A stretch of DNA of 40,687 nt from a virus (taxonomy: Duplodnaviria > Heunggongvirae > Uroviricota > Caudoviricetes), in the IMG/VR virus record IMGVR_UViG_2563366891_000016. One strand, written 5' to 3'. The position numbers and the translations under genes are program-made. Shown piece by piece: positions 1 to 40,687 of the stretch. How positions within the stretch are numbered: the first letter of the stretch is position 1; the number at the start of each line of letters is the position of its first letter. The notes under the pieces are model-generated. The model did no database searches. It was given only the letters and a program-made list of their open reading frames with translations, and was not told the DNA's origin.

Positions 1-957
1 ATGTCAGGTATAATTTCAAGTGCAACAGAATTCTTCAATAATACACTCCATTCAAATCAATACGAAATTAAAGATGCGAGCAAAGAAAAAATAAAGGATA
101 TATATAATAAATCGGTTGATTATGCAACTGCGAATAATCGCGATGTGATTATTGCAAAAATAGATTTATTTATTCAAAAAATCACCCTTAATTTATGGAC
201 AGCAAGTATCAAAAATGTGTCGTTAATCAGCAGAATAAATGAACTCAAACTGTGGGTCGATAAGTGTATTGATGACTGCTCTCAAGAGCAATTAGGCGAT
301 CGTGATTATATCGCTTTATATGTAGACAGGGCGATTTTTCATTATGCGATTAGTTTTGTCTGTAATAAAGTAGAACATCAGACAGTAAGTCTCATAGACA
401 GATGTACTTTTGATGTAGCAAGCCCGAATGGACTCCCATCAACTATTCAACTATTTTATGAAAAATCTATTGATGATGAATCTATAGCTTCGTTACATCT
501 ACAAACTTTAGGTGATGGTTTTATAAATTTAGAAAATGCATATCATCAATATGACGATATTCGCTTAAAACCCTTGGCTTCCCTTTTAATTTCATGTTCA
601 TATGGTAGTGCATTAGCAGATCTGGTAGCTGCAGTGGATATTGATGAGTATTGCGAAAAATACATAACAGATCAGGTGAAAACGTTATCTCAACAAGAGA
701 TGAAAAAAAATCTGAAGGAGATGAAAAATCTGGCAGTCGCAGGGAAACTGGATTTCAATGACATTGTAACTGATATGAAACGTCAGGAAGACGAAGGAAA
801 ACGAGTCCTAAAAGACGTTACAAAAATGCATGGTGCGGCGCAGAAATTAAATGACTTCGTACAATCGTGTGACCCAGATTCAACGGAATTGATTCAAATT
901 CCAAACGATATCTCTAATTCAATTTATGATCTATTTGGTATTGAACTAGTAAAATAA
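1..957 (+). CDS. AT-rich hypothetical protein on the host side of attL (318 aa); may correspond to the yjbL/yjbM region upstream of dusA
   Basis: Uninterrupted ORF from window position 1, strongly AT-rich, followed by an intrinsic terminator. The yjbL/yjbM correspondence rests only on position and recalled lengths (84+235 aa). Confidence 0.4.
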
Positions 958-997
958 TATGTGAAGTTCTTCGATGGTATGGAAGGTATTACATAAA

Positions 998-1027
998 AGA
1001 ACCCAATGCTTATTGGGTTCTTTTTTT
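998..1027 (+). terminator. Rho-independent terminator
   Basis: Perfect 10-bp stem agaacccaat/attgggttct with 4-nt loop followed by a run of 7 T. Confidence 0.7.
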
Positions 1028-1319
1028 CTCTATCAGTGCTATTAGCAGGGAGAGATATCACCGTAGTTTAATGTGTGATTTTTATTTATCGTCGAACCTG
1101 GATTGTTTATCATTGGCCTTAACAAAGCTAACGGCTAATAAGATTATTTCCATCACTTCGTGAGAGCTTCATGCCTTGAGAGGATCTCAATTTTCTTTTG
1201 CAATGAGACAGGCGCTTCCTGTTGTTATGGTATAGTACCCCGCTATTGAGCCTCCTGAACAGTGATGCTGAATAACATAACCCCATGATATATCGATAAA
1301 ATAATCTCTACATTTGAAA

Positions 1320-1445
1320 ATGCACGGTAATTCTGAAATGCAAAAAATCAACCAAACCAGCGCAATGCCTGAAAAAACTGACGTTCACTGGAGTGGTCGG
1401 TTTAGCGTTGCACCAATGCTCGATAGGATGTACCGTTTTTGAAAA
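1320..1445 (+). pseudogene. dusA: Displaced native 5' end of dusA (attL side), truncated to a 41-codon stub
   Basis: ATG at 1320 encodes MHGNSEMQKINQTSAMPEKTDVHWSGRFSVAPMLD then reads into phage DNA and stops; about 85% identical to the 5' end of the intact dusA at 39274. Homology ends abruptly after the shared atgctcga (1416-1423 / 39370-39377). Confidence 0.7.
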
Positions 1446-1567
1446 ACAAGTAGTTATACACTCTGTGGGAGCCTATTGGGAACCCGGCGTTTTCATTTCA
1501 AGGTGTAATCCATACGCGGCTTAAGAATGAGATATAATGCGATTTTTAGTGTTCCGCTTGAGAGGCC

Positions 1568-2104
1568 ATGATGCTTACCCTGGACGAGATAGGTCAATCA
1601 GTACGTAACAATATCCAGTTGATTATTGATCATGTCGGCTTACCTCTTGCTGTTGGTCCGCTCAGTGATGATGATTACAAGATTCTGTGTGGTGGCTATG
1701 GTGAGCTTGAATGGGACTATGCGTTAAGTACCTATGGCAACTCCAGAGAAAAGTATGAGTTCTGCATAAAACTTGTTCAGCAAGGTCGGGTTCAGGGAAT
1801 ACCATCAGGAGCAGCAATTTGTGTTTATGGGGTTGAAGAAAACATCTTTCGTATCCATATGATCGAAAGGTTTTCTAGAGAAGATGAATCTCACCCATTG
1901 AAAGGGCGCATGGTTTTACTCACTCTTATGAGTGCTTTTATATTTTGTAAAGCTGTTGAATGTAAAGTTGTCCACATTGTAGAGCCAGTACCAGAACTGG
2001 TGCAGTATTACGAGTCTTTTGGTTTCCGCATGGAACAGTGCGGTTATGTGATGTCGGCAGTCATTGATGAGCTGCAGGATATCTTTCTTAAATTTGCTCA
2101 GTAG
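1568..2104 (+). CDS. Hypothetical protein, possible GNAT-fold acyltransferase-like (178 aa)
   Basis: ORF with RBS gagagg and an upstream tataat-like -10. The C-terminal stretch AFIFCKAVECKVVHIVEPVPELVQYYESFGF resembles the GNAT motif B region, but no clear acetyl-CoA P-loop was seen. Confidence 0.45.
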   Translation: MMLTLDEIGQSVRNNIQLIIDHVGLPLAVGPLSDDDYKILCGGYGELEWDYALSTYGNSREKYEFCIKLVQQGRVQGIPSGAAICVYGVEENIFRIHMIERFSREDESHPLKGRMVLLTLMSAFIFCKAVECKVVHIVEPVPELVQYYESFGFRMEQCGYVMSAVIDELQDIFLKFAQ

Positions 2105-2300
2105 GTATAGACGAGAAGGGTCTACAAATTGTAGGATACCCGTCCAGATTACCTTAAAGGTACATCTATGGCAGTCGTTTTGTGCTTAAACTACTAAGAA
2201 ACGATGTCACCAATCGACATGATCGATTGGCATAAGTTAGCGAAACAAGCTAGCTTTAAAGAGAGGGTTAGAGACGCCTTTACTGTCTCGGGAGTTTTCT

Positions 2301-2474
2301 ATGAAAGATCAAAAAGCAACCAAGCCACAGGTTAAGTTCGACACAATGAAAGCATTCGCAGGTATGGGTGCTGCTGTTGAAGTTCTGATGAAGGCTGCTC
2401 CTAATGCGTTCACTCACGCTACTGTCTCTGGTAAAGAGCAGCAGGGTAAGCTTCGTCGTCGCAAAGCAGCATGA
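2301..2474 (+). CDS. Small basic-tailed protein (57 aa), below the ORF-track cutoff
   Basis: ATG at 2301 preceded by gggag RBS; translation MKDQKATKPQVKFDTMKAFAGMGAAVEVLMKAAPNAFTHATVSGKEQQGKLRRRKAA; immediately followed by a strong terminator. Confidence 0.4.
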   Translation: MKDQKATKPQVKFDTMKAFAGMGAAVEVLMKAAPNAFTHATVSGKEQQGKLRRRKAA

Positions 2475-2493
2475 TCATAGCTGGTGCTTTTTG

Positions 2494-2520
2494 AAAACCC
2501 GCCTTTAGGCGGGTTTTTTC
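2494..2520. terminator. Bidirectional intrinsic terminator between convergent genes
   Basis: Stem aaaacccgcc/ggcgggtttt with 4-nt loop, flanked by A-run upstream and T-run downstream. Confidence 0.7.
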
Positions 2521-2521
2521 T

Positions 2522-2830
2522 TTAGTGATGTTCTTTGCCCTTCTGTTTGCCTGTTCTGACCTGTTCCCACTCGATACGTCCTTCTTCTCGTCTTTTGTCT
2601 ATGTATTCCGCAAGATCCTGAATATTGATGCAACGTTTTGCTTTTTGTGATGTGCCGATGCGATATGTTGGAACGGGCAACTTACAAGCGTTTGCTTTTG
2701 CTTCTGCCGTGGCTGGACTCATGCCAAAGTACTTTTGGCTAACTGCTGAGAGTTCAATGTTAGGGGTATTGAATTCAGCCATCAGTAAAAACAAGGTGTT
2801 CATAATTTTCTCCATCAAAACCGGCTGCAC
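2522..2830 (-). CDS. Excisionase-like DNA-binding protein (PrtN/AlpA-like)
   Basis: 102-aa protein with KYFGMSPATAEAKANACKLPVPTYRIG and DLAEYIDKRREE, recalled as typical of PrtN-type small HTH proteins; last gene of the leftward early operon, next to attL. Confidence 0.45.
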   Translation of the reverse strand: MQPVLMEKIMNTLFLLMAEFNTPNIELSAVSQKYFGMSPATAEAKANACKLPVPTYRIGTSQKAKRCINIQDLAEYIDKRREEGRIEWEQVRTGKQKGKEHH

Positions 2831-2839
2831 CCGGGAAAA

Positions 2840-3415
2840 TCATAATTCTGTGCTGGTGGCAGGAATTAATTTCTGCCAGATAGCGGAAACATATTTTGCC
2901 TGATGACGGGCATCGGCCAGGGCGTTGTGCCGTTCGCCATCGAAAGGCATGTCCATTTTGGGGTCGAATCCGATGTAACGCCCAAGCGTAACGATCGTGC
3001 GTACATCGTGGTCATTCCAGTATGCCCACGGGCAGATTTGTCCTGCTCGCTCATAAGCTCCACGTAAAATTACGTTGTCGAAGGTGGCCCCGTTACCCCA
3101 GACTTTTAAATATTTCGTATTGGCTGCGTGCCGGTTAATGAAATGATTTAGTTCTGAGAGAGCATCGCTGATCGACAAAGTATCATCAATACAGATTGCA
3201 GCTCGTGCTTCAGTGCTTTGTTTCAACCACCACAGGATGGTATCGCCGTCAGGTGTAGCTCCTTGCCCCATAGCACTTTCCAGGCTAACAACCGTATAGA
3301 ATTCTTGTCCGATGTCTCCGGTTTCTGGAGTGAAGAACACCGCGCCAATGGAAACGATCGGTGCATCCTTATTTTTCCCCATCGTCTCAAGGTCGATCAT
3401 TAAGTTGTTCATCAC
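2840..3415 (-). CDS. DEDDh-family 3'-5' exonuclease (DnaQ-like)
   Basis: N-terminal MIDLETMG...SIGAV acidic motif and a C-terminal H-x4-D motif (ERHNALADA). Confidence 0.6.
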   Translation of the reverse strand: MMNNLMIDLETMGKNKDAPIVSIGAVFFTPETGDIGQEFYTVVSLESAMGQGATPDGDTILWWLKQSTEARAAICIDDTLSISDALSELNHFINRHAANTKYLKVWGNGATFDNVILRGAYERAGQICPWAYWNDHDVRTIVTLGRYIGFDPKMDMPFDGERHNALADARHQAKYVSAIWQKLIPATSTEL

Positions 3416-4035
3416 TTCACCTCCTGCGGCGGTTCCGGTAGCGGCATCCAGTGAGTTGCTTGCTCAATACCATTACCCGGCTTAATCGTTGCATCTCCGC
3501 GCCGAAAGGTGCTTCCGGTATAGCGTGCGGAGCATATTAGCGGTTCAACCAGAGGGCTATCGAAATTCACCGAAATAAGCACGTTCTGGCCCTTTTCAGG
3601 CATTCGATCACTACAGCTTATCCAACCATCCGGAGTTACCGGAGAGTTGCCCGACAGCTCGTTCAACTTGTAAGTCTGGCTTACAGGTTCGGCACCATTA
3701 AGCATGGCGGCGCGGCAGGCGTTCCAGCCTTCATCAAAGCCGACTATGCCATTATTTAAAGACGGACGAGCATCTGGCACCACCGGCACTGGCTTGGCTA
3801 TATATAGCGGCTGAACATACCAGCCCTTTGATAACCAACTGTCAGCAATGTTTTTACTCCTCGTTATTGCCGGAATACCTAAGCCATTTTCTGAATGCAG
3901 CCATGCCACCGGCTCCTCTTCTAGCGATGCCAGAGCAATTTCATAAGCACGGCGCTCAATATCGTCTCGAACCTCTAGGCTGCTGATTCGTTCTTTGATT
4001 TCTTTAATCAGTTCTTTATTGGTAAATGTGGTCAT
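3412..4035 (-). CDS. Phage protein with DUF551-like C-terminal domain (207 aa)
   Basis: C-terminal WISCSDRMPE...HWMPLPEPP; 4-nt start/stop overlap with the downstream gene. Confidence 0.5.
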   Translation of the reverse strand: MTTFTNKELIKEIKERISSLEVRDDIERRAYEIALASLEEEPVAWLHSENGLGIPAITRSKNIADSWLSKGWYVQPLYIAKPVPVVPDARPSLNNGIVGFDEGWNACRAAMLNGAEPVSQTYKLNELSGNSPVTPDGWISCSDRMPEKGQNVLISVNFDSPLVEPLICSARYTGSTFRRGDATIKPGNGIEQATHWMPLPEPPQEVK

Positions 4036-4397
4036 TATGCTCCAGCCTCCGGCGCTTTTGGCATTACTGCCCAGTGAGTGATATTGAAGTTTTCAAGGTC
4101 CCCGACCTGAAATGTCCACTGCCATTCTCCGGTTTCTTTTTGTCCCCAGGTGTACCAGAGAGAACGCCAGCCAATCAGCCAGCCTTCTCCGTTAGCATCA
4201 AATAACAGAACACTTTCATTTGCTGGTGGCAGTTCAGCTGACACTGGTATTATTTTGTTTTCCAGTGCCGCACATTTAGCTTCAAGCGCGTCGAATTTAC
4301 GTACCAGGTACTCAGCATTTGTTTCATTCACTTTCAGATCTCGCGGTACACATTTCCCGCGAAGAAACCCTTCCATTTCGAAAACATTCATGCGCAT
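4035..4397 (-). CDS. yfdS: YfdS-like phage protein with DUF551-like motif (120 aa)
   Basis: 120 aa, matching the recalled length of CPS-53 YfdS; C-terminal HWAVMPKAPE; overlaps flanking genes. Confidence 0.45.
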   Translation of the reverse strand: MRMNVFEMEGFLRGKCVPRDLKVNETNAEYLVRKFDALEAKCAALENKIIPVSAELPPANESVLLFDANGEGWLIGWRSLWYTWGQKETGEWQWTFQVGDLENFNITHWAVMPKAPEAGA

Positions 4398-4924
4398 TTG
4401 CGTAACTCCGATAACTCGTTAAAACGTTCCATAAACATCCCGTAGGCATGACCCGGTGCCAGTGGAATCACGTTGAACATCTCTGTTGCCGGGATGCCTT
4501 CCAGTACAGGCCAGAAAGAGCCATCATCAAGCCCGAGATCGCGGCGTTCGGTTGCCAGCATGATAAGATCGGCATATTTCACGGGCGTACTCATAACTGG
4601 GGGTAACCCGTATTTCTCACGGATTACGGCGTCAATTTTTTCTTCCATCCGTTTATAGTCAGGAAGAAGGCGTTTCAGTGGAGCGGGAATATCCTGGCAA
4701 TACGCTTCTGTTGCATCATGCATTAACGCTTCAAAAGCAAATTCCTGCGGCACCAGCTGGCTGCAAAGCACCGCATGTTGGGCGACACTGTAGAAGTGAG
4801 AAAGATGACCGGCAAAGCGGCAGATATTTGAAAGGGAAACCGCGATATCGTTAATCACGATGTCGTCTTTATTTATCTTGTCATAATAAAAATGCTTCCC
4901 GGAAAAAGTTTTAATAAATGACAT
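4388..4924 (-). CDS. yfdR: HD-domain phosphohydrolase (YfdR-like, 178 aa from MSFIK start)
   Basis: H...HD metal-binding motif (HAVLCSQLV...EALMHDATE); ATG at 4922-4924 with ggag RBS 7 nt upstream gives 178 aa, the recalled length of CPS-53 YfdR. Confidence 0.55.
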   Translation of the reverse strand: MSFIKTFSGKHFYYDKINKDDIVINDIAVSLSNICRFAGHLSHFYSVAQHAVLCSQLVPQEFAFEALMHDATEAYCQDIPAPLKRLLPDYKRMEEKIDAVIREKYGLPPVMSTPVKYADLIMLATERRDLGLDDGSFWPVLEGIPATEMFNVIPLAPGHAYGMFMERFNELSELRKCA

Positions 4925-5051
4925 TTTGTTCTCCACGTATATGCGCTGCACCGCGCTGAGTTTGGGTAAAAGGAAGCCCTCACCATCCGGTGATTATTGA
5001 GTTAATTACGTTTCCATAAATGCCCCCGCAGGGGCATTTGCAGTAATGAAA

Positions 5052-5876
5052 TCAGGCGGTGAAAGTACCAATAAAGGTTTCTACTTTGCTGTCTTTGAAT
5101 TTCTCAACAAGCAGATCACGAAATTCGTTAGCCATATCTTCCTGCACCGCTTCCAGCTGAATAATGCGCAGAACCAGTACAGGACGATCGCCAGTGATAA
5201 TGCTGAGGCGTAATTTAAACGGACGTTCTTTCAGACCTTCAAACGGAACGCATTTAAATTCAAATGCCACTGGCATAATGTCTTTGGTCTTCGCTTCGAC
5301 AGATTCCATCAGGGAGCGTTTGCCGCTGAAGTCATTATCTTCAAAATCAGCGGTCTGGTTTGCTTCAATCGTGATTTTACGGACTGCCGCAGCCGCTTTT
5401 GTTGCCTGAATAGCGTCACCATTAGCATCAAAGCCCACAAGGTAGTCGGCCCAGTCTTCAATCCATTCTGCCAGTGACTTCTGGGAGTTACGCTCGCCGT
5501 TAACAGACAACAGGGCAGAGAACGGTGCTGTCTTTTTCAGTTTGAGAGTGGCGGTGTTATCTGCGTGACCTGGTTCATCAATAGTACCCAGGTTAAGTAC
5601 ACTGACGGCACGCATATTATCAGCATCGATAAAGCAGCGGGTGCCTTCATCTGCAAGATCTTTAGAATAACGGGTAAAGTCATCGATGCTGGCAGTGGAA
5701 AGCGCACCACGGAAACGGAAGCGATTTAAATTAAATTTTTCCAGATCATGAATGCGGAAATTCTCAGGCAATGCCACAGCATCGGCACCAATCTTACTGA
5801 TAATTTCATTAACACCCTGAGCAGAAATAAGGGCATGGATTTGATTAATTGCGGTTGCGTCTAAGTTCTGAGACAT
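5052..5876 (-). CDS. yfdQ: YfdQ-like protein (DUF2303), 274 aa
   Basis: 274 aa, the recalled length of K-12 CPS-53 YfdQ, in the same position within the yfdP-Q-R-S order. Confidence 0.5.
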
Positions 5877-5941
5877 AATAAGTCCTCACTATATAAAGAT
5901 ATTCAGTGATGAGATAAATAATCAGTTAATTAAGAACGATA

Positions 5942-6304
5942 TTAATGACCTGCTGCGCGTAGTTTTCCGTCAGGTTCACCGGCAAGAGTCAGTAATTGTC
6001 CCTGGTCTTCCTGCAGAATAGTCAGGCGACCACCGCGATTGACATACATCGGCGTTTCGGTGGTGTCTTCTTCGGAAATTTTCCCGCGGTTAGTCGGGCG
6101 AACATATGAGAGTTTGTGTTTGATTTTCACACGGTTCTCATCAAATGGTTCGATTTCCAGGTTGAGTGAGACCTTACCTTTGGTTTTCGTGTTCATCACA
6201 CCGGAAGCGACTTCACTGAGAACAGCGCCGATTTTGGTTTCAAATACGCCGCCGTCCAGCTCCCCGATAAATGCCTGCACATCAGTACTGCGTTCGCTAG
6301 CCAT
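5942..6304 (-). CDS. yfdP: YfdP-like protein (120 aa), start at MASERS
   Basis: ATG at 6302-6304 preceded by GAGGAG 7 nt upstream; 120 aa as recalled for YfdP. The longer track ORF to 6532 starts at GTG inside a structured non-coding region. Confidence 0.5.
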   Translation of the reverse strand: MASERSTDVQAFIGELDGGVFETKIGAVLSEVASGVMNTKTKGKVSLNLEIEPFDENRVKIKHKLSYVRPTNRGKISEEDTTETPMYVNRGGRLTILQEDQGQLLTLAGEPDGKLRAAGH

Positions 6305-6440
6305 TTTGCTGCTCCTCATCATATCGACCCTGCAAGGTCGGTTAGTTTCTCCACAAAACAGAGAAGAACACCTGCGGTGGCAGCCGCCCGGATGGATTGG
6401 GTTATGAGCCCGTCGTCCGGTGATGCTCTTCTCTGTTTTG

Positions 6441-6486
6441 TAAAAAGAGCGGTACCAGCCGGAAGCAAGGGTACAAACTGGTACCG
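6441..6486 (-). terminator. Intrinsic terminator on the minus strand
   Basis: 9-bp stem cggtaccag/ctggtaccg (6450-6458 / 6478-6486) with 19-nt loop, followed on the minus strand by ctcttttta. Confidence 0.45.
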
Positions 6487-6547
6487 CCAGGACTACACAC
6501 AGCAATGAAACTATTGCCTGTCTTTTCACCACTTCAGGCTCGGTGGT

Positions 6548-6925
6548 ATGCTGGAGTTCTCACACAGCCAGCAAGGAAACCTAATGAACCAGTTTTATGT
6601 TCACGTTCGTCTGTTTGAAGCAACAGCCGAACAGACCAAAAAATTTGAAGAATTAATGCTTAACTTTCTGTACCAGAAAACAATCAAAGAGTCTGACGAT
6701 AGCTGCTGCAGACTGATTCCAGAGGGATATATCCTCAAAAGCACAATGAACTGCCAACAAATCCTTGATCAAACTTTTTCCATTGCTAACAGTGCTGGTG
6801 TTGACGCAAATATATTTGTCTGCAAATTTGAACAAAGCGTATGCTTACTTCCGTCTGCTTCCTTAGTTGGCAACGATTTTGTTCATCACGATCTTACGCC
6901 TAAGCCCATCAAGCTCGATTCTTAA
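6548..6925 (+). CDS. Opposite-strand hypothetical protein (moron-like); alternative start at 6584 (MNQFYV)
   Basis: AT-rich ORF on the + strand inside a minus-strand operon; 6584 has RBS aagga 7 nt upstream; preceded by long inverted repeats. Confidence 0.4.
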   Translation: MLEFSHSQQGNLMNQFYVHVRLFEATAEQTKKFEELMLNFLYQKTIKESDDSCCRLIPEGYILKSTMNCQQILDQTFSIANSAGVDANIFVCKFEQSVCLLPSASLVGNDFVHHDLTPKPIKLDS

Positions 6926-7171
6926 TGCCTTAACCATTGTGTCGTGATAAACACGGCTCACCCTCTCTCCATTGCATGGCAGTGGGGTGATCGTGTTAGC
7001 CATGAAATTCATGAACTTGGTTCGATCAGGGTCTTGCGCCTCGCAAGTCTTTAATGCCTGTTTTGCTAACAAAATACGGGCCTCAGTGCCTGCATTTGGC
7101 TCTATCTGCTGCAAACGTTTAGCGTCTTCCAGCAACAATGCGATCACATGCTTCAAATCCTGCTCATTCAT
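6863..7171 (-). CDS. First gene of the leftward early (PL) operon, hypothetical (102 aa)
   Basis: ATG at 7169-7171 with ggagag RBS; lies where lambda N sits, but the protein is not arginine-rich, so no N assignment. Confidence 0.5.
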   Translation of the reverse strand: MNEQDLKHVIALLLEDAKRLQQIEPNAGTEARILLAKQALKTCEAQDPDRTKFMNFMANTITPLPCNGERVSRVYHDTMVKALRIELDGLRRKIVMNKIVAN

Positions 7172-7275
7172 CTATTCTCTCCACTGAAATCATCCGCTAA
7201 CGAATCATCCTGGACTTCATATGCCCCAGGCGGCTACTTCGTGGGCGTCCTGCCTGTTCGTTACTGCAACATCTT

Positions 7276-7319
7276 TAAGTTGTAATCTAGTTGTTGTTTT
7301 GGTTGTTGTCAACAACTTT
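7276..7319. promoter_or_regulatory. Left operator/promoter region (OL/PL-like)
   Basis: Repeated AAGTTGTTG / CAACAACTT half-sites; the same motif recurs in the cI-cro intergenic region. Confidence 0.45.
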
Positions 7320-7506
7320 ATGTGGTTTTGACGGATGTGAAATGAGGGCAAGGGTTATCAAAAAAGGAGGTTGTATGGACGATGCGCTTTTAATTACACA
7401 AGGGACACTTTCCTTCCGTGATTGGAAACTCTCAAATCACGGGAGGAAGATTGAAAAGGCGGGTAATAATGGTAACTAAATTTCTGAAGGAAGGTTTTTT
7501 GATGCA

Positions 7507-8193
7507 TTACCAAGTGCGCGATGACCAGAATACTCTACCTATAACGTGAATTCTGGAACGCCTATCTTCGAAGGTGAGTATTTCATCTGGATACTCATCT
7601 TTATTGAAACTTCTTAGAATCAGACCACCGTCAGGTAAATTGATCAATATTTTAACTCTAAGTAATACGCCATCACGTATGGCATAAAGATCCCCATCAC
7701 GAATAGGAACCGTTTGGGAAACATCAACAGCAACAAAATCTCCATTGTTAAGTACAGGTAGTAAACTATTGCCCCAAATTTTTACGATCTTTGCATTGGA
7801 GACACATACACCAGCTTTTCTTAAATCAATCCTTCTTAGCGGGAACCAGTCTACAGTTGATTCAACTATTTCAGCCAAACATCCATTACCCGCTGATAAC
7901 TCGACATCTAGGACTGGAATGTTTGCAAAAATGTCAGGATCTAATGCTGTACTTTCAGCCTCCTTTACAACAAGGTCTGGGAAAGACGCGTTATCCTCAA
8001 TGCCCAATTGCAACCACTTTTGAGAAACCCCTAACACTTTAGCAATCTCTTTAATTTTCCGAGGCTGTTGAGTTTCTCCATTCTCGATTTTCGCTACGGA
8101 TTGTTGTGAAAGCCCAATTTTTTCAGCTAGTTGCGCCTGACTCATTCCTGCTTTTTCTCTTTCGCTTTTTAGTCTTTCTGCCAATGTTTTCAC
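7507..8193 (-). CDS. cI: CI-like prophage repressor (HTH plus LexA-like S24 peptidase domain)
   Basis: N-terminal HTH (MSQAQLAEKIGLSQQSVAKIENG) and C-terminal autocleavage-type domain; GTG start with gaggggga RBS; divergent from the cro-like gene. Confidence 0.8.
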   Translation of the reverse strand: MKTLAERLKSEREKAGMSQAQLAEKIGLSQQSVAKIENGETQQPRKIKEIAKVLGVSQKWLQLGIEDNASFPDLVVKEAESTALDPDIFANIPVLDVELSAGNGCLAEIVESTVDWFPLRRIDLRKAGVCVSNAKIVKIWGNSLLPVLNNGDFVAVDVSQTVPIRDGDLYAIRDGVLLRVKILINLPDGGLILRSFNKDEYPDEILTFEDRRSRIHVIGRVFWSSRTW

Positions 8194-8222
8194 AACATAT
8201 CCCCCTCGTTTTTATTGAGGTT

Positions 8223-8317
8223 ACAACTTTATGTTTTGGCTTTCCAACATCTAAAAGTTGTGATAAAAGTTGTTGTAGTTGTATAATCGAAGTTATCAAC
8301 AACTTTACTACTTACAG
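8223..8317. promoter_or_regulatory. Right operator/promoter region (OR with PR/PRM)
   Basis: Inverted copies of ACAACTTT/AAAGTTGT and AAGTTGTTG/CAACAACTT, a tataat -10 and a ttgtga -35 directed toward cro. Confidence 0.5.
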
Positions 8318-8330
8318 ATAGGAGAAAGCT

Positions 8331-8579
8331 ATGACACCTGAGCAATTAGCCTTATCAGAGGCAATCGCTCTGGCTGGTGGTCAATCAGAATTGGCTCGGA
8401 AGCTCACAGCCAGCAGTGGTCGTTTAGTAAAGCAACAACATGTCTGGAACTGGTTGAACAGAGAAAAGCGTCCCCCTGCAAAGCTTTCGATATTTATTGA
8501 AATGACCACTGGCGTATCAAAAGAAAAATTACGTCCAGATATTTTTCAAAAGATTAAAGACTTATCAGATGGAAAGTAA
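8331..8579 (+). CDS. cro: Cro-like HTH regulator
   Basis: 82-aa protein with HTH (QSELARKLTASSGRLVKQQ), divergent from cI, RBS aggaga. Confidence 0.6.
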   Translation: MTPEQLALSEAIALAGGQSELARKLTASSGRLVKQQHVWNWLNREKRPPAKLSIFIEMTTGVSKEKLRPDIFQKIKDLSDGK

Positions 8580-9159
8580 CCACAGTTTTAAGGAGATAGC
8601 CGTGGGTAAGCATCACTGGAAAGTAGAAAAACAGCCTGAGTGGTACGTGAAAGCTGTCAGAAAAACTATCGCAACATTGCCGGGTGGTTACGCTGAAGCA
8701 GCTGACTGGCTGGATGTAACAGAGAACGCATTATTTAACCGCCTTCGTGCTGATGGCGATCAGATTTTCCCGCTGGGATGGGCAATGATTTTGCAACGTG
8801 CTGGTGGAACTCACTTCATTGCTGACGCTGTGGCGCAGTCTGCAAATGGCGTCTTTGTGTCTCTTCCTGACGTCGAGGATGTGGACAACGCCGATATAAA
8901 CCAGCGCCTGCTGGAAGTCATCGAACAGATCGGGAGTTACTCAAAGCAGATTCGTTCGGCAATCGAAGATGGGGTAGTGGAGCCACACGAGCAGACAGCA
9001 ATTAATGATGAGTTGTATCTGTCAATTTCGAAGCTCCAGGAGCATGCAGCACTGGTCTACAAAATCTTTTGCGCTCCAGAAAAGAGTAACGCCCGCGAGT
9101 GTGCAGCTCCGGGCGTCGTGGCGTCGATTGCTTCTGGTTGTGGAGAAACTAACGCATGA
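8569..9159 (+). CDS. CII-like (CP76-type) regulatory protein
   Basis: Second gene of the rightward early operon, about 190 aa; family assigned from recalled resemblance only. Confidence 0.4.
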
Positions 9160-9494
9160 ACAGTTTAACAACACACTACCGTCGCTCGCAACTGATTGCG
9201 CTTCCTGTACCGGGTGGAAAAGCGAAGGTGGAGTATTGCTATGCAGTGAATGTACCAGGTGACAGGGAAATTGTAACCCACAGATTTGCAGAGTGGGCTG
9301 TGGGTGATTTCAACCGGCAGAAGGAGACAGTCCTTTGCAACAAGTTAACCGCTGGTTCAAAGATCACTACGGAGTGCCCGTCAGAGTCATTCGTTGGGAA
9401 CCGGAAACACAACGGGTTATCTACCTCCGCGAAGGCTATGAGCATGAGTGCTTCAGTCCGCTCGAACAGTTTCGTCGTAAATTCAGGGAAATAG
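9156..9494 (+). CDS. Hypothetical protein; only the N-terminal ~60 codons look protein-like
   Basis: ATG ORF whose distal part is serine-rich low-complexity sequence and overlaps the 9335 ORF out of frame. Confidence 0.3.
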
Positions 9495-9547
9495 AGGTCG
9501 GTCATGAGCCTGTTAATGACATCCCAGCCCATTGTGATAAATCGTGA
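9335..9547 (+). CDS. Hypothetical protein with TTG start (70 aa)
   Basis: TTG at 9335 with AAGGAG 8 nt upstream; well-composed translation ([34 protein letters not shown]). Confidence 0.4.
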
Positions 9548-10496
9548 TCTTGCATGCCGTATTGGTCTGAATGAGGCAATTGTGTTGCAGCAGCTTCATT
9601 ACTGGCTGAATGAAACGAATTCAGGCACTGAGCATGGCGGAATTCGCTGGGTTTATAACACGACAGAACAGTGGCTGGAGCAGTTTCCGTTCTGGTCAGA
9701 GTCCACTCTGAAACGCACATTTGCAAGCCTGAAATCACTTGGGGTTTTGCGTCGCGAGCAACTCAATAAATCGAAGCGTGACATGACCAACTTCTACACG
9801 ATCAACTATGAAAGTGAGCTTTTAGAAGAGGTCAAAGTGAACGAATCCATCAGGTCAAAATGCACTTCTCCATTGGGTCAAAGTGACCTGATGGATGGGC
9901 GCAAAATGACACGATCCATAGGTTCAAAACGACACGCTGTCATCGGGTCAAAATGGCCCAATGATCTTACAGAGAATACAACAGAGATTACTACAGAGAA
10001 TAAAACATCTTCTCGTCCGGACGCTTCGCAACCGGACACGCAAACGGCCGAACAGGAGTTTTTAACTCGCCATCCTGATGCGGTTGTATTCAGTCCTAAA
10101 AAGCGCCAGTGGGGAACGCAGGATGATTTGACCTGTGCACAGTGGCTCTGGAAAAAAATCATCGCCCTGTACGAGCAGGCCGCCGAATGTGACGGCGAAG
10201 TGGTTCGTCCCAAAGAACCGAACTGGACAGCCTGGGCAAACGAAATTCGCCTGATGTGTGTACAGGATGGGCGTACTCACAAACAAATCTGCGAGATGTA
10301 CAGCCGCGTCAGCCGCGATCCGTTCTGGTGCCGTAACGTGCTCAGCCCGTCGAAGCTGCGGGAAAAATGGGATGAGCTTTCCCTGCGCTTATCGCCGTCC
10401 GTCAGCACGTACACCGAAAAACGCGAAGACCCGTACTTCAAAGCCAGTTACGACAACGTGGACTACAGCCAGATCCCGGCAGGATTCAGGGGGTGA
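9504..10496 (+). CDS. Replication initiator (lambda O-like; HTH N-terminus, DnaT-like C-terminus)
   Basis: Sits in the O position after the cII-like gene; N-terminal HTH region; direct iterons and an AT-rich repeat lie inside the coding sequence, as in lambda O/ori. Confidence 0.6.
   Translation: MSLLMTSQPIVINRDLACRIGLNEAIVLQQLHYWLNETNSGTEHGGIRWVYNTTEQWLEQFPFWSESTLKRTFASLKSLGVLRREQLNKSKRDMTNFYTINYESELLEEVKVNESIRSKCTSPLGQSDLMDGRKMTRSIGSKRHAVIGSKWPNDLTENTTEITTENKTSSRPDASQPDTQTAEQEFLTRHPDAVVFSPKKRQWGTQDDLTCAQWLWKKIIALYEQAAECDGEVVRPKEPNWTAWANEIRLMCVQDGRTHKQICEMYSRVSRDPFWCRNVLSPSKLREKWDELSLRLSPSVSTYTEKREDPYFKASYDNVDYSQIPAGFRG
9852..10000. repeat. Putative origin of replication: iterons plus adjacent ACAGAGA-repeat block
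   Basis: Four copies of GGTCAAA(A/G)(T/C)G(A/C)C at about 9852, 9876, 9922 and 9946, then three ACAGAGA(A/T)T repeats at 9969-9997. Confidence 0.55.
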
Positions 10497-10498
10497 TC

Positions 10499-10987
10499 AT
10501 GAGTCTTTTGAATGACGTTCAGAAATTCATTGAAGCCCATCCGGGGTGTACTTCCGGAGACATTGCGGATGCTTTTGCAGGTTACTCACGGCAGCGCGTT
10601 CTGCAGTCAGCAAGCAAGTTACGTCAGAGTGGGCGTGTGGCTCACCGTTGTGAAGGAGATACACGCAGACATTTCCCACGCCTTACTGAGAGAGCGCAGG
10701 AGCCGGAACCACAACCAGTTCGTGAAACCAGACCTGTGCGCAATTTCTATGTCGGCACTAACGATCCCCGGGTGATTTTGTGCCTGACCCGCCAGGCGGA
10801 AGAACTGGAGTCAAGGGGCTTATACCGTCGTGCTGCAACCGTGTGGATGGCGGCATTCCGTGAAAGCCACTCCCAGCCAGAACGAAACAATTTTCTGGCA
10901 CGTCGTGAGCGGTGCTTACGGAAAAGCAGCAAGCGCGCTGCATCGGGTGAAGAGTGGTATCTGTCAGGGAATTACGTGGGGGCTTAA
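10499..10987 (+). CDS. PerC/ANR-family regulator-like protein
   Basis: Motif EELESRGLYRRAATVWMAAF resembles the recalled PerC signature; start coupled to the O stop; stop overlaps the dam start (TAATG). Confidence 0.4.
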   Translation: MSLLNDVQKFIEAHPGCTSGDIADAFAGYSRQRVLQSASKLRQSGRVAHRCEGDTRRHFPRLTERAQEPEPQPVRETRPVRNFYVGTNDPRVILCLTRQAEELESRGLYRRAATVWMAAFRESHSQPERNNFLARRERCLRKSSKRAASGEEWYLSGNYVGA

Positions 10988-11640
10988 TGAGTAATAAATA
11001 TTGCCGGGCGCTGGTGGAACTGCGGAACAAACCAGCCCATGAACTGAAGGAAGTGGGCGATCAGTGGCGCACGCCGGATAACATTTTCTGGGGAATTAAC
11101 ACCCTGTTTGGCCCGTTTGTCCTGGATCTGTTTACTGACGGTGATAACGCCAAATGTACCGCGTATTACACGGCGGAAGACAACGCGCTGGCGCATGACT
11201 GGTCAGAACGTCTTGCGGAGCTTAAAGGTGCTGCCTTTGGTAATCCCCCATACAGCCGCGCCAGTCAGCATGAGGGGCAATACATCACCGGCATGCGTTA
11301 CATCATGAAACATGCCAGTGCCATGCGTGATAAAGGCGGGCGCTATGTTTTCCTGATCAAAGCTGCCACCAGCGAAGTGTGGTGGCCGGAAGATGCAGAT
11401 CATATTGCTTTTATTCGCGGGCGTATTGGTTTTGAACTGCCTGCCTGGTTTATCCCGAAAGATGAGAAGCAGGTGCCGACAGGCGCTTTCTTCGCTGGTG
11501 CTATTGCTGTTTTCGACAAGACCTGGAAGGGACCGGCAATCAGCTACATCGGGCGCGATGAACTTGAGGCATGTGGTGAGGCGTTTCTGGCGCAGGTTCG
11601 CCAGCAGGCGGAAAAACTGGTCAGGGAGATGGCGGCATGA
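10987..11640 (+). CDS. Phage DNA N6-adenine methyltransferase (Dam-like)
   Basis: GNPPY catalytic motif; ATG overlaps the upstream stop. Confidence 0.7.
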   Translation: MSNKYCRALVELRNKPAHELKEVGDQWRTPDNIFWGINTLFGPFVLDLFTDGDNAKCTAYYTAEDNALAHDWSERLAELKGAAFGNPPYSRASQHEGQYITGMRYIMKHASAMRDKGGRYVFLIKAATSEVWWPEDADHIAFIRGRIGFELPAWFIPKDEKQVPTGAFFAGAIAVFDKTWKGPAISYIGRDELEACGEAFLAQVRQQAEKLVREMAA

Positions 11641-11963
11641 CGACGTTAACTCAATGCCAGCAGCAGGTGCTGGATATGCTGATTTCTTACCAGAAAGAAC
11701 GTGGCTTCCCGCCAACCAATCAGGAGGTGGCAACCATGCTGGGATACCGTTCAGTGAATGCAGCGGTGGAGCATCTTCGCGCACTGGAGAAAAAAGGCGT
11801 CATCACGATAAAGCGTGGCGTGGCCCGGGGGATAACGCTTCATACTGCGATGAAGGACGACGACAGCGAGGCGGTCGGGATTATCCGCTCACTGCTTGCC
11901 GGTGAGGAAAACGCCAGGCTGCGTGCAACCCACTGGTTACATGAGAGGGGCCTGAAAGTATGA
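11637..11963 (+). CDS. LexA-like N-terminal DNA-binding-domain protein (no peptidase domain)
   Basis: 108-aa protein; LTQCQQQVLDMLISYQKERGFPPTNQEVATMLGYRSVNAAVEHLRALEKKGVI resembles the LexA winged-helix DNA-binding domain. Confidence 0.55.
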   Translation: MTTLTQCQQQVLDMLISYQKERGFPPTNQEVATMLGYRSVNAAVEHLRALEKKGVITIKRGVARGITLHTAMKDDDSEAVGIIRSLLAGEENARLRATHWLHERGLKV

Positions 11964-12349
11964 AGCTGATCCTTCCTTTCCCGCCCAGTGTGAACACGTA
12001 CTGGCGACACCCCAACAAAGGGGCATTTGCTGGTAAGAGCCTGATAAGCGAGGCGGGGCGAAAATTTCAGAGCGCGGCGTGCGCAGCAATAGTTGAGCAG
12101 TTACGTCGTCTGCCGAAATCAACGTCGGCACCTGCTTCAGTGGAGATCGTGTTGTTTCCTCCGGATAACCGGATCCGCGATCTGGACAACTATAACAAGG
12201 CGCTGTTTGACGCCCTGACCCACGCGGGTGTGTGGGAAGACGACAGACAGGTGAAAAGAATGCTGGTGGAGTGGGGACCGGTTATCCCGAAAGGGAAGGT
12301 CGAGATCACTATCAGTAAGTATGAGAAACCGGCGGGTGCAGCCGCCTGA
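11960..12349 (+). CDS. rusA: RusA Holliday junction resolvase
   Basis: 129-aa protein with PFPPSVNTYW and DLDNYNKALFDAL motifs. Confidence 0.8.
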   Translation: MKLILPFPPSVNTYWRHPNKGAFAGKSLISEAGRKFQSAACAAIVEQLRRLPKSTSAPASVEIVLFPPDNRIRDLDNYNKALFDALTHAGVWEDDRQVKRMLVEWGPVIPKGKVEITISKYEKPAGAAA

Positions 12350-12368
12350 TTAAGAGGAGAAACGAAGT

Positions 12369-13178
12369 ATGAATAATCTGATGGTCATTGATGGTATTGA
12401 AGTTCGTCGTGATGCTTATGGGCGTTACAGCCTGAATGATCTGCATCGCGCAGCAGTAGCATCTGGTGCAAATGCCAGAACCAAGGAGCCAGGAAAGTTT
12501 CTTTCCAGCCAACAAACTGTTGAGCTTGTTCATGAATTGACCAACACCCAGAATTTGGGTGTTGGCCCGGTGAGTGTGATTCATGGGGGAAATGAACGGG
12601 GAACGTATGTCTGCAAGGAACTGGTGTATGCCTATGCAATGTGGATCAGCCCGTCATTCCATCTGAAGGTGATCCGTACTTTCGATATGGTAACCAGCGC
12701 ACCGGAAAAATTATCCGGACAGGCTGCTGACAAGATGCAGGCTGGTGTGATCCTGCTGGACTTTATGCGCCGGGAATTAAACCTGTCTAACTCATCAGTG
12801 CTTGGTGCCTGTCAGAAACTCCAGGAGGCTGTTGGCTTACCGAATCTGGCACCGCGCTATGCCATTGATGCTCCTGCTGATGCACACGATGGCTCAAGCC
12901 GCCCCACGCTGTCACTGAGTGCACTGCTGAAGCAGTATGGTATCCGCCTGACAGCTAATCAGGCATATCACCAGATGGCGAAGCTGGGGATCGTTGAACA
13001 ACGCGAACGATACAGCCGTACCGCGATTAACAACATCAAAAAATTCTGGTCGCTGACCGCGAAAGGCTGCATGTTCGGCAAGAACATCACCAGTCCTGCA
13101 AATCCGCGCGAGACGCAGCCGCATTTCTTCGAATCCCGATTCCCTGAGCTGTTAAAGCTGCTCGATACCGTTCATTGA
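12369..13178 (+). CDS. KilA-N domain protein (putative antirepressor-like)
   Basis: N-terminal IDGIEVRRDAYGRYSLNDLHRAA is a KilA-N-like signature; strong RBS aagaggag. Confidence 0.55.
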   Translation: MNNLMVIDGIEVRRDAYGRYSLNDLHRAAVASGANARTKEPGKFLSSQQTVELVHELTNTQNLGVGPVSVIHGGNERGTYVCKELVYAYAMWISPSFHLKVIRTFDMVTSAPEKLSGQAADKMQAGVILLDFMRRELNLSNSSVLGACQKLQEAVGLPNLAPRYAIDAPADAHDGSSRPTLSLSALLKQYGIRLTANQAYHQMAKLGIVEQRERYSRTAINNIKKFWSLTAKGCMFGKNITSPANPRETQPHFFESRFPELLKLLDTVH

Positions 13179-13179
13179 G

Positions 13180-14175
13180 GTGACCGTGAGAGCACTACTG
13201 ACCCCTGAAATTGCCCCGCGTATGGGGATCGTATTGTTCAGACCAGGTTCAGAGCTGATGCCCTTGTTTATGCAGGGGCGTGTCCTGCTGGAGCCTGAGC
13301 CGGAACGTTATTCATCTTTCGCCAGTGGTGCCGTTCCGGCGGCATCACAACCGCTGGCGGATGATCCTGCCGTTCGGGCCGTGTTCCGCAATGAGGCAGT
13401 GATCCGTCGTGCTGGTGGCGTGGAATGTCTTGAAAGCTGGTTACTTCGTGAAAAAGGCTGCCAGTGGCCTCATTCCGACTGGCACAGCGAGAACATGACA
13501 ACAATGCGACACGCTCCGGGCGCAATCCGTCTGTGCTGGCACTGCGATAACCAGCTGCGCGATCAGTTCACGGAACGGCTGGAATCAATGGCAACGGATA
13601 ACTGTGCCCGCTGGGTGTTGTCTGTTGTGCGTCGGGATCTCGGTTTTGATGACAGTCATGTTGTGACAATGCCGGAACTGTGCTGGTGGCTGATTCGTAA
13701 TGATCTGGCGGATGCCTTACCGGAAAGTGCAGCCCGTAAGGCACTGAGATTACCGAAGCCTGTTGTGCCGTCTGTTACCCGGGAAAGTGACCTTGTGCCT
13801 TCGGTTCCTGCCACCAGCATCATCCAGGATAAGGCGAAAAAGGTGCTGGCGCTGAAAGTGGATCCGGAGTCGCCGGAGTCTTTTATGTTACGCCCAAAAC
13901 GTCGCCGCTGGGTTAATGAAAAGTACACGCGCTGGGTTAAGACACAGCCGTGTGCATGTTGTGGAAAGCCTGCTGATGATCCCCACCACCTGATAGGTCA
14001 CGGTCAGGGGGGAATGGGTACAAAAGCGCATGACCTCTTTGTGTTGCCTTTGTGCAGAAAGCATCACGACGAGCTGCATGCGGATACCGTGGCATTTGAA
14101 GAGAAGTATGGCTCCCAGTTGGAGCTGATATTTCGTTTTATCGATCGTGCGCTGGCAACAGGCGTACTGGCGTAA
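13180..14175 (+). CDS. DUF968-like prophage protein with C-terminal Cys/His-rich motif
   Basis: C-terminal CACCGKPADDPHHLIGHG...LCRKHHDELH; in the nin-region position before Q; start codon uncertain. Confidence 0.4.
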   Translation: MTVRALLTPEIAPRMGIVLFRPGSELMPLFMQGRVLLEPEPERYSSFASGAVPAASQPLADDPAVRAVFRNEAVIRRAGGVECLESWLLREKGCQWPHSDWHSENMTTMRHAPGAIRLCWHCDNQLRDQFTERLESMATDNCARWVLSVVRRDLGFDDSHVVTMPELCWWLIRNDLADALPESAARKALRLPKPVVPSVTRESDLVPSVPATSIIQDKAKKVLALKVDPESPESFMLRPKRRRWVNEKYTRWVKTQPCACCGKPADDPHHLIGHGQGGMGTKAHDLFVLPLCRKHHDELHADTVAFEEKYGSQLELIFRFIDRALATGVLA

Positions 14176-14188
14176 GTGGAGAACGAGC

Positions 14189-14941
14189 ATGAACCTTGAA
14201 GCCTTACCGAAATATTACTCCCCGAAATCTCCAAAACTGAGCGATGATGCACCGGCGACAGGCTCTGGTGGTTTAACAATTACGGATGTGATGGCTGCGC
14301 AGGGGATGGTGCAGTCGAAAGCACCGCTTGGGTTTGCCTTATTCCTGGCAAAAGTTGGTGTTCAGGATCCTCAGTTTGCGATTGAAGGTCTGCTCAATTA
14401 CGCGATGGCACTGGATAACCCGACATTGAATAAATTGAGTGAAGAAACCCGGCTACAGATCATTCCTTACCTTGTGAATTTTGCCTTTGCTGATTATTCC
14501 AGGTCTGCGGCAAGTAAGGCTCGCTGTGAGCATTGTGCAGGTACGGGATTTCATAATGTATTGCGCGAAGTGGTGAAACACTCCAGAAGCGGGGAGTCTG
14601 TTATCAAGGAAGAGTGGGTGAAGGAACTATGTCAGCATTGTCATGGTAAGGGAGAAGTCAGCACAGCGTGCAGAGGGTGTAAGGGTAAAGGTATTGTCCT
14701 GGATGAAAAAAGGACCCGGCTTCATGGCACGCCTGTTTATAAGATTTGTGGGCGTTGCAATGGAAACCGGTTTAGCCGTTTACCAACCACACTGGCGCGG
14801 TGTCATGTCCAGAAGCTGGTACCAGCCCTGACTGATTATCAGTGGTACAAAGGATATGCAGATGTCATTGATAAACTGGTGACAAAGTGCTGGCAGGAAG
14901 AAGCATATGCTGAGGCGCAATTAAGAAAAGTGACGAGATAA
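14189..14941 (+). CDS. Late antitermination protein Q-like (zinc-finger repeats)
   Basis: Last early gene, directly upstream of a promoter-plus-terminator leader and the lysis cassette; repeated CxxCxGxG motifs; ATG at 14189 with ggag RBS. Confidence 0.55.
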   Translation: MNLEALPKYYSPKSPKLSDDAPATGSGGLTITDVMAAQGMVQSKAPLGFALFLAKVGVQDPQFAIEGLLNYAMALDNPTLNKLSEETRLQIIPYLVNFAFADYSRSAASKARCEHCAGTGFHNVLREVVKHSRSGESVIKEEWVKELCQHCHGKGEVSTACRGCKGKGIVLDEKRTRLHGTPVYKICGRCNGNRFSRLPTTLARCHVQKLVPALTDYQWYKGYADVIDKLVTKCWQEEAYAEAQLRKVTR

Positions 14942-14972
14942 ATGATTTTCGCCGAAGATAGCGACATGATTC

Positions 14973-15001
14973 TTGCATTTTTCAAAAAATCTGGTTAGGA
15001 T
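14973..15001 (+). promoter_or_regulatory. Putative late promoter PR' (-35 TTGCAT, 17-bp spacer, -10 TAGGAT)
   Basis: Located just after the Q stop and before the tR'-like terminator. Confidence 0.4.
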
Positions 15002-15047
15002 TCTCCTAACGATGGGCTTTGTGTGTCTACCGTTGATAATCTTCAAG

Positions 15048-15071
15048 AAACCGCCACCGAGCGGTTTTTTA
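15048..15071 (+). terminator. tR'-like intrinsic terminator
   Basis: Stem aaaccgc/gcggttt with 6-nt loop, followed by a T-run. Confidence 0.65.
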
Positions 15072-15229
15072 TTGATGTCAATTGTGTTTTTAAGGCTCTC
15101 CTTCCTTAAAGTGTGTTGTACAAAAAACTGGCAGCCAGCTACGCTCATTTTGAAAAAGTGACACCCTTCAATGTTTCTTTTGAATGGAATTGCTACCCAT
15201 AAATCTCTATCAAAAACAGGAGAGCATAT

Positions 15230-15472
15230 ATGGTGGAGCGTTGTTCTGTTTGTGAGCAGTCATTAAGTTATTCACGAGAAGTTGAACAAGATGGCGTTGA
15301 ATATAAATCTTGCCCAAAATGTTCTGCTGATGCCGGAGTGCACGTTTTTTATAAAACAATAGACTTTGGTTATAGGGATATGGGAGACGGAAGGCATATC
15401 GTTCAGTCATGGTGTCCGGCTTGTCGTTCTGGTGAAAAACCTTCTATACCACCAGCATTTAAATGTTGTTAA
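15230..15472 (+). CDS. Small zinc-ribbon protein (80 aa)
   Basis: ATG with AGGAG 7 nt upstream; Cys pairs CSVCEQ, CPKC, CPAC and a C-terminal CC; flanked by tR' upstream and its own terminator downstream. Confidence 0.5.
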   Translation: MVERCSVCEQSLSYSREVEQDGVEYKSCPKCSADAGVHVFYKTIDFGYRDMGDGRHIVQSWCPACRSGEKPSIPPAFKCC

Positions 15473-15491
15473 CTCAATGAATTATAAAAAG

Positions 15492-15516
15492 AGGCTGCCT
15501 GTGGGCGGCCTTTTTT
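15492..15516 (+). terminator. Intrinsic terminator
   Basis: Stem aggctgcc/ggcggcct (one mismatch) followed by a run of 6 T. Confidence 0.55.
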
Positions 15517-15603
15517 GTGCACTACGCAACTTTTGCGACTCAGCGCTATAACCAGCTTCTTTCCCTTCACTCGTTGCACTTCCGATAACCGGAGGTGGGA
15601 ATT

Positions 15604-15945
15604 ATGAAAATGCATAACGATCCTCATTCCTGGTCTGACTTACTTGAATTATTACAGAGCTGGTGGCGTGGAGACACACCGCTGGGCGCAGTAATTATGT
15701 CGATCGTTATGGCTGGCTTGCGCATTGCCTATTTTGGCGGTGGTGGTGGCTGGAAGCGAAAAACGCTCGAGATTTTGCTCTGCGGCGCTCTGACGCTGAC
15801 TTTTGCATCCGCTCTTGAGTATGTCGGATGGCCTAAATCGCTTTCTGTTGCCATTGGTGGTGGCGTTGGGTTGATCGGTGTCGATGCTATTCGTGGGGCT
15901 GCAATGAGAGTAATCGGTAACAAGTTTGGTGGCTCTAAGGAGTAA
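15604..15945 (+). CDS. S: Holin (lambda S-like, dual-start MKM)
   Basis: GGAGG RBS 8 nt before ATG 15604, second Met two codons later; hydrophobic segments and a charged C-terminus; directly precedes the endolysin. Confidence 0.7.
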   Translation: MKMHNDPHSWSDLLELLQSWWRGDTPLGAVIMSIVMAGLRIAYFGGGGGWKRKTLEILLCGALTLTFASALEYVGWPKSLSVAIGGGVGLIGVDAIRGAAMRVIGNKFGGSKE

Positions 15946-15948
15946 TTT

Positions 15949-16425
15949 ATGCAGGTACTAAATTCCCAGCGTAAAGCTTTCCTTGATATGGTGGCTTGGT
16001 CAGAAGGAACGGATAACGGACGACAACCGACACGTAACCACGGTTATGACGTTATTGTCGGTGGTGAACTCTTCACTGATTACTCCGATCACCCTCGCAA
16101 ACTTGTCACGCTAAACCCCAAACTCAAATCAACAGCCGCCGGACGTTACCAGTTTCTTTCACGCTGGTGGGATGCTTACCGTAAACAGCTTGGCCTGAAA
16201 GATTTTTCTCCAGAAAGCCAGGACGCTGTAGCTCTGCAGCAGATTAAAGAGCGTGGCGCTTTACCGATGATTGATCGCGGTGATATCCGTCAGGCAATCG
16301 ACCGTTGCAGCAATATCTGGGCTTCACTGCCGGGCGCTGGTTACGGTCAGTATGAACATAAAATCGGTGACCTGATTGCCCGGTTTAAAGAGGCTGGTGG
16401 GGTGGTAAATGAAGTTGAGCTATAA
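15949..16425 (+). CDS. R: Endolysin, lambda R-like lytic transglycosylase (158 aa)
   Basis: Near-identical in length and sequence to recalled lambda R (QRKAFLDM.AWSEGTDNGRQ.TRNHGYDVIVGGELFTDYSDHPRKLVTLNPKLKSTGAGRYQ). Confidence 0.85.
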   Translation: MQVLNSQRKAFLDMVAWSEGTDNGRQPTRNHGYDVIVGGELFTDYSDHPRKLVTLNPKLKSTAAGRYQFLSRWWDAYRKQLGLKDFSPESQDAVALQQIKERGALPMIDRGDIRQAIDRCSNIWASLPGAGYGQYEHKIGDLIARFKEAGGVVNEVEL

Positions 16426-16801
16426 GCTGGTTATCGCTGCTTTCTTCGTTACTGTCATTGGTTCTTTCATCTGGTCAGCCAACCACTACTACAACAAATA
16501 TCAGTACGAAAAGAAACGTGCTGATGAGGCTGTACGAAATGCTGAATCAGCAACAGCCATTACCAATAACGTCCTGCAATCACTACAAATCGTCAATACA
16601 GTTCTGGAGGCTAACCAGCATGCAAAACAGCAGATCGCACTGGAGTCACAGAGAACCCAGGAAGATATCAAAGTGGCTGTTGCGGATGATGATTGTGCTT
16701 CACGTACTGTGCCTGCTGCCGCTGCTGACCGGTTGCGGAAGTACGCGGACAGTTTACGTGCAGGTTCCAACGATGCCGTTACCGGCGAACCTGCTCGCTG
16801 A
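16409..16801 (+). CDS. Rz: Rz-like i-spanin
   Basis: N-terminal TM segment followed by a coiled-coil-like periplasmic region; immediately after R. Confidence 0.65.
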   Translation: MKLSYKLVIAAFFVTVIGSFIWSANHYYNKYQYEKKRADEAVRNAESATAITNNVLQSLQIVNTVLEANQHAKQQIALESQRTQEDIKVAVADDDCASRTVPAAAADRLRKYADSLRAGSNDAVTGEPAR

Positions 16802-16961
16802 AACTCCACAGCCAGTTATCCCCAATCCTCTGACTTATGGAGGTAGTCTGGATTTAAATGTCAGTTTATTGTCGGCATTATGGCAGTGCAATTTGGATAA
16901 AGCGGGGATTAGAAAGATAGAGGCGAGCCGGTCAGGTAGAAGTGAATCAGGCTCAAAGTGA
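16686..16961 (+). CDS. Rz1: Rz1-like o-spanin lipoprotein, overlapping Rz in the +1 frame
   Basis: Signal peptide with lipobox LLTGC, proline-rich mature part; begins inside Rz and extends 160 bp beyond its stop. Confidence 0.6.
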   Translation: MMIVLHVLCLLPLLTGCGSTRTVYVQVPTMPLPANLLAETPQPVIPNPLTYGGSLDLNVSLLSALWQCNLDKAGIRKIEASRSGRSESGSK

Positions 16962-17253
16962 AGCGGAAAAGCTCTTCGGCATAAGGTGACATAATAATAA
17001 TTACAGTCAACTGACTTTTGGAACGAAACATGTTTAACCTCCTTAATTGATGTTATTCGAGTGATGAAGGCATTCTGTCCTTCTGTAGTGTCCAGTAAAT
17101 CAAACAGGAAACTTGTCCAACGTGTTGGACAAGCCTCTCCATTAGTGAGTTGTATTGATCACAACTCTACAAAGAATTCATTACTGGGTAGATGAAAATA
17201 GTTTCACGATGAATGGAGGAGGCTATGTCGGTGGCTTCTTCATTGGAGTACAT

Positions 17254-17604
17254 ATGCCATCACGAATCCCAAAAGCCTGCCGTGTTCGTGGCTGCCGCCA
17301 TACCACCACAGACCCGTCAGGCTACTGCGAAAGCCACAAAAGCGAAGGCTGGAAGCAATACAAGCCAGGACAATCCCGTCATCAGCGCGGCTACGGTTCG
17401 AAATGGGATGCTATCCGTGAACGTGTACTGAAGCGTGACAAAGGCCTGTGTCAGTTATGTCTGCGTGTCGGTGTGGTGCGTGAGGCGAAAACCGTTGACC
17501 ACATCATCCCTAAAGCACATGGCGGCACTGATGCCGACAGTAATCTGCAGAGTCTGTGCTGGCCGTGCCACAAGGCGAAGACGGCCCGTGAACGGCTTAA
17601 GTGA
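17254..17604 (+). CDS. HNH endonuclease (terminase-associated)
   Basis: HNH/zinc motifs (CRVRGCRH, DHIIPKAHGG, CWPCH); positioned just upstream of the terminase genes, as in HK97. Confidence 0.75.
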   Translation: MPSRIPKACRVRGCRHTTTDPSGYCESHKSEGWKQYKPGQSRHQRGYGSKWDAIRERVLKRDKGLCQLCLRVGVVREAKTVDHIIPKAHGGTDADSNLQSLCWPCHKAKTARERLK

Positions 17605-17620
17605 TAATAATTCTCAACTT

Positions 17621-17690
17621 CCTGAGGGGAGGGGCGGGTCAAATCTCTGTGACCTGACGTCTTCCGGACTGCCCGCCCCATCGTTTTTTT
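17621..17690. other. Putative cos / packaging-initiation region
   Basis: GC-rich inverted repeat ggggcggg ... cccgcccc followed by a T-run, between the HNH and TerS genes where HK97-type cos lies. Confidence 0.3.
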
Positions 17691-17729
17691 ATACCCGCGA
17701 AAAATGAAATTTAACCAGGAGTGCCGCAT

Positions 17730-18224
17730 ATGGCTGGAACGGCGGGGCGTTCCGGGCGTCGCCCCAAGCCAACGGCGCGCAAGGCGCTGGCCGGAAACCC
17801 CGGCAAGCGAGCCCTGAATAAAGATGAACCTGTTTTTACGCCCATCAAAGGTGTTGAGCCACCGGAGTGGTTCGCTGAAGAAGATCTCCCTCTCGCTACG
17901 ATCATGTGGCAACTGACAACTAAAGAACTCTGCGGTCAGGGCCTGCTGTGCGTGACTGACCTCGCGGTGCTTGAGCGGTGGTGCGTGGCCTACGAGTTCT
18001 GGCGACGTGCCGTGAAAAATATTGCCAGACAGGGCAACACCATCACCGGTGCAATGGGCGGTATGGTCAAAAATCCGGAGCTGACCGCCAAAAAAGAACA
18101 GGAGTCCGAGATGAGCAGCACGGGGGCAATGCTCGGACTCGACCCCAGCAGCCGCCAGCGTCTGATTGGCCTGGCGGGGCAGAAGAAAGCCACTAACCCG
18201 TTTCTGAAAATCATCGAATCATGA
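17730..18224 (+). CDS. Terminase small subunit (P27/HK97 gp1-like)
   Basis: AGGAG RBS 8 nt before ATG 17730; directly upstream of and overlapping the large terminase. Confidence 0.65.
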
Positions 18225-19954
18225 GCCGGAAATCTTACCCCAACGTAAATGCTGCCAATCAGTATGCCCGTGATGTCGTGCGCGGAAAGATTGTGGCCTG
18301 CCAGTTTGTGATTCAGGCCTGCCAGCGCCATCTTGATGACCTGATGGCGGAAAAAAGTAAGTCGTTTCGTTACCGCTTCGACAAGGACCTGGCTGAACGG
18401 GCCGCGAAATTTATTCAGCTGTTGCCGCACACCAAGGGTGAGTGGGCATTCAAACGGATGCCCATCACGCTGGAGCCGTGGCAGCTATTTGTGATCTGCT
18501 GTGCGTTTGGCTGGGTCAATAAAGGCACCCGGTTGCGCCGCTTCCGGGAGGTGTATACCGAAATCCCCCGTAAGAACGGCAAATCAGCAATCTCTGCCGG
18601 TGTTGCCCTGTATTGTTTTGCCTGTGATAACGAGTTTGGCGCGGAAGTGTATTCCGGTGCCACGACAGAGAAACAGGCGTGGGAAGTCTTTCGCCCGGCG
18701 CGACTGATGTGTAAACGCACACCCATGCTGACGGAAGCGTTCGGGATTGAGGTTAACGCTTCAAACATGAACCGTCCGGAGGATGGCGCGCGGTTTGAAC
18801 CGCTGATCGGTAACCCCGGTGATGGTTCATCACCCCACTGTGCGGTGGTGGATGAATATCACGAGCACGCCACCGATGCGCTTTACACCACGATGCTTAC
18901 CGGGATGGGGGCGCGACGTCAGCCACTGATGTGGGCCATCACCACCGCCGGGTACAACATTGAGGGGCCGTGCTACGACAAGCGGCGGGAAGTCATCGAG
19001 ATGCTCAACGGCTCGGTGCCTAACGATGAACTGTTCGGGATCATCTATACCGTTGACGAAGGTGACGACTGGACCGACCCGCAGGTGCTGGAAAAAGCCA
19101 ATCCAAATATTGGCGTGTCGGTTTATCGCGAATTTTTGTTAAGTCAGCAGCAGCGTGCGAAAAATAACGCCCGCCTGGCAAACGTCTTTAAAACAAAACA
19201 CCTCAATATCTGGGTGTCGGCGCGTTCGGCTTATTTCAATCTGGTGAGCTGGCAGAGCTGCGAGGATAAATCACTGACCCTTGAGCAGTTCGAGGGGCAA
19301 CCGTGCATTCTGGCCTTTGACCTGGCGCGTAAGCTGGATATGAACAGCATGGCGCGACTTTATACCCGCGAGATTGACGGTAAAACGCATTACTACAGTG
19401 TGGCCCCGCGCTTCTGGGTACCGTATGACACGGTGTACAGCGTCGAGAAAAATGAAGATCGCCGGACAGCCGAACGCTTTCAGAAATGGGTGGAAATGGG
19501 CGTCCTGATCGTTACCGATGGTGCAGAGGTGGATTATCGCTACATCCTCGAAGAGGCCAAAGCGGCGAACAAAATCAGCCCGGTCAGTGAGTCACCCATC
19601 GACCCTTTCGGGGCGACCGGGCTGTCACATGACCTTGCTGATGAAGACCTGAATCCCGTTACTATCGTCCAGAACTTCGCCAATATGTCCGACCCGATGA
19701 AAGAGCTGGAAGCAGCGATTGAATCGGGGCGCTTTCATCATGACGGCAATCCCATCATGACCTGGTGTATCGGCAATGTGGTCGGCAAAAACATGCCTGG
19801 TAACGATGATTTAGTGAAGCCCGTCAAGGAGCAGGCGGAAAACAAAATCGATGGTGCGGTTGCACTGATTATGACGATCGGTCGGGCAATGCTCAAAGAA
19901 CCTGACGATTTCCTCTCATCTCTTGATCCGGACGATGATCTCTTAATTCTATGA
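18221..19954 (+). CDS. Terminase large subunit
   Basis: 577-aa protein in the conserved position between small terminase and portal; Walker A-like EIPRKNGKS and Walker B-like [10 protein letters not shown]. Confidence 0.85.
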
Positions 19955-20112
19955 AATCACTAATTGCTGATGTTATCGGGCTGGCTGGTTTTGGCCTGCT
20001 TACGTGCGGGGTTTACCTGCAGTTTGGTATGGCTCCGGCTCTGATTTTGTCCGGTGCTTTACTGCTGGTGGGCGCACTGGCTATGGCCAGAAGGGGGACG
20101 CGTGCTGCTTGA
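19951..20112 (+). CDS. Small hydrophobic membrane protein (53 aa), below the ORF-track cutoff
   Basis: ATG overlaps the terminase stop (ATGA); translation [53 protein letters not shown] has two predicted TM segments. Confidence 0.4.
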
Positions 20113-21328
20113 TGCTCTGTTCAGAAGTAAATCACTGGAGAATCCTTCCACCCCGATAACCGGTGATGCCGTTGATACTGATGGGCTGTTCCGGGCAGAC
20201 GTTTATGTCAGTCCTGAGACTGCGATGAAACTGGCTGCGGTGTATTCCTGTATCTATGTCCTGTCTTCCAGCCTTGCCCAGATGCCGTTGCATGTTATGC
20301 GCAGGCACAAGGGGAAGGTTGAACCCGCACGCGATCATCCGGCGTTTTATCTGGTTCATGATGAGCCCAATACCTGGCAAACCAGCTACAAATGGCGCGA
20401 ACTGAAGCAACGTCACATCCTTGGCTGGGGGAATGGGTATACCTGGGTGAAACGTAATCGTCGCGGTGAAGTCATATCCCTGGATTGCTGTATGCCGTGG
20501 GAAACGACGCTGATGAATACTGGTGGCCGATATACCTACGGTTTGTACAACGAATATGGGGCGTTTGCGATCAGTCCGGACGATATGATCCACATCCGTG
20601 CGCTGGGTAATAATCAGAAGATGGGGCTGAGTCCGATTATGCAACATGCCGAAACAATAGGCATGGGGATGAGCGGTCAGAAGTACACAGAAAGCTTCTT
20701 CAGCGGTAATGCCCGTCCGGCGGGGATAGTATCCGTTAAAAGCGGACTCAATAAGGAAAGCTGGGGCTGGCTTAAAGATCAGTGGCAGAAGGCATCGCAG
20801 GCGTTACGCCGCCAGGAAAACAAAACCATGCTGCTGCCAGCCGATCTGGATTACAAGGCACTGACTGTGTCGCCAGTTGACGCTCAGATCATTGACATGA
20901 TGAAGCTGAACCGTTCAATGATCGCCGGTATTTTCAATATTCCTGCGCACATGATTAATGACCTCGAAAAAGCCACCTTCTCCAATATTTCTGCGCAGGC
21001 GATTCAGTTTGTCCGCTACACGATGATGCCGTGGGTGACGAACTGGGAGCAGGAGCTTAACCGTCGCTTGTTTACCCGCGCTGAGTTAGCCGCCGGGTAT
21101 TACGTCAGGTTCAATCTGACGGGGCTTTTACGCGGAACTCCGCAGGAGCGCGCGCAATTCTATCACTTCGCTATTACCGATGGATGGATGAGCCGTAATG
21201 AGGCCCGCGCATTCGAGGATATGAATCCGGTTGAAGGGCTGGATGAGATGCTGGTAAGCGTGAATGCTGCTAACCCGGCAGGAGATTTTAAGCCCCCAAA
21301 AAATGATGAGGGAAAAACCAATGAATGA
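20054..21328 (+). CDS. Portal protein (HK97 family); start may be GTG 20054 or GTG 20102
   Basis: About 410-424 aa in the conserved position after terminase; GTG 20102 has aaggggg RBS. Confidence 0.8.
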   Translation: MLYCWWAHWLWPEGGRVLLDALFRSKSLENPSTPITGDAVDTDGLFRADVYVSPETAMKLAAVYSCIYVLSSSLAQMPLHVMRRHKGKVEPARDHPAFYLVHDEPNTWQTSYKWRELKQRHILGWGNGYTWVKRNRRGEVISLDCCMPWETTLMNTGGRYTYGLYNEYGAFAISPDDMIHIRALGNNQKMGLSPIMQHAETIGMGMSGQKYTESFFSGNARPAGIVSVKSGLNKESWGWLKDQWQKASQALRRQENKTMLLPADLDYKALTVSPVDAQIIDMMKLNRSMIAGIFNIPAHMINDLEKATFSNISAQAIQFVRYTMMPWVTNWEQELNRRLFTRAELAAGYYVRFNLTGLLRGTPQERAQFYHFAITDGWMSRNEARAFEDMNPVEGLDEMLVSVNAANPAGDFKPPKNDEGKTNE

Positions 21329-21923
21329 CCGTGAAATCCGTTGTTACAGCGGTGAGGTGCGTGCTGAGAGGCATGACGATAACCCGGCGCACATTATCGG
21401 TTATGGATCGGTGTTTGACTGTCGTTCTGAGCTGATATTCGGTTCATTCCGCGAAATCATCCGGCCCGGCGCTTTTGACGATGTGCTTGGTGATGATGTA
21501 CGCGCACTGTTTAACCACGATCCTAATTTTATTCTTGGGCGTAGTGCAGCAGGCACGCTGAATCTTTCAGTTGATGAGCGCGGATTACGCTATGACATCC
21601 AGGCTCCGGAGACACAGACCATTCGTGATCTGGTGCTGGCCCCGATGCAACGTGGAGATATTAACCAGTCATCTTTCGCTTTCCGTGTCGCCCGTGACGG
21701 TGAGGAGTGGTATCAGGATGAGGATGGGGTTGTTATTCGCGAGATAACCCGCTTTTCCCGTCTGCTGGATGTCAGTCCTGTGACATATCCTGCCTATCAG
21801 GAGGCTGACTCGGCTGTTCGCTCCATGAAAGCATGGCAGGAGGCGCGCAACAGCGGCGCGCTACAGAAAGCCATTAATCAACGTATGGCGCGTGAACGCG
21901 TCCTGACCCTTCTTAACGCGTAA
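21321..21923 (+). CDS. Prohead maturation protease (HK97 family)
   Basis: ATG at 21321 overlaps the portal stop, RBS gaggga; 200-aa protein between portal and major capsid. Confidence 0.7.
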   Translation: MNDREIRCYSGEVRAERHDDNPAHIIGYGSVFDCRSELIFGSFREIIRPGAFDDVLGDDVRALFNHDPNFILGRSAAGTLNLSVDERGLRYDIQAPETQTIRDLVLAPMQRGDINQSSFAFRVARDGEEWYQDEDGVVIREITRFSRLLDVSPVTYPAYQEADSAVRSMKAWQEARNSGALQKAINQRMARERVLTLLNA

Positions 21924-21933
21924 AGGAAACATC

Positions 21934-23163
21934 ATGAAACTGCATGAACTGAAACAGAAACGTAATACTATCGCAACTGACATGCGCGCCCTGAATGAAA
22001 AAATTGGTGATAACGCATGGACGGAAGAGCAGCGCACTGAGTGGAACAAAGCAAAATCCGAACTGGAAGCGCTTGATGAACGAATTGCACGCGAAGAAGA
22101 ACTGCGTCGTCAGGATCAGGCGTACATTGAAAGCAATGAGGAAGAGCAGCGTCAGAATCTTGATCCGGAAAACAATCCGCAACAGGATGAGAAACGAGCT
22201 CAGGTTTTTGATAAGTGGATGCGTCACGGTGCCAGTGAGCTGACATCAGAAGAACGAAAGGCGTTGCGTGAACTTCGTGCTCAGGGTGTAGCTCAGGATG
22301 AAAAGGGCGGATATACCGTACCAGAAACATTCCTGGCGAAAGTTGTTGAGAAGATGAAATCCTACGGTGGCATCGCCAGTGTGGCGCAGATTCTGACCAC
22401 TTCTGACGGTCGCACTATGGAGTGGGCAACAGCTGATGGTACTTCCGAAGTTGGTGTTCTGCTGGGCGAAAATGAAGAAGCCGGTGAAGAAGACACCGAT
22501 TTCGGTATGGGAAGCCTTGGGGCGCTCAAAATGACATCGAAAATCATTCGTGTGTCTAATGAGTTGTTGCAGGACAGCGCGATCGATATGGAAGCTTATC
22601 TTGCCCGTCGCATTGCTGAACGTATTGGTCGTGGTGAAGCCCGTTATCTGATTCAGGGAACTGGTGCTGGTACGCCTAAACAACCCAAAGGGCTGGCAGC
22701 ATCAGTGACCGGCACAACACAGACTGCCGCGGCAAATGCGGTGAAATGGCAGGAAATTCTGGCTCTGAAACACAGCATTGATCCTGCATATCGTCGCGGA
22801 CCGAAATTCCGCCTGGCGTTTAACGATAATACGCTGAAACTGATCAGTGAGATGGAAGACGGTCAGGGACGCCCTTTATGGTTGCCGGATATTGTTGGTG
22901 TGGCACCTGCTTCAGTGTTGAATGTACCGTATGTCATTGATCAGGAAATTGATGATATCGGGGCGGGTAAAAAATTCATGTTCTGTGGTGACTTTGATCG
23001 CTTCATTATCCGTCGTGTGCGATACATGATTCTTAAACGTCTGGTTGAGCGTTACGCGGAATATGATCAGACCGGTTTTCTGGCCTTCCATCGTTTTGAC
23101 TGTATCCTGGAAGACACCTCTGCCATTAAAGCGCTGGTGGGGAAAGGTAGCGTTGGTGGTTGA
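21934..23163 (+). CDS. Major capsid protein (HK97 fold) with N-terminal delta/scaffold domain
   Basis: 409 aa with a coiled-coil N-terminus (MKLHELKQKRNTIATDMRALNEK...) and no separate scaffold gene. Confidence 0.85.
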   Translation: MKLHELKQKRNTIATDMRALNEKIGDNAWTEEQRTEWNKAKSELEALDERIAREEELRRQDQAYIESNEEEQRQNLDPENNPQQDEKRAQVFDKWMRHGASELTSEERKALRELRAQGVAQDEKGGYTVPETFLAKVVEKMKSYGGIASVAQILTTSDGRTMEWATADGTSEVGVLLGENEEAGEEDTDFGMGSLGALKMTSKIIRVSNELLQDSAIDMEAYLARRIAERIGRGEARYLIQGTGAGTPKQPKGLAASVTGTTQTAAANAVKWQEILALKHSIDPAYRRGPKFRLAFNDNTLKLISEMEDGQGRPLWLPDIVGVAPASVLNVPYVIDQEIDDIGAGKKFMFCGDFDRFIIRRVRYMILKRLVERYAEYDQTGFLAFHRFDCILEDTSAIKALVGKGSVGG

Positions 23164-23209
23164 TTAGTCTTTTTACGTAATACAGCACGCCGCGTAATGC
23201 GGTTTTTTT

Positions 23210-23231
23210 GTGCCCGCGTTCTGGCGGGCAC
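23210..23231 (+). terminator. Hairpin after the capsid gene (possible partial terminator)
   Basis: 8-bp stem gtgcccgc/gcgggcac immediately before the next RBS aggagg. Confidence 0.35.
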
Positions 23232-23241
23232 AGGAGGTTTT

Positions 23242-23565
23242 ATGCTGTTAAAAATGGAAGAGATTAAGCTTCAGCTTCGTCTGGATGATGATTTCTCTGA
23301 TGAAGATGAGTTGCTTGAACTGCTTGGGAAGGCCGCTCAGAGTCGGACGGAAAACTTCCTTAACCGTACGTTGTATGCAACCGCAGATGACAGGCCTGCG
23401 GATGATCCTGATGGGCTTGTGATATCTGATGATGTGAAGCTGGCGCTCCTGCTACTTGTCAGCCATTTCTACGAAAACCGCTCAACGGTTACAGACGTTG
23501 AGAAAATGGAGTTGCCAATGAGTTTTAACTGGTTGGTTGCTCCTTATCGCCTTATACCACTATGA
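23242..23565 (+). CDS. Head-tail connector protein (gp6-like)
   Basis: Acidic about 107-aa protein right after the capsid gene; AGGAGG RBS. Confidence 0.55.
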   Translation: MLLKMEEIKLQLRLDDDFSDEDELLELLGKAAQSRTENFLNRTLYATADDRPADDPDGLVISDDVKLALLLLVSHFYENRSTVTDVEKMELPMSFNWLVAPYRLIPL

Positions 23566-23972
23566 AAATTCGTCAGGCGCAGACCAGCGCAACCTACATT
23601 CTGCCGGACCCCGGCGAACTGAATAAACGTGTCCTGATCCGCCAGCGGGTGGATATGCCCGCGGATAACTTTGGCGTGGAGCCTCAATACCCGGTTGCGT
23701 TCCGGGCATGGGCGAAGGTTATCCAGACCAGTGCCACCACCTGGCAGGAAACCGCGCAGATCGGAGACGCCATCACCCATTACATCACCATTCGCTACCG
23801 CTGGGGGATCACTGCTGATTATGAGGTGGTCTGTGATGACAGTGTGTACCGGGTGAAACGTCAGCGTGATCTGAACGGGGCGCGGCGCTTTCTGCTGCTG
23901 GAGTGTACGGAACTGGGTGCCGAAGAACAAATGGGAGGACGCAGTGGATCAGACAGCATTTTTACACGTTGA
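23562..23972 (+). CDS. Head-tail adaptor / head closure protein
   Basis: ATGA overlap with upstream gene; position and size fit a head-tail joining protein. Confidence 0.5.
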   Translation: MKIRQAQTSATYILPDPGELNKRVLIRQRVDMPADNFGVEPQYPVAFRAWAKVIQTSATTWQETAQIGDAITHYITIRYRWGITADYEVVCDDSVYRVKRQRDLNGARRFLLLECTELGAEEQMGGRSGSDSIFTR

Positions 23973-24468
23973 TTTCAAACAACCGGAGGAGATGGAGTTT
24001 AACCGTGCCAGGCTCCGAAGGGCATTTGTTCAAATCGGGCGTGTCTATATGCGTGATGCCCGGCGGCTGGTGATGCGACGTGGTCGGTCTGCTCCAGGTG
24101 AAAACCCCGGCTATCAGACCGGACGACTTGCGCGTTCTATAGGTTATTACGTCCCCCGTAAAAGCTCCCGTCGTTCTGGCCTGATGGTCAGGATTTCCCC
24201 TAACCAGAAAAACGGGCAGGGTAACCGGCGTTTTCCTGAAGGTTCTGCGTATTATCCGGCGTTTCTGTATTACGGTGTGCGTCATGCCGCATACGGGATG
24301 AGCAAAAAGGATAAGCGCCAGAAAAAGCAGCATTCATCCCGCTGGCGGCTGGCACCACGTAATAACTTTATGGCTGATGTCATCGACCAGCGTCGTTACT
24401 GGACACAAAAGTTACTGTCCCGTGAGTTACAGCGGTCATTACGTCCTGTAAGAAGGAAAAAAACATGA
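23917..24468 (+). CDS. HK97 gp10-like neck/tail component
   Basis: GTG start overlapping the previous gene; basic 183-aa protein. Confidence 0.45.
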   Translation: MPKNKWEDAVDQTAFLHVDFKQPEEMEFNRARLRRAFVQIGRVYMRDARRLVMRRGRSAPGENPGYQTGRLARSIGYYVPRKSSRRSGLMVRISPNQKNGQGNRRFPEGSAYYPAFLYYGVRHAAYGMSKKDKRQKKQHSSRWRLAPRNNFMADVIDQRRYWTQKLLSRELQRSLRPVRRKKT

Positions 24469-25025
24469 AACTGACTCCTGTTATTGCTGCGCTGCGTGCC
24501 CGCTGCCCGTATTTTGAAAACCGGGTGGCAGGCGCGGCCCAGTTCAAAAATCTGCCGGAGGTCGGAAAGCTGAAACTCCCGGCGGCATATGTGGTACCGG
24601 GGGATGATTCTCCGGGAGAAAACAAAAGCCAGACCGACTACTGGCAGGAGCTGAAAGAGGGTTTCTCCGTGGTTGTCATACTGAGTAACGGGCGTGATGA
24701 GCGCGGTCAGTTTGCCTCGTATGATGTGGTGGACGATGTCCGGCAGATGCTCTTTAAGGCCCTGCTGGGCTGGAACCCGGAAGCGTGCGGTAACCCGATT
24801 ACCTATGACGGCGGCACGCTGCTGGATCTGAATCGTCATGAGCTGATTTATCAGTTCGATTTTTCGGTCATCAGCGAGCTGACTGAAGACGATACCCGCC
24901 AGCAGGATGACCTGAACAGTCTGGATGAACTGCAAACGCTGGCGATTGATGTTGATTATCTTGAGCCCGGTAACGGGCCTGACGGCGATATCGAACATCA
25001 CACCGAAATAACCCTTCCTTCCTGA
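24465..25025 (+). CDS. Tail terminator / tail completion protein (Mu gp37-like)
   Basis: 186-aa protein immediately upstream of the sheath/tube pair. Confidence 0.45.
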   Translation: MKLTPVIAALRARCPYFENRVAGAAQFKNLPEVGKLKLPAAYVVPGDDSPGENKSQTDYWQELKEGFSVVVILSNGRDERGQFASYDVVDDVRQMLFKALLGWNPEACGNPITYDGGTLLDLNRHELIYQFDFSVISELTEDDTRQQDDLNSLDELQTLAIDVDYLEPGNGPDGDIEHHTEITLPS

Positions 25026-25033
25026 GGATCCTC

Positions 25034-25204
25034 ATGTTTGTCAAACCTGTTAAAGGGCGGTCAGTTCCTGATCCTGCCCGCGGCGACCTTTTGCCCGCCG
25101 AAGGGCGAAATGTTGATGAGAACAACTACTGGCTGCGCCGTGAAGCAGCGGGTGATATCCGGCGCGTGAATAAAAAGGTGAACACCGATGACGATAAGCT
25201 TTAA
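25034..25204 (+). CDS. Small hypothetical protein (56 aa)
   Basis: ATG with gagga RBS in the gap before the sheath gene; overlaps the sheath start. Confidence 0.3.
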   Translation: MFVKPVKGRSVPDPARGDLLPAEGRNVDENNYWLRREAAGDIRRVNKKVNTDDDKL

Positions 25205-26684
25205 CACCATTCCGTCGAATACGCTGGTTCCGTTGTTTTATGCGGAAATGGATAACCAGGCGGCGAATACTGCACAGGACAGCCGAGCATCGCTGCTGAT
25301 TGGTCATGCCAATAACGGTGCAGAGATTGTTGCCAACAGTCTGGTACTGATGCCGTCGGCAGACTATGCACGCCAGATTTGTGGTGCGGGAAGTCAGCTG
25401 GCGCGTATGGTCGAGGCTTATCGCCAGACTGACCCGTTTGGCGAGCTGTATGTGATTGCCGTTCCGGAAGCCACAGGCGCGGCGGCAACGGTTACGCTGA
25501 CGGTGACCGGGGCAGCAACCGAAACCGGCACGGTGAATGTGTATGTGGGACGTACCCGCGTGCAGGCACCGGTGACCAACGGCGATAACGTCACGACGAT
25601 TGCCAGCAGTATCAAAGATGCCATCAATGCCGTTCCGGCCCTGCCGTTTACGGCCTCATCTTCGGCAGGCGTGGTCACACTGACCGCGCGTCATAAGGGG
25701 CTTTGCGGGAATGAAATTCCTGTCAGCCTCAATTACTACGGCTTTGGTGGGGGCGAAGTGCTGCCAGCGGGCGTACAGATTGCCGTGGCGACGGGTACCG
25801 CCGGAACGGGTGCTCCGGTTCTCACCGGCGCGGTGGCTGCAATGGCGGATGAGCCGTTTGATTATATCGGCCTGCCGTTCAACGACACGGCCTCCGTTAA
25901 CACGCTGGTGACCGAGATGAACGATACCAGCGGTCGCTGGAGCTATGCGCGTCAGCTGTATGGTCATGTGTATACGGCAAAGACCGGCACGCTGTCAGAA
26001 CTGGTGACCGCAGGTGACCAGTTTAACCAGCAGCACATTACCCTGGCGGGGTACGAAAAAGACACCCAGACGCCTGCCGACGAGCTGGCGGCAAGCCGTA
26101 CCGCCCGCGCAGCGGTGTTTATCCGCAACGATCCGGCACGTCCCACGCAGACCGGTGAGCTGGTGGGTATGCTGCCTGCGCCGAAGGGGAAACGGTTCAC
26201 GATGACCGAACAACAGACCCTGCTGTCTCATGGCGTGGCAACGGCGTATGTCGAAAGCGGGGTACTGCGCATTCAGCGTGATGTCACCACGTACAGGAAA
26301 AACGCTTACGGGGTTGCGGATAACAGCTACCTCGACAGCGAGACGCTGCATACCAGCGCGTATGTACTGCGCAAACTGAAATCCGTCATTACCAGTAAGT
26401 ACGGGCGTCACAAGCTTGCCAGTGACGGTACCCGCTTTGGTCCTGGTCAGGCGATTGTCACCCCGGCGGTGATCAAAGGGGAACTGCTGGCAACCTACCG
26501 TCAGCTCGAGCGTGCGGGGATCGTGGAAAACTACGAACTGTTCAAGCAGTACCTGGTTGTGGAGCGTGATGCCAGCGATCCGAACCGCCTGAACACGCTG
26601 TTCCCGCCTGACTATGTTAACCAGTTGCGTGTCTTTGCCGTGGTTAACCAGTTCCGTCTTCAGTATTCAGAGGAGTCTGCATAA
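25188..26684 (+). CDS. Contractile tail sheath protein (Mu L-like)
   Basis: 498-aa protein followed directly by a 118-aa tube protein. Confidence 0.8.
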   Translation: MTISFNTIPSNTLVPLFYAEMDNQAANTAQDSRASLLIGHANNGAEIVANSLVLMPSADYARQICGAGSQLARMVEAYRQTDPFGELYVIAVPEATGAAATVTLTVTGAATETGTVNVYVGRTRVQAPVTNGDNVTTIASSIKDAINAVPALPFTASSSAGVVTLTARHKGLCGNEIPVSLNYYGFGGGEVLPAGVQIAVATGTAGTGAPVLTGAVAAMADEPFDYIGLPFNDTASVNTLVTEMNDTSGRWSYARQLYGHVYTAKTGTLSELVTAGDQFNQQHITLAGYEKDTQTPADELAASRTARAAVFIRNDPARPTQTGELVGMLPAPKGKRFTMTEQQTLLSHGVATAYVESGVLRIQRDVTTYRKNAYGVADNSYLDSETLHTSAYVLRKLKSVITSKYGRHKLASDGTRFGPGQAIVTPAVIKGELLATYRQLERAGIVENYELFKQYLVVERDASDPNRLNTLFPPDYVNQLRVFAVVNQFRLQYSEESA

Positions 26685-27040
26685 TGGCCCGTATCGGGGG
26701 AACCTGTTATTTCAAAATTGACGGTCAGCAGCTATCGCTGACCGGCGGCATTGAGGTGCCCATGAACAGGACGGTCAATGATGACATCATCGGCCTGGAC
26801 GGCTCAGTGGACCGCAAGGAAACTCACCGTGCGCCTTATGTCAAAGGGACCTTCAAGGTGCCGAAGAATTTTCCGGTGAACAAAATCACCTCGTCTGATG
26901 AGATGACAATCACTGCCGAGCTGGCGAACGGTCAGGTCTATGTACTGTCGTCTGCCTGGCTGCACGGCGAAGCGAACCATAATGCCGAAGAAGGCACGGT
27001 TGATCTTGAGTTCCACGGTGAAGAAGGGGATTACCAGTAA
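26684..27040 (+). CDS. Tail tube protein (Mu M-like)
   Basis: 118 aa, ATG overlapping the sheath stop. Confidence 0.75.
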   Translation: MARIGGTCYFKIDGQQLSLTGGIEVPMNRTVNDDIIGLDGSVDRKETHRAPYVKGTFKVPKNFPVNKITSSDEMTITAELANGQVYVLSSAWLHGEANHNAEEGTVDLEFHGEEGDYQ

Positions 27041-27309
27041 TGAAAGAGCTTGAGTTAAAGAAACCGATTACCGCTCATGGCGAGACACTCTCCGTACTGG
27101 AGTTTGATGAGCCCACCGGGAAAGATGTCCGCGAGCTGGGATATCCCTACCAGATGAATCAGGATGAGTCCGTCAGACTTCTGGCGCATGTGGTATCGAA
27201 ATACATCGTGCGGCTGGCGAAAGTGCCGCAAAGCTCTGTCGACCAGATGTCTCCGGCAGACCTGAATGCAGCGGCGTGGCTTGTGGCCGGTTTTTTCCTC
27301 CAGGCCTGA
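27040..27309 (+). CDS. Tail assembly chaperone (short form)
   Basis: Between tube and tape-measure genes; contains a slippery heptamer near its 3' end. Confidence 0.65.
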   Translation: MKELELKKPITAHGETLSVLEFDEPTGKDVRELGYPYQMNQDESVRLLAHVVSKYIVRLAKVPQSSVDQMSPADLNAAAWLVAGFFLQA

Positions 27310-27458
27310 CGGCTGAATACCTCACTGATCGCTTCTTTGACTGCGCCAGCTACTGGCGCATTAATCCCTTCGAATTGCTGAATATGCCGATCAGTGAAAT
27401 TCCCTTGCTGGTCAGTCAGGCAAACAGGATAGAGCAGGAGAAACGCACACATGGCTGA
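27276..27458 (+). CDS. Tail assembly chaperone -1 frameshift extension
   Basis: -1 frame ORF overlapping the chaperone 3' end and ending just inside the tape-measure gene; slippery site T-TTT-TTC at 27291-27297. Confidence 0.55.
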   Translation: MACGRFFPPGLTAEYLTDRFFDCASYWRINPFELLNMPISEIPLLVSQANRIEQEKRTHG

Positions 27459-29286
27459 ATTTGAGCTTAAGGCGTTGATCACCGGTGTCGACAGGCTTTC
27501 TCCCGCGCTGTCGAAAATGCAAAAGAAAATCCGGGGATTTAAACGCCAGGCGGAAGAAGCGTCACAGGGTGGGCTGGCGCTTGGTGGCGGACTGGCAGCG
27601 GGTCTGACGCTTTCCCTGAAATCTTATGCCGATCAGGAAAACGCCGCCACCGGGCTGAAAGTCGCCATGATGGATGCGAACGGCGAGGTTGGAAAGAGCT
27701 TTCAGGACATCAATAAACTGGCTATTGGCCTGGGTAACCAGCTACCCGGTACAACGGCTGATTTCCAGAACATGATGCAGATGCTGGTGCGTCAGGGGAT
27801 CCCGGCAGAAAACATTCTTGGCGGTGTGGGTAAAGCGACAGCTTATCTTGCGGTACAACTGAAAAAAACACCGGAAGCGGCTGCTGAGTTTGCTGCAAAG
27901 ATGCAGGATGCTACCGGAACGGCGTCAGAAGACATGATGGGGCTGTTCGACACTATCCAGAAGGCGTTTTATCTGGGCGTTGACGATACCAACATGTTGT
28001 CCTTCTTCACTAAAACCAGTTCTGTTCTGAAGATGGTGAATAAGGACGGACTTCAGGCTGCACAGAGCCTTGCCCCTATCAGCGTCATGATGGATCAGAT
28101 GGGGATGAACGGGGAGTCGGCAGGTAATGCCCTGCGAAAAGTTATCCAGTCCGGATTAAGCGTTAAGAAAATCAGGGACGTCAATAAAGTCATGGCCCGC
28201 CAGAAACTCGGGGTGCAGCTCGATTTTACTGACGGCAAAGGGAGTTTTGGCGGTCTTGATAACATGTTTAAGCAACTGGCAAAGCTGCGAAAACTGACCG
28301 ACGTTAAGCGAACAGGTGTACTTAAGGCAATATTTGGTGATGATGCCGAAACCCTTCAGGTGGTCAATGCTCTGATCGATAAAGGAAAGGATGGTTACGA
28401 TCAGATCCAGCAGAAGATGAATAAACAGGCCAGCCTGAATAAACGTGTTCAGGCACAGCTTGGTACGCTGTCCAACCTGTGGGAGGCAATGACGGGGACC
28501 GCAACTAACGGTCTTGCAGCTATTGGCGGCGCATTTTCTGGTGACGCTAAAAATATCACGCAATGGCTGGGGGAGTTGGGGGAAAAATTCACGAAGTTTG
28601 CGGATGAAAATCCCCGGGTTATTCGCGGCGTCGTCGGGCTTGCTGCCGGTCTTGCGATTCTGAAACTGGGATTGATGGGCGTGGGCAGTGCCATCAGTAT
28701 TGTCAGCAGGATCATGTCGATGACGCCGATTGGCATGATTGCGACGGCGATTGCTCTGGCTGCGGGATTAATTATCACTAACTGGGATGTTGTCGGACCT
28801 TATTTCAAGAAGCTCTGGGAAACCATTGGTCCTTATTTTGAGGCTGGCTGGGAACTTCTGAAGAAGGTTTTTGCCTGGTCGCCGCTGGGGATGGTAATCA
28901 ATAACTGGGGACCGGTTGTTAAGTGGTTTCAGGATATGTGGGACAAGCTGAAGCCAATTATTGAGTGGTTTACCGACAGTTCCGGTGACACGGTCGATGC
29001 CATTAACTCTGCGCAGTGGGGCGCGGGTGCTTATGATGCTTATGGGACGGGAATACCGGCACGGGGATACACACCTTATCAGGCGGTGGATCCGGCTCAG
29101 TCAAACAACGCCTCCGATGCCACAGGCCCGAATCCCTTCATGATTAACAAAGCTTCTGCGCCAAAAGTTGATGGTGAGATCAAGGTCTCTTTTGTGAATT
29201 CGCCTCCGGGTATGCGGGTTATGGAAACGCGATCCAGCGGTTTTGATGTCAGCCATGATGTTGGCTATACGCGCTTTGGCAGGTAA
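27451..29286 (+). CDS. Tail tape measure protein
   Basis: 611-aa protein with long helical and Gly/Ala-rich membrane-like segments, after the chaperone pair. Confidence 0.85.
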   Translation: MAEFELKALITGVDRLSPALSKMQKKIRGFKRQAEEASQGGLALGGGLAAGLTLSLKSYADQENAATGLKVAMMDANGEVGKSFQDINKLAIGLGNQLPGTTADFQNMMQMLVRQGIPAENILGGVGKATAYLAVQLKKTPEAAAEFAAKMQDATGTASEDMMGLFDTIQKAFYLGVDDTNMLSFFTKTSSVLKMVNKDGLQAAQSLAPISVMMDQMGMNGESAGNALRKVIQSGLSVKKIRDVNKVMARQKLGVQLDFTDGKGSFGGLDNMFKQLAKLRKLTDVKRTGVLKAIFGDDAETLQVVNALIDKGKDGYDQIQQKMNKQASLNKRVQAQLGTLSNLWEAMTGTATNGLAAIGGAFSGDAKNITQWLGELGEKFTKFADENPRVIRGVVGLAAGLAILKLGLMGVGSAISIVSRIMSMTPIGMIATAIALAAGLIITNWDVVGPYFKKLWETIGPYFEAGWELLKKVFAWSPLGMVINNWGPVVKWFQDMWDKLKPIIEWFTDSSGDTVDAINSAQWGAGAYDAYGTGIPARGYTPYQAVDPAQSNNASDATGPNPFMINKASAPKVDGEIKVSFVNSPPGMRVMETRSSGFDVSHDVGYTRFGR

Positions 29287-29309
29287 TGAAAAATTAATCT
29301 GTTAATGAG

Positions 29310-29331
29310 TCCCACTCCGGTGGGATTTTTT
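29310..29331 (+). terminator. Intrinsic terminator after the tape-measure gene
   Basis: Stem tcccac/gtggga with loop tccg followed by a T-run. Confidence 0.5.
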
Positions 29332-29346
29332 ATGTACGGAGTTTAT

Positions 29347-30675
29347 ATGACGTGGAAAGACAGACTTCAGGACGCGTCATTTCGCGGTGTGCCGTTTAAG
29401 GTTGAAGAAGAAAGTGCGGGAACCGGTCGTCGTGTGGAAACGCACGAATACCCGAACCGCGACAAACCCTATACCGAAGACCTGGGGAAAATCACTTTCC
29501 GCCCGTCCATCACAGCTTATGTGGTGGGAGATGACTGCTTTGACCAGCGCGATCGCCTGATTGACGCGCTGAATAAACCCGGTCCCGGCACGCTTGTCCA
29601 TCCGACTTACGGTGAGCTGAAAGTCTGTGTTGACGGAGAGGTTCGGGTCAGCACATCGAAGAGTGAAGGGCGTATTGTCCGCTTTGACCTGAAGTTTGTC
29701 GAAGCGGGAGAACTCTCTTACCCCACTTCAGGTGCGGCGACGGCGCAGACGCTGATGTCATCCTGTTCTGCACTGGATGACTGCATCAGTGACAGCTTCA
29801 GTGGTTTCAGTATCGATGGCGTGGCAGATTTTGTGCAGAACGACGTCGTCGGTAATGCCAGCACAATGCTTGGGTATGTTTCTGATGCGATGAAAGTGGT
29901 GGATTCTGCCGTATCGGATGCCGCCAGGCTGTTGCAGGGGGATATCTCGGTACTTCTGCCGCCGCCATCGTCAGGCAAAAATTTCGTTGAGCAGGTGCAG
30001 AAAATGTGGCGTACCGGGAAACGCCTTTATGGTAACGCCAGCGACCTGGTCACCATGATCAAAACGCTTTCCGGTGTCAGCCTCGGCAGCGATCTGCAAC
30101 CGCGCGGCGTCTGGAAAACGGACAGTAAAACCACCGCCACGGCGACGCAGCAGCGTAACGTGGTTGCCAGCACCCTTCGTACGACCGCAATCAGCGAAGC
30201 GGCGTATGCCGTCACACGATTGCCTGCGCCCACAACTTCCGCGGTGATGCAGAATGCCACAGTGGGGCAGTCAACAACACCCGCGCAGAGCACCGGCTGG
30301 CCTTCTGTCACGCATCCGGCACTGAACAATGCACCGGCGGTGAAAAACACGGTTGACCTGCCAACGTGGGAAGAACTGACCGACATTCGCGACACACTGA
30401 ATACGGCAATTGATAAGGAGTTGTCCCGTACAACCAGTGATGCGCTGTTTCTGGCGCTGCGCCGGGTGAAAGCAGATCTGAATGCGGATATCAACACGCG
30501 CCTTGAACAGTCTGCACGGATCATTCAGCGCACGCCGGATGAGGTTTTACCCGCGCTGGTGCTGGCGGCGACCTGGTTTGATAACGCGGCGCGTGACGCG
30601 GACATTATCCGGCGTAATGCCATTACGCATCCCGGCTTTGTGCCGGTGATCCCTCTGAAGGTGCCAGTGCAATGA
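29347..30675 (+). CDS. DNA circularization protein (Mu N-like)
   Basis: ATG 29347 with ggag RBS; N-terminal MTWKDRLQDASFRGVPF as recalled for Mu N-type proteins. Confidence 0.65.
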   Translation: MTWKDRLQDASFRGVPFKVEEESAGTGRRVETHEYPNRDKPYTEDLGKITFRPSITAYVVGDDCFDQRDRLIDALNKPGPGTLVHPTYGELKVCVDGEVRVSTSKSEGRIVRFDLKFVEAGELSYPTSGAATAQTLMSSCSALDDCISDSFSGFSIDGVADFVQNDVVGNASTMLGYVSDAMKVVDSAVSDAARLLQGDISVLLPPPSSGKNFVEQVQKMWRTGKRLYGNASDLVTMIKTLSGVSLGSDLQPRGVWKTDSKTTATATQQRNVVASTLRTTAISEAAYAVTRLPAPTTSAVMQNATVGQSTTPAQSTGWPSVTHPALNNAPAVKNTVDLPTWEELTDIRDTLNTAIDKELSRTTSDALFLALRRVKADLNADINTRLEQSARIIQRTPDEVLPALVLAATWFDNAARDADIIRRNAITHPGFVPVIPLKVPVQ

Positions 30676-31751
30676 ACGATAACGTCACGCTACGGGTAAA
30701 TGGCCGGGAGTGGAATGGCTGGACATCGGTGCGCATCGGTGCCGGTGTTGAACGACTGGCGCGGGATTTCAGTGTGGAGATCACCCGCCAGTGGCCGGGA
30801 GATGAGGGTATTACCACGCTTCAGCCGCGCATTAAAAACGGTTCAAAAGTGGAAGTGCTGATTGGTGATGAGCTGGTGATCACCGGCTGGGTGGAGGCGA
30901 CGCCCGTTCGTTACGATGCCCGTTCGGTCAGCACCGGTATTGCCGGACGTAGTCTGACCGCTGATCTGATTGACTGTGCAGCCGAACCGACACAGTTTAA
31001 CGGACGATCGCTGGTACAGATTGCGCAGGCGCTTGCTGCGCCTTTCGGCATTGAGGTGGTGAACAGCGGTGCGCCGTCGGGTGTTATTCCTGATGTCCAG
31101 CCTGATCACGGTGAAACGGTGATTGAGGTGATCAACAAAATACTTGGTCAGCAGCAGGCGCTGGCTTACGACGACCCGCACGGCAGGCTGGTGATTGGCG
31201 GTATTGGCTCAACGCGGGCACATACCGCGCTGGTACTCGGGGAAAACATCCTTTCCTGCGATACGGAGAAGAGTATCCGGGAGCGGTTTTCTGTTTACCA
31301 GGTGGCGGGGCAGCGTGCCGGAAACGATGATGATTTCGGTGAGGCCACCACCACCGCGCTGCGGGCCCGCACAGAGGACGCATTTATTGCCCGTTACCGT
31401 CCGATGTATATCAGGCAGACAGGGCAGGCTACGGGGGCAGGCTGTATTGCGCGTGCTGACTTTGAAGCCCGGCAACGGGCGGCGCGGACGGATGAAACCA
31501 CCTATGTGGTGCAGGGCTGGCGACAGGGTAACGGTACGCTGTGGCAGCCCAACCAGCGGGTGATTGTCTTCGATCCGGTCTGTGGTTTCGACAATACCGA
31601 ACTGCTTGTCTCGGAAGTCACGTTTACTCAGGACCAGAACGGCACCCTGACGGAAATCCGTGTCGGCCCGCCTGATGCTTATCTGCCTGAACCCGAAGCC
31701 CCCGGCGCGCGGAAAAAGAAAAAAGCCAGAGTACAGGAGGACCCGTTCTGA
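30672..31751 (+). CDS. Baseplate hub protein (Mu P-like)
   Basis: 359 aa, overlapping start; conserved position in a Mu-type baseplate cluster. Confidence 0.6.
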   Translation: MNDNVTLRVNGREWNGWTSVRIGAGVERLARDFSVEITRQWPGDEGITTLQPRIKNGSKVEVLIGDELVITGWVEATPVRYDARSVSTGIAGRSLTADLIDCAAEPTQFNGRSLVQIAQALAAPFGIEVVNSGAPSGVIPDVQPDHGETVIEVINKILGQQQALAYDDPHGRLVIGGIGSTRAHTALVLGENILSCDTEKSIRERFSVYQVAGQRAGNDDDFGEATTTALRARTEDAFIARYRPMYIRQTGQATGAGCIARADFEARQRAARTDETTYVVQGWRQGNGTLWQPNQRVIVFDPVCGFDNTELLVSEVTFTQDQNGTLTEIRVGPPDAYLPEPEAPGARKKKKARVQEDPF

Positions 31752-32299
31752 TGAGGACGATTGAAGCCATGCAGCGACAACTCCTCGGCCTGATTGGGCG
31801 GGCCGTGGTGAAAAGCATCAGTGCCGCCACGAAATGTCAGACCGTGGATGTGTCCCTGATTGCCGGTGAACCCAAAGCCGGGGTTGAACATCTTGAACCC
31901 TACGGTTTTACCGCAAGGGCAAACAGCGGTGCGGAAGCGGTGGTGTTGTTTCCGGATGGCGACCGTTCTCATGCGGTGGTTGTTACGGTGTCGGACCGTC
32001 GCTACCGCCTGAAAGGGCTGCAGACGGGTGAGGTGGCTGTCTATGACGATCAGGGGCAGTCCGTGACGCTGACCCGGGAGGGGATCGTGGTGGACGGTGC
32101 AGGTAAAACGATCACGTTTCGCAATGCGCCTAAGGCACGTTTTGAAATGGACCTGGAAGTGACCGGACAGGTGAAAGACCTGTGCGACTCCGGCGGCACC
32201 ACCATGTCAGCGATGCGGCTTGCCTATAACGGGCATCGTCACAGAGAGAACGGTCAGGGCAGTAACACCGACAAACCTGATAAAGCGATGGAGGCATGA
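31751..32299 (+). CDS. Baseplate assembly protein V (spike)
   Basis: 182 aa in gpV position. Confidence 0.6.
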   Translation: MRTIEAMQRQLLGLIGRAVVKSISAATKCQTVDVSLIAGEPKAGVEHLEPYGFTARANSGAEAVVLFPDGDRSHAVVVTVSDRRYRLKGLQTGEVAVYDDQGQSVTLTREGIVVDGAGKTITFRNAPKARFEMDLEVTGQVKDLCDSGGTTMSAMRLAYNGHRHRENGQGSNTDKPDKAMEA

Positions 32300-32724
32300 T
32301 GGAAGTGTGGCTGACGGTGAACGGTAAACGCACCTGCGCCAGCGCACCGCTGGATCCGCTGACCCGCGCCGTGGTGATTTCCCTGTTTACCTGGCGGCGG
32401 GCGGAGCCTGATGACAATGCCGACGTCCCGATGGGATGGTGGGGGGATACCTGGCCTGCGGTACAGAATGACCGTTACGGCTCCCGACTGTGGCTGCTTC
32501 AACGCAGCAAACTGACCAATCAACTGGTGCAGACGGTAAGGGGGTATATCCGCGAATGCCTGCAATGGATGATTGATGACGGCGTGGTGTCCCGTATTGA
32601 TCTGGATATCCGCCGCACCGGGATTAATGAACTGGGTAACAGTATCACTCTCTGGCGTCGTGACGGACCGGTAATGATTTCTTTTGATGATCTGTGGAGT
32701 GCGATAACGCATGGCGAACAGTGA
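32296..32724 (+). CDS. Baseplate protein (Mu gp46-like)
   Basis: 142 aa, overlapping genes in the baseplate cluster. Confidence 0.55.
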   Translation: MMEVWLTVNGKRTCASAPLDPLTRAVVISLFTWRRAEPDDNADVPMGWWGDTWPAVQNDRYGSRLWLLQRSKLTNQLVQTVRGYIRECLQWMIDDGVVSRIDLDIRRTGINELGNSITLWRRDGPVMISFDDLWSAITHGEQ

Positions 32725-33769
32725 ATTTCAGCGCCCGACGCTGGCAGAAAATATCAGTATGCTCCGTAACGATTTATTCGCCAGGCTGGACGTCAGCGAC
32801 ACGCTCCGGCGCATGGATGAAGACGTGCGGGCAAAGGTGTATGCGGCGGCGCTGCATACGGTTTACGGTTACATCGATTATCTGGCAATGAACATGCTGC
32901 CTGACCTGTGCGATGAGTCCTGGCTGGCGCGACATGCTGCGATGAAACGGTGTCCGCGCAAGGGGGCCACGGCTGCCAGCGGGTATATGCGCTGGGAAGG
33001 TGTCAGCGATGGCCTGAAGGTGACCGCCGGGAGTGTTATTCAGCGCGATGACCTGGTTCAGTACATGGCAACTGCCGATGCAACCAGCTCCGGTGGTGTC
33101 CTGCGCGTGCCGATCGCATGCTCAAATGCAGGCGCGGTCGGTAACGCTGACGACGGTTCGGCATTAATCCTGGTCACGCCGGTGAATGGTCTGCCGTCTT
33201 CCGGTGTGGCTGACACCCTGACAGGCGGATTTGATACTGAAGAGCTGGAAACGTGGCGCGCCCGCGTCATTGAGCGGTATTACTGGACGCCGCAGGGCGG
33301 GGCTGACGGGGACTATGTCGTCTGGGCTAAAGAAGTGCCCGGCATTACCCGCGCATGGACATACCGTCACTGGATGGGAACGGGAACTGTCGGTGTGATG
33401 ATTGCCAGCAGTGACCTGATTAATCCCATTCCGGAAGAATCAACGGAAACGGCGGCAAGACAACATATCGGGCCACTGGCCCCGGTGGCAGGCTCTGATT
33501 TGTATGTGTTCAGGCCGGTGGCACATACGGTGGATTTTCATATCCGCGTGACGCCGGACACACCGGAAATACGGGCTGCCATCACCGCGGAGTTGCGTTC
33601 GTTCCTGCTGCGTGATGGTTATCCGCAGGGAGAACTGAAGGTATCGCGTATCAGTGAGGCGATTTCCGGTGCGAACGGGGAATACAGCCATCAGTTGCTT
33701 GCACCGGCAGACAATATCTCCATTGCAAAAAATGAACTGGCGGTTCTGGGGACGATTTCATGGACGTGA
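32711..33769 (+). CDS. Baseplate J-like protein (Mu gp47-like)
   Basis: 352 aa in the conserved baseplate position. Confidence 0.65.
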
Positions 33770-34344
33770 CAAACGATGATTACATCCGTCTGTTGTCGGC
33801 ACTGTTGCCCCCCGGTCCGGCGTGGTCAGCCAGCGATCCGGCGATTGCCGGTGCGGCACCGTCATTAACCCGCGTTCATCAGCGTGCGGATGCCCTGATG
33901 CGGGAGCTGGATCCGCGCACCACCACCGAACTGATAAACCGCTGGGAGCGTCTGTGCGGCCTGCCGGATGAATGTATTCCGGCAGGGACACAGACCCTTC
34001 GCCAGCGTCAGCAACGACTGGATGCGAAGGTTAACCTGGCGGGCGGCATCAATGAGGATTTTTACCTTGCACAGCTTGCTGCCCTGGGCAGACCAGACGC
34101 CACCATCACGCGATACGACAAAAGCACGTTCACCTGCTCATCGGCCTGTACTGACGCGGTGAATGCGCCGGAATGGCGGTATTACTGGCAGGTCAACATG
34201 CCAGCCGCCACCAACACCACCTGGATGACATGTGGCGATCCCTGTGATTCCGCACTGCGTATCTGGGGCGACACCGTTGTCGAGTGTGTGCTTAACAAAC
34301 TCTGCCCGTCGCATACCTACGTAATTTTTAAATATCCGGAGTAA
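33760..34344 (+). CDS. Tail protein (Mu gp48-like)
   Basis: 194 aa between baseplate J and the tail fiber. Confidence 0.55.
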
Positions 34345-34347
34345 TTC

Positions 34348-35352
34348 ATGCATCGTATAGACACGAAAACCGCGCAGAAGGATAAGTTCGGCGCGGGTAA
34401 GAACGGTTTTACCCGTGGTAACCCCCAGACCGGCACGCCTGCTACCGATCTGGATGATGACTACTTTGACATGTTGCAGGAAGAGCTTTGTGGCGTGGTG
34501 GAGGCATCCGGTGCCAGCCTGGAGAAGGGGCGAAACGACCAGTTGCTTACCGCGCTTCGTGCGCTGCTGTTAAGCCGCAAGAATCCGTTTGGTGATATCA
34601 AATCGGATGGCACGGTGAAAACGGCTCTCGAAAACCTTGGTTTGGGAGATGGAACAGGAAGACTCATTGCAGTGTACCGGATTGACACATCCCGGCAAAT
34701 TACACTGCCGAAAGATGCCAGGTTTGTTGTGGCAGATATGATTGGTGGCGGAGGCGGCGGTGGCAGTAACTCCACGACCGTACAACCCGGATATGCGTCA
34801 GCAGGGCAGGGCGGGAATTCAGGTAGCCGTGTGGTAGCAAAATTCACAGTTGATGCCAGTCAGAAAATTAATATTACTATTGGCGCAGGTGGTGCGGGGG
34901 GCGTGACAACTCCCGCAACCGGAGCTAATGGAAGTGACGGTGGGGCTACGATTATCGACGGTATTACAGCTACTGGTGGGCGAGGTGGAGCTAAGGGGGC
35001 AGCATTTAATGTTCTGCCAACCGGCGGGCCTACAGCGATTCAGAATGCTAATAACACCATTCCTGGAGGAGCAGAATTGATAGCACAGCATCTCGGGTAT
35101 GGTGGAAGCTCTGGATTTCTGTTCTCGGATAAAAATGCGATTGGCGGGAAAGGGGCTGACTCTGAATTCGGAGTGGGCGGTGTGGCAGTCGGAATTAGCT
35201 CAGGAGTCAATGCATCGACGGGAAAAAATGCCACAGGTAATGGCTCTGGCGGAAGCGGCGCGGTCTCTATTTATGGATCAGGGTCTACCGGGGTGTCTAT
35301 GTCGGGTGGAGCAGGGGCTGACGGTCTGGCGATTTTGTGGGTATACGGCTAA
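34348..35352 (+). CDS. Tail fiber protein with glycine-rich repeat domain
   Basis: Conserved fiber-type N-terminus ([21 protein letters not shown]...) then a long G/S/A/T-rich region; followed by a Tfa gene. Confidence 0.75.
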
Positions 35353-35747
35353 TGAACAGATACGCATTAATTAAAAACAATATTGTTGTTAATATCGTTG
35401 TTTGGGATGGCGCAGGAGATATGTTTGCCGATTTTAAGGCAGTTAATATCTCTGGTGTTGCAGTTGATATTGGATGGATCTATGACGGAAATAATTTCAC
35501 AGCCCCCCCCGAACCTGAGAAAACTAAAGAACAGTTAATCCAGGAAGCAGAACTCGAAAAAGAAGGGCGCATACGTGCTGCAAATGATTTTATTAACAGC
35601 AAGCAGTGGCCCGGTAAAGCGGCTATTGGTCGTCTGAAAGGTGACGAACTGGAGCAATATAATTTGTGGCTGGATTATCTGGACGCACTGGATGCTGTAG
35701 ATACTTCAACTGCACCAGAAATAGACTGGCCTCAGCAATCAGAATAA
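35352..35747 (+). CDS. Tail fiber assembly protein (Tfa-like)
   Basis: TAATG overlap with the fiber stop; [20 protein letters not shown] is a typical Tfa N-terminus. Confidence 0.7.
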   Translation: MNRYALIKNNIVVNIVVWDGAGDMFADFKAVNISGVAVDIGWIYDGNNFTAPPEPEKTKEQLIQEAELEKEGRIRAANDFINSKQWPGKAAIGRLKGDELEQYNLWLDYLDALDAVDTSTAPEIDWPQQSE

Positions 35748-35783
35748 AAATATGGGGCAGCGCCCCATATTTCTCGTTGACTG

Positions 35784-36830
35784 TCATATTAAAGCTTTTC
35801 GTAAAAGTGTCTTGCCGATTAAAACACCTCTTCGCTCTACAAGCTTGTGCGCAAAATAACAAACTATAAATAACAATAATAATATTTGAATGTTACTATT
35901 GATGTATTTAATTCCGATTTTATTAACTACTAATAACAAAGAGTCCCAAATCCAGTTATGAAATAAGTACACAGCATAAGTCATTTCAGATAGCAAATTG
36001 CATGCTTTGGATTCAATGAATCTATCTTTAAATAACCACGAACAAAGAAAAATAACAGTTCCTGTGAATGCGTAGTTGTAGTGCCCCCAGAATGGGTTTA
36101 TTTTTTCAATGAGAGATAAATGAAGATAGAACATAGTTACGATGGATATTAAAGCAACAATCCGATTAACTAACTTATGCTCTGTAAGGTACACTACTAC
36201 ACCTATAAACAAAAATGGCGTATACAAGGTGAAGTAAGCATTATGAAAATCCTTCGCTACAGGGAAAGGATTAATGGTGGATATAAATAATGATATAAAA
36301 AGTAGTAGAACTGTTAAAACGTTTCCTTTATTTATGAGTCCGACTTTTTTAACCAAACCCATAAACACATAGAACAGCATTTCTATTCTTAACGTCCATT
36401 CAACACCAGCCAATGAAAGAGGTGTGTTAAAGAAATCGCCTATAAGCAATAATCTAGGTATTATTATGCTCAGAGGTGGAATGTTTCCACCATTATAGTA
36501 TTGGATCAACATTTCAGCTAAAACAGCAAAAATATAGAGTGGGTATATTCTAAATATTCTTTTTAAATAAAATTCAAAAGTTGCTTCTTTTTGTAGTACG
36601 TGGGTGATGATGTACCCTGAAACAAGAAAGAAGATCACAACCCCCATTGCACCACCGAAACTGGCATCTGCTAGTAATCCGTAAAAAAGCCTCAGTGTAA
36701 AGTGGTTACTTGGATCGTTCGCCAACGAAGATAAATCTTTGTTGAACTTATGACCTAACACCACAAGGGAGAACGCAATTACACGCATGTAATCTAAAAA
36801 AAGAATTCGACGATTGTTCATGATTTTCAT
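35784..36830 (-). CDS. Acyltransferase family 3 integral membrane protein (O-antigen acetyltransferase-like)
   Basis: AT-rich gene; polytopic membrane protein with FLDYMRVIAFSLVVLGH near the N-terminus (OafA/Oac-type conserved R and H); sits between tail genes and the integrase, as O-antigen modification genes do in Sf6/SfV-type phages. Confidence 0.7.
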   Translation of the reverse strand: MKIMNNRRILFLDYMRVIAFSLVVLGHKFNKDLSSLANDPSNHFTLRLFYGLLADASFGGAMGVVIFFLVSGYIITHVLQKEATFEFYLKRIFRIYPLYIFAVLAEMLIQYYNGGNIPPLSIIIPRLLLIGDFFNTPLSLAGVEWTLRIEMLFYVFMGLVKKVGLINKGNVLTVLLLFISLFISTINPFPVAKDFHNAYFTLYTPFLFIGVVVYLTEHKLVNRIVALISIVTMFYLHLSLIEKINPFWGHYNYAFTGTVIFLCSWLFKDRFIESKACNLLSEMTYAVYLFHNWIWDSLLLVVNKIGIKYINSNIQILLLLFIVCYFAHKLVERRGVLIGKTLLRKALI

Positions 36831-36905
36831 TTAATTTATTGAGTTGTGATCATTTTATAGCAACTAACCATTGTTAGCTATGCTGTCACCTTGTAAACAA
36901 GATGG

Positions 36906-37232
36906 TTATGTGACATCACCGTCGATCCAGTCCTCCCACCACTGCATCATTTCTCTGCGCTTATCGAGATACTGAGCATGGTTATAAATCCAACGCACAG
37001 ATCCGCCGTTGGCATGCGCCAGTTGAGCTTTAATGACTTTGCGACGCAACTCAATAATCAAGAGCATGGAGTCAATCATCCAATCATCAATTGATCGAGA
37101 ATTGAAGTGGTTGTTGAGACAAAACTGAGACACACAAAGCCTTGCACTTGATTGCAAGGCTTTGGGCTCTTCTGTGGGGGCTACATGTCTGAAGAGCGTT
37201 GTGCCGTATTTGTGACATGCATATAACAACAT
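36906..37232 (-). CDS. Hypothetical protein; real product may be the C-terminal ~57 aa
   Basis: N-terminal half has poor composition; C-terminal ELRRKVIKAQLAHANGGSVRWIYNHAQYLDKRREMMQWWEDW looks protein-like. Confidence 0.3.
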   Translation of the reverse strand: MLLYACHKYGTTLFRHVAPTEEPKALQSSARLCVSQFCLNNHFNSRSIDDWMIDSMLLIIELRRKVIKAQLAHANGGSVRWIYNHAQYLDKRREMMQWWEDWIDGDVT

Positions 37233-37290
37233 AATGCATCAACTTTCTGTTTGTGCCATCAGCTATGGCTTAGTGAATGCAGTTAATGCT

Positions 37291-37345
37291 TGCTAGAATG
37301 ATTGGTGCTACAGATTCGTAATGCGAAGGTTGTAGGTTCGTCCCC
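37291..37345 (+). other. tRNA-Thr-like fragment (pseudo-tRNA / relic attachment core)
   Basis: ATTCGTAATGCGAAGGTTGTAGGTTCG at 37314-37340 matches the anticodon-arm to T-arm segment of tRNA-Thr(CGU) as recalled, but the flanks cannot form an acceptor stem or T-stem. Confidence 0.4.
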
Positions 37346-37496
37346 CTTTTCAGTACTACCTAAATCAATAAGTTACCTAACTTTCAGTTATGACAGAAAG
37401 ATATATATGCCAAGTAAAGTATAGAGAAACTGTCAAAGCAATAAAGGCTGGTGCTCCGTGTGTGGCGGCTGATGTATAGACATTTATGCAGATGAA

Positions 37497-37523
37497 ACGA
37501 AAAAAAGCCCGCATCTGCGGGCT
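37497..37523 (-). terminator. Intrinsic terminator on the minus strand
   Basis: Stem agcccgca/tgcgggct with 2-nt loop, followed on the minus strand by a run of 7 U. Confidence 0.65.
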
Positions 37524-37777
37524 TTCATGTCATTAGGGCACTGCGGCTCCTTTGCGTATCCTTTTTGTTTCCTCACAGTCTGGTCGGTGCCCTGCTGAGA
37601 CCAATAACTTCCAGTTTTTGTTAGTGTTATCCTTACACCGTCCAATCATGATTGGTGGGCTGGCGGGAGTTGAAACTGCAGGCACGTCGTATGCAAGAAC
37701 ATGCTGTGGCTGGCTGCTTTACTTTCGATAGTGCGAGTATTGAATGATTTCCAGCCGTTACCGATTTTACGTGTTAA

Positions 37778-38026
37778 TTAGTGAACAAACCACTCGTCAG
37801 CAGATTCCCAGGTATCTTTCAGAGTCTCCTGAACAAAAGTTTTTACAGAATCCTTATCTGCGGTGCGTGTAACAGAAAGGCCATCGTTGCTGGTGGCTTT
37901 TACGATCACCTCTACATCATCATAACGTTTACTGATGCGTCGGGTTAATTCTTCCTTTAACGCGTCCACAGCACCGGTTGGCATTTTAGTCATTTTTTCT
38001 TTGGCTATGCAGATTTCAATACGCAT
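37778..38026 (-). CDS. DinI-like protein
   Basis: 82 aa with MRIEICIAK start and [10 protein letters not shown] end, matching the DinI family pattern. Confidence 0.65.
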
Positions 38027-38087
38027 AAAAGTCCCTCTGTACTGTGTTTGTATACAGTGTTATTTTTAACTGTATGGATAAACAGTG

Positions 38088-39185
38088 TCAAGAGGTCTTA
38101 TTTCTGCTCCTTTGGAGCTCTTCAAAACGATTATGTAAAGATTTCGGATACAGTTCGGTATATACCTGCCATAGCACGTTTAATGAACGATGCCCTGTAA
38201 CTTGGGCGACTTCCTCAATACTAAAACCAGCCTCAAATAAGCGACTTGCCCCTTCTCTACGCAAATCATGGTATCGCAGATCTTTAATACCTAATTTGCT
38301 TCTTACCCTCTGAAATCCCGCAGTAACAGAAGTGCTGTTATATGGAAAAATGAATTCCGATTTTTGGGGCTGTCGTTGGACGATATCCCAGGCTTCCCCA
38401 AGCAAGGCTACTTTCATGTGGTTGCCTTCCTTTTTGCGTGGATCTTTCCTGTCTCTTACGAGTATAGATTTTTGTTCTTGGTCGAGATCTTCCCATCGTA
38501 ACCGGCATACTTCTCCGATTCGCATACAGGACCACACAGAAAATTTGAGGATATCAACGAACGGAATTTTTGAGCATTTATGAGTAGATCGTTGTTGAAG
38601 GCCTTCAATGAGCATGTCCAGTTCATCAGATGCTGGTCTACGATTACGACGGTTTGATTTACCAATCAAACCAAGTTTAAGTAGATATGGACGAGCGCTT
38701 TTCGCTGGGTTTGATGTGTAATTAATTCCGTATACAGGTTTGGCTGCATCCAGAACACTGCCAAGATAACTAACATCGTGGCTGACTGTTGCTGGACCTG
38801 CACCAGCGTTGTTTCTTAGCCTGCAATGTTCAATTACGTCATTTTCGGTCAGTTCGGATAGTTTGATCGCGGAGATGTCACTATCCATAAGCAGTTCCAG
38901 CACATATCTTTTAGTACGGCCTGCTTTACCTCCGGCATTTGGGTCATTTAAATATTTGTGTAGTAAGTCACGGACTGTAAGTCCGTCAACTGCATTTGAT
39001 GATGGAATGCCATATAGATCTAATTCCATCACTTTCTGTGTACCCCATGTTTTGGCATGGGCATGTTTAGGGAATGTTTTGCTTTCCCTGTAAGTGATAA
39101 CACCTTTTTCTTTGATAATCACATTACAGCGATAGCGTGGTGTGCCATCGGATTTTAGTCGTTTCTCTATGTTATAGTACGCCAT
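38088..39185 (-). CDS. int: Tyrosine site-specific integrase (dusA-associated type)
   Basis: 365-aa protein with a candidate catalytic R...HxxR...Y arrangement (RIGE, HDLRR, C-terminal Y); encoded directly next to attR and the phage-supplied dusA 5' end. Confidence 0.85.
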   Translation of the reverse strand: MAYYNIEKRLKSDGTPRYRCNVIIKEKGVITYRESKTFPKHAHAKTWGTQKVMELDLYGIPSSNAVDGLTVRDLLHKYLNDPNAGGKAGRTKRYVLELLMDSDISAIKLSELTENDVIEHCRLRNNAGAGPATVSHDVSYLGSVLDAAKPVYGINYTSNPAKSARPYLLKLGLIGKSNRRNRRPASDELDMLIEGLQQRSTHKCSKIPFVDILKFSVWSCMRIGEVCRLRWEDLDQEQKSILVRDRKDPRKKEGNHMKVALLGEAWDIVQRQPQKSEFIFPYNSTSVTAGFQRVRSKLGIKDLRYHDLRREGASRLFEAGFSIEEVAQVTGHRSLNVLWQVYTELYPKSLHNRFEELQRSRNKTS

Positions 39186-39204
39186 TACACGACCTCGTTA
39201 TTTC

Positions 39205-39240
39205 GGGTTCCCATAAAATGTGGGAACCTGTGCGGGAACC
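39205..39240. promoter_or_regulatory. Repeated (T/C)GGGAACC motifs between int and dusA (putative integrase arm sites and/or dusA promoter)
   Basis: gggttccc (inverted) at 39205-39212, tgggaacc at 39221-39228, cgggaacc at 39233-39240; a further copy tgggaacc at 1477-1484 just inside attL. Confidence 0.4.
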
Positions 39241-39273
39241 TAACGCGAGAAAAATAGCCTGAAATGTTCAAAA

Positions 39274-40311
39274 ATGCACGATAATCCTGAAACACAGAAA
39301 ACTAATCAAACCAGCGTGATGCCTGAAAAAACTGGCGCTTACTGGAGTTCCCGGTTTAGCATTGCTCCTATGCTCGACTGGACGGACAGACATTGCCGCT
39401 ATTTCTTGCGTCTGCTTTCCCGCAATACGTTGCTGTATACCGAAATGGTGACTACAGGGGCGATTATTCACGGTAAAGGTGATTACCTGGCGTACAGTGA
39501 AGAAGAACATCCGGTAGCATTGCAACTGGGCGGTAGCGATCCGGCGGCGCTGGCGCAGTGTGCAAAGCTGGCAGAAGCGCGCGGATATGATGAGATCAAC
39601 CTGAATGTCGGCTGCCCGTCTGACCGGGTGCAGAACGGCATGTTTGGGGCGTGTCTGATGGGTAATGCGCAGCTGGTTGCCGACTGCGTGAAAGCGATGC
39701 GCGATGTGGTGTCGATTCCGGTGACGGTGAAAACGCGTATTGGCATCGACGACCAGGACAGCTATGAATTTCTCTGCGATTTCATCAACACCGTTTCCGG
39801 CAAAGGCGAGTGTGAGATGTTCATCATCCACGCACGTAAAGCCTGGCTTTCGGGGTTAAGCCCGAAAGAAAACCGTGAAATCCCGCCGCTCGATTATCCG
39901 CGTGTGTATCAACTGAAGCGTGACTTTCCGCATCTGACAATGTCGATTAACGGTGGCATCAAGTCGCTGGAAGAGGCTAAAGCGCATTTGCAACATATGG
40001 ATGGCGTGATGGTCGGGCGCGAAGCGTATCAGAATCCGGGTATTCTGGCGGCGGTAGACCGAGAGATCTTTGGTTCCTCGGATACCGATGCCGATCCGGT
40101 GGCGGTAGTGCGCGCCATGTATCCGTACATTGAGCGTGAACTCAGCCAGGGGACGTATCTTGGCCATATTACCCGGCATATGCTGGGCTTGTTCCAGGGT
40201 ATTCCTGGCGCGCGGCAGTGGCGGCGTTATTTAAGTGAAAATGCCCATAAAGCGGGTGCAGACATTAATGTGCTGGAACACGCGCTCAAACTGGTGGCGG
40301 ATAAGCGTTAA
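39274..40311 (+). CDS. dusA: tRNA-dihydrouridine synthase A, with phage-supplied 5' end
   Basis: 345-aa ORF with the DusA TIM-barrel sequence as recalled ([13 protein letters not shown] ... NLNVGCPS ... VKTRIG); the first ~35 codons belong to the prophage arm. Confidence 0.9.
39320..39377 (+). other. attR crossover region within the dusA 5' end
   Basis: Identical blocks shared with attL (atgcctgaaaaaactg, atgctcga); homology ends at 39377 on this side and at 1423 on the attL side. Confidence 0.55.
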
Positions 40312-40340
40312 CTTTTCACCAAAAAATAGTCAAATTCACC

Positions 40341-40369
40341 ACGCCCTGCGCACCGTCGCGGGGCGTTTT
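40341..40369 (+). terminator. Intrinsic terminator after dusA
   Basis: Stem acgccctgcg/cgcggggcgt (one mismatch) followed by tttt. Confidence 0.5.
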
Positions 40370-40393
40370 GCTGTTAAATCAATAGATTATTTT

Positions 40394-40408
40394 TGGCATG
40401 ATTCTTGT
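40394..40408 (+). promoter_or_regulatory. Sigma-54-type promoter-like element upstream of pspG
   Basis: TGGCAT-N5-TTGT resembles the -24/-12 consensus TGGCAC-N5-TTGC, about 37 bp before the pspG ATG. Confidence 0.4.
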
Positions 40409-40444
40409 AATGCCAGCAAGAGATTTCATATTTGGGAGAGCATC

Positions 40445-40687
40445 ATGCTGGAACTACTTTTTGTGATTGGCTTTTTTGTCATGTTGATGGTCACCGGCGT
40501 TTCGTTGCTGGGCATTATCGCCGCGCTGGTTGTGGCGACGGCCATTATGTTCCTCGGCGGTATGCTGGCATTGATGATTAAGTTGCTGCCGTGGTTACTC
40601 CTGGCGATTGCGGTGGTGTGGGTTATTAAGGCGATTAAAGCACCAAAAGTGCCGAAATATCAGCGTTATGACCGCTGGCGTTACTAA
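40445..40687 (+). CDS. pspG: Phage shock protein G (80 aa inner-membrane protein)
   Basis: ATG at 40445 with gggagag RBS; 80-aa hydrophobic protein MLELLFVIGFFVML..., immediately downstream of dusA. The 150-aa track ORF is an upstream overextension. Confidence 0.8.
   Translation: MLELLFVIGFFVMLMVTGVSLLGIIAALVVATAIMFLGGMLALMIKLLPWLLLAIAVVWVIKAIKAPKVPKYQRYDRWRY

Follow-up and report, generated by a model that had tools for sequence, protein, structure and literature searches.

A prophage integrated in the 5' end of dusA and the phage-borne segment that completes the reading frame of the gene

Introduction

A family of tyrosine integrases encoded beside the 5' end of the tRNA-modification gene dusA was described in more than 200 bacteria by Farrugia et al. 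(2015, NAR 43:4547; PMC4482086). In the dusA islands (DAI elements) that carry these enzymes, the 5' end of dusA is replaced by element-borne sequence, and the wild-type gene is reformed on excision. Homologues of prtN were found in 64% of the islands, half of the elements were prophages, Escherichia was over-represented, and phage mEp460 was among the BLASTP matches of the dusA-associated integrases (PMC4482086). For phage phi1720a-02, both attL and attR in the dusA gene of Citrobacter rodentium were confirmed by PCR and sequencing by Balasubramanian et al. (2019; PMC6328086), who also described the in-frame "phi-dusA'" fusion and found that the regenerated attP accounted for 0.44% of junction reads in vivo. 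Moreover, dusA is listed as a routine insertion site of Stx prophages. It should be stressed that the phenomenon is already known, its description dating from 2015 and its experimental verification, for an integrase almost identical (99%) to the one analyzed in this work, from 2019.

Here, we present the analysis of a dusA-associated element contained in a stretch of viral DNA of 40,687 nt (IMG/VR record IMGVR_UViG_2563366891_000016), hereinafter called the window. The same int-dusA junction is present in 733 of 5,426 complete Escherichia coli genomes (~13.5%, about one in seven), and 337 of the 5,426 share the left junction including its cargo. Since the junction is common in E. coli and the mechanism is known, the prophage itself raises no new question; its boundaries are now fixed to the base, and the main use of the results is in annotation.

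Results and Discussion

Two Copies of the dusA 5' End

The original prediction, made from the nucleotide sequence of the window, placed a prophage in the 5' end of dusA, between two homologous but non-identical copies of this region, and assumed that the gene was restored by a phage-borne segment. A repeat finder applied to the whole window returned one standout direct repeat, i.e., 1317-1433 versus 39271-39387 (117 nt, 80% identity, spacing of 37,954 bp). In the blastn comparison of the left junction with the whole window, 1317-1423 matched 39271-39377 (82.2% over 107 nt, E = 4e-26), which bears out the presence of the two copies, and the next-best matches all had E > 1. The likeness begins 3-4 nt before the ATG and, as had been predicted, stops sharply after the common ATGCTCGA; beyond these limits the matches are at chance level (16/60 in the 60 nt upstream and 19/60 in the 60 nt downstream). 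Scanning of both strands revealed only two occurrences of ATGCTCGA in the window (1416-1423 and 39370-39377).

Short direct repeats are common in this 40-kb window, with many weak families returned by the repeat finder, and the two copies might be thought to reflect a local duplication or chance similarity unrelated to site-specific recombination, with the boundaries of the element lying elsewhere. The difference between E = 4e-26 and E > 1 for the next matches speaks against such an origin, as do the boundaries, which coincide to the base with the limits found in empty sites and in free phages (both presented below). The ungapped alignments of the rebuilt attB and attP refute it, and we consider it next to impossible.

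The Left Copy Is the Native dusA 5' End

Judging from the window alone, either copy could be native, and it is the right one that is attached to the working gene. The assignment could therefore be reversed, with a native right-hand 5' segment and a left stub representing a dusA fragment carried by the phage. Window 960-1700 was used as a query in the search of the 5,426 complete E. coli genomes, and uninterrupted dusA loci numbering in the thousands matched the left copy at 96-99.8% identity, with the match ending exactly at window position 1423 (query position 464). Two strains served as empty-site references, i.e., E. coli O139:H1 strain P15-25 and K-12 EMG2, and the gene order in both of them is zur - DUF2713 - dusA - pspG - qorA. 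Up to ATGCTCGA, the empty sites have the base of the left copy wherever the two copies differ (19 of 19 positions), and from ATGCTCGA onward they agree with the right junction throughout. Thus, the left copy is the native dusA 5' end, as had been presumed in the original prediction, and the dusA body on the right is native as well, with 96 nt of foreign sequence at its 5' end. Furthermore, the right-hand version adjoins the integrase gene in the free phages mEp460, SKA5, and phi1720a-02. An alignment of both junctions with an uninterrupted dusA had been proposed as a check; it placed the boundaries where they were expected, and the rebuilt attB (1-1423 joined to 39378-40687) aligned without gaps along 2,733 nt of the empty locus of P15-25, from which it differed by 13 mismatches (99.52% identity). 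The empty-site alignments, together with the rebuilt attB and attP, refute the reversed assignment, which retains only a negligible probability, and in the following the left copy is treated as native.

The native region upstream of dusA, comprising the promoter and the leader (1025-1319, + strand), is identical to that of the empty-site loci and is now parted from the dusA body by the prophage. It is preceded by a terminator-like hairpin (995-1024) and includes one promoter-like site (1119-1147). The displaced native 5' end forms a stub ORF (1320-1442, + strand; translation MHGNSEMQKINQTSAMPEKTDVHWSGRFSVAPMLDRMYRF), composed of 35 native codons, five codons of the phage arm, and a TGA, and its residues up to the core are identical to those of the empty-site dusA. 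The stub is truncated and runs into phage DNA, in line with the original prediction; its predicted size of 41 codons and its end at 1445 had to be corrected to 40 codons plus TGA, ending at 1442. In other lysogens the equivalent stub is labelled by PGAP as an incomplete tRNA-dihydrouridine synthase, and the displaced dusA stub accounts for pseudogenes of this kind being called at attL in numerous genomes of E. coli.

It is also worth mentioning that the DUF2713 gene (window 1-957, + strand) is an intact ORF of 318 codons both here and in P15-25, and is annotated as frameshifted in K-12 and in strain 13E0725. The flank 1-1423 is AT-rich (35% GC), and the reconstructed empty locus taken as a whole is only 87.5% identical to that of K-12.

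Attachment Core and Prophage Boundaries

The counterpart of the empty site is found in free phages, in which the two arms of the element are adjacent. In mEp460 (NC_019716), the match of the right arm ends at record position 24592 (equal to window 39377) and that of the left arm starts at 24593 (equal to 1424); likewise, window 39377 is directly followed by 1424 in SKA5 (OR670062). The rebuilt attP (38088-39377 joined to 1424-2900) aligned with mEp460 without gaps over 2,767 nt (98.7% identity); its first 1,351 nt (98.0%) also aligned across the junction of SKA5, whose depositors annotated a 41-codon "tRNA-dihydrouridine" ORF at attP. The right copy was thereby confirmed to come from the phage arm.

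The four-way alignment of attP (mEp460), attB (P15-25), attL, and attR displays the classical reciprocal pattern around a common core of 8 bp. Between the last attB-specific and the first attP-specific base, ATGCTCGA is the sole stretch identical in all four sites. Its copies at 1416-1423 (+ strand) and 39370-39377 (+ strand) are the cores of attL and attR, respectively, and strand exchange must have taken place somewhere between 1415/1416 and 1423/1424. Given the spacing of the copies and with the core counted once, on the right, the prophage occupies 1424-39377 (37,954 bp). The predicted junction of the attP circle, in which 39377 is joined to 1424, reads ...CCTATGCTCGATAGGATG..., and the restored attB is predicted to read ...CCAATGCTCGACTGGACG...

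Phage phi1720a-02 (phiStx2dact, KF030445) has a near-identical P arm, phage-borne dusA', and P' arm, together with the same core, although the published core comprises seven bases, compared to the eight shared here. The semi-conserved att motif, for which Farrugia et al. gave a 21-bp consensus, was represented in the comparison by the published C. rodentium attB string (PMC6328086); the reverse complement of this attB, GCTCCCATGCTCGACTGGA, agrees at 18 of 19 positions with attR (GCTCCTATGCTCGACTGGA) and at 15 of 19 with attL (GCACCAATGCTCGATAGGA).

The P' arm of attP (1424-1484, + strand; 61 bp) contains two TGGGARCC repeats (1466-1473 and 1477-1484) and is conserved in mEp460, SKA5, phi1720a-02, and lysogen 13E0725. 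Among the phages and lysogens compared, the sequences part right after 1484, where the cargo differs, and this conservation of the P' arm up to 1484 suggests an attP of about 240 bp. On the other side, the spacer between int and the phage-borne dusA' (39186-39273; 88 bp), which belongs to the P arm, carries three GGGAACC repeats (39206-39212 on the - strand, and 39222-39228 and 39234-39240 on the + strand) and is almost invariant among the window, mEp460, and phi1720a-02. In total, five copies of the GGGAACC/TGGGARCC repeat are present on the two attP arms (starting at 1466, 1477, 39206, 39222, and 39234), compared to only four elsewhere in the 40 kb of the window. The arm copies are conserved in mEp460, SKA5, and phi1720a-02, and the TGGGAACC repeats are candidate arm-type binding sites of the integrase. 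Rfam and tRNA scans of the whole window gave no match, which leaves no role for a tRNA or another known RNA at the attachment site.

Integrase and Candidate Excisionase

The dusA-specific tyrosine integrase (365 aa) is encoded at 38088-39185 on the - strand, divergently from dusA. It matches the Pfam Phage_integrase family with E 7.5e-21 (75 bits, cutoff 27) and contains the motifs MRIGE (R222), HDLRR (H306, R309), GHRS (H332), and VYTEL (Y342), the roles of these residues being assigned by motif position. The start of int lies 88 bp from the start of dusA (39274, + strand), so that the gene adjoins the dusA 5' end. The protein is identical at 361/365 positions to the integrase of mEp460, i.e., the phage named by Farrugia et al. 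(PMC4482086), which agrees with the predicted behaviour of a dusA-specific integrase, and at 362/364 positions to the integrase of phi1720a-02. In the annotation of mEp460, its integrase is grouped with BcepIL02 and Rci-type integrases.

All testable defining features of DAI elements were found in this element, namely a tyrosine integrase, homology with DAI integrases, adjacency to dusA, replacement of the 5' end, and the att motif. As in the described elements, int lies at the dusA 5' end, the insertion falls in the conserved 5' region, and a new 5' end is supplied, with the original one remaining at the opposite end of the element. The semi-conserved att repeats and the prtN homologue are further common features, and nothing of substance distinguishes the element from this group. 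The homologous stretch is long, comprising about 104 nt here, i.e., the whole 5' end, in contrast to the att repeats of 21-28 bp in Acinetobacter and Pseudomonas.

The PrtN-like protein (2522-2830, - strand) is a candidate excisionase (recombination directionality factor). It matches Pfam PyocinActivator (E 4e-23) and PHROG 1300, "excisionase" (E 8e-40), and the homologue of its gene in mEp460 is labelled as an excisionase. The PrtN-like protein probably helps excision.

A DinI-like gene (37778-38026, - strand) is localized directly downstream of int and accompanies the int-attP cassette in mEp460, SKA5, phi1720a-02, and many Stx phages.

We are almost certain that the element is a temperate phage, now integrated, whose integrase belongs to the dusA-specific class, and no observation speaks against this structure. 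The phage tyrosine integrase recombined attP with an attB located inside codons 33-35 of the host dusA, with strand exchange falling within the common ATGCTCGA. The P arm of attP carries an imitation of dusA codons 1-32 with about 80% identity. At attR, this imitation continues without a frame break into the native dusA body, so that a chimeric DusA of full length is encoded, and at attL the native promoter and the first 35 codons remain as the 40-codon stub running into the P' arm. Excision by the integrase, probably with the PrtN-like protein, would rebuild both wild-type dusA and attP; it is supported indirectly by the predicted attP carried by free phages and by the excision demonstrated for the 99%-identical integrase of phi1720a-02.

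Chimeric dusA

The phage-borne replacement of the dusA 5' end (39274-39369, + strand) covers codons 1-32 and is near-identical to the corresponding part of attP in mEp460, phi1720a-02, and SKA5; compared to attB, 19 of 104 nt differ in the phage-borne copy. The resulting gene (39274-40311, + strand) is an open frame of 345 codons, in which codons 1-32 are of phage origin, 33-35 constitute the core, and 36-345 are native. Its 345-aa product matches Pfam Dus with E 8e-105 and NCBIfam DusA with 581 bits (cutoff 397). The in-frame fusion with the dusA body that had been predicted, and with it the completion of the gene by a phage-borne segment, was therefore confirmed by the frame and by the four-way alignment, and dusA in these lysogens should be regarded as a host-phage chimera and not as a disrupted gene.

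Ten residues differ between the chimeric and the native DusA within the first 32, and four further codons carry synonymous changes. Eight of the ten replacements fall in a non-conserved N-terminal extension, the other two being G26S and V30I. The alignment with the solved structures of the Dus of Thermus thermophilus (3B0V/3B0P) starts at residue 24 of DusA (partner segment RLSVAPMVDRTDRH) and places the core codons M33-L34-D35 within the conserved beta-1 motif, which is aligned with SVAPMVDRTDRH of the T. thermophilus enzyme. This position fits the published reason for the conservation of the target and for the need of its replacement. The codon comparison of both copies over codons 1-34 (10 non-synonymous versus 4 synonymous changes) revealed no constraint on the segment as a whole. 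Within the phage-borne segment, only the last ~26 nt (R27-D35) show signs of constraint: they are the same in the window, mEp460, and phi1720a-02, in contrast to the variable codons upstream of them. The invariance of these ~26 nt is in line with the published view that a replacement for the beta-1 strand of the TIM barrel has to come from the element.

One may ask whether the restoration is only apparent, the structure being as described and the prophage being fixed or the chimeric dusA silent or inactive. A simple consensus scan of the 88-bp int-dusA' spacer found no sigma-70 site, a result which does not exclude a promoter; the replaced segment as a whole is weakly constrained, as shown by the codon counts given above, and excision of some dusA islands was reported to be very rare, i.e., <1e-7 (PMC4482086). 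On the other hand, the integrase is full length with its catalytic motifs, and its E311 variant is shared with the experimentally active integrase of phi1720a-02. The PrtN-like gene and both att arms are intact, and the virion genes have kept their full length, with 97-98% identity to their counterparts in the free phages SfV and SKA5. With respect to the gene itself, the beta-1 segment RFS(V/I)APMLD is kept in the chimera and is invariant among the phage copies, and putative -10/-35 elements were noted upstream of dusA after integration in other hosts (Farrugia et al., PMC4482086). Considering all this, an immobile prophage or a silent or inactive dusA seems rather unlikely, though not to the degree of the two explanations dismissed above. 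This copy of the prophage is probably still able to excise, and the chimeric dusA is presumably transcribed and active. A phage promoter of the chimeric dusA, if any, must lie in 39186-39273.

Cargo Slot behind attL

The region between the P' arm and a conserved 57-aa ORF with its terminator (slot 1485-2520) contains different cargo in phages with the same attP. In the window, the gene adjoining attL (1568-2104, + strand) is co-directional with the dusA stub and encodes a 178-aa protein belonging to PHROG 4350 ("unknown"), for which no family was found in Pfam, NCBIfam, or PADLOC and whose homologues are confined to Enterobacterales. Its AlphaFold2 model has a pLDDT of 89.9, and the Foldseek matches in the PDB were GNAT acetyltransferases, including KacT, AtaT, and TacT, which are toxins acetylating tRNA (TM ~0.56); a GNAT fold is thus confidently predicted. 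We do not claim that this protein is a tRNA-acetylating toxin, since a TM of ~0.56 was obtained for many different GNAT enzymes and gives no substrate call. An antitoxin-like gene upstream of it is also lacking, and the downstream 57-aa ORF follows unrelated cargo too.

The 57-aa ORF closing the slot (2301-2474, + strand; PHROG 2741) is followed by a strong intrinsic terminator (2493-2518). Its counterpart in SKA5 aligns to the window at 99%, and an ORF of equal size (174 nt; compared by size) follows different cargo in 13E0725. The slot of E. coli 13E0725 (3026-4419 of the locus compared) holds genes for a Panacea-domain protein and a hypothetical protein, and that of SKA5 (16618-18012) genes for two hypothetical proteins of similar size. 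In all compared cases the cargo is co-oriented with the dusA stub.

The scan between the stub and the first cargo gene found no consensus promoter or terminator. On this circumstantial basis, together with the shared orientation and the maintenance of the architecture across phages with different cargo, integration may be tentatively viewed as a reciprocal promoter swap, in which transcription from the host dusA promoter would continue past the 40-codon stub into the cargo and dusA would come under phage-borne control. We consider this speculative reading more doubtful than probable. If it were true, expression of the cargo would be integration-dependent and host-driven, and the control of dusA would lie beside the promoter region of int. 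A minor point of possible value is the variable cargo slot at attL, given its closeness to the host promoter.

Phage Backbone and Probable Exchange of the Integration Module

The early region of the prophage (roughly 1.4-9 kb) is mEp460-like, and the virion genes (~17.6-34.6 kb) are 97-98% identical to those of Shigella phage SfV, its relatives, and SKA5. The SfV-type virion module (terminase, portal, capsid, Mu-like sheath, tube, and baseplate) is present, with gene sizes matching those of SKA5. As the ORF sizes agree with those of the free phages, the virion genes being full length, the prophage looks intact.

Each of the closest phages shares only a part of this organization. The int-attP-cargo-early region of mEp460 is ~98% like that of the window, but this phage differs by a lambda-like tail fibre. 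SKA5 has int, attP, and the SfV-like virion module in common with the window (27.4 kb aligned, at 95-99% except for three short pieces at 86-90%), whereas its attP-slot cargo and invertase/tail-fibre region differ. In contrast to the prophage analyzed here, phi1720a-02 is a lambdoid Stx2 phage with other virion genes and other attP cargo, and its host gene is the dusA of C. rodentium. SfV and its relatives (SfII, SfI, and SfIV) share the module from terminase to baseplate (97-98% identity) and an O-antigen-modification-type gene near the int end; unlike in these phages, only a 3' remnant of a thrW-type integrase and its attP is found here, and the DAI cassette serves integration.

SfV integrates at tRNA-thrW with its own integrase, and CPS-53 (KpLE1) at argW. 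The element described here lies in dusA, and no tRNA gene was detected in the window. If SfV and CPS-53 use thrW and argW, the integration module of the window is of the mEp460/phi1720a-02 type. The phage is a mosaic, combining SfV-like virion genes with an integration module which, given these insertion sites, is neither that of SfV nor that of CPS-53. Of the label "CPS-53/SfV-like" assigned in the original prediction, the SfV part is correct as far as the virion genes are concerned, since 70% of window 14000-37700 aligns to SfV at 97.7% identity. The CPS-53 part is only loosely justified, the resemblance consisting in the names of early genes (YfdN, YfdP, YfdQ, and YfdR) in the annotations of related phages.

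The thrW-type remnant (36906-37379) comprises a 108-codon ORF corresponding to the C-terminus of an integrase (PHROG) and an attP remnant, and matches HK75, mEpX2, HK446, and SfX. It is flanked on one side by an AT-rich O-acetyltransferase gene (35784-36830, - strand; 33% GC) and on the other by the DinI-int cassette, and it is consistent with an integration module that is not that of SfV or CPS-53. From its position and matches, it looks like the footprint of a swap of the integration module, from thrW to dusA, on an SfV-like backbone, which is another minor point of possible value.

In SKA5 (19784-21509), the place of the region 35595-37668, with the O-acetyltransferase gene and the integrase remnant, is taken by a DNA invertase together with a tail-fibre segment that can be inverted. 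In this phage group, the tail-fibre end of the virion module thus represents the second hotspot of recombination.

What the first reader, a model, noticed from the sequence alone, without database searches (positions are those of the whole stretch)
1568..2520. Self-contained two-gene accessory cassette at the att-proximal prophage end
A 178-aa protein with a GNAT-like C-terminal motif and a 57-aa basic-tailed protein lie between the excisionase-like gene and attL, on the opposite strand to the early operon, with their own -10/RBS and a strong bidirectional terminator. Att-proximal gaps in lambdoid prophages often hold toxin-antitoxin, exclusion or defence cargo. The order (large gene first, small gene second, no upstream RHH antitoxin) does not fit the classical GNAT-RHH toxin-antitoxin layout, so this could be an undescribed pairing.
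Basis: partly seen in the sequence, partly recalled or inferred. Interest (0 to 1): 0.6.

Follow-up and report, generated by a model that had tools for sequence, protein, structure and literature searches.

The report
Mobile GNAT-fold plus mini-protein cassette
At the end of an E. coli prophage sits an uncharacterised two-gene unit, a divergent acetyltransferase-fold protein followed by a 57-residue basic protein, that moves as a block between many phages and occupies a slot that otherwise holds toxin-antitoxin pairs, so it is probably a new kind of toxin-antitoxin or defence module.

Summary
The window is a complete dusA-integrated lambdoid prophage similar to mEp460. Between the dusA remnant (attL) and the PrtN-type excisionase lie gene A (1571-2104, 177-178 aa) and gene B (2301-2474, 57 aa), ending in a strong terminator.

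- **Gene A:** a confident but very divergent GNAT fold, acidic, with no Pfam, NCBIfam or PADLOC hit.
- **Gene B:** a real coding gene (dN/dS 0.04-0.19). It is basic and mostly disordered, and its RRRKAA tail resembles a ClpX degron.
- **Linkage:** A is followed by B in all 156 loci that carry A, across at least 14 different flanking contexts.
- **Exceptions:** B occurs without A only where a Panacea toxin-antitoxin pair replaced A. One strain has IS1203 inside A with B intact.
- **Hotspot:** other alleles of the same slot are all toxin-antitoxin pairs.
- **Regulation:** B has its own conserved promoter-like element and a roughly 160-nt structured leader with covariation.

The best reading, with confidence about 0.4, is a new toxin-antitoxin or abortive-infection-like module in which A is the effector and B its labile inhibitor. 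It is not a member of the GNAT-RHH family. No description was found in the libraries or papers searched. Function is untested.

The parts
1314..1442 (+). Context: truncated original 5' end of dusA (attL side of the prophage)
   Evidence: The ORF translation matches the DusA N-terminus. RefSeq annotates it as a partial tRNA-dihydrouridine synthase pseudogene.
1486..1567 (+). Left edge of the swappable cargo, and the promoter region of A (-10 TATAAT at 1533-1538; SD GAGAGG at 1558-1563)
   Evidence: Homology to the SKA5-type prophage ends at about 1485. A -10 of the form GGTACAAT or GATATAAT sits at a fixed distance of about 30-36 nt from the ATG in cassettes from unrelated contexts. No -35 was found.
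1571..2104 (+). Gene A: 177 aa (178 from the ATG at 1568), an acidic, divergent GNAT-fold protein (phrog_4350)
2108..2137 (+). Promoter-like element for B: TAGACG (-35-like), 18 nt, TAGGAT (-10-like), starting 4 nt after the A stop codon
   Evidence: Both hexamers are invariant with a variable 17-18-nt spacer in 15 of 15 diverged cassettes. The element is below the consensus scan threshold at 8/12, so this is inference from conservation.
2144..2300 (+). Structured 5' leader of B: hairpins at 2150-2162, 2210-2230, 2234-2257 and 2271-2289, the last abutting the SD at 2291-2294
   Evidence: The fold has z = -3.0. Three helices are 93.7% paired against 16-43% when slid, 6 pairs change on both sides, and there are many G.U pairs on the + strand. 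No Rfam family matches.
2301..2474 (+). Gene B: 57 aa, basic (pI 10.5), with one central helix and a disordered tail ending ...E46-Q-Q-G49-K-L-R-R-R-K-A-A (phrog_2741)
   Evidence: dN/dS is 0.04-0.19. It is annotated as a CDS in RefSeq. AF2 gives pLDDT 61 with a helix at 15-37. Family-wide invariant residues are G23, L29, P34, E46 and G49. The tail resembles ClpX C-motif-2 degrons (PMC9775585, Table 2).
2475..2518 (+). Conserved 3' UTR (TCATAGCTGGTGCTTTTTG) and intrinsic terminator (2493-2518); right edge of the cassette
   Evidence: The terminator was found on the + strand. The 3' UTR and the terminator stem are conserved in all contexts, and the sequence diverges right after the T-run. The 3' UTR is predicted to pair with codons 4-9 of B, with weak support.
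2522..2830 (-). Context: PrtN-family excisionase, convergent with B
   Evidence: Pfam PF11112 at E 4e-23; phrog_1300 'excisionase'.

Best explanation
A-B is a mobile, autonomously expressed two-gene module of the toxin-antitoxin or abortive-infection kind.

Gene A encodes an acidic, highly divergent GNAT-fold acyltransferase that is the effector. It probably acylates a basic cellular or phage target rather than tRNA.

Gene B encodes a small, basic, largely disordered protein that keeps A in check. It would do this by docking its conserved C-terminal E-x-x-G-[KR]-x-[KR] tail into A's substrate groove as a pseudosubstrate. Its central helix would act as an anchor.

B is made from its own promoter, through a structured leader that gates its ribosome-binding site. 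It is probably short-lived because its C-terminus looks like a ClpX degron. Any event that stops B synthesis, such as phage takeover or loss of the element, would therefore free A.

Shown here:
- the GNAT fold of A
- that B is a coding gene
- strict A-to-B linkage across contexts
- the promoter-like element and leader structure
- the toxin-antitoxin nature of the alternative alleles in the slot
- tolerance of B without A

Inferred, not shown:
- enzymatic activity and toxicity of A
- a physical A-B complex
- instability of B
- any anti-phage role
For: 1. A is followed by B, on the same strand and 94-257 nt downstream, in 156 of 156 loci that carry A. These span at least 17 upstream and at least 14 downstream sequence contexts:
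- the att-proximal position in dusA prophages of E. coli and Salmonella
- between the Q antiterminator and the holin
- inside a Photorhabdus tail module
- chromosomal islets, and next to Cas3 in Xenorhabdus
- a Shewanella prophage
- phage Eeyore

2. The attL-to-xis slot is a hotspot. All its other alleles are two-gene toxin-antitoxin pairs in the same orientation: SocA_Panacea plus a 139-aa protein, a second Panacea pair, and a YafO-family pair.

3. B survives without A. In the Panacea recombinant the breakpoint lies about 10 nt before B's SD. A natural IS1203 knock-out of A leaves the B promoter, leader and gene intact. No locus has A without B.

5. A is acidic (pI 4.3-5.5) and B is basic (pI 9.4-10.8) throughout the core family.

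6. B is disordered outside one helix. It has no invariant lysine, which favours an inhibitor or partner role over an obligate acetyl acceptor. Its tails (RRRKAA, SKKAVA, RSRKVAA) resemble the ClpX C-motif-2 degrons RRKKAI and RAKKVA.

7. B has a separate conserved promoter-like element and a structured leader. This allows the two genes to be expressed at different levels.

8. Intact A and B persist in decayed prophage remnants of O157:H7.
Against: - No toxicity, complex formation or enzymatic activity was tested.
- The acetyl-CoA loop signature Q/R-x-x-G-x-G/A is degenerate (HPLKGRM), so activity is not assured.
- B is much more conserved than A (about 90% against about 70% identity, and also at synonymous sites). 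This is the reverse of what is usual for antitoxins.
- The genes are separated by a 94-257-nt structured spacer rather than being translationally coupled.
- B has no recognisable DNA-binding domain for autoregulation.
- The 'B without A' pattern rests on essentially one recombination event plus one IS insertion.
- The most distant relatives of A (P0156, P0177) are basic, so charge complementarity is not universal.
- PADLOC has no match.
Confidence: 0.4

Rival explanations
1. Non-toxic accessory ('moron') enzyme with a small partner. A acylates a basic host or incoming-phage protein, a polyamine or aminoglycoside-like compound, or B itself. B is its specificity subunit, substrate or regulator. 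The benefit would be lysogenic conversion, superinfection exclusion or anti-defence, with no addiction or suicide logic.
Against: Every alternative allele of the dusA slot is a toxin-antitoxin pair. B has no invariant lysine. The elaborate translational control and degron-like tail of B are not needed for a simple cofactor. The pair is retained intact in decayed prophages.
Confidence: 0.3
2. Reversed roles. B is a small basic toxin whose translation is held down by its structured mRNA, and A is an enzymatic or sequestering antitoxin that neutralises B by acetylation (type VII-like).
For: The order would be antitoxin first and toxin second, as in the Panacea and YafO alleles of the slot. B is the more conserved partner. 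B has a long structured leader with a hairpin next to the SD, a possible 5'-3' fold-back, and strong synonymous-site constraint in codons 1-35, reminiscent of tightly repressed small toxins. GNATs are common detoxifying enzymes.
Against: B exists without A in about 200 E. coli genomes with its SD and ORF intact. It also exists in a strain where IS1203 disrupts A while B keeps its own promoter and leader. B is not hydrophobic. It has no invariant lysine for acetylation. Its degron-like tail suggests a labile rather than a stable protein.
Confidence: 0.1
3. Two functionally independent genes that travel together only because they share one small mobile block. B, or its highly conserved mRNA, would be a stand-alone regulator such as a dual-function RNA.
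For: B has its own promoter-like element and terminator. B stays in the dusA backbone when A is swapped out. The nucleotide-level conservation of the leader and of the 5' part of B exceeds what the protein needs.
Against: Linkage holds down to 40% identity for A and in every context examined. Remote relatives of A are also followed by small basic ORFs. Charge complementarity is conserved in the core family.
Confidence: 0.1
4. Conserved core phage genes with a known function, or ORFs that are spurious.
For: None was found. The only support is that the genes lie next to xis.
Against: The genes are absent from many otherwise related dusA prophages. The xis type occurs in 741 genomes, B in 562 and A in 358. 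They are present in unrelated phage modules. Purifying selection acts on both. Both belong to PHROGs of unknown function.
Confidence: 0.02

Closest known systems
GNAT-RHH (DUF1778) type II toxin-antitoxin systems: TacAT, AtaRT, KacAT, ItaRT (PMC9177977, PMC7470980)
   Same: A two-gene mobile module with a GNAT-fold protein of about 175 aa. TacT3, TacT2, AtaT and KacT are among the structural hits. The small partner's disordered C-terminal region is a plausible active-site blocker, as in AtaR and TacA.
   Different: There is no DUF1778/RHH domain in B. The order is reversed, with the large gene first. A 94-257-nt structured spacer with a separate promoter replaces an overlapping operon. A is strongly acidic and is not recognised by any Pfam GNAT model. 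B is more conserved than A.
Panacea (PanA/SocA-domain) and YafO-type toxin-antitoxin pairs in the same dusA prophage slot
   Same: They occupy exactly the same attL-to-xis position, on the same strand, as two-gene units. They behave as interchangeable cargo.
   Different: There is no sequence or domain relationship to A or B. The SKA5-type Panacea allele even keeps B downstream of it.
Type VII toxin-antitoxin systems (for example HepT/MntA), where one partner enzymatically modifies the other
   Same: An enzyme is paired with a small partner protein. Acetylation of B by A cannot be excluded.
   Different: There is no homology. B has no invariant lysine. B alone is tolerated, which does not fit B as the modified toxin.
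Type I toxin mRNAs with fold-back control (hok-like)
   Same: A small ORF has a long structured leader, a hairpin next to the SD, and a predicted pairing of the 5' coding region with the 3' UTR.
   Different: B is basic and soluble-looking rather than a hydrophobic peptide. No antisense promoter was found. Fold-back support is weak.

Membership tests
GNAT (Gcn5-related N-acetyltransferase) superfamily | Mixed alpha/beta GNAT fold (beta1-alpha1-alpha2-beta2-4-alpha3-beta5-alpha4-beta6) | tested here: met
GNAT (Gcn5-related N-acetyltransferase) superfamily | Recognition by a curated GNAT sequence model (Pfam Acetyltransf_*, NCBIfam) | tested here: not met
   There are no Pfam or NCBIfam hits at E<=1 for A. 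There are none for 10 remote relatives either. A PDB sequence-profile search returned only chance hits.
GNAT (Gcn5-related N-acetyltransferase) superfamily | Acetyl-CoA pyrophosphate-binding loop Q/R-x-x-G-x-G/A between beta4 and alpha3, and catalytic Glu/Tyr | tested here: inconclusive
   The loop reads H109-P-L-K-G113-R-M115, all invariant except K112 and R114, but only the central Gly fits the signature. E100 and H97 on beta4, and Y148 on alpha4 (YYxSFGF), are invariant at the usual catalytic positions.
GNAT (Gcn5-related N-acetyltransferase) superfamily | Acyl-CoA-dependent transfer activity | not testable with these tools
   This needs biochemistry.
GNAT-RHH (DUF1778) type II toxin-antitoxin (TacAT/AtaRT/KacAT) | Antitoxin with an RHH/DUF1778 DNA-binding domain | tested here: not met
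   B has no Pfam hit. It is predicted as one helix plus disordered tails.
GNAT-RHH (DUF1778) type II toxin-antitoxin (TacAT/AtaRT/KacAT) | Antitoxin gene upstream of, and coupled to, the toxin gene | tested here: not met
   A comes first and B second. The spacer is 196 nt and carries its own promoter-like element.
GNAT-RHH (DUF1778) type II toxin-antitoxin (TacAT/AtaRT/KacAT) | Toxin acetylates aminoacyl-tRNA, which is expected to need a basic RNA-binding surface | tested here: inconclusive
   Activity cannot be tested here. A has net charge -10 and the family pI is 4.3-5.5, which argues against a polyanionic substrate. Local surface patches were not analysed.
Type II toxin-antitoxin systems in general | Two adjacent co-oriented genes inherited and mobilised as a unit | tested here: met
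   A is followed by B in 156 of 156 loci, across at least 14 contexts.
Type II toxin-antitoxin systems in general | Growth inhibition by one product, neutralised by direct binding of the other | not testable with these tools
   Only indirect evidence is available: B alone is tolerated and A is never found alone.
Type II toxin-antitoxin systems in general | Proteolytically labile antitoxin | tested here: inconclusive
   The C-terminus of B resembles ClpX C-motif-2 and C-motif-1 degrons, and B is predicted to be disordered. No half-life data exist.
Known anti-phage defence systems (PADLOC-DB v2) | Match to a defence-protein model | tested here: not met
   There are no hits at E<=1 for A, B or the 43-aa leader ORF.
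Type I toxin-antitoxin (hok-like) | Small hydrophobic toxin plus an antisense RNA | tested here: not met
   B is basic with a single amphipathic helix. No minus-strand promoter-like site lies within B or the leader.

The most novel reading that the evidence does not exclude
A-B founds a new class of toxin-antitoxin or defence module. A Pfam-invisible acidic GNAT acylates a basic protein target, not tRNA. It is restrained by a 57-residue pseudosubstrate mini-protein. The supply of that mini-protein is set by a dedicated promoter, a roughly 160-nt riboregulatory leader and a ClpX-type degron. The leader-B unit may itself be a reusable part, because it persists downstream of a Panacea toxin-antitoxin pair.
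Probability: 0.3. Interest if true: 0.75.

Novelty: new variant of a known kind. Interest (0 to 1): 0.62.

Why it matters
The cassette is common. It is in 358 of 5,426 complete E. coli genomes, including many O157:H7 and O111 strains. The Salmonella form of B is indexed in more than a thousand blocks of the assembly collection. It also occurs in Enterobacter, Citrobacter, Cronobacter, Edwardsiella, Serratia, Photorhabdus, Xenorhabdus and Shewanella. Despite this, both proteins are 'hypothetical' everywhere and invisible to Pfam, NCBIfam and PADLOC.

If it is a toxin-antitoxin or defence module, it extends GNAT-based systems beyond the DUF1778 paradigm. It would add a new kind of mini-antitoxin with RNA-level control, and would mark the dusA attL-xis slot as a readable hotspot for finding further systems. 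If it is not toxic, it is a widespread prophage-borne acyltransferase that modifies an unknown host or phage target. Either way, the question is directly testable with a few plasmids.

Tried and rejected
- Pfam, NCBIfam and PADLOC scans of A, B and the 43-aa ORF in the leader gave nothing. PHROGs gave only families of unknown function.
- Pfam on 10 remote relatives of A, tried as a bridge to a named GNAT family, gave nothing.
- PDB sequence-profile searches for A and B returned only chance hits to gp41, armadillo and DARPin designs.
- Rfam found no family at gathering score in the whole window. At permissive E-values on the cassette, only sub-threshold terminator look-alikes appeared. There is no tRNA or tmRNA.
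- Literature searches by protein accession, by mEp460, and by dusA hotspot, GNAT and anti-phage terms found no description of these genes.
- The sRNA-17 lead from a paper on an mEp460-like prophage was followed and rejected. It maps to window position 6449, not to the cassette.
- The predicted 5'-3' fold-back of the B mRNA has one compensatory change. Duplex energies were not better than shuffles, and the pairing is not evident in distant members, so it is kept only as a lead.
- Profile comparison of B with the small ORFs next to remote relatives of A, and with the tail of a possible A-B fusion (P0140), was not significant. Only the G-x-E-x-x-G-[KR]-x-R motif aligned.
- Universal charge complementarity was rejected, because the two most distant relatives of A are basic.
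- The AFDB fold library was not available.

Full report
**Setting**

The window is a whole dusA-integrated lambdoid prophage.
- Its left end carries the displaced original 5' end of dusA (1314-1442).
- Its right end carries DinI, a tyrosine integrase (38088-39185, minus strand) and the restored dusA (39274-40311).
- The left arm, read on the minus strand, is an early operon: PrtN-family excisionase (2522-2830; PF11112, phrog_1300), a 3'-5' exonuclease, DUF551, Ea22-like, YfdR, YfdQ and YfdP.
- Phage mEp460 carries a protein-identical cassette between attP and xis.

**The observation**

Gene A (1568/1571-2104) and gene B (2301-2474) are on the + strand between attL and xis. RefSeq annotates both as hypothetical proteins.

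A strong intrinsic terminator follows B at 2493-2518. The scan finds it only on the + strand, so 'bidirectional' is not confirmed.

A perfect -10 (TATAAT, 1533-1538) precedes A. A -10 at the same distance is present in cassettes from unrelated contexts, but there is no usable -35.

Both genes are under purifying selection. dN/dS is about 0.04 for A and 0.04-0.19 for B in moderately diverged pairs. B is therefore a real coding gene.

**What the proteins are**

Gene A:
- It has no Pfam, NCBIfam or PADLOC match, and belongs to phrog_4350, of unknown function.
- With a 30-sequence alignment, AlphaFold gives a confident model (pLDDT 89.4, pTM 0.87) with canonical GNAT topology plus an N-terminal and a C-terminal helix.
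- Foldseek finds 280 PDB chains at E<=1e-3. Every listed match is a GNAT, including Gcn5, SpeG, AtaT, TacT3 and KacT.
- Invariant residues sit where GNAT catalytic and cofactor residues usually sit: I96-H97-x-x-E100-x-F102 on beta4, H109-P-L-x-G113-x-M115 in the beta4-alpha3 loop, and Y148-x-x-x-G152-F153 on alpha4. The acetyl-CoA loop signature is degenerate.
- The family is small, with 93 representatives at 50% identity. Even its remote members escape Pfam.
- A is acidic throughout the core family (pI 4.3-5.5, net charge -4 to -18).

Gene B:
- It belongs to phrog_2741, of unknown function.
- It is basic (pI 9.4-10.8), and is predicted as one helix (residues 15-37) flanked by disordered segments.
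- Across the whole family, only G23, L29, P34, E46 and G49 are invariant. There is no invariant lysine.
- The C-termini are RRRKAA, SKKAVA, RMRKAAA, RSRKVAA and RRKAKAA. They resemble the ClpX C-motif-2 degrons (MuA RRKKAI, YbaQ RAKKVA), and end like C-motif-1. The degron reading is an inference.

**The pair is one mobile unit**

In 177 loci gathered from reference genomes, IMG/VR and public assemblies, A plus B occurs 156 times, B alone 21 times and A alone never. All copies are full length.

The flanks fall into at least 17 upstream and at least 14 downstream nucleotide clusters. The contexts are:
- dusA attL-xis in E. coli and Salmonella
- between the Q antiterminator and the holin in several lambdoid lineages
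- inside a Photorhabdus myovirus tail module
- chromosomal islets in Pseudescherichia
- next to Cas3 in Xenorhabdus
- a Shewanella prophage
- phage Eeyore, where the B homologue is unannotated

Conservation stops right after the terminator T-run.

Remote relatives of A (E 1e-10 to 1e-4) are also followed by small basic ORFs. One representative looks like an A-B fusion. None of these partners is significantly similar to B.

**The slot is a toxin-antitoxin hotspot**

Among 5,426 complete E. coli genomes, this xis type occurs in 741, B in 562 and A in 358.

The alleles found between the dusA remnant and xis are:
- A-B
- a SocA_Panacea protein plus a 139-aa protein, then B (SKA5 and Lys8385Vzw type)
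- a second Panacea pair without B
- a 189-aa protein plus a YafO-family toxin

All are two-gene, same-strand toxin-antitoxin-type modules.

In the SKA5 type, the swapped segment corresponds to window positions 1486 to about 2290. A, its promoter, the B promoter and the leader are replaced, while B's SD, ORF, 3' UTR and terminator stay.

One O111:H8 strain has IS1203 inserted at about codon 48 of A, with the B promoter, leader and gene intact.

O157:H7 EC4115 keeps both genes intact in an otherwise decaying prophage.

**RNA-level features**

Immediately after the A stop codon lies TAGACG-N17/18-TA[G/C]GAT (window 2108-2137). Both hexamers are invariant and the spacer is free to vary in 15 of 15 diverged cassettes. 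This is the footprint of a promoter for B. It scores 8/12 against consensus and is missed by the scan.

The following leader of about 160 nt folds better than shuffles (z = -3.0). Three of its hairpins are 93.7% paired across 15 sequences, against 16-43% when the partners are slid. Six pairs change on both sides, and there are many G.U pairs that work only on the + strand. A fourth hairpin (GAGAC...GTCTC, 2271-2289) abuts the SD. No Rfam family matches.

B is also much more conserved than A at synonymous sites:
- Third codon positions are invariant in 26 of 57 codons for B, against 6 of 177 for A.
- In the first 35 codons of B, 24 of 35 are invariant.

RNAalifold pairs codons 4-9 of B with the conserved 3' UTR. 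One compensatory A-U to G-C change supports this, but the support is weak.

**Interpretation**

The module logic points to a toxin-antitoxin or abortive-infection-type system. The supporting features are the strict A-to-B linkage, the mobility, and the interchangeability with Panacea and YafO pairs at one hotspot.

The direction of dependence points the same way. A is never found without B, and B is tolerated without A, even with its native promoter. This favours A as the effector and B as its restraint. The reverse role, and simple independence, fit less well.

Several features fit a pseudosubstrate-type inhibitor with fast turnover:
- the charge complementarity
- the disorder of B
- its conserved E-x-x-G-[KR] tail without an invariant lysine
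- its degron-like end
- its separate promoter and gated SD

The acidity of A argues that its target is a basic protein or small molecule rather than tRNA.

Counter-evidence is real:
- nothing was tested functionally
- the similarity to GNAT toxins is not specific
- the cofactor loop is degenerate
- B is more conserved than A
- the 'B alone' pattern reflects very few evolutionary events

I therefore give the toxin-antitoxin or abortive-infection reading about 0.4. A non-toxic accessory enzyme-plus-partner reading gets about 0.3. Reversed roles and independent genes each get about 0.1.

**Comparison with known systems**

The closest known systems are the GNAT-RHH (DUF1778) type II toxin-antitoxin systems (PMC9177977). 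The cassette fails their defining features other than the fold. It has no DUF1778 or RHH domain, the gene order is reversed, the genes are not coupled, and the GNAT is acidic. It may work like one, but it is not a member.

No model in PADLOC, Pfam, NCBIfam or Rfam matches it, and no paper in the library searched describes it.

Noticed in passing
window 6449-6469 (+), within or antisense to the YfdP-like ORF 5942-6532 (-): There is an exact 21-nt match to sRNA-17. This is a 193-nt ArcA-repressed sRNA described in an mEp460-like prophage of E. coli K1 RS218, whose deletion raises yfdP and yfdR transcripts (PMC7719688). The window probably carries this sRNA gene. It is not part of the cassette.
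   Followed up: partly
window 2301-2405 (first 35 codons of B) and 2475-2492: Third codon positions are invariant in 24 of the first 35 codons of B across 15 diverged cassettes, while A's are nearly saturated. RNAalifold pairs codons 4-9 with the conserved 3' UTR, with one compensatory change. This suggests an extra RNA-level function of the B transcript. The statistics are weak.
   Followed up: partly
window 2204-2335 (+): A 43-aa ORF lies inside the B leader and overlaps the B start. It has no family hits. The leader alignment has indels that do not keep the frame, so it is probably not coding.
   Followed up: partly
L003 (phage Eeyore PP925821) 4798-4959: The B homologue (53 aa) is not annotated in the deposited record, which instead calls several short overlapping ORFs in that stretch.
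   Followed up: yes
L183 (Salmonella) 4381-4848 (-): One Salmonella dusA prophage has an extra gene between B and xis, encoding an HTH_31 domain plus 2 transmembrane segments. This is further cargo variation at the same hotspot.
   Followed up: no
L021 (Xenorhabdus kozodoii) 5105-5950 and 7059-9815: The A-B cassette lies about 1.1 kb from a Cas3 gene (Cas3_HD and Cas3 C-terminal domains), that is, in a defence-type neighbourhood outside any obvious prophage.
   Followed up: no
L178 (E. coli O157:H7 EC4115) 1504-2407: A and B are intact in a decayed prophage remnant whose exonuclease is truncated and whose methyltransferase has an internal stop.
   Followed up: partly
P0140 (246 aa, metagenomic representative): A remote relative of A carries a C-terminal extension that starts with an internal Met and contains a PKGEAAGKR motif like B's tail. 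It may be an A-B fusion or an assembly or frameshift artefact.
   Followed up: partly
window 1-957 (+): The DUF2713-family host gene upstream of the dusA remnant is intact here, but frameshifted in several other genomes that carry the prophage.
   Followed up: no

Follow-up and report, generated by a model that had tools for sequence, protein, structure and literature searches.

Positions 2,840 to 6,304 (minus strand) cover the central and distal portions of the early-left (pL) operon in a lambdoid prophage of E. coli, which is about 38 kb long and integrated in dusA. We conclude, with a probability of roughly 0.7, that this prophage is a Rec-less, Chi-rich phage using RecBCD and RecA of its host, and that the yfd block of its operon has a function other than that of a recombinase. 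The likely reason for the lack of its own annealase or recombinase is that the prophage is packed with co-oriented Chi sites recruiting host RecBCD. The conclusion combines gene identities, absent Rec genes, Chi statistics and gene-neighbourhood patterns observed here with the published RecBCD dependence of a phage class and published DnaA binding, both of which we infer to apply to this prophage.

The prophage and its early-left operon

The window, the whole stretch of 40,687 nt that was analysed, carried the features listed in Table 1. The host flank of the att-associated repeat was confirmed in E. coli genomes. The putative integrase gene (1098 nt) adjoins dusA and lies between the genes for DinI and a gp23-like protein, which is the size and position of the annotated integrase of mEp460. 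A fragment resembling an integrase C-terminus was located at 36906-37232. The ORFs have the sizes expected of a complete gene complement for regulation, replication, lysis, terminase, head and tail, with head and tail judged on ORF size only, and the early region was similar to that of mEp460, SfV and ST64B. The putative pL-like promoter was placed immediately left of the repressor gene. The first ORF downstream of it overlaps with its 3' end a convergent plus-strand ORF (6548-6925) matching phrog_8894 (5e-41). The O-like initiator gene, followed by a PerC-like gene, was the sole replication gene, and no partner of the P/DnaC/DnaB type was found for it.

Table 1. Features of the prophage. Positions are those of the window. 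Values are E values unless stated otherwise; percentages to K-12 proteins are identities.
Feature	Position	Strand	Evidence or remarks
att-associated repeat, left copy (displaced 5' end of dusA)	1317..1423	+	blastn, 82% over 107 nt
Excisionase-like protein, PrtN/TorI type; last gene of leftward operon	2522..2830	-	Pfam PyocinActivator 4e-23; PHROG 1300 excisionase 8e-40
DEDDh 3'-5' exonuclease, Rv2179c-like, DnaQ superfamily	2840..3415	-	Pfam PF16473 5e-75, full length; PHROG 255 exonuclease 2e-93
Chi site in exonuclease gene, opposite strand to gene	2852..2859	+	
207-aa protein, C-terminal DUF551 domain	3412..4035	-	Pfam DUF551 1e-21; PHROG 60
YfdS, 120 aa	4035..4397	-	Borderline Pfam DUF551 (22.6 bits, cutoff 22); 99.2% to K-12 YfdS
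Chi site in yfdS, opposite strand to gene	4222..4229	+	
YfdR, HD-domain phosphohydrolase (YfbR-like); ORF extends to 4951	4388..4924	-	PHROG 318 2e-111; 99.4% to K-12 YfdR
Hairpin in yfdQ-yfdR spacer, perfect 9-bp stem, 4-nt loop	5018..5039	-	Read from sequence
YfdQ, DUF2303, 274 aa	5052..5876	-	Pfam 1e-92; 99.6% to K-12 YfdQ
YfdP, PF27127	5942..6304	-	phrog_204 1e-49; 99.2% to K-12 YfdP
102-aa ORF, first downstream of pL-like promoter	6863..7171	-	phrog_12693 1e-70
Putative pL-like sigma-70 promoter, TTGACA-17-TAGATT	7284..7312	-	Consensus scan, 10/12 positions
CI-type repressor, HTH and S24 peptidase	7507..8193	-	Pfam HTH_3 1e-15; Peptidase_S24 1e-13
Early-right/nin/lysis region with 9 of 15 plus-strand Chi sites	8373..16400	+	Chi at 8373, 8800, 11010, 12262, 13411, 13682, 15659, 16163, 16393
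O-like replication initiator	9504..10496	+	PHROG 391 2e-101
RusA Holliday-junction resolvase	11960..12349	+	Pfam RusA 3e-14
DinI-like RecA-filament modulator	37778..38026	-	PHROG 189 3e-30
Putative integrase, divergent from host dusA	38088..39185	-	Size and position alone
att-associated repeat, right copy	39271-39377		

The six leftward genes that a sequence-only reading of this DNA had placed were all confirmed on the minus strand at the same positions. Their content as given there (a DnaQ-like exonuclease, two DUF551 proteins, an HD hydrolase, YfdQ and YfdP) agreed with the Pfam, PHROG and K-12 matches. A match to the yfdP-Q-R-S block of CPS-53 had been proposed from gene size and order, and the likeness proved closer than that, with 99% protein identity. 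The order, sizes and even the spacers and overlaps of the genes were common to the prophage and yfdP-yfdQ-yfdR-yfdS-yfdT of CPS-53 (KpLE1). However, CPS-53 is a cryptic 10-kb remnant and the prophage is full-length. The prophage also has an extra DEDDh exonuclease gene ahead of the excisionase gene and, instead of the 101-aa YfdT, the 207-aa DUF551 protein, which resembles K-12 YfdT across its first 42 residues only (95% over 42 aa, blastp). The tight translational coupling described for the operon held from yfdR to xis only (overlaps of 10, 1 and 4 nt and a last gap of 9 nt). The upstream genes were separated by spacers of 65 nt (yfdP-yfdQ) and 127 nt (yfdQ-yfdR), the latter with the perfect 9-bp hairpin, after which the sequence contained no T tract. 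An alignment places the probable start of YfdP at the Met of 'MASERST', six codons after the annotated one.

Search for recombination genes

The modules lambda Red (Gam-Bet-Exo), P22 Erf/Abc, Rac RecET and HK620 Sak4 have the same place within the early-left operon and the same time of expression; where lambda has gam-bet-exo, the prophage has the yfd block, the DUF551 protein and the DEDDh exonuclease. In sequence, no operon protein belonged to the Red, Erf, RecET and Sak4 families, and the predicted folds of YfdQ and YfdP also fell outside them. The sole nuclease of the operon is a 3'-5' DEDDh enzyme and not a 5'-3' PD-(D/E)xK one, so its polarity is wrong for an Exo/annealase pair.

Single ORFs were scanned with Pfam and PHROG across the early-left region, from the early-right region past lysis as far as terminase, and for most of the ORFs near int. 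No early-region ORF matched an annealase family, as the sequence-only reading had stated for Bet/RecT/Erf/Sak-like proteins. Pfam, PHROGs, tblastn, hhalign and fold searches revealed no annealase, 5'-3' exonuclease, SSB or RecBCD inhibitor in the ~38-kb prophage. With 17 reference Rec proteins, the best tblastn match in all six frames of the whole window had E=0.08, and hhalign probabilities were <=9% throughout. Rec genes were also absent beside the same YfdQ allele in all 80 IMG/VR contigs carrying it (flanks of up to 10 kb per side). YfdP was present in 80/80 and YfdR in 79/80 of them.

Chi sites

The octamer GCTGGTGG, which is Chi, was the commonest on the plus strand (rank 1 of 27,124; 15 copies). 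The second was TGCTGGTG, likewise reported as the second octamer in LLS and P1 (PMC12315714). In total 18 Chi sites were found, against 1.6 expected from dinucleotide shuffles. Over 500 synonymous-codon shuffles that preserved the proteins, plus-strand sites numbered 3.0 +/- 1.5 and reached 9 at most. The sites occupied all three reading frames and genes on both strands. Their density was one per 2.1 kb, and the enrichment exceeded the host average. Eight of the 15 fell in the final 22% of the linear genome as inferred here (P=0.008) despite the lower GC there; its right packaged end was deduced from the position of the terminase gene. This Chi saturation was the point that the sequence-only reading had overlooked.

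This pattern characterises a class of lambdoid phages described in 2025 as 'no Rec module, high Chi', which use host RecBCD/RecA (Zheng et al. 2025, PMC12315714). The LLS-type phages, including ST64B and phiNP (Zheng, Casjens, Davidson, Amundsen and Smith 2025, Genome Res; PMC12315714), have in common with the prophage a lambdoid layout, an early-left operon with a yfdP/yfdQ/HD cluster and without SSAP, Exo, SSB and Gam, a single O-like replication gene, and Chi as the most frequent octamer followed by the same second one. Active and inactive Chi orientations stood at 20:3 in LLS (23 in total) and at 15:3 in the prophage. The prophage differs from this type in its integration in dusA and in its myovirus-type tail genes, which are deduced from ORF sizes only. 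Its YfdQ allele is that of K-12, mEp460 and SfV, and is ~57% identical to ST64B YfdQ. RecBCD dependence has been demonstrated in LLS (PMC12315714), and RecBCD-enhanced growth, a feature of the LLS type, may by analogy extend to the prophage.

YfdP and YfdQ

YfdP was encoded immediately upstream of YfdQ in all of the 10 diverse phages examined, and the pair also occurred in Vibrio, Xanthomonas and Halomonas phages without YfdR. Phages PA2, CP2, 34E29.1, pA2SJ1 and JC1 carry the pair together with an entire RecT or Erf module. In three of these the module directly adjoins the pair, the gene order being Gam-RecT-Exo-SSB-YfdP-YfdQ in PA2, YfdP-YfdQ-DUF1351-ERF-YqaJ in Xanthomonas phage CP2 and ERF-YqaJ-DnaQ-YfdP-YfdQ-SSB in Vibrio phage 34E29.1. 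A census of 76 neighbour proteins included four SSBs, four DEDD exonucleases, two ERF and two YqaJ proteins.

These arrangements suggest a reading in which YfdP-YfdQ, though no annealase, assists phage recombination or DNA-end-processing modules as a so far unrecognised accessory, working with SSB, exonucleases and, in Rec-less phages, host RecBCD/RecA; the block would then be related to recombination after all. In its favour, deletion of yfdQ in K-12 raises the sensitivity to MMS and H2O2 (cited in PMC4776307), and charged residues are conserved across the YfdQ family. In the solved structure of a YfdQ homologue (PDB 9o7m, for which no describing paper was found in the literature), the presence of 36 YfdQ chains points to a large oligomer. 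However, adjacency is weak evidence, since many genes without any relation to one another are crowded into early phage operons. Fold searches of the AF2 models of YfdQ and YfdP recognised no DNA-binding fold, and YfdQ is acidic (pI 5.0, net charge -10). Informative domain fusions were lacking among the best 150 representatives listed, which were all stand-alone and nearly all of 250-300 aa, with a few truncated fragments. Moreover, Zheng et al. discussed the same yfbR/yfdQ/yfdP cluster and judged it unlikely to encode recombination proteins (PMC12315714). We regard an accessory role of this kind as unlikely.

YfdR, the exonuclease and DnaA

K-12 YfdR binds domain I of DnaA, at Phe46, and is a weak 5'-deoxynucleotidase (PMC4776307). 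YfdQ and YfdR together with YfdS or YfdT block initiation at oriC in K-12 (Noguchi & Katayama 2016, PMC4776307). Since the K-12 proteins are 99.2-99.6% identical to those of the prophage, these data concern near-identical proteins, and by analogy DnaA binding and the block of oriC initiation would be the best-supported activity of the yfd block. The authors themselves warned that the overexpression effect on oriC is possibly an artefact, and deletion of yfdQRST gave no replication phenotype (PMC4776307). YfdP was dispensable in the oriC-inhibition assay (PMC4776307), so the DnaA activity leaves the strictly conserved YfdP-YfdQ pair unexplained.

From the sequences, a role in nucleotide or signal hydrolysis is plausible for the HD protein and the exonuclease only. 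The two might form a hydrolysis unit with YfdP and YfdQ as unrelated passengers, either clearing dNMPs from degraded DNA, like Dmp of phage T5, or destroying nucleotide second messengers of host defence. PHROG calls the HD protein a deoxyribonucleoside 5'-monophosphate phosphatase (2e-111), an annotation derived from the HD-domain 5'-deoxynucleotidase group of T5 Dmp and E. coli YfbR, and RefSeq names K-12 YfdR a 5'-deoxynucleotidase. YfdR shares the HD fold of this group (PDB 2gz4, 1e-13): H50 and H69-D70 of the HD motif are intact and can be read straight from the sequence, with D119 as the candidate closing aspartate. The exonuclease motifs are intact as well (DLET at residue 8, FD at 112, H-x4-D at 163). 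The enzyme matched PDB 8kel, an 'exodeoxyribonuclease' (7e-10), and weakly a Cas-associated DEDDh model of PADLOC (1e-5). Pseudomonas phage pAN has its exonuclease and HD genes side by side and overlapping. Nevertheless, the Pfam YfbR-like score of YfdR (24.2 bits) was under the curated cutoff of 25.9, its nucleotide affinities were reported as far lower than those of YfbR (PMC4776307), and DnaA binding is specific to YfdR. The exonuclease was encoded in just 13 of the 80 contigs with the same YfdQ allele, many of them truncated, and the linkage looks loose. A cyclic-nucleotide activity was unsupported, and neither protein matched a known anti-defence family in the libraries searched. We consider such a unit quite improbable.

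Annealase and decay hypotheses

The leading idea of the sequence-only reading was that YfdQ, alone or with YfdP, is a new kind of SSAP replacing Bet, RecT or Erf. YfdQ is indeed the largest uncharacterised protein at the lambda bet position, forms a large assembly in PDB 9o7m and often adjoins SSB and exonucleases. The checks did not support a recombinase in YfdQ or in the other uncharacterised proteins. The hhalign comparison, the AF2 model and the fold search gave no match of YfdQ to any annealase family, and the AF2 model of YfdP, a long helix on a 3-stranded sheet, gave none either; the DUF551 proteins were compared with annealases at the sequence level. The models were of medium confidence (pLDDT 76 for YfdQ and 73.5), and might not reveal an annealase fold that has diverged very far. 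RecT or Erf is encoded in one operon with YfdQ in five or more phage lineages, and the adjoining exonuclease has 3'-5' polarity. Strong Chi enrichment points to selection for host RecBCD use, which would be needless with an efficient phage recombinase. Because the predicted folds match no annealase and homologues adjoin RecT/Erf modules, it is improbable that YfdQ or YfdP is a hidden annealase, and we give the SSAP idea very little credence.

Loss of a Rec module by deletion in a decaying, defective prophage, for which the same block in cryptic CPS-53 and the integrase-like fragment might be cited, is the least credible, as the Rec-less yfd block is shared with the viable phages mEp460, SfV, ST64B and PhiR47_1, the ORFs have the sizes expected of a complete gene set (head and tail by size only), and a Chi enrichment that is oriented, clustered near the end and higher than the host average is a sign of long-term adaptation and makes recent loss unlikely.

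A probable host-dependent recombination strategy

Under the preferred reading of a Rec-less, Chi-rich prophage, recombination would depend on the host machinery instead of the phage's own Rec genes. RecBCD would enter at a linear end, meet Chi and be converted into a RecA-loading recombinase, for which the 15 co-oriented Chi sites, densest near the presumed right terminus of the packaged DNA, may have accumulated. The prophage encodes both RusA and DinI, accessories of the host pathway, and its RusA could resolve the recombination products. The yfd block may serve host takeover, through binding of YfdR to DnaA and a block at oriC, for a phage having only an O-like initiator. Given the host RecBCD/Chi strategy, the yfd block would thus not be a cryptic recombinase. 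The finding is an ordinary one that is already explained: the phage class and the gene cluster were in print in 2025 (PMC12315714), and the DnaA activity has been described (PMC4776307).

Search for a recombinase

The early-left operon (2840-6304, minus strand) encodes YfdP, YfdQ, the HD protein YfdR, YfdS, a 207-aa DUF551 protein and a DEDDh exonuclease, and is followed by xis. The sequence-only reading had found no evident single-strand annealing recombinase (SSAP, annealase) here. This was borne out, as no match to an SSAP family was obtained with Pfam or PHROG and both tblastn and hhalign were negative. In the scanned ORFs, which covered the early-left region, the early-right region through lysis to terminase and most of the int-proximal region, Pfam and PHROGs detected no annealase, lambda-Exo/YqaJ/RecE, SSB, Gam or Abc2. 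Seventeen reference Rec proteins were drawn from annotated records: Exo, Bet and Gam of lambda; Erf, Abc1, Abc2, Arf and NinB of P22; Gam, RecT, Exo and SSB of PA2; RecT and RecE of Rac; and Sak4, SSB and Abc2 of HK620. Searching all six frames of the window with these proteins by tblastn gave nothing better than E=0.08. With hhalign, the YfdQ and YfdP alignments and the sequences of the DUF551 protein, YfdS, orf102 and orf125 reached a probability of at most 9% against the same panel. The highest score, orf102 against HK620 Abc2, came from a match of only 16 residues and was treated as noise.

The sole recombination-related genes found were those for RusA, a junction resolvase, and DinI, a modulator of the RecA filament, both of which work with the host RecA pathway. 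No partner 5'-3' dsDNA exonuclease was found, the only nuclease of the operon being of the DEDDh 3'-5' type. Degradation with this polarity would not yield the 3' tails used by annealases.

It had been proposed that one of the uncharacterised proteins, YfdQ in the first place, does recombination. The low hhalign probabilities did not support this, and no SSAP-type fold was present in the predicted folds of the candidates YfdQ and YfdP, the DUF551 proteins being compared by sequence. In the predicted model of YfdP (pLDDT 73.5) a long helix lies against a sheet of three strands, and a fold search with it returned generic matches only and no OB fold. The uncharacterised proteins probably do not substitute for an annealase, because YfdP-YfdQ and DUF551 coexist with true Rec modules elsewhere: YfdP-YfdQ with RecT or Erf modules, and DUF551 with the Sak4 module in HK620.

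Chi sites and the host RecBCD pathway

The window contains 18 copies of Chi (GCTGGTGG), the octamer recognised by RecBCD, against 1.6 expected from dinucleotide shuffles. Fifteen of them lie on the plus strand, which is the late-gene strand, and three on the opposite strand. Chi ranked first among 27,124 octamers of the plus strand and TGCTGGTG ranked second. Shuffling synonymous codons, with all protein sequences and total codon usage left unchanged, gave 3.0 +/- 1.5 Chi on the plus strand, with a maximum of 9 in 500 trials, compared with the 15 observed. Each of the three reading frames contains sites, and some lie in genes of the opposite strand; two of the sites (2852 and 4222) are within 2840-6304. 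Their density, one per 2.1 kb, is twice the E. coli average. When the sequence was opened immediately before the terminase genes to give an inferred genome end, the last 22% at the right end held 8 of the 15 sites (P=0.008), although GC content is lower there.

This pattern is that of a class of lambdoid phages described in 2025. Phage LLS and 71 other lambdoid phages have been described as lacking a Rec module and carrying 8 or more actively oriented Chi sites with no more than 6 in the reverse orientation (Zheng et al. 2025, PMC12315714); the corresponding counts here are 15 and 3. The description further includes Chi and TGCTGGTG as the two most frequent octamers, in this order, with half of the sites in the rightmost 22%, a lone O-like gene and growth enhanced by RecBCD (PMC12315714). 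The prophage shares with this class the lack of a Rec module, the counts, ranking and clustering of Chi, and the lone O-like gene, while the effect of RecBCD on growth is known from LLS. By these sequence features it is one more member of the LLS-type class.

The recombinase gap would be that of a phage using the host RecBCD-Chi pathway and not the sign of a hidden recombinase. The missing annealase would follow from reliance of the phage on host RecBCD through Chi, an explanation already published (PMC12315714) and overlooked in the sequence-only reading. The same authors named the yfbR/yfdQ/yfdP cluster in LLS, ST64B and phiNP, and from the presence of both the cluster and a full Rec module in ArgO145 they argued that unrecognised recombinases are unlikely to be among its products (PMC12315714).

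Gene block and comparison with CPS-53

The stretch 2840-6304 is bounded precisely by the exonuclease stop codon and the yfdP start codon and holds six real genes. All six were confirmed by Pfam or PHROG on the minus strand, in agreement with the gene content first read from the sequence. The exonuclease has the Exo I, II and III motifs (DLET, FD and H-x4-D). With the Pfam DUF551 family, the 207-aa protein scored 78.1 bits and YfdS (120 aa) 22.6 bits, the gathering cutoff being 22. YfdR matched PHROG 318 at 2e-111 and scored 24.2 with the Pfam YfbR-like family, below the cutoff of 25.9. Of its metal ligands, H50 and H69-D70 can be read from the sequence, and D119 is a candidate for the closing aspartate. 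YfdQ matched DUF2303 (E=1e-92) and YfdP matched PF27127.

A resemblance to the yfdP-yfdQ-yfdR-yfdS genes of CPS-53, a cryptic prophage of E. coli K-12, had been noted from size and order. It extends to the sequences themselves, with full-length identities of 99.2% for YfdP, 99.6% for YfdQ, 99.4% for YfdR and 99.2% for YfdS in the same order, and the gene lengths, spacers and overlaps of the four genes are also those of CPS-53. The difference lies in YfdT, which is replaced here by the 207-aa DUF551 protein; only the N-terminal 42 aa match YfdT. The block was found by megablast at 96-98% identity in mEp460, PhiR47_1, 1720a-02, Stx2c phages and others. The genes of the yfd block are ordinary, widespread and already known from K-12. 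The tight translational coupling described for the operon is confined to the stretch from yfdR down to xis; yfdP and yfdQ are separated by 65 nt, and yfdQ and yfdR by 127 nt.

The yfdQ-yfdR spacer, which has the same length in K-12, contains a perfect hairpin, AAATGCCCC-TGCG-GGGGCATTT, with a 9-bp stem (5018-5039, minus strand) and no T tract after it. An attenuator, a processing site and an RNA stabiliser are candidates for its role. The mechanical yfdP ORF (5942-6532, minus strand) begins with a GTG (6532) that precedes the annotated start by 76 codons. An alignment of homologues points instead to the Met of MASERST as the true start, which lies six codons into the annotated protein of 120 aa.

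Chromosomal setting and organisation of the prophage

The 40.7-kb window is a piece of the E. coli chromosome with a prophage of about 38 kb inside, and not a free phage genome. Host genes flank it on both sides (1-1484 and 39271-40687), with PspG within the last ORF, and thousands of E. coli genomes match positions 1-1484 or 1-1599 in this part of the chromosome. The two 107-nt repeats mark the 5' ends of dusA, one displaced and the other supplied by the phage, the insertion site being the 5' end of this gene. DinI is located at the integrase end of the prophage and the excisionase at the other. No structured RNAs or tRNAs were found in the window.

Coordinates of features in the window and of the YfdQ homologue in a Xanthomonas phage locus
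Feature	Coordinates	Strand	Remarks
DUF2713 (yjbM-like) host gene	1-957		Left flank
Imperfect direct repeat, 107 nt, 82%	1317-1423 and 39271-39377		
Excisionase	2522-2830		
DEDDh exonuclease, Rv2179c-like	2840-3415	-	PF16473, 5e-75, over positions 1-177 of 177
CI repressor	7507-8193		
Chi sites	2852, 4222, 8373, 8800, 11010, 12262, 13411, 13682, 15659, 16163, 16393, 20064, 23133, 26159, 37889	+	
Integrase ORF	38088-39185		Divergent from dusA; assigned by size and position matching the mEp460 integrase
tRNA-dihydrouridine synthase DusA	39274-40311		Right flank
YfdQ homologue of Xanthomonas phage CP2	3068-3892 of locus L085		

The organisation is lambdoid, with divergent pL and pR around the CI/Cro pair, CII, an O-like gene, a nin region with RusA, Q, lysis and late genes. 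Regulation and replication are represented by CI, a Cro-like protein, CII and a single O-like replication gene, and the other early-right genes encode PerC, Dam, a protein with a LexA DNA-binding domain, RusA, KilA-N, DUF968/HNH and Q. After Q come the lysis genes, HNH, terminase and then the late ORFs, which are sized like myovirus-type head and tail genes. The terminase of mEp460 differs (lambda-type) and its record merely starts at the terminase gene, so mEp460 was rejected as a guide to cos.

In 9504-10987, the only replication gene, which encodes an O-like initiator (9504-10496), is followed directly by the PerC-like activator gene. No helicase loader of the P, DnaC or DnaB type was found, as reported for phage LLS. 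Two convergent ORFs, 6548-6925 (plus strand) and 6863-7171 (minus strand), overlap by 63 nt and gave PHROG matches at 5e-41 and 1e-70, respectively; only the counterpart of the plus-strand ORF is annotated in mEp460. The minus-strand ORF (102 aa) is the first gene after the pL-like promoter, a position at which an N-type antiterminator is expected. At 36906-37232 (minus strand), adjoining an O-antigen acetyltransferase moron at 35784-36830, a 108-aa ORF has a C-terminal part weakly like the end of an integrase (phrog_1, 1e-6) and may be what is left of an older integration module.

YfdP and YfdQ in other phages

YfdP lies directly upstream of YfdQ in all ten of the diverse phages compared, which infect Escherichia, Salmonella, Pseudomonas, Vibrio, Xanthomonas and Halomonas; most are without YfdR. 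All 80 IMG/VR contigs with the YfdQ allele of the window also carry YfdP. The gene order in PA2 is Kil-Gam-RecT-Exo-SSB-YfdP-YfdQ. In Burkholderia phage JC1, RecT, YqaJ and DUF2303 form one module, and Vibrio phage pA2SJ1 has Erf, SSB and NinB together with YfdP-YfdQ. A Pfam census of 76 neighbouring proteins in eight diverse phages showed that ERF and YqaJ are encoded by genes listed as hypothetical in the records of Vibrio phage 34E29.1 and Xanthomonas phage Cp2. Their orders are ERF-YqaJ-DnaQ-YfdP-YfdQ-SSB (34E29.1, locus L087, 3432-8419) and YfdP-YfdQ-DUF1351-ERF-YqaJ (Cp2, locus L085, 2639-7430). In Vibrio podophages the pair is located between exonuclease and SSB.

A search of 1.84 billion representatives gave at least 1,809 representatives of the YfdQ family at 50% clustering. 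No domain fusions occurred among the best 150 of the 1,809, nearly all of which are 250-300 aa long, the exceptions being a few truncated fragments, and polar residues are conserved across the family. The family is essentially confined to phages; a plasmid leading-region gene was considered and rejected, as 23 of 72,556 plasmid records carry YfdQ and most of these look like phage-plasmids or mislabelled chromosomes. The PDB entry 9o7m, 'YfdQ Protein', has 36 chains and contains a homologue from a Cp2-like Xanthomonas podophage, its sequence being 98.8% identical to a protein of MET23-P3, a phage of that type. The number of chains suggests that the homologue is a large homo-oligomer. No publication was found for 9o7m, which the PhiXacm4-11 cryo-EM preprint does not mention, and neither the Cp2 neighbour ORF36 nor the YfdP profile gave a PDB match. 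The YfdQ homologue of JC1 was reported to be virion-associated by mass spectrometry (PMC9144972).

Possible roles of the block

Experimental data on the block come only from the proteins of K-12, whose identity to those encoded in the window is 99%. Purified K-12 YfdR binds domain I of DnaA through Phe46 and competes with DiaA and DnaB; the gene set inhibits initiation at oriC, and yfdP is dispensable for this effect (Noguchi and Katayama 2016, PMC4776307). A role in phage growth analogous to that of lambda P was suggested by these authors, with overexpression artefacts possible (PMC4776307). By analogy with K-12, interference with host replication would be the best-supported activity of the YfdQ-R-S part, and competition by YfdR for the site at which DnaA binds DnaB may bear on DnaB recruitment. 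This account is incomplete, since the core conserved in evolution is another pair, YfdP-YfdQ.

For that pair we propose, as an unlikely reading to which we give roughly one chance in five, that it is an obligate two-gene cassette acting as an unrecognised accessory of recombination or DNA-end processing, or of recombination-dependent replication. The accessory role stays under consideration because the pair is placed recurrently between genes for exonuclease, annealase and SSB. YfdP-YfdQ could protect DNA ends or present them to RecBCD/RecA, or could link this pathway to DnaA/DnaB through YfdR. In Chi-rich lambdoids without a Rec module, the pair might be the only contribution of the phage to recombination-dependent replication.

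A role in nucleotide or signal hydrolysis, the other one put forward in the sequence-only reading, may apply to the HD and exonuclease genes only, and the nucleotidase activity of YfdR is reported to be weak (PMC4776307). Membership of a defence system was rejected, as PADLOC gave only a weak match to the DEDDh exonuclease.

The prophage adds little, being one more example of the class described in 2025 with a gene block already familiar from K-12. It is chiefly useful as a negative case: the recombinase gap probably marks use of host RecBCD-Chi, and this is directly apparent from octamer statistics. The point for specialists is YfdP-YfdQ, which is widespread, strictly paired and found repeatedly inside true recombination modules. 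If the pair is indeed an accessory of recombination or replication restart, it would fill a gap in how temperate phages without a Rec module replicate.

Follow-up and report, generated by a model that had tools for sequence, protein, structure and literature searches.

Three described small RNAs, RprA, DicF and the STnc100/PasD family, come closest to the RNA considered here. RprA is the product of a core gene under Rcs control, and its 5' 60 nt carry the region that pairs with rpoS and narP. Its last 47 nt, called RprAproc, are active alone (PMC9262595). DicF belongs to dicB-type (Qin-like) prophages and lies in a repressor-proximal operon, where a convergent small ORF with a promoter block is followed by an RNA body and then by a seed and terminator, with an STnc100-like start and dicB beyond them. 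Within the STnc100/PasD family, the member PasD1 of E2348/69 is situated in the late region, between the Q antiterminator and holin genes, and not in a PL operon. Phage early transcripts also contain RNase III processing hairpins, as in the lambda N leader, sib and the T7 R sites.

A counterpart of the locus itself is known from the prophage e14 of E. coli K-12, in which ymfI and ymfJ converge and overlap, a LexA-like repressor gene adjoins and a further CDS is annotated as ymfH. During the SOS response of K-12, ymfJ rises late by about 4-4.8 log2 and ymfI by only 1-2 (PMC11002266), and the YmfT iModulon, the lytic iModulon of e14, contains ymfJ, ymfH, xisE and intE without ymfI (PMC12133099). 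The weak SOS response and the absence from the e14 iModulon fit a separate control of ymfI.

The window, the whole stretch of 40,687 nt that was analysed, is a lambdoid (SfV/e14-like) E. coli prophage. Its positions 6250-7200 are 99.8% identical to RefSeq E. coli chromosomes, in which the plus-strand ORF is labelled ymfI; at least 80% of this segment is present in 303 of 5426 complete genomes, and E. coli genomes that have any of it carry it at a median of one place. The ymfI, ymfJ and ymfH genes, their convergent overlapping layout and the adjoining LexA-like repressor are shared with e14, whose DNA is 93% identical to positions 6315-7200. The two prophages differ in that e14 has about 150 nt extra, an STnc100-like body that separates the ymfI promoter block from a 16-mer described below, and in that the RNA module, which is annotated as the CDS ymfH in K-12 e14, leads into xisE-intE there and into yfdP here. 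The genes of the region are arranged as follows.

4388-4951, minus strand: yfdR
5052-5876, minus strand: yfdQ/DUF2303
5942-6304, minus strand: yfdP, 120 aa, the first gene 3' of the RNA module (RefSeq; phrog_204)
6584-6925, plus strand: ymfI CDS, 113 aa (RefSeq start in the 99.8%-identical locus; NF051477)
6863-7171, minus strand: ymfJ-like first PL gene, 102 aa, whose 3' end overlaps ymfI (phrog_12693)
7284-7312, minus strand: PL-like promoter TTGACA-17-TAGATT, between ymfJ and the repressor gene (consensus scan, 10/12 matches)
7507-8193, minus strand: HTH/S24 repressor gene
Around the interval, plus strand: YdaS/Cro-like gene and ymfL

In our reading the interval between yfdP and ymfJ probably holds two independent units on opposite strands, a ymfI cassette on the plus strand and an RNA module of the PL transcript on the minus strand. 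An earlier note on this DNA had treated the structured region and the plus-strand frame as parts of one arrangement, and its overall interpretation is partly supported.

The plus-strand frame is ymfI, a known but uncharacterised prophage gene first named in e14. The earlier note recognised no family for it, but its product scores 159.9 bits with NCBIfam NF051477 ‘YmfI family phage protein’ (cutoff 140), whose profile it covers from position 1 to position 89 of 89, and matches phrog_8894 (E 3.8e-41). AlphaFold predicts a ferredoxin-like core at residues 1-84 with a pLDDT of 85-94 and a disordered tail at residues 85-113, the mean over the protein being 72. The convergence on the first PL gene and the overlap of about 60 bp are present as described, the overlap being 63 bp whether the frame is taken as 6584-6925 or as 6548-6925, the latter giving 125 aa from an in-frame ATG at 6548. 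That ATG sits within the predicted -10 element, so that it is probably unused as a start.

The dN/dS of ymfI is 0.09-0.19 at a dS of 0.6-0.96 among E. coli, Salmonella, Klebsiella and Enterobacter. Such purifying selection between genera shows that ymfI is a real protein gene, and conservation is particularly strong in the last 21 codons, those that overlap ymfJ. Its homologues form 30 clusters with 74-98% identity, all of them from Enterobacteriaceae, and no distant homologues were found beyond these; a BFVD search gave zero matches at E <= 0.001. All examined ymfI loci have as partner a convergent overlapping first PL gene of 102-126 aa (ymfJ), and the repressor type (three kinds) and the downstream PL genes (yfdP, kil, ydfE) vary among them. 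The window proteins YmfI, YmfJ and YfdP have zero matches in Pfam and zero among the PADLOC defence-protein HMMs, and YmfJ has no NCBIfam match either; a Salmonella homologue of yfdP matches Pfam YfdP. The description of ymfI as AT-rich holds mildly against the structured region (GC 0.40-0.41 against 0.54) but not against the neighbouring repressor region (0.37-0.43).

Directly upstream of ymfI lies a conserved block with the following parts.

6516-6583, plus strand: conserved 68-nt block, the putative promoter and 5' leader of ymfI (sequence inference)
6544-6552, plus strand: extended -10 TGGTATGCT within the block
6550-6554 and 6568-6572, plus strand: covarying stem GCTGG/CCAGC, adjoining the ribosome site
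6573-6579, plus strand: Shine-Dalgarno AAGGAAA at the end of the leader

Over about 70 nt this block shows only 1-2 differences to the Salmonella, Klebsiella and Enterobacter loci, in contrast to the adjacent coding sequence, in which synonymous sites are close to saturation. Scanning of viral contigs revealed blocks of identical type in 129 viral loci, 5' of more than 25 unrelated small ORFs that encode 25-149 aa, so that YmfI is one cargo among many. The GCUGG/CCAGC stem covaries as CUUGG/CCAAG and ACUGG/CCAGU, with one variant favouring each strand, and the block as a whole is weakly structured (z -0.5 and -0.9). A consensus promoter scan of the window did not list a promoter here; the block would nevertheless, by its sequence, be the ymfI promoter. 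This conserved block of its own supports the earlier proposal of an independently regulated accessory gene, one of moron type that is set against the PL operon. A cII-type promoter box (TTGC-N6-TTGC) was considered and discarded; its one near-match by eye has the wrong spacing to the -10 and is not conserved. Separately, a 17-nt direct repeat with 82% identity occurs at 6495-6511, in the hairpin region, and at 6564-6580, in the ymfI leader.

The region between this block and yfdP is a module read on the minus strand, with its elements given here in the direction of transcription.

6491-6506, minus strand: 16-mer AUUGCUGUGUGUAGUC, single-stranded, a perfect match to the RprA consensus just ahead of the RprA terminator
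6441-6488, minus strand: H1, a terminator-like hairpin of 13 pairs (6448-6488), then CUUUUUA (6447-6441)
6353-6441, minus strand: H2, an 89-nt three-way-junction RNA (covariation, fold energy), with a P1 base stem of about 20 bp, P2 as CCGGA..UCCGG enclosing GGG-CUCAUAA-CCC, and P3 as a variable arm
6305-6352, minus strand: leader elements between H2 and yfdP (GGAGAA, H3 and Shine-Dalgarno)
6352-6347, minus strand: GGAGAA, conserved, 3' of H2
6325-6340, minus strand: H3, a small hairpin with the loop UUGCA, just before the yfdP ribosome site
About 6311-6316, minus strand: yfdP Shine-Dalgarno GAGGAG

H2 corresponds to the long inverted repeat of the earlier note, which is real and has longer arms than the 17 bp given there (6353-6377 and 6417-6441; the 25-nt arms are complementary at 84% and share a perfect core of 15 bp). 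As RNA, its 89 nt fold with -45.5 kcal/mol (z = -7.3), a stability reached by none of 200 shuffles. RNAalifold predicts a three-way junction from 18 diverse copies, in which 97.4% of the cells are paired, against 92.0% in shuffles (0/500 reach the observed value) and 38-56% in slid controls. Eight pairs are changed on both sides among these copies, and P2 covaries as CCGGG/CCCGG, CCGGA/UCCGG and CCAGG/CCUGG. Both strands of the region fold well. A U·G pair is kept in 17 of the 18 sequences, however, and several changes between UA and UG and between AU and GU would be A·C mismatches if read on the plus strand. This shows that the functional strand of H2 is the minus strand, within the PL transcript.

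A pattern scan found 51 distinct H2 sequences in more than 100 viral loci, with lengths of 104, 105, 107, 108, 123, 127, 128, 130 and 131 nt in this set. In species-representative genomes the H2 core is present in 11 genera of Enterobacterales, namely Escherichia, Shigella, Citrobacter, Klebsiella, Enterobacter, Kosakonia, Phytobacter, Buttiauxella, Pseudescherichia, Mixta and Erwinia, and its unpaired nucleotides are invariant across genera. H2 matches no family of Rfam 15; for the whole window, Rfam gives zero matches at gathering thresholds and only sub-threshold leads in E-value mode. No description of H1 or H2 was found in the literature on ymfI, ymfH, yfdP and the RprA-like and ST64B small RNAs. 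The module stands 5' of yfdP without ymfI in SfV, SfIV, mEp460, cdtI, ST64B and Stx phages, the segment likewise lacks ymfI in SfII, phiNP, LLS and Klebsiella phages, where yfdP homologues or other genes follow, and in e14 the module precedes xisE. Conversely, Klebsiella and Enterobacter prophages have ymfI without the RNA module. The structured region thus appears, from sequence comparison, to be independent of ymfI and a minus-strand part of the PL transcript, and the weakly structured block 6516-6583, not the hairpins, appears to be the element truly tied to ymfI.

The second hairpin, H1, has a 10-bp perfect stem (6449-6458 and 6478-6487), not one of 9 bp as first described, and extends to 13 pairs at 6448-6488; its terminator-like form on the minus strand is supported, with CUUUUUA following the stem. 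It is GC-rich and folds with -21.2 kcal/mol (z = -4.6), with 0/200 shuffles as stable, but its loop of 15-19 nt is unusually large and its tail has only five U. H1 is absent from the terminator scan list because this loop exceeds the allowed 3-8 nt. A GC-rich hairpin and U-run directly before H2 is found in nearly all of 59 distinct variants, and the stems at this position are unrelated in sequence (GGCGGUACCAG..., GCCCAUC..., GGCGGUUAUCCAG..., GGCGGCAUC...). The core GCUGUGUG[A/U]AG precedes the terminator in 50 of 108 loci, beside unlike stems. Taken together, the conserved single strand, the terminator and the U-tail suggest the architecture of an Hfq-type small RNA. Against a role of the 16-mer as a pairing seed, its conservation may instead reflect an Hfq or RNase E site.

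The 16-mer is the counterpart of the exposed part of RprAproc. Copies of the LLS type resemble RprA further, with about 26 consecutive nt identical and a terminator that is also RprA-like, whereas the window's terminator is DicF-like, and the 5' pairing region of RprA is absent from the window. The RprA model (RF00034) accordingly stays below its gathering score of 70, with 18.4 bits for the window and 39.7 bits for LLS, and only the 3' 16-45 nt match. The window element also differs from the RprA core gene in being prophage-borne and inside an operon.

With DicF, H1 shares the ending, a terminator hairpin of the UGGCGGUAnCAG... type and a U-run, and the location in a repressor-proximal early operon of a lambdoid prophage, 3' of a small convergent ORF that carries this promoter block as well. 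The order at the true dicF locus is the same as here; beyond the terminator the two differ, since H1 is followed by H2. The DicF model (RF00039) aligns to H1 over its full length, but the window scores 15.7 bits (E 0.3-2.2) and K-12 e14 28.5 bits (E 0.02), far under the family's gathering score of 48, and the single-stranded 5' part is unrelated.

In SfV, SfII, ST64B and e14, the block that ends in H1 aligns to the full 206-nt STnc100 model (RF02076) with 29.2-39.5 bits (E 2e-5 to 0.01), which is below the gathering score of 47; the Rfam covariance search, including E-value mode, gave no STnc100 match in the window. By sequence comparison, the window is a deletion variant without the approximately 150-nt STnc100-like body kept in e14 and SfV. 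The missing body takes along the only plausible minus-strand promoter (in e14 a -35 AAGACA and a -10 TATTTT, assigned by eye). Because both are missing, the RNA of the window would come only from PL transcripts, by termination or processing. The EPEC Pas RNAs were considered as positional homologues and set aside because, in E2348/69, PasD1 maps to the late region and PasB to the tail region. The idea of the STnc100-like body as a Q-dependent late leader was also rejected for the window, whose own Q (14147-14941, PF03589) precedes a PR'/tR' of lambda type without resemblance to STnc100. The RNA module is a new variant of known prophage small-RNA/terminator modules, to which H2 is added.

Between H2 and yfdP, the GGAGAA directly 3' of H2 is found in 108 of 109 distinct loci, and a GC hairpin of the H3 type with the loop UUGCA or UGGCA recurs with different stems; the stability of H3 alone is not significant (z -0.6). 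An upstream ORF of the form (A/G)UG-GAG-AAA..., running from the 3' end of H2 to the yfdP Shine-Dalgarno, was rejected as a candidate, as it lacks its own Shine-Dalgarno, encodes unrelated peptides and, in one lineage, carries ACG in place of the start.

That the hairpins form a cis-regulatory region of ymfI, or encode an RNA that controls it, as the earlier note implied by having the 280-bp structured region precede the ORF, would agree with their place directly 5' of ymfI on the plus strand and with the good folding of both strands. The direct repeat shared with the ymfI leader would even allow a minus-strand RNA to pair imperfectly with the ymfI ribosome site. Yet the G·U pairs point to the minus strand, many phages have H1 and H2 but no ymfI, just as ymfI occurs without them, and K-12 has 150 nt more between the hairpins and ymfI, which makes such control of ymfI very unlikely. 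Even less probability is given to the region coding for a minus-strand protein, either a ymfH-like one or an N-terminal extension of YfdP. K-12 RefSeq does annotate ymfH over homologous DNA, and a plasmid-borne ymfH clone triggers the retron-Sen2 toxin (bioRxiv 10.1101/2020.06.22.160242). The window also has an open 196-aa minus-strand frame (5942-6532) that continues the yfdP frame through H2 and H1, as it does in close E. coli relatives, and 59 of 88 loci keep this frame open through H1. The other 29 loci have in-frame stops inside H1-H3, however, the spacing between H2 and the yfdP ATG takes all three values modulo 3 (61, 17 and 10 loci), and element lengths differ by non-multiples of three, which speaks against conservation of H1-H3 as coding sequence. 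Furthermore, K-12 and the window do not share the ymfH reading frame, substitutions track base pairing and not codons, and there are zero Pfam or NCBIfam family matches. Most likely, K-12 ymfH is the structured RNA module and not a protein.

Action of the palindromes as DNA, be it as a recombination linker, a protein-binding site or a miniature inverted-repeat element, would explain why the segment lies exactly at mosaic breakpoints between phage modules and contains a 15-bp perfect inverted repeat. It is very improbable all the same, as the compensatory changes, together with G·U pairs that fit one strand only, point to selection at the RNA level; the single copy in the window, together with the median of one place per genome, shows that the segment is not a dispersed repeat. 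For the role of H2, the main alternative is a protein-independent processive antiterminator of the HK022 put type, which would allow read-through of the early-left operon to xis/int. No N-like gene was recognised among the scanned genes adjoining PL, H2 stands at the head of a long operon, its two arms recall the two stem-loops of put, and its invariant unpaired nucleotides would suit such a role. Against this, neither H2 nor the STnc100-like body resembles the PL/PR regions of HK022, the best HK022 match to H2 is a 14-mer in the presumed nun CDS that is no better than those of shuffled queries, H2 lies 3' and not 5' of the terminator, and its single copy has no PR-side partner in the window; we consider a put-like role unlikely. 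A last alternative concerns the protein: YmfI might be a GhoS/Cas2-like endoribonuclease, part of a type V-like toxin-antitoxin or exclusion module in which ymfJ or the adjacent RNA would be its partner. GhoS is indeed the closest solved structure to the predicted ferredoxin-like fold, but sequence homology does not follow (hhalign probability 0.2%, PDB profile search empty), and we regard this module as quite unlikely.

The preferred explanation of two independent units can be put into a model. ymfI would be the cargo of a conserved moron cassette, made up of the 68-nt block with its extended -10 and AAGGAAA leader, that faces PL; it is presumably expressed in lysogens, and after induction PL transcription would oppose it. 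The PL transcript would cross ymfJ and then the antisense of ymfI and of its promoter, until it reaches the 16-mer and H1. These would together act as an Hfq-type small-RNA 3' module and as the first terminator of the PL operon, equivalent to DicF in position, and in e14, SfV and ST64B they would be the 3' end of an STnc100-like RNA of about 200 nt. Termination or processing at H1 would yield an Hfq-type 3' fragment that may pair with targets. Transcripts that read through H1 would carry H2, GGAGAA and H3 as the leader of yfdP-yfdQ-yfdR and be translated from yfdP on. For H2, our preferred guess is that the P1 helix of about 20 bp serves as a site of RNase III-type processing or of stabilisation, the invariant P2 loops binding a factor. 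Like the RNase III hairpins of phage early transcripts, H2 is a long near-perfect helix of about two turns between functional units; unlike the classical sites, it is a three-way junction with invariant loops. Processing at H2 would split the small RNA from the downstream mRNA and thereby set downstream expression.

The findings connect DicF, STnc100/PasD and RprA as exchangeable components of a single prophage RNA module, in which seeds, terminators and bodies can be swapped, and add H2 as an undescribed RNA motif, supported by covariation, in at least 11 genera of Enterobacterales. They also suggest that the CDS annotation of ymfH in K-12 is wrong. The conserved cassette, with more than 25 different small cargo genes, is a likely place in which to seek exclusion or defence functions expressed in the lysogen, YmfI included. 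A bolder joint reading holds that the 16-mer and H1 mimic processed RprA, that H2 is a new class of cis RNA gating the early-left operon across Enterobacterales, and that ymfH is this RNA; it is tentative, and we rather doubt that all of it will hold. If true, a mimic of RprAproc would be freed from the PL transcript on induction or by leaky expression and would take over the RprAproc regulon (e.g. narP) or compete with RprA for Hfq or targets, and the triggering of retron-Sen2 by ymfH would be an RNA effect. This proposes a testable source for RprAproc-like activity.

The promoter and leader block of ymfI is a hypervariable cargo slot that is oriented against PL. In prophages this conserved arrangement stands ahead of small ORFs of at least 25 unrelated kinds, and zinc-ribbon-like and membrane-like proteins are among their products. 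The ymfI transcript itself may end at a weak hairpin within the convergent gene ymfJ, and with this end about 190 nt of the transcript would be antisense to ymfJ.

6516-6583 (+): conserved promoter and leader block, in the order GCCTGTCTTTTnACCACnTCAGGCnnGGTGGTATnCT, hairpin, AAGGAAA; also at the compared loci L161-L256 and others
7033-7057 (+): weak terminator-like hairpin within ymfJ, CTTGCGCCTCGCAAG then TCTTTAATGC

What looks like a further moron, a small Cys-rich ORF, lies in the late region, where the following elements succeed one another, those after Q within 14941-15595, up to the holin gene.

14147-14941: Q antiterminator gene
about 14970-15075: lambda-type PR' with a tR'-like terminator, 3' of Q
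15231-15470: small Cys-rich ORF, between the PR'/tR'-like terminator and the holin gene
about 15490-15515: terminator of the Cys-rich ORF itself, then the holin gene

On the minus strand, the three-way junction H2 and the small hairpin H3 of the RNA module are overlapped by a short ORF, which starts at the final base of H2, runs through H3 and in most lineages ends at or shortly before the yfdP Shine-Dalgarno sequence. In the window and its homologous loci this ORF is without a Shine-Dalgarno sequence of its own and its peptides are unrelated between loci; in one lineage, ACG replaces the start codon. The small motif GCGG-UUGCA-GCCGC is often common to the tip of arm P3 of H2 and the separate H3 (loci L018, L035, L144, L153 and others; window H3 at 6325-6340), and the upstream body holds another hairpin with an AGGCA loop and a CCGGG/CCCGG or GGUGG/CCACC stem. 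As such pentaloop hairpins recur, they hint at one common binding factor. In K-12 e14 the module, with its STnc100-like body, 16-mer, hairpin H1 and H2, spans the whole of the annotated CDS ymfH, an expression clone of which is reported to trigger the retron-Sen2 toxin RcaT (preprint, bioRxiv 10.1101/2020.06.22.160242); RNA rather than protein could be the cause of this triggering.

6305-6352 (-): short ORF (A/G)UG-GAG-AAA..., 10-18 codons, also in homologous loci
6319-6532: window counterpart of ymfH (e14, L002 3002-3313)

The H2 core and the full enterobacterial-type module are also present in two assemblies labelled as non-Enterobacterales, a Chryseobacterium sp. assembly (L147) and a Geobacteraceae MAG (L151), most likely through contamination or mis-binning and not a broader host range.

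Nearly all of processed RprA, terminator included, is found in the PL leader of phage LLS and similar loci, immediately before H2. In mEp460_ev081, upstream of dicF stand the same promoter block as at ymfI and a convergent 66-aa ORF, and between dicF and dicB lies an STnc100-like start (GTGATGCGGTGAATGCGGCTGAGCGCACGCGG).

L010 1557-1655 (phage LLS); L023, L024, L029, L038, L095, L148, L151, L154: RprA-like copies, CAUUGCUGUGUGUAGUCUUUGCCCAUC...GGUGGGCACCUUUUUU
L138 1200-1620: dicF locus of mEp460_ev081

Because of this arrangement around dicF, DicF, the STnc100-like bodies and the window's RNA module appear to be components of a single system that have been shuffled.

Follow-up and report, generated by a model that had tools for sequence, protein, structure and literature searches.

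The gene under study lies in a window of 40,687 nucleotides (the whole stretch of viral DNA that was analysed) containing an SfV-like prophage situated between yjbM and dusA. The positions of the gene, of the parts of its product and of the other relevant elements of the prophage are collected in Table 1.

Table 1. Features of the prophage bearing on the LexA-like gene, with positions counted from the first nucleotide of the window.
Feature	Position	Strand	Remarks
CI repressor of the prophage, true immunity repressor	7507..8193	-	HTH_3 + Peptidase_S24 (Pfam)
pR-like promoter, head of the rightward operon with the LexA-like gene	8258..8287	+	TTGTGA-18-TATAAT; promoter scan
Phage Dam methyltransferase, upstream gene	10954..11640	+	PF05869, E=1.4e-45
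Gene encoding only the LexA N-terminal domain (PHROG 362)	11637..11963	+	108 aa, ATG start; ORF list
Winged helix-turn-helix, residues 1-69	11637..11843	+	AlphaFold2 secondary structure, Foldseek
Recognition helix III, residues 40-52	11754..11792	+	motif SVNAAVEH = residues 39-46
Two-helix tail, residues 75-102 (helices 75-87 and 93-102)	11859..11942	+	putative dimerisation hairpin, AlphaFold2
RusA Holliday-junction resolvase, downstream gene	11960..12349	+	PF05866, E=2.9e-14
DinI-like gene behind the tandem SOS boxes	37778..38026	-	PF06183, E=1.5e-19
SOS box 1, TACTGTGTTTGTATACAGTG, dinI-proximal, candidate target	38040..38059	.	perfect CTGT-N8-ACAG, 21.6 bits
SOS box 2, AACTGTATGGATAAACAGTG, in tandem with box 1, candidate target	38068..38087	.	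perfect CTGT-N8-ACAG, 21.4 bits

The LexA-like gene belongs to the delayed-early (nin) operon of this lambdoid prophage and is translationally coupled between Dam and RusA: its start overlaps the Dam stop codon (ATGA, 11637-11640), its stop overlaps the RusA start (ATGA, 11960-11963) and a GGGAGA Shine-Dalgarno sequence is found upstream of the ORF. The Pfam matches of the two neighbours bear out the placement between dam and rusA in the nin region given in the initial annotation. From cro to Q the same-strand ORFs abut one another, and the promoter scan detected nothing directly upstream of 11637 that is comparable to the pR-like promoter; being part of the pR operon without a promoter of its own, the gene is expected to be expressed only after induction or infection and not in the lysogen. 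The possibility that dam and the LexA-like gene are transcribed independently from the dam promoter annotated in SfV was discarded, this promoter being weak and its -35 element not conserved in the window. In RefSeq, the start of the Dam homolog is set at an internal ATG. Since the prophage possesses its own CI with an S24 domain, whose gene is flanked by operator-like repeats, the role of immunity repressor does not fall to the LexA-like protein. Neither tRNAs nor Rfam families were found when the window was scanned.

The product is, as initially described, a LexA winged-helix domain devoid of the autocleavage domain. Its residues 1-65 match the entire LexA_DNA_bind profile (PF01726, positions 1-65 of 65, E=2.9e-19) with a score of 69 bits against a cutoff of 23.7, Pfam yields no Peptidase_S24 (PF00717) match in this protein, which ends at residue 108, and the lexA equivalog TIGR00498 is matched over positions 1-91 of 203 with 70.6 bits, under the cutoff of 110.95. 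In the AlphaFold2 model (pLDDT 78.5) the winged-helix domain consists of three helices (residues 6-22, 28-35 and 40-52) and two strands (56-59 and 65-68), and the best PDB match found by Foldseek is the LexA-DNA complex 3JSO (rmsd 1.5 Å, 67 residues, 51% identity). Structure prediction, indicated from the outset as a way of revealing a different fold, thus returned the fold of LexA. Unlike E. coli LexA (3JSO, 1LEA), the phage protein lacks the S24 domain (Ser119/Lys156) responsible for dimerisation and for the RecA*-stimulated self-cleavage, bears instead a 35-residue tail, and is a phage-borne, dispensable product of a lytic operon.

Helix III of E. coli LexA makes its contacts through S39, N41, A42, E44 and E45 (PMC3091678), and four of these five residues (S39, N41, A42 and E45) are kept in the phage protein, the exception being the substitution of E44 by V. 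Furthermore, R64, G65 and I66 of the wing are shared with E. coli LexA; R28 of the latter is replaced by N28. The entire stretch from residue 39 to residue 46 (SVNAAVEH) recurs unchanged in helix III of bona fide LexA proteins from betaproteobacteria (L005-L008), so that V44 is found within this motif also in full-length LexA having retained Ala-Gly, Ser119 and Lys156. In two of these loci (L006 and L008) tandem CTGT-N8-ACAG boxes head the orf-lexA unit, and in the other two (L005 and L007) tandem boxes are likewise present, 0.7-1.2 kb upstream; the genome scan made with the single protein gave only seven loci, four of which are true betaproteobacterial lexA genes. These sequence identities support the view that the recognition helix is of the type that would read CTGT-N8-ACAG.

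The two-helix tail of 35 residues that replaces the C-terminal domain of LexA is a gained and conserved feature. It is modelled with a local pLDDT of 86-88, the linker before it (residues 71-74) being of low confidence, and its hydrophobic pattern (I82, L86, L87, A93, A97, W100 and L101) is kept in homologs having 37-66% identity. The linker and tail can be aligned with the cleavage region of LexA (LLAGE vs VAAGE), an Ala-Gly being present at residues 88-89. However, this position is occupied by AN or AK in close relatives and by ER, TR, SG, DD, AE or AC in distant ones, and the idea of a cleavage-site mimic was rejected because the dipeptide is not conserved.

The phrog_362 profile covers the whole protein (residues 1-108, profile positions 1-106 of 106, E=1.1e-59), and the family, already annotated as PHROG 362 and as "LexA family protein" by NCBI, is apparently uncharacterised. 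Indeed, a full-text literature search found no experimental study of the LexA-like protein, and in the "bully phage" preprint on phage 1720a-02, a carrier of the gene, the effect is ascribed to Cro. The family is present in 41% of the complete E. coli genomes and its carriers include Stx2 phages (Stx2a, Stx2c and Stx2k), the Shigella serotype-converting phages, SfII, SfIV, SfV, mEp460 and cdtI phages. Over 87 alleles, pN/pS amounts to 0.12 for the whole gene, 0.035 for the winged-helix domain and 0.25 for the tail, helix III being invariant; 153 of the 157 copies are intact and ungapped, a stop codon occurs in a single allele out of 87 (at residue 107) and some copies show a frameshift or a fusion to Dam (P0024, P0034, P0023 and P0092). 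On the other hand, there are near-identical phages from which the gene is precisely absent, Dam being then joined directly to RusA, as in L126 and L166. Thus, the gene is a dispensable cassette despite strong purifying selection.

The architecture is kept down to 37% identity in six genera. The nin context upstream of RusA/DUF968/Q is common to the window and to the Citrobacter, Cronobacter, Enterobacter, Cedecea, Klebsiella and Kosakonia loci, and L018 is the only related locus examined in which RusA does not follow the LexA-like gene, be it directly or behind a 67-aa ORF or one opposite-strand ORF. All tail-bearing homologs come from Enterobacteriaceae, hosts that share one SOS box, so that a comparison tracking the hosts is non-discriminating. 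In the Citrobacter, Cronobacter, Klebsiella and Salmonella lineages, whose hosts have the same box as E. coli, positions 42-46 of helix III carry other residues; since this helix is not uniform across the wider family, mimicry of SOS-box recognition is not to be assumed for every member.

The search for LexA-box-like palindromes proposed in the initial annotation revealed in the prophage two strong SOS boxes in tandem, each above 21 bits, where the weight matrix gives a background of 0.007 boxes of this strength per 40 kb. They front the dinI-like gene, which adjoins the integrase at the far end of the prophage; DinI is the annotation given to its homologs, and a LexA site is marked at this point in the VT1-Sakai record. 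The presence of a DinI-like gene at the other end of the prophage, anticipated by the initial annotation, is confirmed, but the role of reinforcing partner then attributed to it fits less well than that of candidate target, as the gene is fronted by SOS boxes. It is only loosely linked to the LexA-like gene, and shared ancestry confounds the association: among 50 records of carrier phages, at least 29 have the dinI module, and at least 31 dinI records are without the LexA-like gene, which is likewise missing from lambdoid phages such as Gifsy-2 and many Stx1/Stx2a phages having both dinI and strong SOS boxes.

When all spacings of CTGT/ACAG from N0 to N20 were compared with shuffles in both orientations, only N8 was found to be enriched, as a result of the dinI boxes; a non-canonical half-site spacing, reflecting another dimer geometry, was accordingly rejected, no other spacing exceeding the shuffles. 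A third CTGT-N8-ACAG match at 6611, within a plus-strand ORF and below 12 bits, is taken as chance. Among 80 related viral loci, 53 contain at least one box of at least 20 bits, and some positions recur; in relatives, boxes are found upstream of a KilA-N gene, within cI and at a DNA methyltransferase. No box is present in the 6 kb flanking the Citrobacter, Cronobacter and Enterobacter loci to the left and to the right.

What could be the use, for a phage entering lytic growth, of a LexA-like protein that lacks the cleavable half? The reading that we favour, tentatively and as something short of an even chance, is that the protein is a RecA*-insensitive LexA surrogate by which SOS boxes are occupied anew in the course of lytic growth. 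Transcribed from the pR delayed-early operon, it would appear only after prophage induction or infection; its winged-helix domain would read the same CTGT half-site as host LexA, and the helical hairpin, acting as a dimerisation element in place of the C-terminal domain, would set two such domains on one CTGT-N8-ACAG box. Since it has neither an S24 catalytic domain nor a conserved Ala-Gly site, activated RecA would be unable to inactivate it, and the LexA-controlled promoters would be closed again while host LexA is depleted. The phage targets would be the tandem boxes of the dinI-like gene and, in the relatives, those at the three positions mentioned above, presumably in addition to host SOS promoters. 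What the analysis shows is the domain and its fold, the missing cleavage module, the helix III shared with genuine LexA, the purifying selection, the place in the operon and the strong SOS boxes; DNA binding, dimerisation by the tail, repression, timing and any benefit to the phage are inferred. Speaking against this reading are the diverged helix III of several lineages, the loci lacking a nearby box, the phages that have SOS boxes and dinI but not the gene, the N28 substitution, the dispensability of the cassette and the different site of gp6 of phage GIL01, described below.

The biology of LexA lends itself to such a scheme. The free N-terminal domain retains both binding to the SOS box and repression, which is why its degradation by ClpXP is needed (PMC10584840), and this degradation relies on signals that become exposed upon cleavage (PMC10584840), whereas the phage protein ends in ...GLKV, after the extra helical hairpin. 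By analogy, the protein is predicted to resemble the non-cleavable LexA (Ind-) of lexA3, as well as the LexA N-terminal fragment, in exerting a RecA*-proof repression of the SOS genes; lexA3 is known to block LexA-dependent prophage induction (PMC3121763). The further proposition that the surrogate, dimerising through its private hairpin, re-closes the SOS regulon once the phage is committed to lysis is more doubtful. If true, the surrogate would cap SOS mutagenesis, reset the phage-borne promoters having SOS boxes and silence LexA-controlled competitors such as antirepressor-type prophages, colicin lysis genes and SOS-induced toxins.

The main rival, which we consider unlikely, is that the protein is a phage-specific transcription factor having the LexA fold but its own operator, and that it activates or represses a phage promoter, for instance that of late or accessory genes, instead of acting on SOS boxes. 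[quoted passage not shown] 2018, PMC6182141). However, gp6 has 66 residues, terminates right after the wing and is tail-less, and its helix III is diverged (SHKTAHRYL), with K (K38), T and R where the present protein, which comes from Gram-negative lambdoid phages, has N41, A42 and E45 of the LexA-type helix. The two proteins share 33% identity over 66 residues when aligned with MAFFT, and BLASTP yields no alignment between them at E <=100.

Phage regulators that have private operators typically diversify their recognition helix from one lineage to another, and within the family helix III does vary in this manner, genuine LexA fragments being uniform; furthermore, the gene is always found a few genes upstream of Q and several related loci are without a nearby SOS box. 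On the other hand, in the lineage of the window helix III is shared with real LexA proteins having CTGT-N8-ACAG at their loci, no alternative spacing is enriched in the window, and the cassette comes without a cis site, as seen from the direct junction of Dam and RusA where it is absent.

It is improbable that the protein acts mainly through protein contacts, its tail or linker binding host LexA, RecA* or DinI and modulating cleavage or filament activity, with DNA binding being secondary. SOS modulators are indeed common on mobile elements. GIL01 gp7, DinI and plasmid PsiB, after whose manner it would work, are likewise small accessory proteins tuning the host SOS response; their targets are the proteins LexA or RecA, and a LexA DNA-binding domain is missing from them. 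The alignment of the linker and tail with the LexA cleavage site and the dinI-like gene of the same prophage, which in L018 has a counterpart directly upstream of the LexA-like gene, could be taken in favour of such contacts; against them are the variability of the Ala-Gly dipeptide, the family-wide conservation of the tail, which concerns its hydrophobic core and no surface motif, and the much stronger constraint on the DNA-binding domain than on the tail.

Slightly more improbable still is a DNA-targeting accessory serving the RusA and DUF968/HNH genes that follow, without a transcriptional role. The stop-start overlap with RusA and the order LexA-like gene, (orf67), RusA, DUF968, Q kept across genera would suit it, but intact RusA-DUF968-Q blocks exist without the gene, L018 has the gene without RusA, adjacency in the nin region is common in mosaic phage operons, and the recognition helix is that of the sequence-specific LexA, not a structure-specific DNA-binding module. 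Finally, a decaying, functionless remnant of a captured lexA, to which the dispensability of the gene and its frameshifted or Dam-fused copies might point, is hardly credible in view of the low pN/pS, the almost complete set of intact copies, the architecture maintained in six genera and a tail that was gained and conserved.

If the protein does bind at SOS boxes, phage induction would turn on, from a gene that is very common in prophages, a naturally occurring repressor of the SOS response that resists cleavage. This would bear on the duration and strength of the SOS response in induced lysogens, hence on mutagenesis and antibiotic tolerance, on the biology of Shiga-toxin phages and on the competition among co-resident prophages and with colicin plasmids that rely on LexA cleavage. 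It would also provide, beside gp6, a second and mechanistically opposite case of a LexA DNA-binding domain redeployed by a phage, and a compact natural tool, equivalent to LexA(Ind-) in 108 residues. With a private operator, the protein would instead exemplify the re-specification of a host global-regulator domain in phages.

A different arrangement is encountered in two divergent lineages, a Klebsiella prophage (L018) and a Cedecea/Enterobacter prophage (L016), where the operon with the LexA-like gene begins with a sigma-70-like promoter that an SOS box overlaps or abuts, a configuration that permits negative autoregulation like that of lexA. These operons are reminiscent of the LexA-controlled dinI-antirepressor-irsA operon of the Gifsy prophages (Lemire et al. 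2011, PMC3121763), unlike the window gene, which is located in the pR operon. If the more doubtful proposition of a re-closed SOS regulon is true, the Klebsiella/Cedecea variants would constitute a self-limiting pulse generator within an SOS-controlled induction operon. IrsA (STM1020) was considered as being the same protein and dismissed, since it is a DUF1367 protein (PF07105) giving no significant alignment and the likeness is only positional; GftA and orfX have no detectable homology. The gene orders run in parallel, namely (dinI), small ORF, LexA-like gene, phrog_1212 ORF, nuclease and Q in L018/L016, and dinI, gftA, irsA, phrog_1212 ORF, NinG and Q in Gifsy-2. The L018 protein, which lies behind the best SOS box, has a diverged helix III.

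The 108-aa ORF begins with ATG, is preceded by a GGGAGA ribosome-binding site and is coupled to both its neighbours by ATGA overlaps, its start codon overlapping the stop of the upstream gene and its stop codon the start of the downstream one; these neighbours match the Dam and RusA families, the place that the initial annotation had assigned to the gene. [quoted passage not shown] An S24 domain, a cleavage site kept among homologs and a score above the cutoff, three features that define the LexA equivalog, are all lacking, so the protein does not count as a LexA equivalog; it belongs to PF01726 and to PHROG 362, and the latter profile matches it over its whole length (E=1.1e-59). Structure prediction, through which a different fold could have come to light, yielded the LexA topology instead: in the AlphaFold2 model (pLDDT 78.5) residues 6–68 form three helices and a two-stranded wing, followed by a low-confidence linker (71–74) and by helices 75–87 and 93–102. 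The best PDB fold matches are LexA throughout, the top one being the LexA–operator complex 3JSO (rmsd 1.5 Å over 67 residues, 51% identity), and a PDB sequence search agrees.

The prophage in the window is lambdoid and SfV-like, combining an HK97-type head with a Mu-type tail; its CI repressor is set opposite a cro-like gene and a promoter-like site. Since the + strand genes from cro to Q abut or overlap, and no promoter comparable to that site is predicted just upstream of 11637, the LexA-like gene is, as judged from operon structure, a delayed-early gene of the pR operon and therefore encodes a lytic-cycle product rather than an immunity repressor; by the same token, it is probably not expressed in the lysogen. 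Q also matches a DnaJ-type CXXCXGXG zinc finger, and the type of Q found in phages having the LexA-like gene varies between PF03589 and PF06530. A gene of the Acyl_transf_3 family (35784-36830, −), similar to the morons by which serotype-converting phages acetylate the O-antigen, has the tail-fibre genes on one side and the dinI/integrase end on the other. The prophage sits between the DUF2713 gene, which we take from the K-12 map to be yjbM, and dusA/pspG (39274-40687), a site presumably only a few genes away from the host lexA-dinF locus on the same map; a related prophage, in locus L001, abuts dinF-yjbJ-zur. This closeness is probably a coincidence.

Coordinates of the features in the window and of SOS boxes in related loci (L-numbers)
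Feature	Location	Strand	Remarks
DUF2713 gene	1-957		one flank of prophage
CI repressor	7507-8193	−	HTH_3 + Peptidase_S24
Promoter-like site	8258-8287		TTGTGA-18-TATAAT
Dam methyltransferase	directly upstream of LexA-like gene		PF05869
LexA-like gene	11637..11963	+	108-aa ORF
RusA	directly downstream of LexA-like gene		PF05866
Q antiterminator	14147-14941	+	PF03589
dinI-like gene	37778-38026	−	integrase side
SOS box	38040-38059		21.6 bits, weight matrix
SOS box	38068-38087		21.4 bits, weight matrix
Tyrosine integrase	38088-39185	−	adjoins dusA
dusA	39274-40311		other flank of prophage
Methyltransferase SOS box	L181 34170-34189		SfV
Methyltransferase SOS box	L023 14763-14782		
Methyltransferase SOS box	L001 18086		
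Methyltransferase SOS box	L019 10457		Kosakonia
cI-internal SOS box	L001 9549-9568		related E. coli, Shigella prophages
cI-internal SOS box	L002 3103-3122		related E. coli, Shigella prophages
RusA/KilA-N intergenic SOS box	L023 10765-10784		22 bits; variant of same nin region

The residues of helix III by which E. coli LexA contacts its operator are Ser39, Asn41, Ala42, Glu44 and Glu45 (PMC3091678), and the window protein has S39, N41, A42, V44 and E45, the replacement of Glu44 by V44 being the sole change. The entire helix SVNAAVEH, V40 and V44 included, is shared with four full-length betaproteobacterial LexA proteins, complete with Ala-Gly, Ser119 and Lys156, that were met by chance in a genome scan (L005–L008). 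In L006 and L008 a two-gene unit ending in lexA is preceded by tandem CTGT-N8-ACAG boxes, and L005 and L007 have such tandem boxes 0.7–1.2 kb upstream of lexA; the window protein thus has a recognition helix found also in genuine LexA repressors with E. coli-type boxes at their loci. The unit in the two Betaproteobacteria MAGs (L006 5456-6609, L008 5393-6603) is apparently an autoregulated lexA operon, with a 140-157-aa putative membrane protein encoded between the boxes and lexA. The free N-terminal domain of LexA retains SOS-promoter binding and repression, which is why it must be cleared by ClpXP (PMC10584840).

CTGT-N8-ACAG occurs three times in the window versus 0.5 expected, and no other CTGT/ACAG spacing from 0 to 20 is enriched. 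A weight matrix based on twenty canonical E. coli operators finds only two sites above 12 bits in the window, shuffled sequence giving 0.007 sites of ≥20 bits per 40 kb. The search for LexA-box-like palindromes proposed in the initial annotation has thus turned up two strong boxes, a tandem pair separating the integrase stop from the dinI-like start codon, at the expected promoter position; the DinI-like gene postulated at the other end of the prophage is indeed there. The third match (6611-6626, <12 bits), probably due to chance, falls inside a 125-aa + strand ORF (6548-6925) situated within the leftward early region and without any Pfam match.

Taken together, these data make the occupancy of SOS boxes by the phage protein a reasonable and now better grounded hypothesis, and we tentatively favor, as quite possible, the reading that the protein is a LexA DNA-binding module immune to activated RecA (RecA*) that re-represses SOS-box promoters. 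Upon induction or infection the pR transcript would supply a module resistant to inactivation by RecA*; dimerisation would probably be provided by the tail hairpin, a 28-residue amphipathic helix-turn-helix being unlikely to exist as a stable monomeric domain; the dimer, bound to CTGT-N8-ACAG boxes, would shut LexA-controlled promoters again while host LexA is depleted, to the putative benefit of the phage. In the window phage the target would be the dinI-like promoter; its relatives would offer the boxes at KilA-N, at the methyltransferase and within cI as well, and host SOS genes would be targets by extension.

At least one box of ≥20 bits is present in 53 of 80 related viral loci, and three box positions recur over two partly overlapping sets of 80 viral loci. 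The first (54 loci and also SfV) covers codons 3-9 of a DNA methyltransferase gene located between Q and the lysis genes; this box (22.5 bits) is kept in E. coli, Shigella and Kosakonia phages, and the gene is absent from the window prophage. The second (49 IMG/VR loci) lies ~220 nt into the coding region of an alternative allele of cI (XRE/S24) and is near-perfect (TACTGTTTTTACATACAGTA or TACTGTTTTTATATACAGTA, 25.8-27.2 bits). The third (28 loci) is intergenic, directly after RusA and upstream of a KilA-N gene, which suggests that the latter, possibly antirepressor-like, is LexA-controlled; the window KilA-N gene (12369-13178) begins 19 bp after RusA with no box between. Finally, in two divergent lineages the LexA-like gene itself belongs to an operon headed by an SOS-box promoter. 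In L018 (Klebsiella variicola) a 27-bit box overlaps the −10 element of TTGAAC-17-TATACT and is followed by dinI, an 85-aa GTG-initiated ORF, the LexA-like gene, orf67, DUF968 and Q; in L016 (Enterobacter/Cedecea) the promoter TTGCAA-17-AATAAT and a 20.6-bit box precede a homologous small ORF, the LexA-like gene, orf67, RusA, DUF968 and Q. An operon of the L016 type would be subject to negative autoregulation of the kind known for lexA, generating a pulse.

A different reading, unlikely but deserving attention, is that at least part of the family acts on private operators, as does GIL01 gp6. Helix III is not uniform, differing at positions 42-46 in the Citrobacter (NTIAGH), Cronobacter (NAATDM), Klebsiella (NAVLLH) and Salmonella (NTVFIH) lineages despite their hosts having the same SOS box as E. 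coli, and the Klebsiella protein located behind the best box is among the diverged ones; furthermore, boxes are lacking within 6 kb in three lineages, and SOS boxes and dinI are present also in phages without the LexA-like gene. Against this, the spacing scan of the window gives no positive evidence of another site for its own lineage. Gp6 is likewise a phage-borne LexA DNA-binding domain, but has K, T and R in place of N41, A42 and E45 and ends right after the wing, whereas the window protein, from a lambdoid phage of Gram-negative hosts, keeps an undiverged LexA recognition helix and adds a conserved helical tail; its regulatory sign is probably opposite to that of gp6.

In a profile search of 1.8 billion representatives, the relatives matching through the tail are short proteins (104-135 aa, 37-49% identity), named members coming from Cronobacter, Kosakonia, Enterobacter, Cedecea, Klebsiella, Salmonella and Citrobacter. 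All keep the hydrophobic pattern I82, L86, L87, A93, A97, W100, L101, G105, in which A97 and L101 never vary. An Ala-Gly dipeptide falls opposite the LexA cleavage site in the window allele; it is not kept in the homologs, which rules out that the tail is a cleavage-site remnant. Many representative-library matches of 140-230 aa carry a tandem pair of LexA DNA-binding-domain stretches and lack S24 (P0128, P0129, P0134, P0138, P0140, P0141, P0149, P0158 and others), possibly single-chain pseudo-dimers representing another route to do without the LexA dimerisation domain.

In the related loci collected, 153 of 157 copies are intact and ungapped, yielding 87 alleles. Their overall pN/pS is 0.12, with 0.035 in residues 1-69 against 0.25 in the tail, and residues 38-48 do not vary at all. 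Frameshifted copies (P0023, P0092, P0098, P0024, P0034; L023 9319-10269) give Dam::LexA-like fusion ORFs or scrambled internal segments and presumably reflect decay in cryptic prophages or errors of sequencing. The ORF is precisely absent from at least five viral contigs with ~98% identical flanks (L126, L150, L160, L166, L175, from IMG/VR), the Dam stop being joined to the RusA start, and these amount to natural knock-outs. Because copies are mostly intact and pN/pS is low, yet precise absences occur, the gene is an accessory cassette under selection. That the protein acts through protein–protein contacts is improbable, since only core positions are kept in the tail and constraint is strongest on the DNA-binding domain. 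The usual order across genera (replication gene, (PerC), (Dam), LexA-like, (67-aa ORF), RusA, (KilA-N or Rha/ANT), DUF968, Q) could suggest an accessory to RusA/DUF968, a very improbable role given that intact RusA-DUF968 blocks exist without the gene and that L018 has the gene without RusA. It can hardly be a dead remnant, as the selection data contradict this.

At ≥95% identity the 327-bp gene is present in 2233 of 5426 complete E. coli genomes (41%), in up to four copies per genome, and in 50 phage records, including Stx2a, Stx2c and Stx2k phages, SfII, SfIV, SfV, mEp460, cdtI and 1720a-02. It is already annotated by homology, these records calling it “unknown”, “LexA family”, “LexA-like protein” or “transcriptional repressor”; full-text literature searches found no experimental work on it. 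Although a LexA fragment in a phage is not surprising in itself, this prevalence, Stx2 phages included, the helix identity with genuine LexA and the clear testability make the protein worth following up.

Most related prophages have their own S24-type CI repressor, that of L016 being HTH-only, without an S24 domain, a comparison from which L018 is missing as its stretch leaves out the immunity region. The L018 and L016 operons resemble in layout the LexA-controlled Gifsy operon, consisting of dinI, the antirepressor gene gftA and irsA (PMC3121763), a phrog_1212 ORF being common to both. The likeness of IrsA to the LexA-like protein is only positional, IrsA being a DUF1367 protein, and homology is ruled out. 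The dinI-irsA region is conserved, and its deletion left Gifsy induction unchanged (Lemire et al., PMC3121763). The GftA slot, preceded by the SOS-box promoter (or dinI) and followed by the LexA-like gene, is filled by a conserved ~85-aa phrog_1813 protein with a GTG start (L018 5808-6062, L016 5713-5958), which may be an antirepressor. Immediately upstream of the L016 SOS-box promoter, on the opposite strand, lies a moron (3863-5232, −) with an RNase A-like toxin gene (PF18431) and a CdiI_2-like immunity gene.

Follow-up and report, generated by a model that had tools for sequence, protein, structure and literature searches.

A small cysteine-rich protein encoded between Q and the holin gene of an SfV-like prophage, and the association of its family with adenine methyltransferases and restriction nucleases

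The late leader and the genes around it

The window, by which we mean the whole stretch of 40,687 nucleotides that was analysed (IMG/VR record IMGVR_UViG_2563366891_000016), holds an SfV/CPS-53-like prophage located at tRNA-Arg. The prophage carries IntS and O-antigen glucosylation genes, and encodes an HK97-type head and a contractile tail. The gene described here encodes an 80-aa Cys-rich protein, in the following called the mini-protein. It is part of the arrangement Q, pR'-like promoter, leader of about 65 nt ending in a tR'-like terminator, 150-nt spacer, mini-protein gene, second terminator and holin gene (Table 1).

Table 1. Positions of the genes and signals discussed in the text, numbered from the first nucleotide of the window
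Feature	Position	Strand	Details
Prophage Dam, N6-adenine methyltransferase	10954-11640	+	PF05869, E 1.4e-45; nin-like region
Antiterminator Q gene, ydfT/SfV-Q type	14189-14941	+	Pfam Antiterm, E 1.4e-52
pR'-like late promoter	14973-15016	+	Aligns with lambda pR', SfV and L012
-35 of pR', TTGCAT	14973-14978	+	17-nt spacer to -10
-10 of pR', TAGGAT	14996-15001	+	
Initial transcribed AACGATGGG	15008-15016	+	Matches the sigma-70-dependent pause element of lambda pR'
tR'-like intrinsic terminator	15045-15075	+	Hairpin 15045-15070, then UUUUUUAUU
RBS AGGAG	15218-15222	+	7 nt before the ATG of the mini-protein gene
Mini-protein gene	15230-15472	+	80 aa, ATG start; WP_001306866.1; phrog_7682
Terminator after the mini-protein gene	15487-15519	+	Hairpin 15487-15516, then U run
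Holin gene, lambda S family	15604-15945	+	Met-Lys-Met dual start; Phage_holin_3_1, E 4.7e-28
Endolysin gene	15949-16425	+	phrog_90, E 5e-64; Rz-like gene next

The Q protein matches phrog_127, 'anti-termination protein Q-like' (E 4e-108), and contains a DnaJ_CXXCXGXG zinc-finger segment (Pfam, E 2.8e-8). The start of the RefSeq CDS maps to 14189. The -35 hexamer, the -10 hexamer and the initial transcribed sequence downstream of Q all align with lambda pR', and the element AA(C/T)GATGGG and the positions of the hexamers are conserved among the promoters of the window, lambda, SfV and locus L012. The initial annotation had described the ORF as the first one after a pR'/tR' leader, and the alignment bears this out. 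A consensus promoter scanner did not list pR', because its hexamers are weak (3/6 and 4/6). In lambda the initial transcribed pause site is sigma-70-dependent, and it is here that Q loads. Judged by the homology to lambda, the promoter and pause element of the window probably function in the same manner.

Both terminators fold clearly, and both were missed by a consensus terminator scanner. The tR' hairpin (-11.9 kcal/mol, z = -3.6) precedes a U run; its SfV counterpart is annotated as 'putative rho-independent terminator'. The hairpin after the mini-protein gene has a folding energy of -19.6 kcal/mol (z = -4.6). It is located between an A run and a U run, making it potentially bidirectional, and the scanner may have missed it because the A run can pair with the U run. 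A hairpin at this position is kept in about 20 lambdoid loci, where the stems differ yet are complementary (GGCUGCC/GGCGGCC, GGCUCGC/GCGGGCC and GGUUCGC/GCGAGCC). Both the place assigned to the gene, between a tR'-like terminator and the holin, and the terminator of its own, with compensatory stem changes in relatives, are therefore as first described. The holin is the first lysis gene; it encodes a protein with the N-terminal sequence MKMHND that matches phrog_126 (E 1.8e-40). A search of the whole window against Rfam matched no RNA family.

No sigma-70-like promoter was found on the plus strand in positions 14800-15700, by a crude scan that also misses pR'. Since there are two terminators and no promoter was found between tR' and the ORF, it is sensible to assume that expression of the mini-protein is late and Q-dependent. 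Transcription would start at the lambda-like pR' and, without Q, stop at tR'. RNA polymerase modified by Q would read through tR', the mini-protein gene and the second terminator into the holin gene, and the mini-protein would be made late, alongside the products of the lysis and structural genes. The second terminator would act as an added barrier that shields the holin from leak through tR'.

Conservation of the gene and the cargo slot between Q and the holin

The 80-aa Cys-rich ORF is confirmed by a RefSeq CDS, WP_001306866.1, which has identical coordinates in the 99.9% identical prophage of E. coli strain 135 and is labelled "hypothetical protein". Its RBS is strong, as had been stated, and the AGGAG columns show no variation across nine aligned relatives. 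A word-indexed search of 5.8 billion proteins gave 20 close homologues of 78-80 aa, with identities of 57-99%. Pairwise codon comparison with seven relatives resulted in dN/dS values of 0.04-0.17, with synonymous sites near saturation. AlphaFold2 models the mini-protein as a small confident fold (mean pLDDT 84), predicted to be mostly beta with short helices. Because of the low dN/dS, the invariant RBS and the confident model, we conclude that the gene is genuine; purifying selection on it is strong.

An ORF that arose by chance, or a functionless remnant in decay, would account for the truncated or frameshifted copies that were found (P0019 with 55 aa, P0261 and P0266 with 43 aa), and for the gene being dispensable, as it is absent from SfV. 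However, this explanation is effectively refuted by the substitution pattern, and we consider its probability negligible. The invariant RBS likewise argues against it, as do the 277 proteins with a conserved ligand pattern retrieved at E values up to 1e-3 by a profile search of 1.84 billion representatives, and the occurrence of the exact protein on at least 1000 contigs of E. coli, Salmonella and Morganella, where it is always labelled "hypothetical".

The mini-protein is rare in E. coli, since 24 of 5426 complete genomes carry it. A tblastn search of 50,697 phage records gave no match for the mini-protein or for a homologue from a P2-like prophage, and the gene is known from prophages only. 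Among plasmids a single Aeromonas record was found, which at 4.9 Mb looks like a chromosome.

Nine further genomic contexts of the close subfamily were compared. In all nine the mini-protein gene closely precedes the holin or lysis cassette, and in eight it is located downstream of Q; the ninth (L014) is the remnant of a prophage and lacks Q. The Q proteins of these contexts are from two unrelated families, and there are at least three families of holins and four of endolysins. Most relatives have variable cargo, mostly antisense, between Q and the mini-protein gene: Peptidase_M78 with HTH, GmrSD with HEPN, RelA_SpoT with NA37, PDC-M53A/B, or a TIR effector. Phage SfV, which is about 90% identical to the window over Q-pR'-tR', has orf47 and a DNA methyltransferase in this slot, followed by a terminator before S. 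The SfV genes and the defence-type genes of other relatives support the earlier proposal that the interval between Q and S is a variable cargo site. Across related prophages this cargo is swapped, whereas the mini-protein gene stays together with its terminator. Unlike most cargo of the slot, the two act as an unchanging module at its 3' end. Being a catalogued hypothetical protein in a slot known for its variability, the gene as such is ordinary.

The stx genes of Stx phages, the expression of which depends on Q and pR', and the orf47 and methyltransferase genes of SfV occupy the same slot, downstream of Q/pR'/tR' and upstream of the holin. The mini-protein gene is positioned like stx, between pR'/tR' and the holin gene and on their strand, and by analogy of position it would work like Q-dependent late-leader cargo such as stx and SfV orf47/48. 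SfV resembles the window also in that a terminator precedes S and that cargo varies among otherwise related phages. What differs is the product, which here is a single 80-aa, presumably zinc-binding protein and neither a toxin nor an enzyme.

The gene could also be a classical moron, expressed from the prophage by leak through tR' from a constitutive pR' or from an undetected promoter, and benefiting the lysogen, for instance through superinfection exclusion or a contribution to a defence system. This is consistent with the layout of a gene plus a terminator that would insulate the holin, with the occurrence in prophages only, and with the neighbouring hotspot, which in relatives holds the GmrSD, RelA_SpoT, PDC-M53A/B and TIR genes mentioned above. 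Morons of the HK97/HK022 type are similarly autonomous-looking units with their own intrinsic terminator between conserved phage genes. These, however, consist of promoter, gene and terminator, whereas the crude scan detected no promoter-like site upstream of the gene in the window. Furthermore, no PADLOC defence model was hit by the mini-protein. Its gene is constant while the adjacent cargo is variable and mostly antisense, and it is therefore not a component of any one defence system. Taken together, we find a moron of this kind quite unlikely.

A role as lysis regulator, modulating the timing of the holin, has the location in its favour, since in every lambdoid context with a member of the close subfamily the gene immediately precedes the holin or lysis cassette. 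However, the adjoining holins and endolysins are from several unrelated families, making a specific lysis partner unlikely, and the mini-protein sequence lacks a hydrophobic stretch of the length that a membrane segment needs. Homologues are encoded elsewhere too: the nin region, the early region of P2-like prophages, Firmicutes R-M clusters, and chromosomal sites that have no lysis genes. As family members and fusions occur away from both the slot and the lysis genes, a lysis-specific role appears unlikely, and control of lysis timing would be a highly improbable function. The statement that the ORF is not a lysis gene agrees with these observations. The slot assigned to it is occupied in the window as described, but the family is not tied to this slot, as shown by the nin, P2-like early, R-M and chromosomal sites.

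Cysteine pattern and family relationships

The mini-protein matches phrog_7682 over its full length (E 7.2e-60, residues 1-80 on profile positions 1-80 of 80). This is the sole family membership found, and PHROGs lists it as of unknown function. Pfam assigned no family to the mini-protein, a profile search of the PDB with its sequence gave nothing below E 0.29, and the model has no significant resemblance to solved or predicted viral structures. The database and structure searches with the 80-aa protein hence lead to phrog_7682 and to no characterised relative, and we found no literature describing the family.

The protein has three CxxC pairs, C5/C8, C28/C31 and C62/C65, and ends with C79-C80. 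In the alignment of close homologues C5, C8, C28, C31 and H38 are invariant and C62, C65 and C79 nearly so; K26, S27, P29, S32, F46, G47, R49, Q59, S60 and R66 are also conserved. The CxxC pairs pointed out initially are thus a feature of the family, whereas the terminal CC is not, since C79 alone is conserved and C80 is replaced by T, K or E or is absent in relatives. The wider family has the pattern C-x2-C ... L-x2-S ... KSCPxCS ... G-x-H-x-F/Y ... FG-x-R ... QS(W/Y/H)C-x2-CR ... C. From this pattern we infer eight conserved potential zinc ligands (seven Cys and one His), which would suffice for two Zn sites.

Residues 4-39 resemble a classical zinc ribbon, where C5xxC8 and C28xxC31 flank the predicted strands 17-20 and 23-27, which would form a beta-hairpin. 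Two CxxC knuckles around such a predicted beta-hairpin would be a likeness to zinc ribbons of the TFIIB and FmdB types, in which they bind one Zn. The second half of the mini-protein, H38 ... FGxRxMGDGRxIxQSWCxxCR ... C79, is missing from both. The scores are below the curated cut-offs for Zn_ribbon_TFIIB (PF13453, 14.9 bits with a cut-off of 22) and for FmdB (NCBIfam TIGR02605, 19.5 bits with a cut-off of 31.3), as are all scores for ribbon families. The term zinc ribbon, used in the initial annotation, is therefore retained as a description of the Cys pattern but not as a family assignment. The pairing of the zinc ligands is uncertain, because short homologues of 59-62 aa keep only the CPxC and FGYRDMGDGRxIxQSxCxxCR parts, that is C28/C31 and C62/C65.

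Some relationships were considered and rejected. The CxxC...H...CxxC layout prompted a comparison with HNH nucleases, and an origin from these is not supported (hhalign probability 1.9%). Membership of Lar was rejected with an E value of 0.7 for phrog_6422, and with PF14354 (Lar) unlisted at E values up to 1; PF14354 against one distant homologue of the mini-protein gave an E value of 0.5, which is chance level. There is no Com family among the Pfam hits at E values up to 1, and membership of Mu Com was rejected. The same applies to the C proteins, as there is no hit to an HTH family and the predicted fold is mostly beta.

The wider family is found at many kinds of sites. In the lambdoid nin region the order is Dam, mini-protein, NinG and Q. 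In P2-like prophages the family member is part of the early region, just after the replication gene gpA and beside a cargo hotspot next to the portal gene, and in Photorhabdus it is located at a conserved chromosomal site. Stand-alone members are also encoded by Firmicutes and Bacteroidetes, and some are found in ordinary chromosomal neighbourhoods without a methylase. The domain also exists in fusions: at the N terminus of McrA-like HNH nucleases, with a NOV_C/PD-T4-1-like nuclease, with a DndB/DpdB-type DGQHR protein, with DUF3553, a Tudor-like domain, and in one homologue with an HTH_3 DNA-binding domain. The pI of family members ranges from acidic to basic, and is about 5-7 in the enterobacterial subfamily, with a net charge of -1. 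A general DNA binder by charge is unsupported, as this subfamily is near neutral to slightly acidic.

Neighbouring methyltransferases and restriction nucleases

The adjacency of methylases was determined from simple ORF maps of 52 loci, using phmmer with methylases identified by Pfam or PADLOC as seeds. After clustering of the family at 80% identity, a methyltransferase of the N6-adenine/N4-cytosine type was the immediate neighbour in 16 of 32 clusters, and an amino-methyltransferase was located within two genes in 18 of the 32, with crude gene calling and with loci that are phylogenetically non-independent beyond the clustering. As a control, 44 of 714 other ORFs of the same loci (6.2%) adjoin a methyltransferase. 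In the relatives the methylase gene usually comes first and the mini-protein gene second, 2-125 nt apart. The adjacency to DNA methyltransferases is the strongest functional lead for the mini-protein, and we found no description of a link between the family and adenine methyltransferases or R-M nucleases in the literature and databases searched.

The neighbouring methylases are from unrelated families, namely MT-A70, N6_N4_Mtase, the phage Dam PF05869 and the D12 class. In Xenorhabdus and Sodalis an MT-A70 methylase is followed by the mini-protein and the lysis genes, with Q further upstream in two of three loci. N6_N4_Mtase genes are located upstream of the mini-protein in Proteus and downstream in Kosakonia, whereas Firmicutes have a D12-class methylase and P2-like prophages a mini-methylase of 174 aa with FLEPCRG and NPPF motifs. 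The D12 neighbours most resemble DpnM (PDB 2dpm, E 1e-81) and E. coli Dam (2g1p, E 1e-49). Several clusters look like GATC-type R-M systems, some of them DpnII-like. One encodes a D12 methylase, a Type II REase (PADLOC, E 2e-127), the mini-protein and a second methylase. Another encodes a D12-DpnII fusion, an N6_N4 methylase and the mini-protein, in an island that also carries GmrSD and Mrr. In a third, a D12 methylase is followed by a mini-domain-X-HNH nuclease.

The mini-protein could be a small regulator of gene expression, analogous to the C proteins of R-M systems or to Mu Com. By binding DNA or mRNA, it would then determine when, or how strongly, methyltransferase, nuclease or late genes are expressed. 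This is in agreement with the location of family members next to genes for methyltransferases and nucleases, in some cases between M and R, and with the fusions to HTH_3 and to the DGQHR domain, which is of a regulator type. Small zinc proteins are known as phage regulators, exemplified by Mu Com and P2 Ogr. However, Pfam at E values up to 1 gives no HTH, Com, Ogr or C-protein family. The gene is usually located downstream of the methylase, unlike com, which is upstream of mom and overlaps it, and the copy in the window has no adjacent target except the holin, yet is under strong purifying selection. A regulator of this type seems unlikely, without being implausible.

Since the family accompanies methyltransferases and restriction nucleases, a job linked to methylation or restriction is the most likely one. 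At slightly less than even odds, we tentatively favour a reading in which the mini-protein is an accessory protein, made late under the control of Q, that acts on DNA methylation or restriction. The protein would bind two Zn ions and may help to protect replicating or progeny phage DNA. It could promote or guide the adenine methylation of phage DNA during replication. Alternatively, it could hinder restriction by occupying, directly or close by, the sites or enzymes of those restriction nucleases that carry the homologous domain.

By this proposed function the nearest analogues would be Lar/Ral and Mu Com, and the mini-protein is a member of neither group. Lar of the Rac prophage, which is of the zinc-ribbon type, and lambda Ral shift the balance of methylation and restriction in favour of the phage. 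As small prophage proteins they represent the class of restriction alleviation or modification enhancement proposed here. They differ in acting on Type I systems and in being early genes, whereas the mini-protein family goes with Type II-like adenine methylases, and the similarity to Lar is at chance level. Mu Com, a zinc protein, switches on translation of mom, a gene for DNA modification. Com and the mini-protein are both small, Cys-rich, presumably zinc-binding phage proteins, the mini-protein probably being made late like Com, and the location by a DNA-modification gene fits many family members but not the copy in the window. In contrast to Com, there is no sequence match, the usual order is methylase first and mini-protein second, and the partners are methyltransferases of at least five families and not Mom.

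Going further, the two-zinc domain may be a previously undescribed, dedicated partner of adenine methyltransferases, largely Dam/DpnM-like and GATC-type, and of restriction nucleases in Proteobacteria, Firmicutes and Bacteroidetes. Its stand-alone form would have been captured by temperate phages as a novel kind of factor for anti-restriction or modification enhancement, and would be expressed with the late genes, safeguarding progeny DNA. We regard this broader proposal as possible but doubtful.

Among the chief sources of new anti-defence and regulatory activities are the small phage proteins encoded in cargo slots, most of which are still annotated as "hypothetical". The interest of the present family lies in its association with adenine methyltransferases and R-M nucleases, by which comparative genomics gives an unnamed mini-protein a testable link to adenine methylation and restriction. 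If true, the link would add a new component to R-M biology, present in bacterial R-M clusters as well as phages, and would account for the retention of so small a gene at the start of the late operon amid the turnover of the neighbouring cargo. If false, the gene would count as an ordinary accessory gene, located in a slot whose variability is already known.

Some observations count against the favoured role in methylation or restriction. Neither the window nor its closest relatives have a methyltransferase adjacent to the mini-protein gene, some relatives have none within the 4-6 kb sequenced on each side, some family loci are without a methylase, and there is no characterised relative by sequence or structure. 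The near-neutral to acidic subfamily speaks against a simple DNA binder, and the many families of partner enzymes speak against one specific protein contact. The Dam of the prophage, named 'phage N-6-adenine-methyltransferase' in RefSeq, is encoded 3.6 kb upstream of the mini-protein gene. Though non-adjacent, it is a possible functional partner of the mini-protein.

A cargo hotspot upstream of the mini-protein gene

The interval between the Q antiterminator gene and the mini-protein gene is a hotspot for defence-type cargo in the relatives L002-L013 and L027-L036, which are loci carrying members of the mini-protein family. The cargo is mostly in antisense orientation, and comprises Peptidase_M78 with HTH, GmrSD with HEPN, RelA_SpoT with NA37, PDC-M53A/B, a TIR-domain effector and several uncharacterised genes. 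The window represents the empty form of the hotspot. In the relatives, the exact end of the variable cargo is marked by a 19-nt block that is perfectly conserved, CTAACGCGTACGCAAAAAC, which contains the palindrome GCGTACGC and is kept even across loci where the synonymous sites of the coding sequences are saturated. The block is absent from the window. It may act in the hotspot as a boundary for recombination or as a site where a protein binds.

The pair of genes encoding NA37, a YejK-like nucleoid-associated protein, and RelA_SpoT was observed close to a member of the family twice, once in a lambdoid prophage and once on a Ferrimonas chromosome, two settings that are unrelated.

In the window, the DnaJ-type CXXCXGXG segment of Q spans residues 162-208 of a 264-aa ORF (PF00684, E 2.8e-8, above the cut-off), and the holin begins with Met-Lys-Met, the dual-start motif of lambda S107/S105 (antiholin and holin).

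Coordinates of features in the window and in related loci (L handles)
Feature	Locus	Position	Remarks
Q antiterminator	window	14189-14941	Antiterm domain and DnaJ-type CXXCXGXG zinc-finger segment
Holin start, Met-Lys-Met	window	15604-15612	
19-nt block	L002, L003, L004, L005, L007	4845-4863	
19-nt block	L010, L011	4855-4873	
NA37 + RelA_SpoT	L010, L011, L028		antisense, upstream of mini-protein gene
NA37 + RelA_SpoT	L066	5590-7658	
174-180-aa protein	L020	5393-5917	
174-180-aa protein	L024	702-1244	
174-180-aa protein	L046	5393-5917	
174-180-aa protein	L062	6159-6686	

Other genomic settings of the family

P2-like prophages and an Alteromonadales genome carry, directly next to the mini-protein gene, a gene for a protein of 174-180 aa. 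It belongs to no Pfam family, contains the motifs FLEPCRG and IIITNPPF, and gave sub-threshold matches to N6-adenine methylase families. The protein appears to be a gamma-class DNA adenine methyltransferase of unusually small size.

In Photorhabdus species (L038-L045 and L049) a family member occupies a conserved chromosomal site, flanked on one side by RidA, an HTH_3 gene and a HipA_C fragment, and on the other by G6PD and a pair of SMR transporter genes. The surroundings contain neither phage nor methylase genes, and the site is possibly the remnant of a mobile island.

Distribution and truncated copies of the mini-protein gene

A tblastn search of 50,697 deposited phage genomes revealed no family members, and the exact mini-protein sequence is present on at least 1000 bacterial contigs; the gene seems to be confined to prophages that were never isolated as phages. 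Within the close subfamily, several assemblies encode truncated or frameshifted copies, such as the homologues P0019 (55 aa), P0261 and P0266 (both 43 aa). Such copies would fit an accessory gene that is lost now and then.

Follow-up and report, generated by a model that had tools for sequence, protein, structure and literature searches.

Known Prophage-Encoded Modifications of the O-Antigen

Shigella and Salmonella offer well-established cases of O-antigen acetylation by prophage-encoded enzymes; for E. coli, to our knowledge, such cases are documented for very few phages (phiV10). The acetyltransferase Oac (OacA) of phage Sf6 consists of the acyltransferase-3 (AT3) domain only and is 333 aa long. 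The genes at its locus follow the order tailspike, terminator, oac, intS, with oac and intS pointing towards the tailspike gene, and the O-antigen of the Sf6 host has the main chain Rha-Rha-Rha-GlcNAc, as in O2/O50. Phage phiV10 of E. coli O157, an epsilon15-like podovirus, likewise encodes an AT3-only O-antigen acetyltransferase of a temperate phage, and its oac gene, which converges with the tail-fibre gene, is annotated with a role in superinfection immunity.

The gtrABS/gtrABC cassettes of CPS-53, SfV, and P22 are lysogenic-conversion morons that modify the O-antigen on the periplasmic face. They fill the stretch that separates the tail-fibre or tailspike module from the int/att end of argW-type prophages; in CPS-53 of K-12 the order is argW-intS-gtrA-gtrB-gtrS, followed further on by a tail-fibre assembly gene of the opposite orientation. 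OafA and OafB (GtrC family II) of Salmonella belong, together with OatA, to the two-domain AT3-SGNH acetyltransferases, in which an 11th transmembrane helix (TMH) leads to a periplasmic SGNH domain doing the final transfer. OafB is borne by prophage BTP1 and blocks BTP1's own tailspike. The R/K-X10-H motif in TMH1 is essential in both OafA and OafB (PMC9833829).

Location of the AT3 Gene in a dusA-Integrated Prophage

The window analysed here is the whole 40,687-nt stretch of the IMG/VR record IMGVR_UViG_2563366891_000016. It holds a complete prophage bounded by a yjbM-like gene and dusA, and the host flanks consist only of the yjbM-like gene, dusA, and pspG. The dusA-pspG segment is 99.7% identical to that of E. 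coli, and the gene order dinI-int-dusA is also found in E. coli M8. The features of the locus are collected in Table 1.

Table 1. Features of the AT3 locus and its surroundings (positions in the window).
Feature	Position	Strand	Remarks
Tail-fibre gene	34348-35352	+	
Gly-rich C-terminus (receptor-binding part) of the tail-fibre gene	34650-35352	+	PF21722 Gly_rich_2
Tail-fibre assembly (chaperone, TAP) gene	35352-35747	+	PF02413 Caudo_TAP; 131 aa from ATG 35352
Hairpin between the TAP and AT3 stop codons	35746-35774	.	13-bp stem, then T-run (terminator scan)
AT3-only membrane acyltransferase gene	35784-36830	-	Uninterrupted ORF, 348 aa from the first ATG (M1)
Intergenic leader, 75 nt	36831-36905	-	Expected site of the AT3 promoter
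108-codon ORF	36906-37232	-	Chimera of the intS remnant and unrelated sequence read in one frame
3' remnant of an argW-type integrase gene (intS), 129 nt	36906-37034	-	
dinI-like gene (prophage backbone)	37778-38026	-	PF06183, NF007893
Functional tyrosine integrase gene of the dusA-integrating prophage	38088-39185	-	PF00589
Host dusA, integration site	39274-40311	+	TIGR00742, 581 bits

With its end at 35747 on the plus strand, the TAP gene converges with the AT3 gene. The hairpin between the two stop codons is likely a bidirectional terminator, and a terminator is annotated at the equivalent place of Sf6, between the tailspike gene and oac. The mechanical ORF of the TAP gene starts at GTG 35337, while the metagenome copies are called as 131 aa.

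The preliminary description had assigned the AT3 gene to the serotype-conversion position, between the TAP gene and the integrase gene and on the opposite strand. Our analysis agrees with this assignment: the slot is that of Sf6 oac and the CPS-53 gtr genes, the 129-nt piece of intS is retained, and the architecture of the cassette is identical to that of the Sf6 locus. As in other serotype-converting modules, the gene is carried by a temperate phage and lies beside receptor-binding genes at the int/att end. It is not, however, placed directly beside the functional integrase gene, as in ascending coordinates it is followed by the intS remnant, ~640 nt of non-coding DNA, the dinI-like gene, the integrase gene, and dusA. 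Neither 35000-39400 nor the whole window yielded a tRNA or more than sub-threshold matches in the Rfam and tRNA scans.

The adjacent 108-codon ORF had been described as uncharacterised. It is not a gene. Pfam gave no match for it, and its only matching residues are 64-103, which correspond to the C-terminus of IntS-type integrases. The intS remnant, which makes up the last ~43 codons, is 83% identical at the amino acid level, over the C-terminal ~41 residues of the ORF, to residues 344-384 of Sf6 IntS and matches positions 354-393 of 413 of the NF007246 profile. The DNA identity to the full intS gene of E. coli HCP4S3_I4 ends at 37034, and megablast against 5426 E. coli genomes found nothing matching 37035-37313. 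The identity of the remnant also rules out this ORF as a partner protein of the AT3 enzyme.

The AT3 Protein and Its Relatives

PF01757 (Acyl_transf_3) is the sole Pfam domain of the AT3 protein, with 82.6 bits against a cut-off of 31 and with residues 10-323 covering profile positions 2-316 of 326. The relatives of 41-49% identity come from Pseudomonas, Legionella, and other Proteobacteria. They align over the full length, and an alignment of 36 sequences (identity down to 41%) has 43 invariant columns, all of which are kept in the window protein. The N-terminal R/H motif of the OafA/Oac type, which had been noticed before, corresponds to R16-X10-H27, and both of its residues are invariant. 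Also invariant are the two arginines of the RXXR motif at the cytoplasmic end of TMH3 (R91-I-F-R94), as well as F67, F68, S71, and G72 of the motif V-x-x-F-F-x-(I/V/L)-S-G-(F/W/Y), which reads V64-V-I-F67-F68-L-V-S71-G72-Y73 and contains the Lag-1 serine. The near-identical copies in RefSeq are annotated to start at M4, giving 345 aa; the N-terminus 'MK(I)MNNRR' is retained by more distant relatives.

The AF2 model of the protein (pLDDT 91.5, pTM 0.90) has helices all the way to the C-terminus and approximately ten TMH in the TmAT fold, which is common to HGSNAT and GWT1. Neither Pfam nor the model revealed a periplasmic SGNH domain or an 11th TMH, as the protein ends at residue 348, and a sequence search of the PDB gave no match. 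The gene has a GC content of 33.4% (GC3 33.5%), while the structural genes at 17500-35300 have 54.6% and the window as a whole 49.9%. The dN/dS ratio against relatives of 86-87% identity is 0.12-0.13. The gene is intact and under selection. The preliminary claims of a 348-aa membrane acyltransferase with a GC content well below that of the phage core are thus borne out, and the alignment disclosed neither disruption nor truncation.

The protein proved to be an orthologue of none of Oac, OafA, and WecH, the families proposed for comparison in the preliminary description. Among the characterised proteins tested, the likeness to Sf6 Oac is the closest one: both proteins carry the R-X10-H, FFxxSG, RXXR, and WTL..E motifs, and Sf6 Oac scored 32 bits on the profile of the window family, the best of the characterised AT3 proteins tested. 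Nevertheless, the identity amounts to 24% and extends only over the N-terminal 192 residues, and a tblastn search of 50,697 phage records (E <= 1e-3) did not recover Sf6 Oac; an orthologue of the Sf6-type rhamnose 2-O-acetyltransferase was therefore rejected. Sf6 also differs from the carriers of the AT3 cassette in its host species and in the linkages of the O-antigen. The Oac protein of phiV10, a phage of a different type and serogroup, has no significant pairwise or profile similarity to the window protein beyond the family level, although both genes are convergent to tail-fibre module genes. OafA and OafB share the essential R-X10-H and RXXR residues of the AT3 domain, but the window protein is not a member of the two-domain AT3-SGNH group. 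The gtr cassettes resemble the proposed module in position and role and differ in that they consist of three genes, glucosylate via Und-P-Glc, and encode proteins unrelated to AT3. Two further parallels were considered and set aside: phage Kapi1, which resides at argW and modifies the O-antigen, has unrelated candidate genes that gave no phenotype, and the 'gnarl' genes (Nat Commun 2025) encode unrelated small proteins.

The 50,697 deposited phage records contained no close homologue of the AT3 protein, and the scan of species-representative genomes returned no enterobacterial locus, only relatives of ~49% identity or less. The gene defines an uncharacterised AT3 subfamily, to which the AT3 proteins of Pseudomonas, Legionella, and other Proteobacteria also belong; a function has been described for none of them. 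The chromosomal homologues of Legionella (40-42% identity) adjoin genes for RmlA, RmlB, DegT, and FdtA/WxcM and sit in dTDP-sugar clusters of the O-antigen type, while the Janthinobacterium homologue adjoins a glycosyltransferase gene. Other homologues have phage surroundings. The one Pseudomonas locus examined has a fragment of a lambda-type integrase beside the homologue, an Enterobacter homologue has a Tail_spike_N protein as its neighbour, and in 9 of 10 IMG/VR proviruses with homologues of 37-46% identity the nearest downstream convergent ORF encodes a tail fibre or tailspike.

Exchange of the Cassette between Prophages

The canonical dusA prophage, represented by E. coli M8, matches the window only as far as 34649; from about 34626 onwards, the window is matched by HCP4S3_I4 and BEN2908. 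In HCP4S3_I4, the same AT3 gene is flanked by the TAP gene and by intS, which adjoins argW. The block at 34650-37034, which includes the fibre tip, the chaperone gene, the AT3 gene, and the intS stub, was imported from an argW prophage. At least four prophage backbones or integration sites carry the cassette at ~99% identity, namely SfV/Mu-tailed prophages at argW and dusA, a myovirus-like lambdoid prophage at dacD-sbcB, and lambda-like prophages at attLambda. As the lambdoid prophages at attLambda gained the AT3 gene without the fibre tip, the gene also moves alone. The cassette offers a clean example of a moron swapped among prophages of different integrases, with or without the receptor-binding tip.

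A promoter scan of the leader gave the candidate TTTACA-16-AACAAT at 36897-36870, and a second candidate with an extended -10 element (TGcTATAAA, 36862-36854) was spotted by eye; in the scan's own control, promoter matches in the leader were no commoner than in shuffled sequence. The leader is kept in all copies of the cassette, whereas the upstream ends vary (36966, 36994, and 37034). The three independent truncations of intS keep at least 136 nt before the AT3 start, as would be expected if the promoter were located there. The GC content of 33% makes silencing of the gene by H-NS plausible. The Dam/OxyR layout of phase variation known from gtr and oafB was not evident: the 155 nt upstream contain three GATC sites and no paired OxyR half-sites recognisable by eye.

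These data bear on the possibility that the gene is a silent passenger, dragged in with the swap of the fibre tip and either unexpressed or lacking an acceptor in this host. It did arrive within 2.4 kb of imported DNA, of which the fibre tip and chaperone could be what is selectable, and it has been cut off from the intS context that originally lay upstream. Upstream, at 37503-37526, the scan found a terminator, no Shine-Dalgarno sequence is visible in the leader, the GC content is very low, and the copy of HCP4S3_I4 is already a pseudogene with the nonsense mutation Y96*. Meanwhile, the open reading frame and all its invariant residues are preserved, the long-term dN/dS ratio is low, the intS truncations spare the upstream region, and the attLambda prophages took the gene without the tip. 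Near-identical intact copies also exist in the same dusA context: short metagenome contigs encode exactly the window protein, and a provirus of 99.6% DNA identity has a single difference, F44V. We therefore regard a silent passenger as decidedly improbable.

Association with the O2/O50-Type O-Antigen

The AT3 gene is rare, being present in 6 of 5426 complete E. coli genomes; the 90% cluster to which it belongs counts 156 sequences. Five of the six carriers (BEN2908, E26, JEB8, WP9-S17-ESBL-11, and HCP4S3_I4) have the wzx/wzy genes of O2/O50, which occur in 133 of the 5426 genomes (2.45%). The enrichment has a Fisher exact p of 4.8e-8, which becomes 5.8e-5 when counted by prophage context and only about 2e-3 with host lineages as the unit; the carriers are few and partly clonal, three of them sharing one prophage context. 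Identical HisD/HisG accessions in BEN2908 and E26 indicate that four carriers probably belong to one clonal complex. The sixth carrier, DX6, has an AT3 copy about 90% identical at the DNA level (89.8-90.4%), and its O-antigen cluster is syntenic with that of O2/O50 (rfbBDA-fdtA-fdtC-fdtB-wzx-GT4-rfbC, 50-66% amino acid identity) and is of the Rha/Fuc3NAc, O2-like type. In this small, partly clonal sample, the gene is thus restricted to one type of host O-antigen.

The fibre tip was found in 5 of the 5426 genomes, at least four of which are O2/O50; MFDS1022581 is among the carriers of the tip. The cassette-free dusA backbone occurs in other serotypes, e.g. APEC O78, and none of the 15 backbone carriers listed is among the 120 O2/O50 genomes listed. 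The host of the window prophage is itself predicted to be O2/O50 or a close relative.

This host distribution points to a specific acceptor: since almost all carriers are O2/O50, the enzyme probably decorates the O2/O50 antigen. The association may also stem from the hosts that the carrier phages can infect and not from the acceptor of the enzyme. Alternatively, the same mechanism could act on another envelope glycan, such as a capsule (e.g. K1 polysialic acid in the ST95 carriers), ECA, colanic acid, osmoregulated periplasmic glucans (OPG), or peptidoglycan. AT3 proteins act on all these classes of glycans (PMC9558356), E. coli has WecH for ECA and OpgC for OPG, BEN2908 is O2:H5:K1 (PMC12928451), and the AT3 sequence does not reveal its substrate. 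Nevertheless, every E. coli has ECA, OPG, colanic acid, and peptidoglycan, so these glycans leave the confinement of the cassette to O2/O50-type hosts unexplained. The carriers from pig faeces and water belong to other lineages and share the O-antigen type, and the chromosomal relatives point to O-antigen-type clusters. WecH and OpgC of K-12 show no orthology to the window protein (7.9 bits only and no match at -8.9 bits with the family profile; BLASTP E of 0.29 and 2.0). Another glycan is consequently an unlikely acceptor.

Proposed Function

We consider it reasonably probable that the AT3 gene is an AT3-only serotype-converting O-acyltransferase moron, with the O2/O50-type O-antigen as the most likely acceptor. 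Its expression, acyl donor, acceptor, and phenotype are what we infer from the above. By analogy with the established AT3 model (OafA/OafB, Oac, and OatA), a cytoplasmic acyl-CoA, most probably acetyl-CoA, would bind the cytoplasmic-face arginines R16, R91, and R94. The acyl group would be passed through the central pore to H27 and would also be presented to the conserved periplasm-facing E144-W145-T146-L147-R148-x-E150. Transfer would then occur on the periplasmic side, where a hydroxyl in an O-antigen repeat, either undecaprenyl-linked or nascent, would accept the group, the likeliest O-antigen being O2/O50 with its Rha-Rha-Rha-GlcNAc main chain and with or without the Fuc3NAc branch. The expected outcome would be seroconversion of the lysogen and a reduced adsorption of phages reading the O-antigen, including those with the co-travelling Gly-rich fibre tip.

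A role outside glycans, i.e. the acylation of a small molecule or a function as a transporter or exclusion protein, seems very remote. Some AT3 proteins do modify antibiotics or Nod factors, and VanT has an AT3 domain of unclear role; however, every characterised prophage AT3 gene beside receptor-binding genes modifies the O-antigen, and the position, the host association, and the neighbourhoods of the relatives all suggest a surface polysaccharide.

Returning to an O-acyltransferase of the O2/O50 antigen, we tentatively suggest that the Gly-rich tip might recognise O2/O50 and the linked AT3 enzyme might O-acylate it, so that a receptor-reading and receptor-masking module recombines between unrelated prophages. 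O2 is a major serogroup of ExPEC and APEC and is included in multivalent O-antigen conjugate vaccine candidates, so that an acylated O2 variant in a subset of strains would matter for serotyping, vaccine coverage, and the host range in phage therapy. If such a module exists, an undescribed acylated O2 subtype would be displayed by a few per cent of the ExPEC/APEC strains of serogroup O2, among them ST95 strains such as BEN2908. The published descriptions of the O2 and O50 O-units mention no O-acetyl group (PMC7685785). The serological split between O2 and O50 is attributed there to a point mutation in fdtB, which rules out the AT3 gene as its cause.

An AT3-only acyltransferase gene beside the tail-fibre genes

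The window contains a complete temperate E. coli prophage. Its head is of the HK97 type and its contractile tail resembles those of Mu and SfV; a CI-type repressor, a Q antiterminator and a terminase are also encoded. The preliminary description placed an acyltransferase-3 (AT3) gene of markedly low GC, with an OafA/Oac-type N-terminal R/H motif, on the strand opposite to the tail-fibre assembly gene (chaperone), and each of these points was borne out. The ORF runs through 348 codons without interruption, Pfam Acyl_transf_3 matches the entire protein (82.6 bits, cut-off 31), and the GC content is 33.4% versus 54.6% in the structural genes. The gene is convergent to the chaperone gene, the two stop codons being separated by a 13-bp hairpin with T-runs.

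When 36 homologues with identities down to 41% were aligned, 43 columns proved invariant. Among these are R16 and H27 of the R-X10-H motif in TMH1; F67, F68, S71 and G72 of the VxxFFx(I/V/L)SG(F/W/Y) motif; R91 and R94 of the RXXR motif; and the periplasm-side block E144-W-T-L-R148-x-E150. Such motifs were reported to be essential in Oac, OafA/OafB, OatA and Lag-1 (PMC9558356, PMC9833829). As the SGNH domain is absent, the protein is an AT3-only enzyme, like Oac. The dN/dS of 0.12-0.13 against relatives of 86-87% identity indicates that the gene is under purifying selection.

Features of the window and their coordinates
Feature	Position	Strand
Left flank, DUF2713 (yjbM-like) gene	1-957	
Glycine-rich fibre tip	34650-35352	+
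Tail-fibre assembly gene, end	35747	+
AT3 gene	35784-36830	-
Second candidate AT3 promoter element, TGcTATAAA	36862-36854	-
Imperfect palindrome	36857-36881	-
Candidate AT3 promoter, TTTACA-16-AACAAT	36897-36870	-
108-codon ORF	36906-37232	-
intS stub	36906-37034	-
Stretch from intS stub to thrW-like fragment (279 nt)	37035-37313	
thrW-like fragment	37314-37340	+
Non-coding block beside dinI	37314-37680	
Terminator hairpin	37503-37526	-
Tyrosine integrase adjoining dusA	38088-39185	
Right flank, dusA-pspG (99.7% identity to E. coli)	39274 onwards	

Relatives and the seroconversion position

Among the characterised AT3 proteins compared, the nearest relative is Sf6 Oac, which shares 24% identity over 192 aa and scores 32 bits with the family profile. 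WecH is marginal, and phiV10 Oac and OpgC showed no significant similarity. No close homologue was found in deposited phages, the best tblastn match among 50,697 phage records, in Erwinia phage 59, having 25% identity. Uncharacterised enterobacterial relatives share 51-87% identity and, in both contexts examined, lie in prophage DNA beside tail-fibre or tailspike genes; those from Pseudomonas, Legionella and other Proteobacteria share about 41-49%. Of ten homologues of 37-46% identity in IMG/VR proviruses, nine have a tail fibre or tailspike as their nearest convergent ORF on the downstream side. The chromosomal homologues at Legionella loci L103, L106, L120 and L126 (40-42% identity) stand beside RmlA, RmlB, DegT and FdtA/WxcM-hexapeptide genes, a neighbourhood that is a deoxy-amino-sugar O-antigen-type cluster. 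These neighbours belong to the same dTDP-3-amino-3,6-dideoxyhexose/rhamnose pathway as is found in the O2/O50 cluster.

The argument that the gene occupies a seroconversion slot proved literally true. In the argW prophage of E. coli HCP4S3_I4, the AT3 gene holds the slot taken by gtrABS (yfdGHI) in K-12 CPS-53, and Sf6 has the same architecture (tailspike -> terminator <- oac <- intS). In phiV10, oac is likewise convergent to the fibre gene. The interpretation as an acyltransferase in the seroconversion position, with a glycan target inferred, is supported: the gene is an uncharacterised, prophage-borne, putative serotype-converting acyltransferase of an already well-known kind.

Mobility of the AT3 cassette

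Window positions 34001-37034 are 97.9% identical to the SfV-like prophage at argW of HCP4S3_I4, where the genes run glycine-rich fibre -> chaperone -> <- AT3 <- intS <- argW. The gene was found in just six of the 5426 complete E. coli genomes scanned: in this argW prophage, in a myovirus-like lambdoid prophage between dacD and sbcB (BEN2908), in lambda-like prophages at the bio/attLambda site (E26, JEB8 and WP9-S17-ESBL-11), and as a diverged copy of about 90% DNA identity in a BEN2908-type prophage (DX6). The dusA context is represented by the window, an IMG/VR provirus with 99.6% DNA identity to it and one residue changed in the AT3 protein (F44V), and metagenome contigs whose AT3 protein is exactly that of the window.

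Across contexts the copies are ~99% identical, and every copy keeps the 75-nt leader. Meanwhile, the upstream intS stubs end at differing points (36966, 36994 and 37034), and the fibre tip is absent from the lambdoid copies. We conclude from these shared copies, varied cut points and tip-free lambdoid copies that the AT3 gene is a mobile moron cassette that at times moves together with the fibre tip and chaperone. The recombining cassette also retains a stub of its former integrase.

In the HCP4S3_I4 copy (locus L001, 6487-7533), the invariant RIYP motif is interrupted by a nonsense mutation, Y96*, because of which two CDS are annotated. In the DX6 copy (L179, 9001-10043), a 1-nt indel lies close to codon 10, and the annotated protein of 334 aa begins at an internal start. 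In E26 (L177, 38007-43310), an ISEcp1-blaCTX-M-14 unit lies in the chromosome at dacD, with a truncated serine hydrolase gene; dacD is the site of the AT3 prophage in BEN2908.

Association with O2/O50-type hosts

The host distribution is the strongest new evidence on the acceptor. BEN2908 is of serotype O2:H5:K1 (PMC12928451). The wzx and wzy of E26 fall in the 'O2/O50 family', and the E26-type wzx-wzy stretch occurs in 133 of the 5426 genomes (2.45%), including BEN2908, E26, JEB8 and WP9-S17-ESBL-11. HCP4S3_I4 was isolated from a pig and differs in its his and O-cluster alleles; its cluster is likewise O2/O50, at 97% DNA identity. Five of the six carriers, which are partly clonal, are thus O2/O50 against the 2.45% background (Fisher p = 4.8e-8; p = 5.8e-5 counted by prophage context and about 2e-3 by host lineage). 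The DX6 cluster has no O2/O50 annotation, yet it is syntenic over rfbBDA-fdtA-fdtC-fdtB-wzx-GT4-rfbC (50-66% protein identity), which points to a Rha/3-acetamido-3,6-dideoxyhexose type O-unit there too. The cassette thus shows a tight association with O2/O50-type hosts, so that its putative acceptor can be tested directly.

The fibre tip (34660-35340) was found in 5 of the 5426 genomes; of these hosts, at least four are O2/O50, the fifth carrier being MFDS1022581. In PEC422 and BCE049 (L183 and L184), both O2/O50, it forms one arm of a fibre-switching segment beside a recombinase/invertase, without the AT3 gene. The O2/O50 association of the AT3 cassette could also reflect phage host range. 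The dusA prophage backbone occurs in other serotypes, e.g. APEC O78, and the 15 backbone carriers listed had no overlap with the 120 O2/O50 genomes listed.

According to the quoted descriptions, the O2 and O50 units have a common Rha-Rha-Rha-GlcNAc main chain, to which O2 adds a Fuc3NAc branch (PMC7685785, PMC5293828), and an O-acetyl group is unmentioned in the O-unit descriptions quoted (PMC7685785). The S. flexneri backbone acted on by Oac, OacB and OacD has the same composition as this main chain. By analogy with the AT3 model, acyl-CoA would be bound by the cytoplasmic arginines, and the acyl group would pass through the pore to H27 and be transferred at the periplasmic face onto lipid-linked or nascent O-antigen. 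Capsule, ECA or another glycan is less likely as the acceptor because it would leave the O-type restriction unexplained. With O-antigen as the acceptor, that of the lysogen would be altered, and phages reading the unmodified antigen would adsorb less well.

Sequences flanking the AT3 gene

In canonical dusA prophages, e.g. that of E. coli M8, the order is gp53-like fibre, chaperone, invertible alternative fibre segment, invertase, dinI, int and dusA. The match of the M8-type prophage to the window stops at 34649 and resumes at 37672. Window 34650-37671 stands in place of the invertible alternative tail-fibre segment and Gin-type invertase of the dusA prophages in M8 and FORC_082. As a result of this replacement, the right arm bears relics of three integration modules, namely the argW intS stub, a thrW-like core and the working dusA integrase.

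The adjacent 108-codon ORF, previously listed as uncharacterised, was ruled out as a gene, being a chimera of an IntS-type integrase stub and unrelated sequence. Its matches are limited to the final ~41 residues, which correspond to the C-terminal end of IntS-type integrases (positions 354-393 of 413 in the NF007246 profile; 83% identity to Sf6 IntS residues 344-384), and DNA identity to the full intS of HCP4S3_I4 ends at 37034. The 279 nt that follow had no megablast match in complete E. coli genomes.

The thrW-like fragment is identical in 26 of 27 nt to positions 31-57 of K-12 thrW tRNA-Thr(CGU) and resembles a leftover att core of a phage that integrates at thrW; ARAGORN called no tRNA there. 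The non-coding block flanking dinI has its left boundary precisely at this fragment. This block is ~89% conserved in roughly 2370 of the 5426 E. coli genomes, with no annotation beneath it, and ends in a strong terminator hairpin. Its Rfam matches were sub-threshold only (STnc350, 29 bits vs the cut-off of 60; a Leu_leader terminator).

Transcription of the AT3 gene presumably starts within the conserved 136 nt upstream. The promoter scan there gave no excess over the shuffle control; besides the candidate promoter, a second element was picked by eye. An imperfect palindrome, ATAGCTAAC...GTTAGTTGCTAT, spans part of the candidate promoter and could be an operator. The 155 nt upstream of the gene include three GATC sites.
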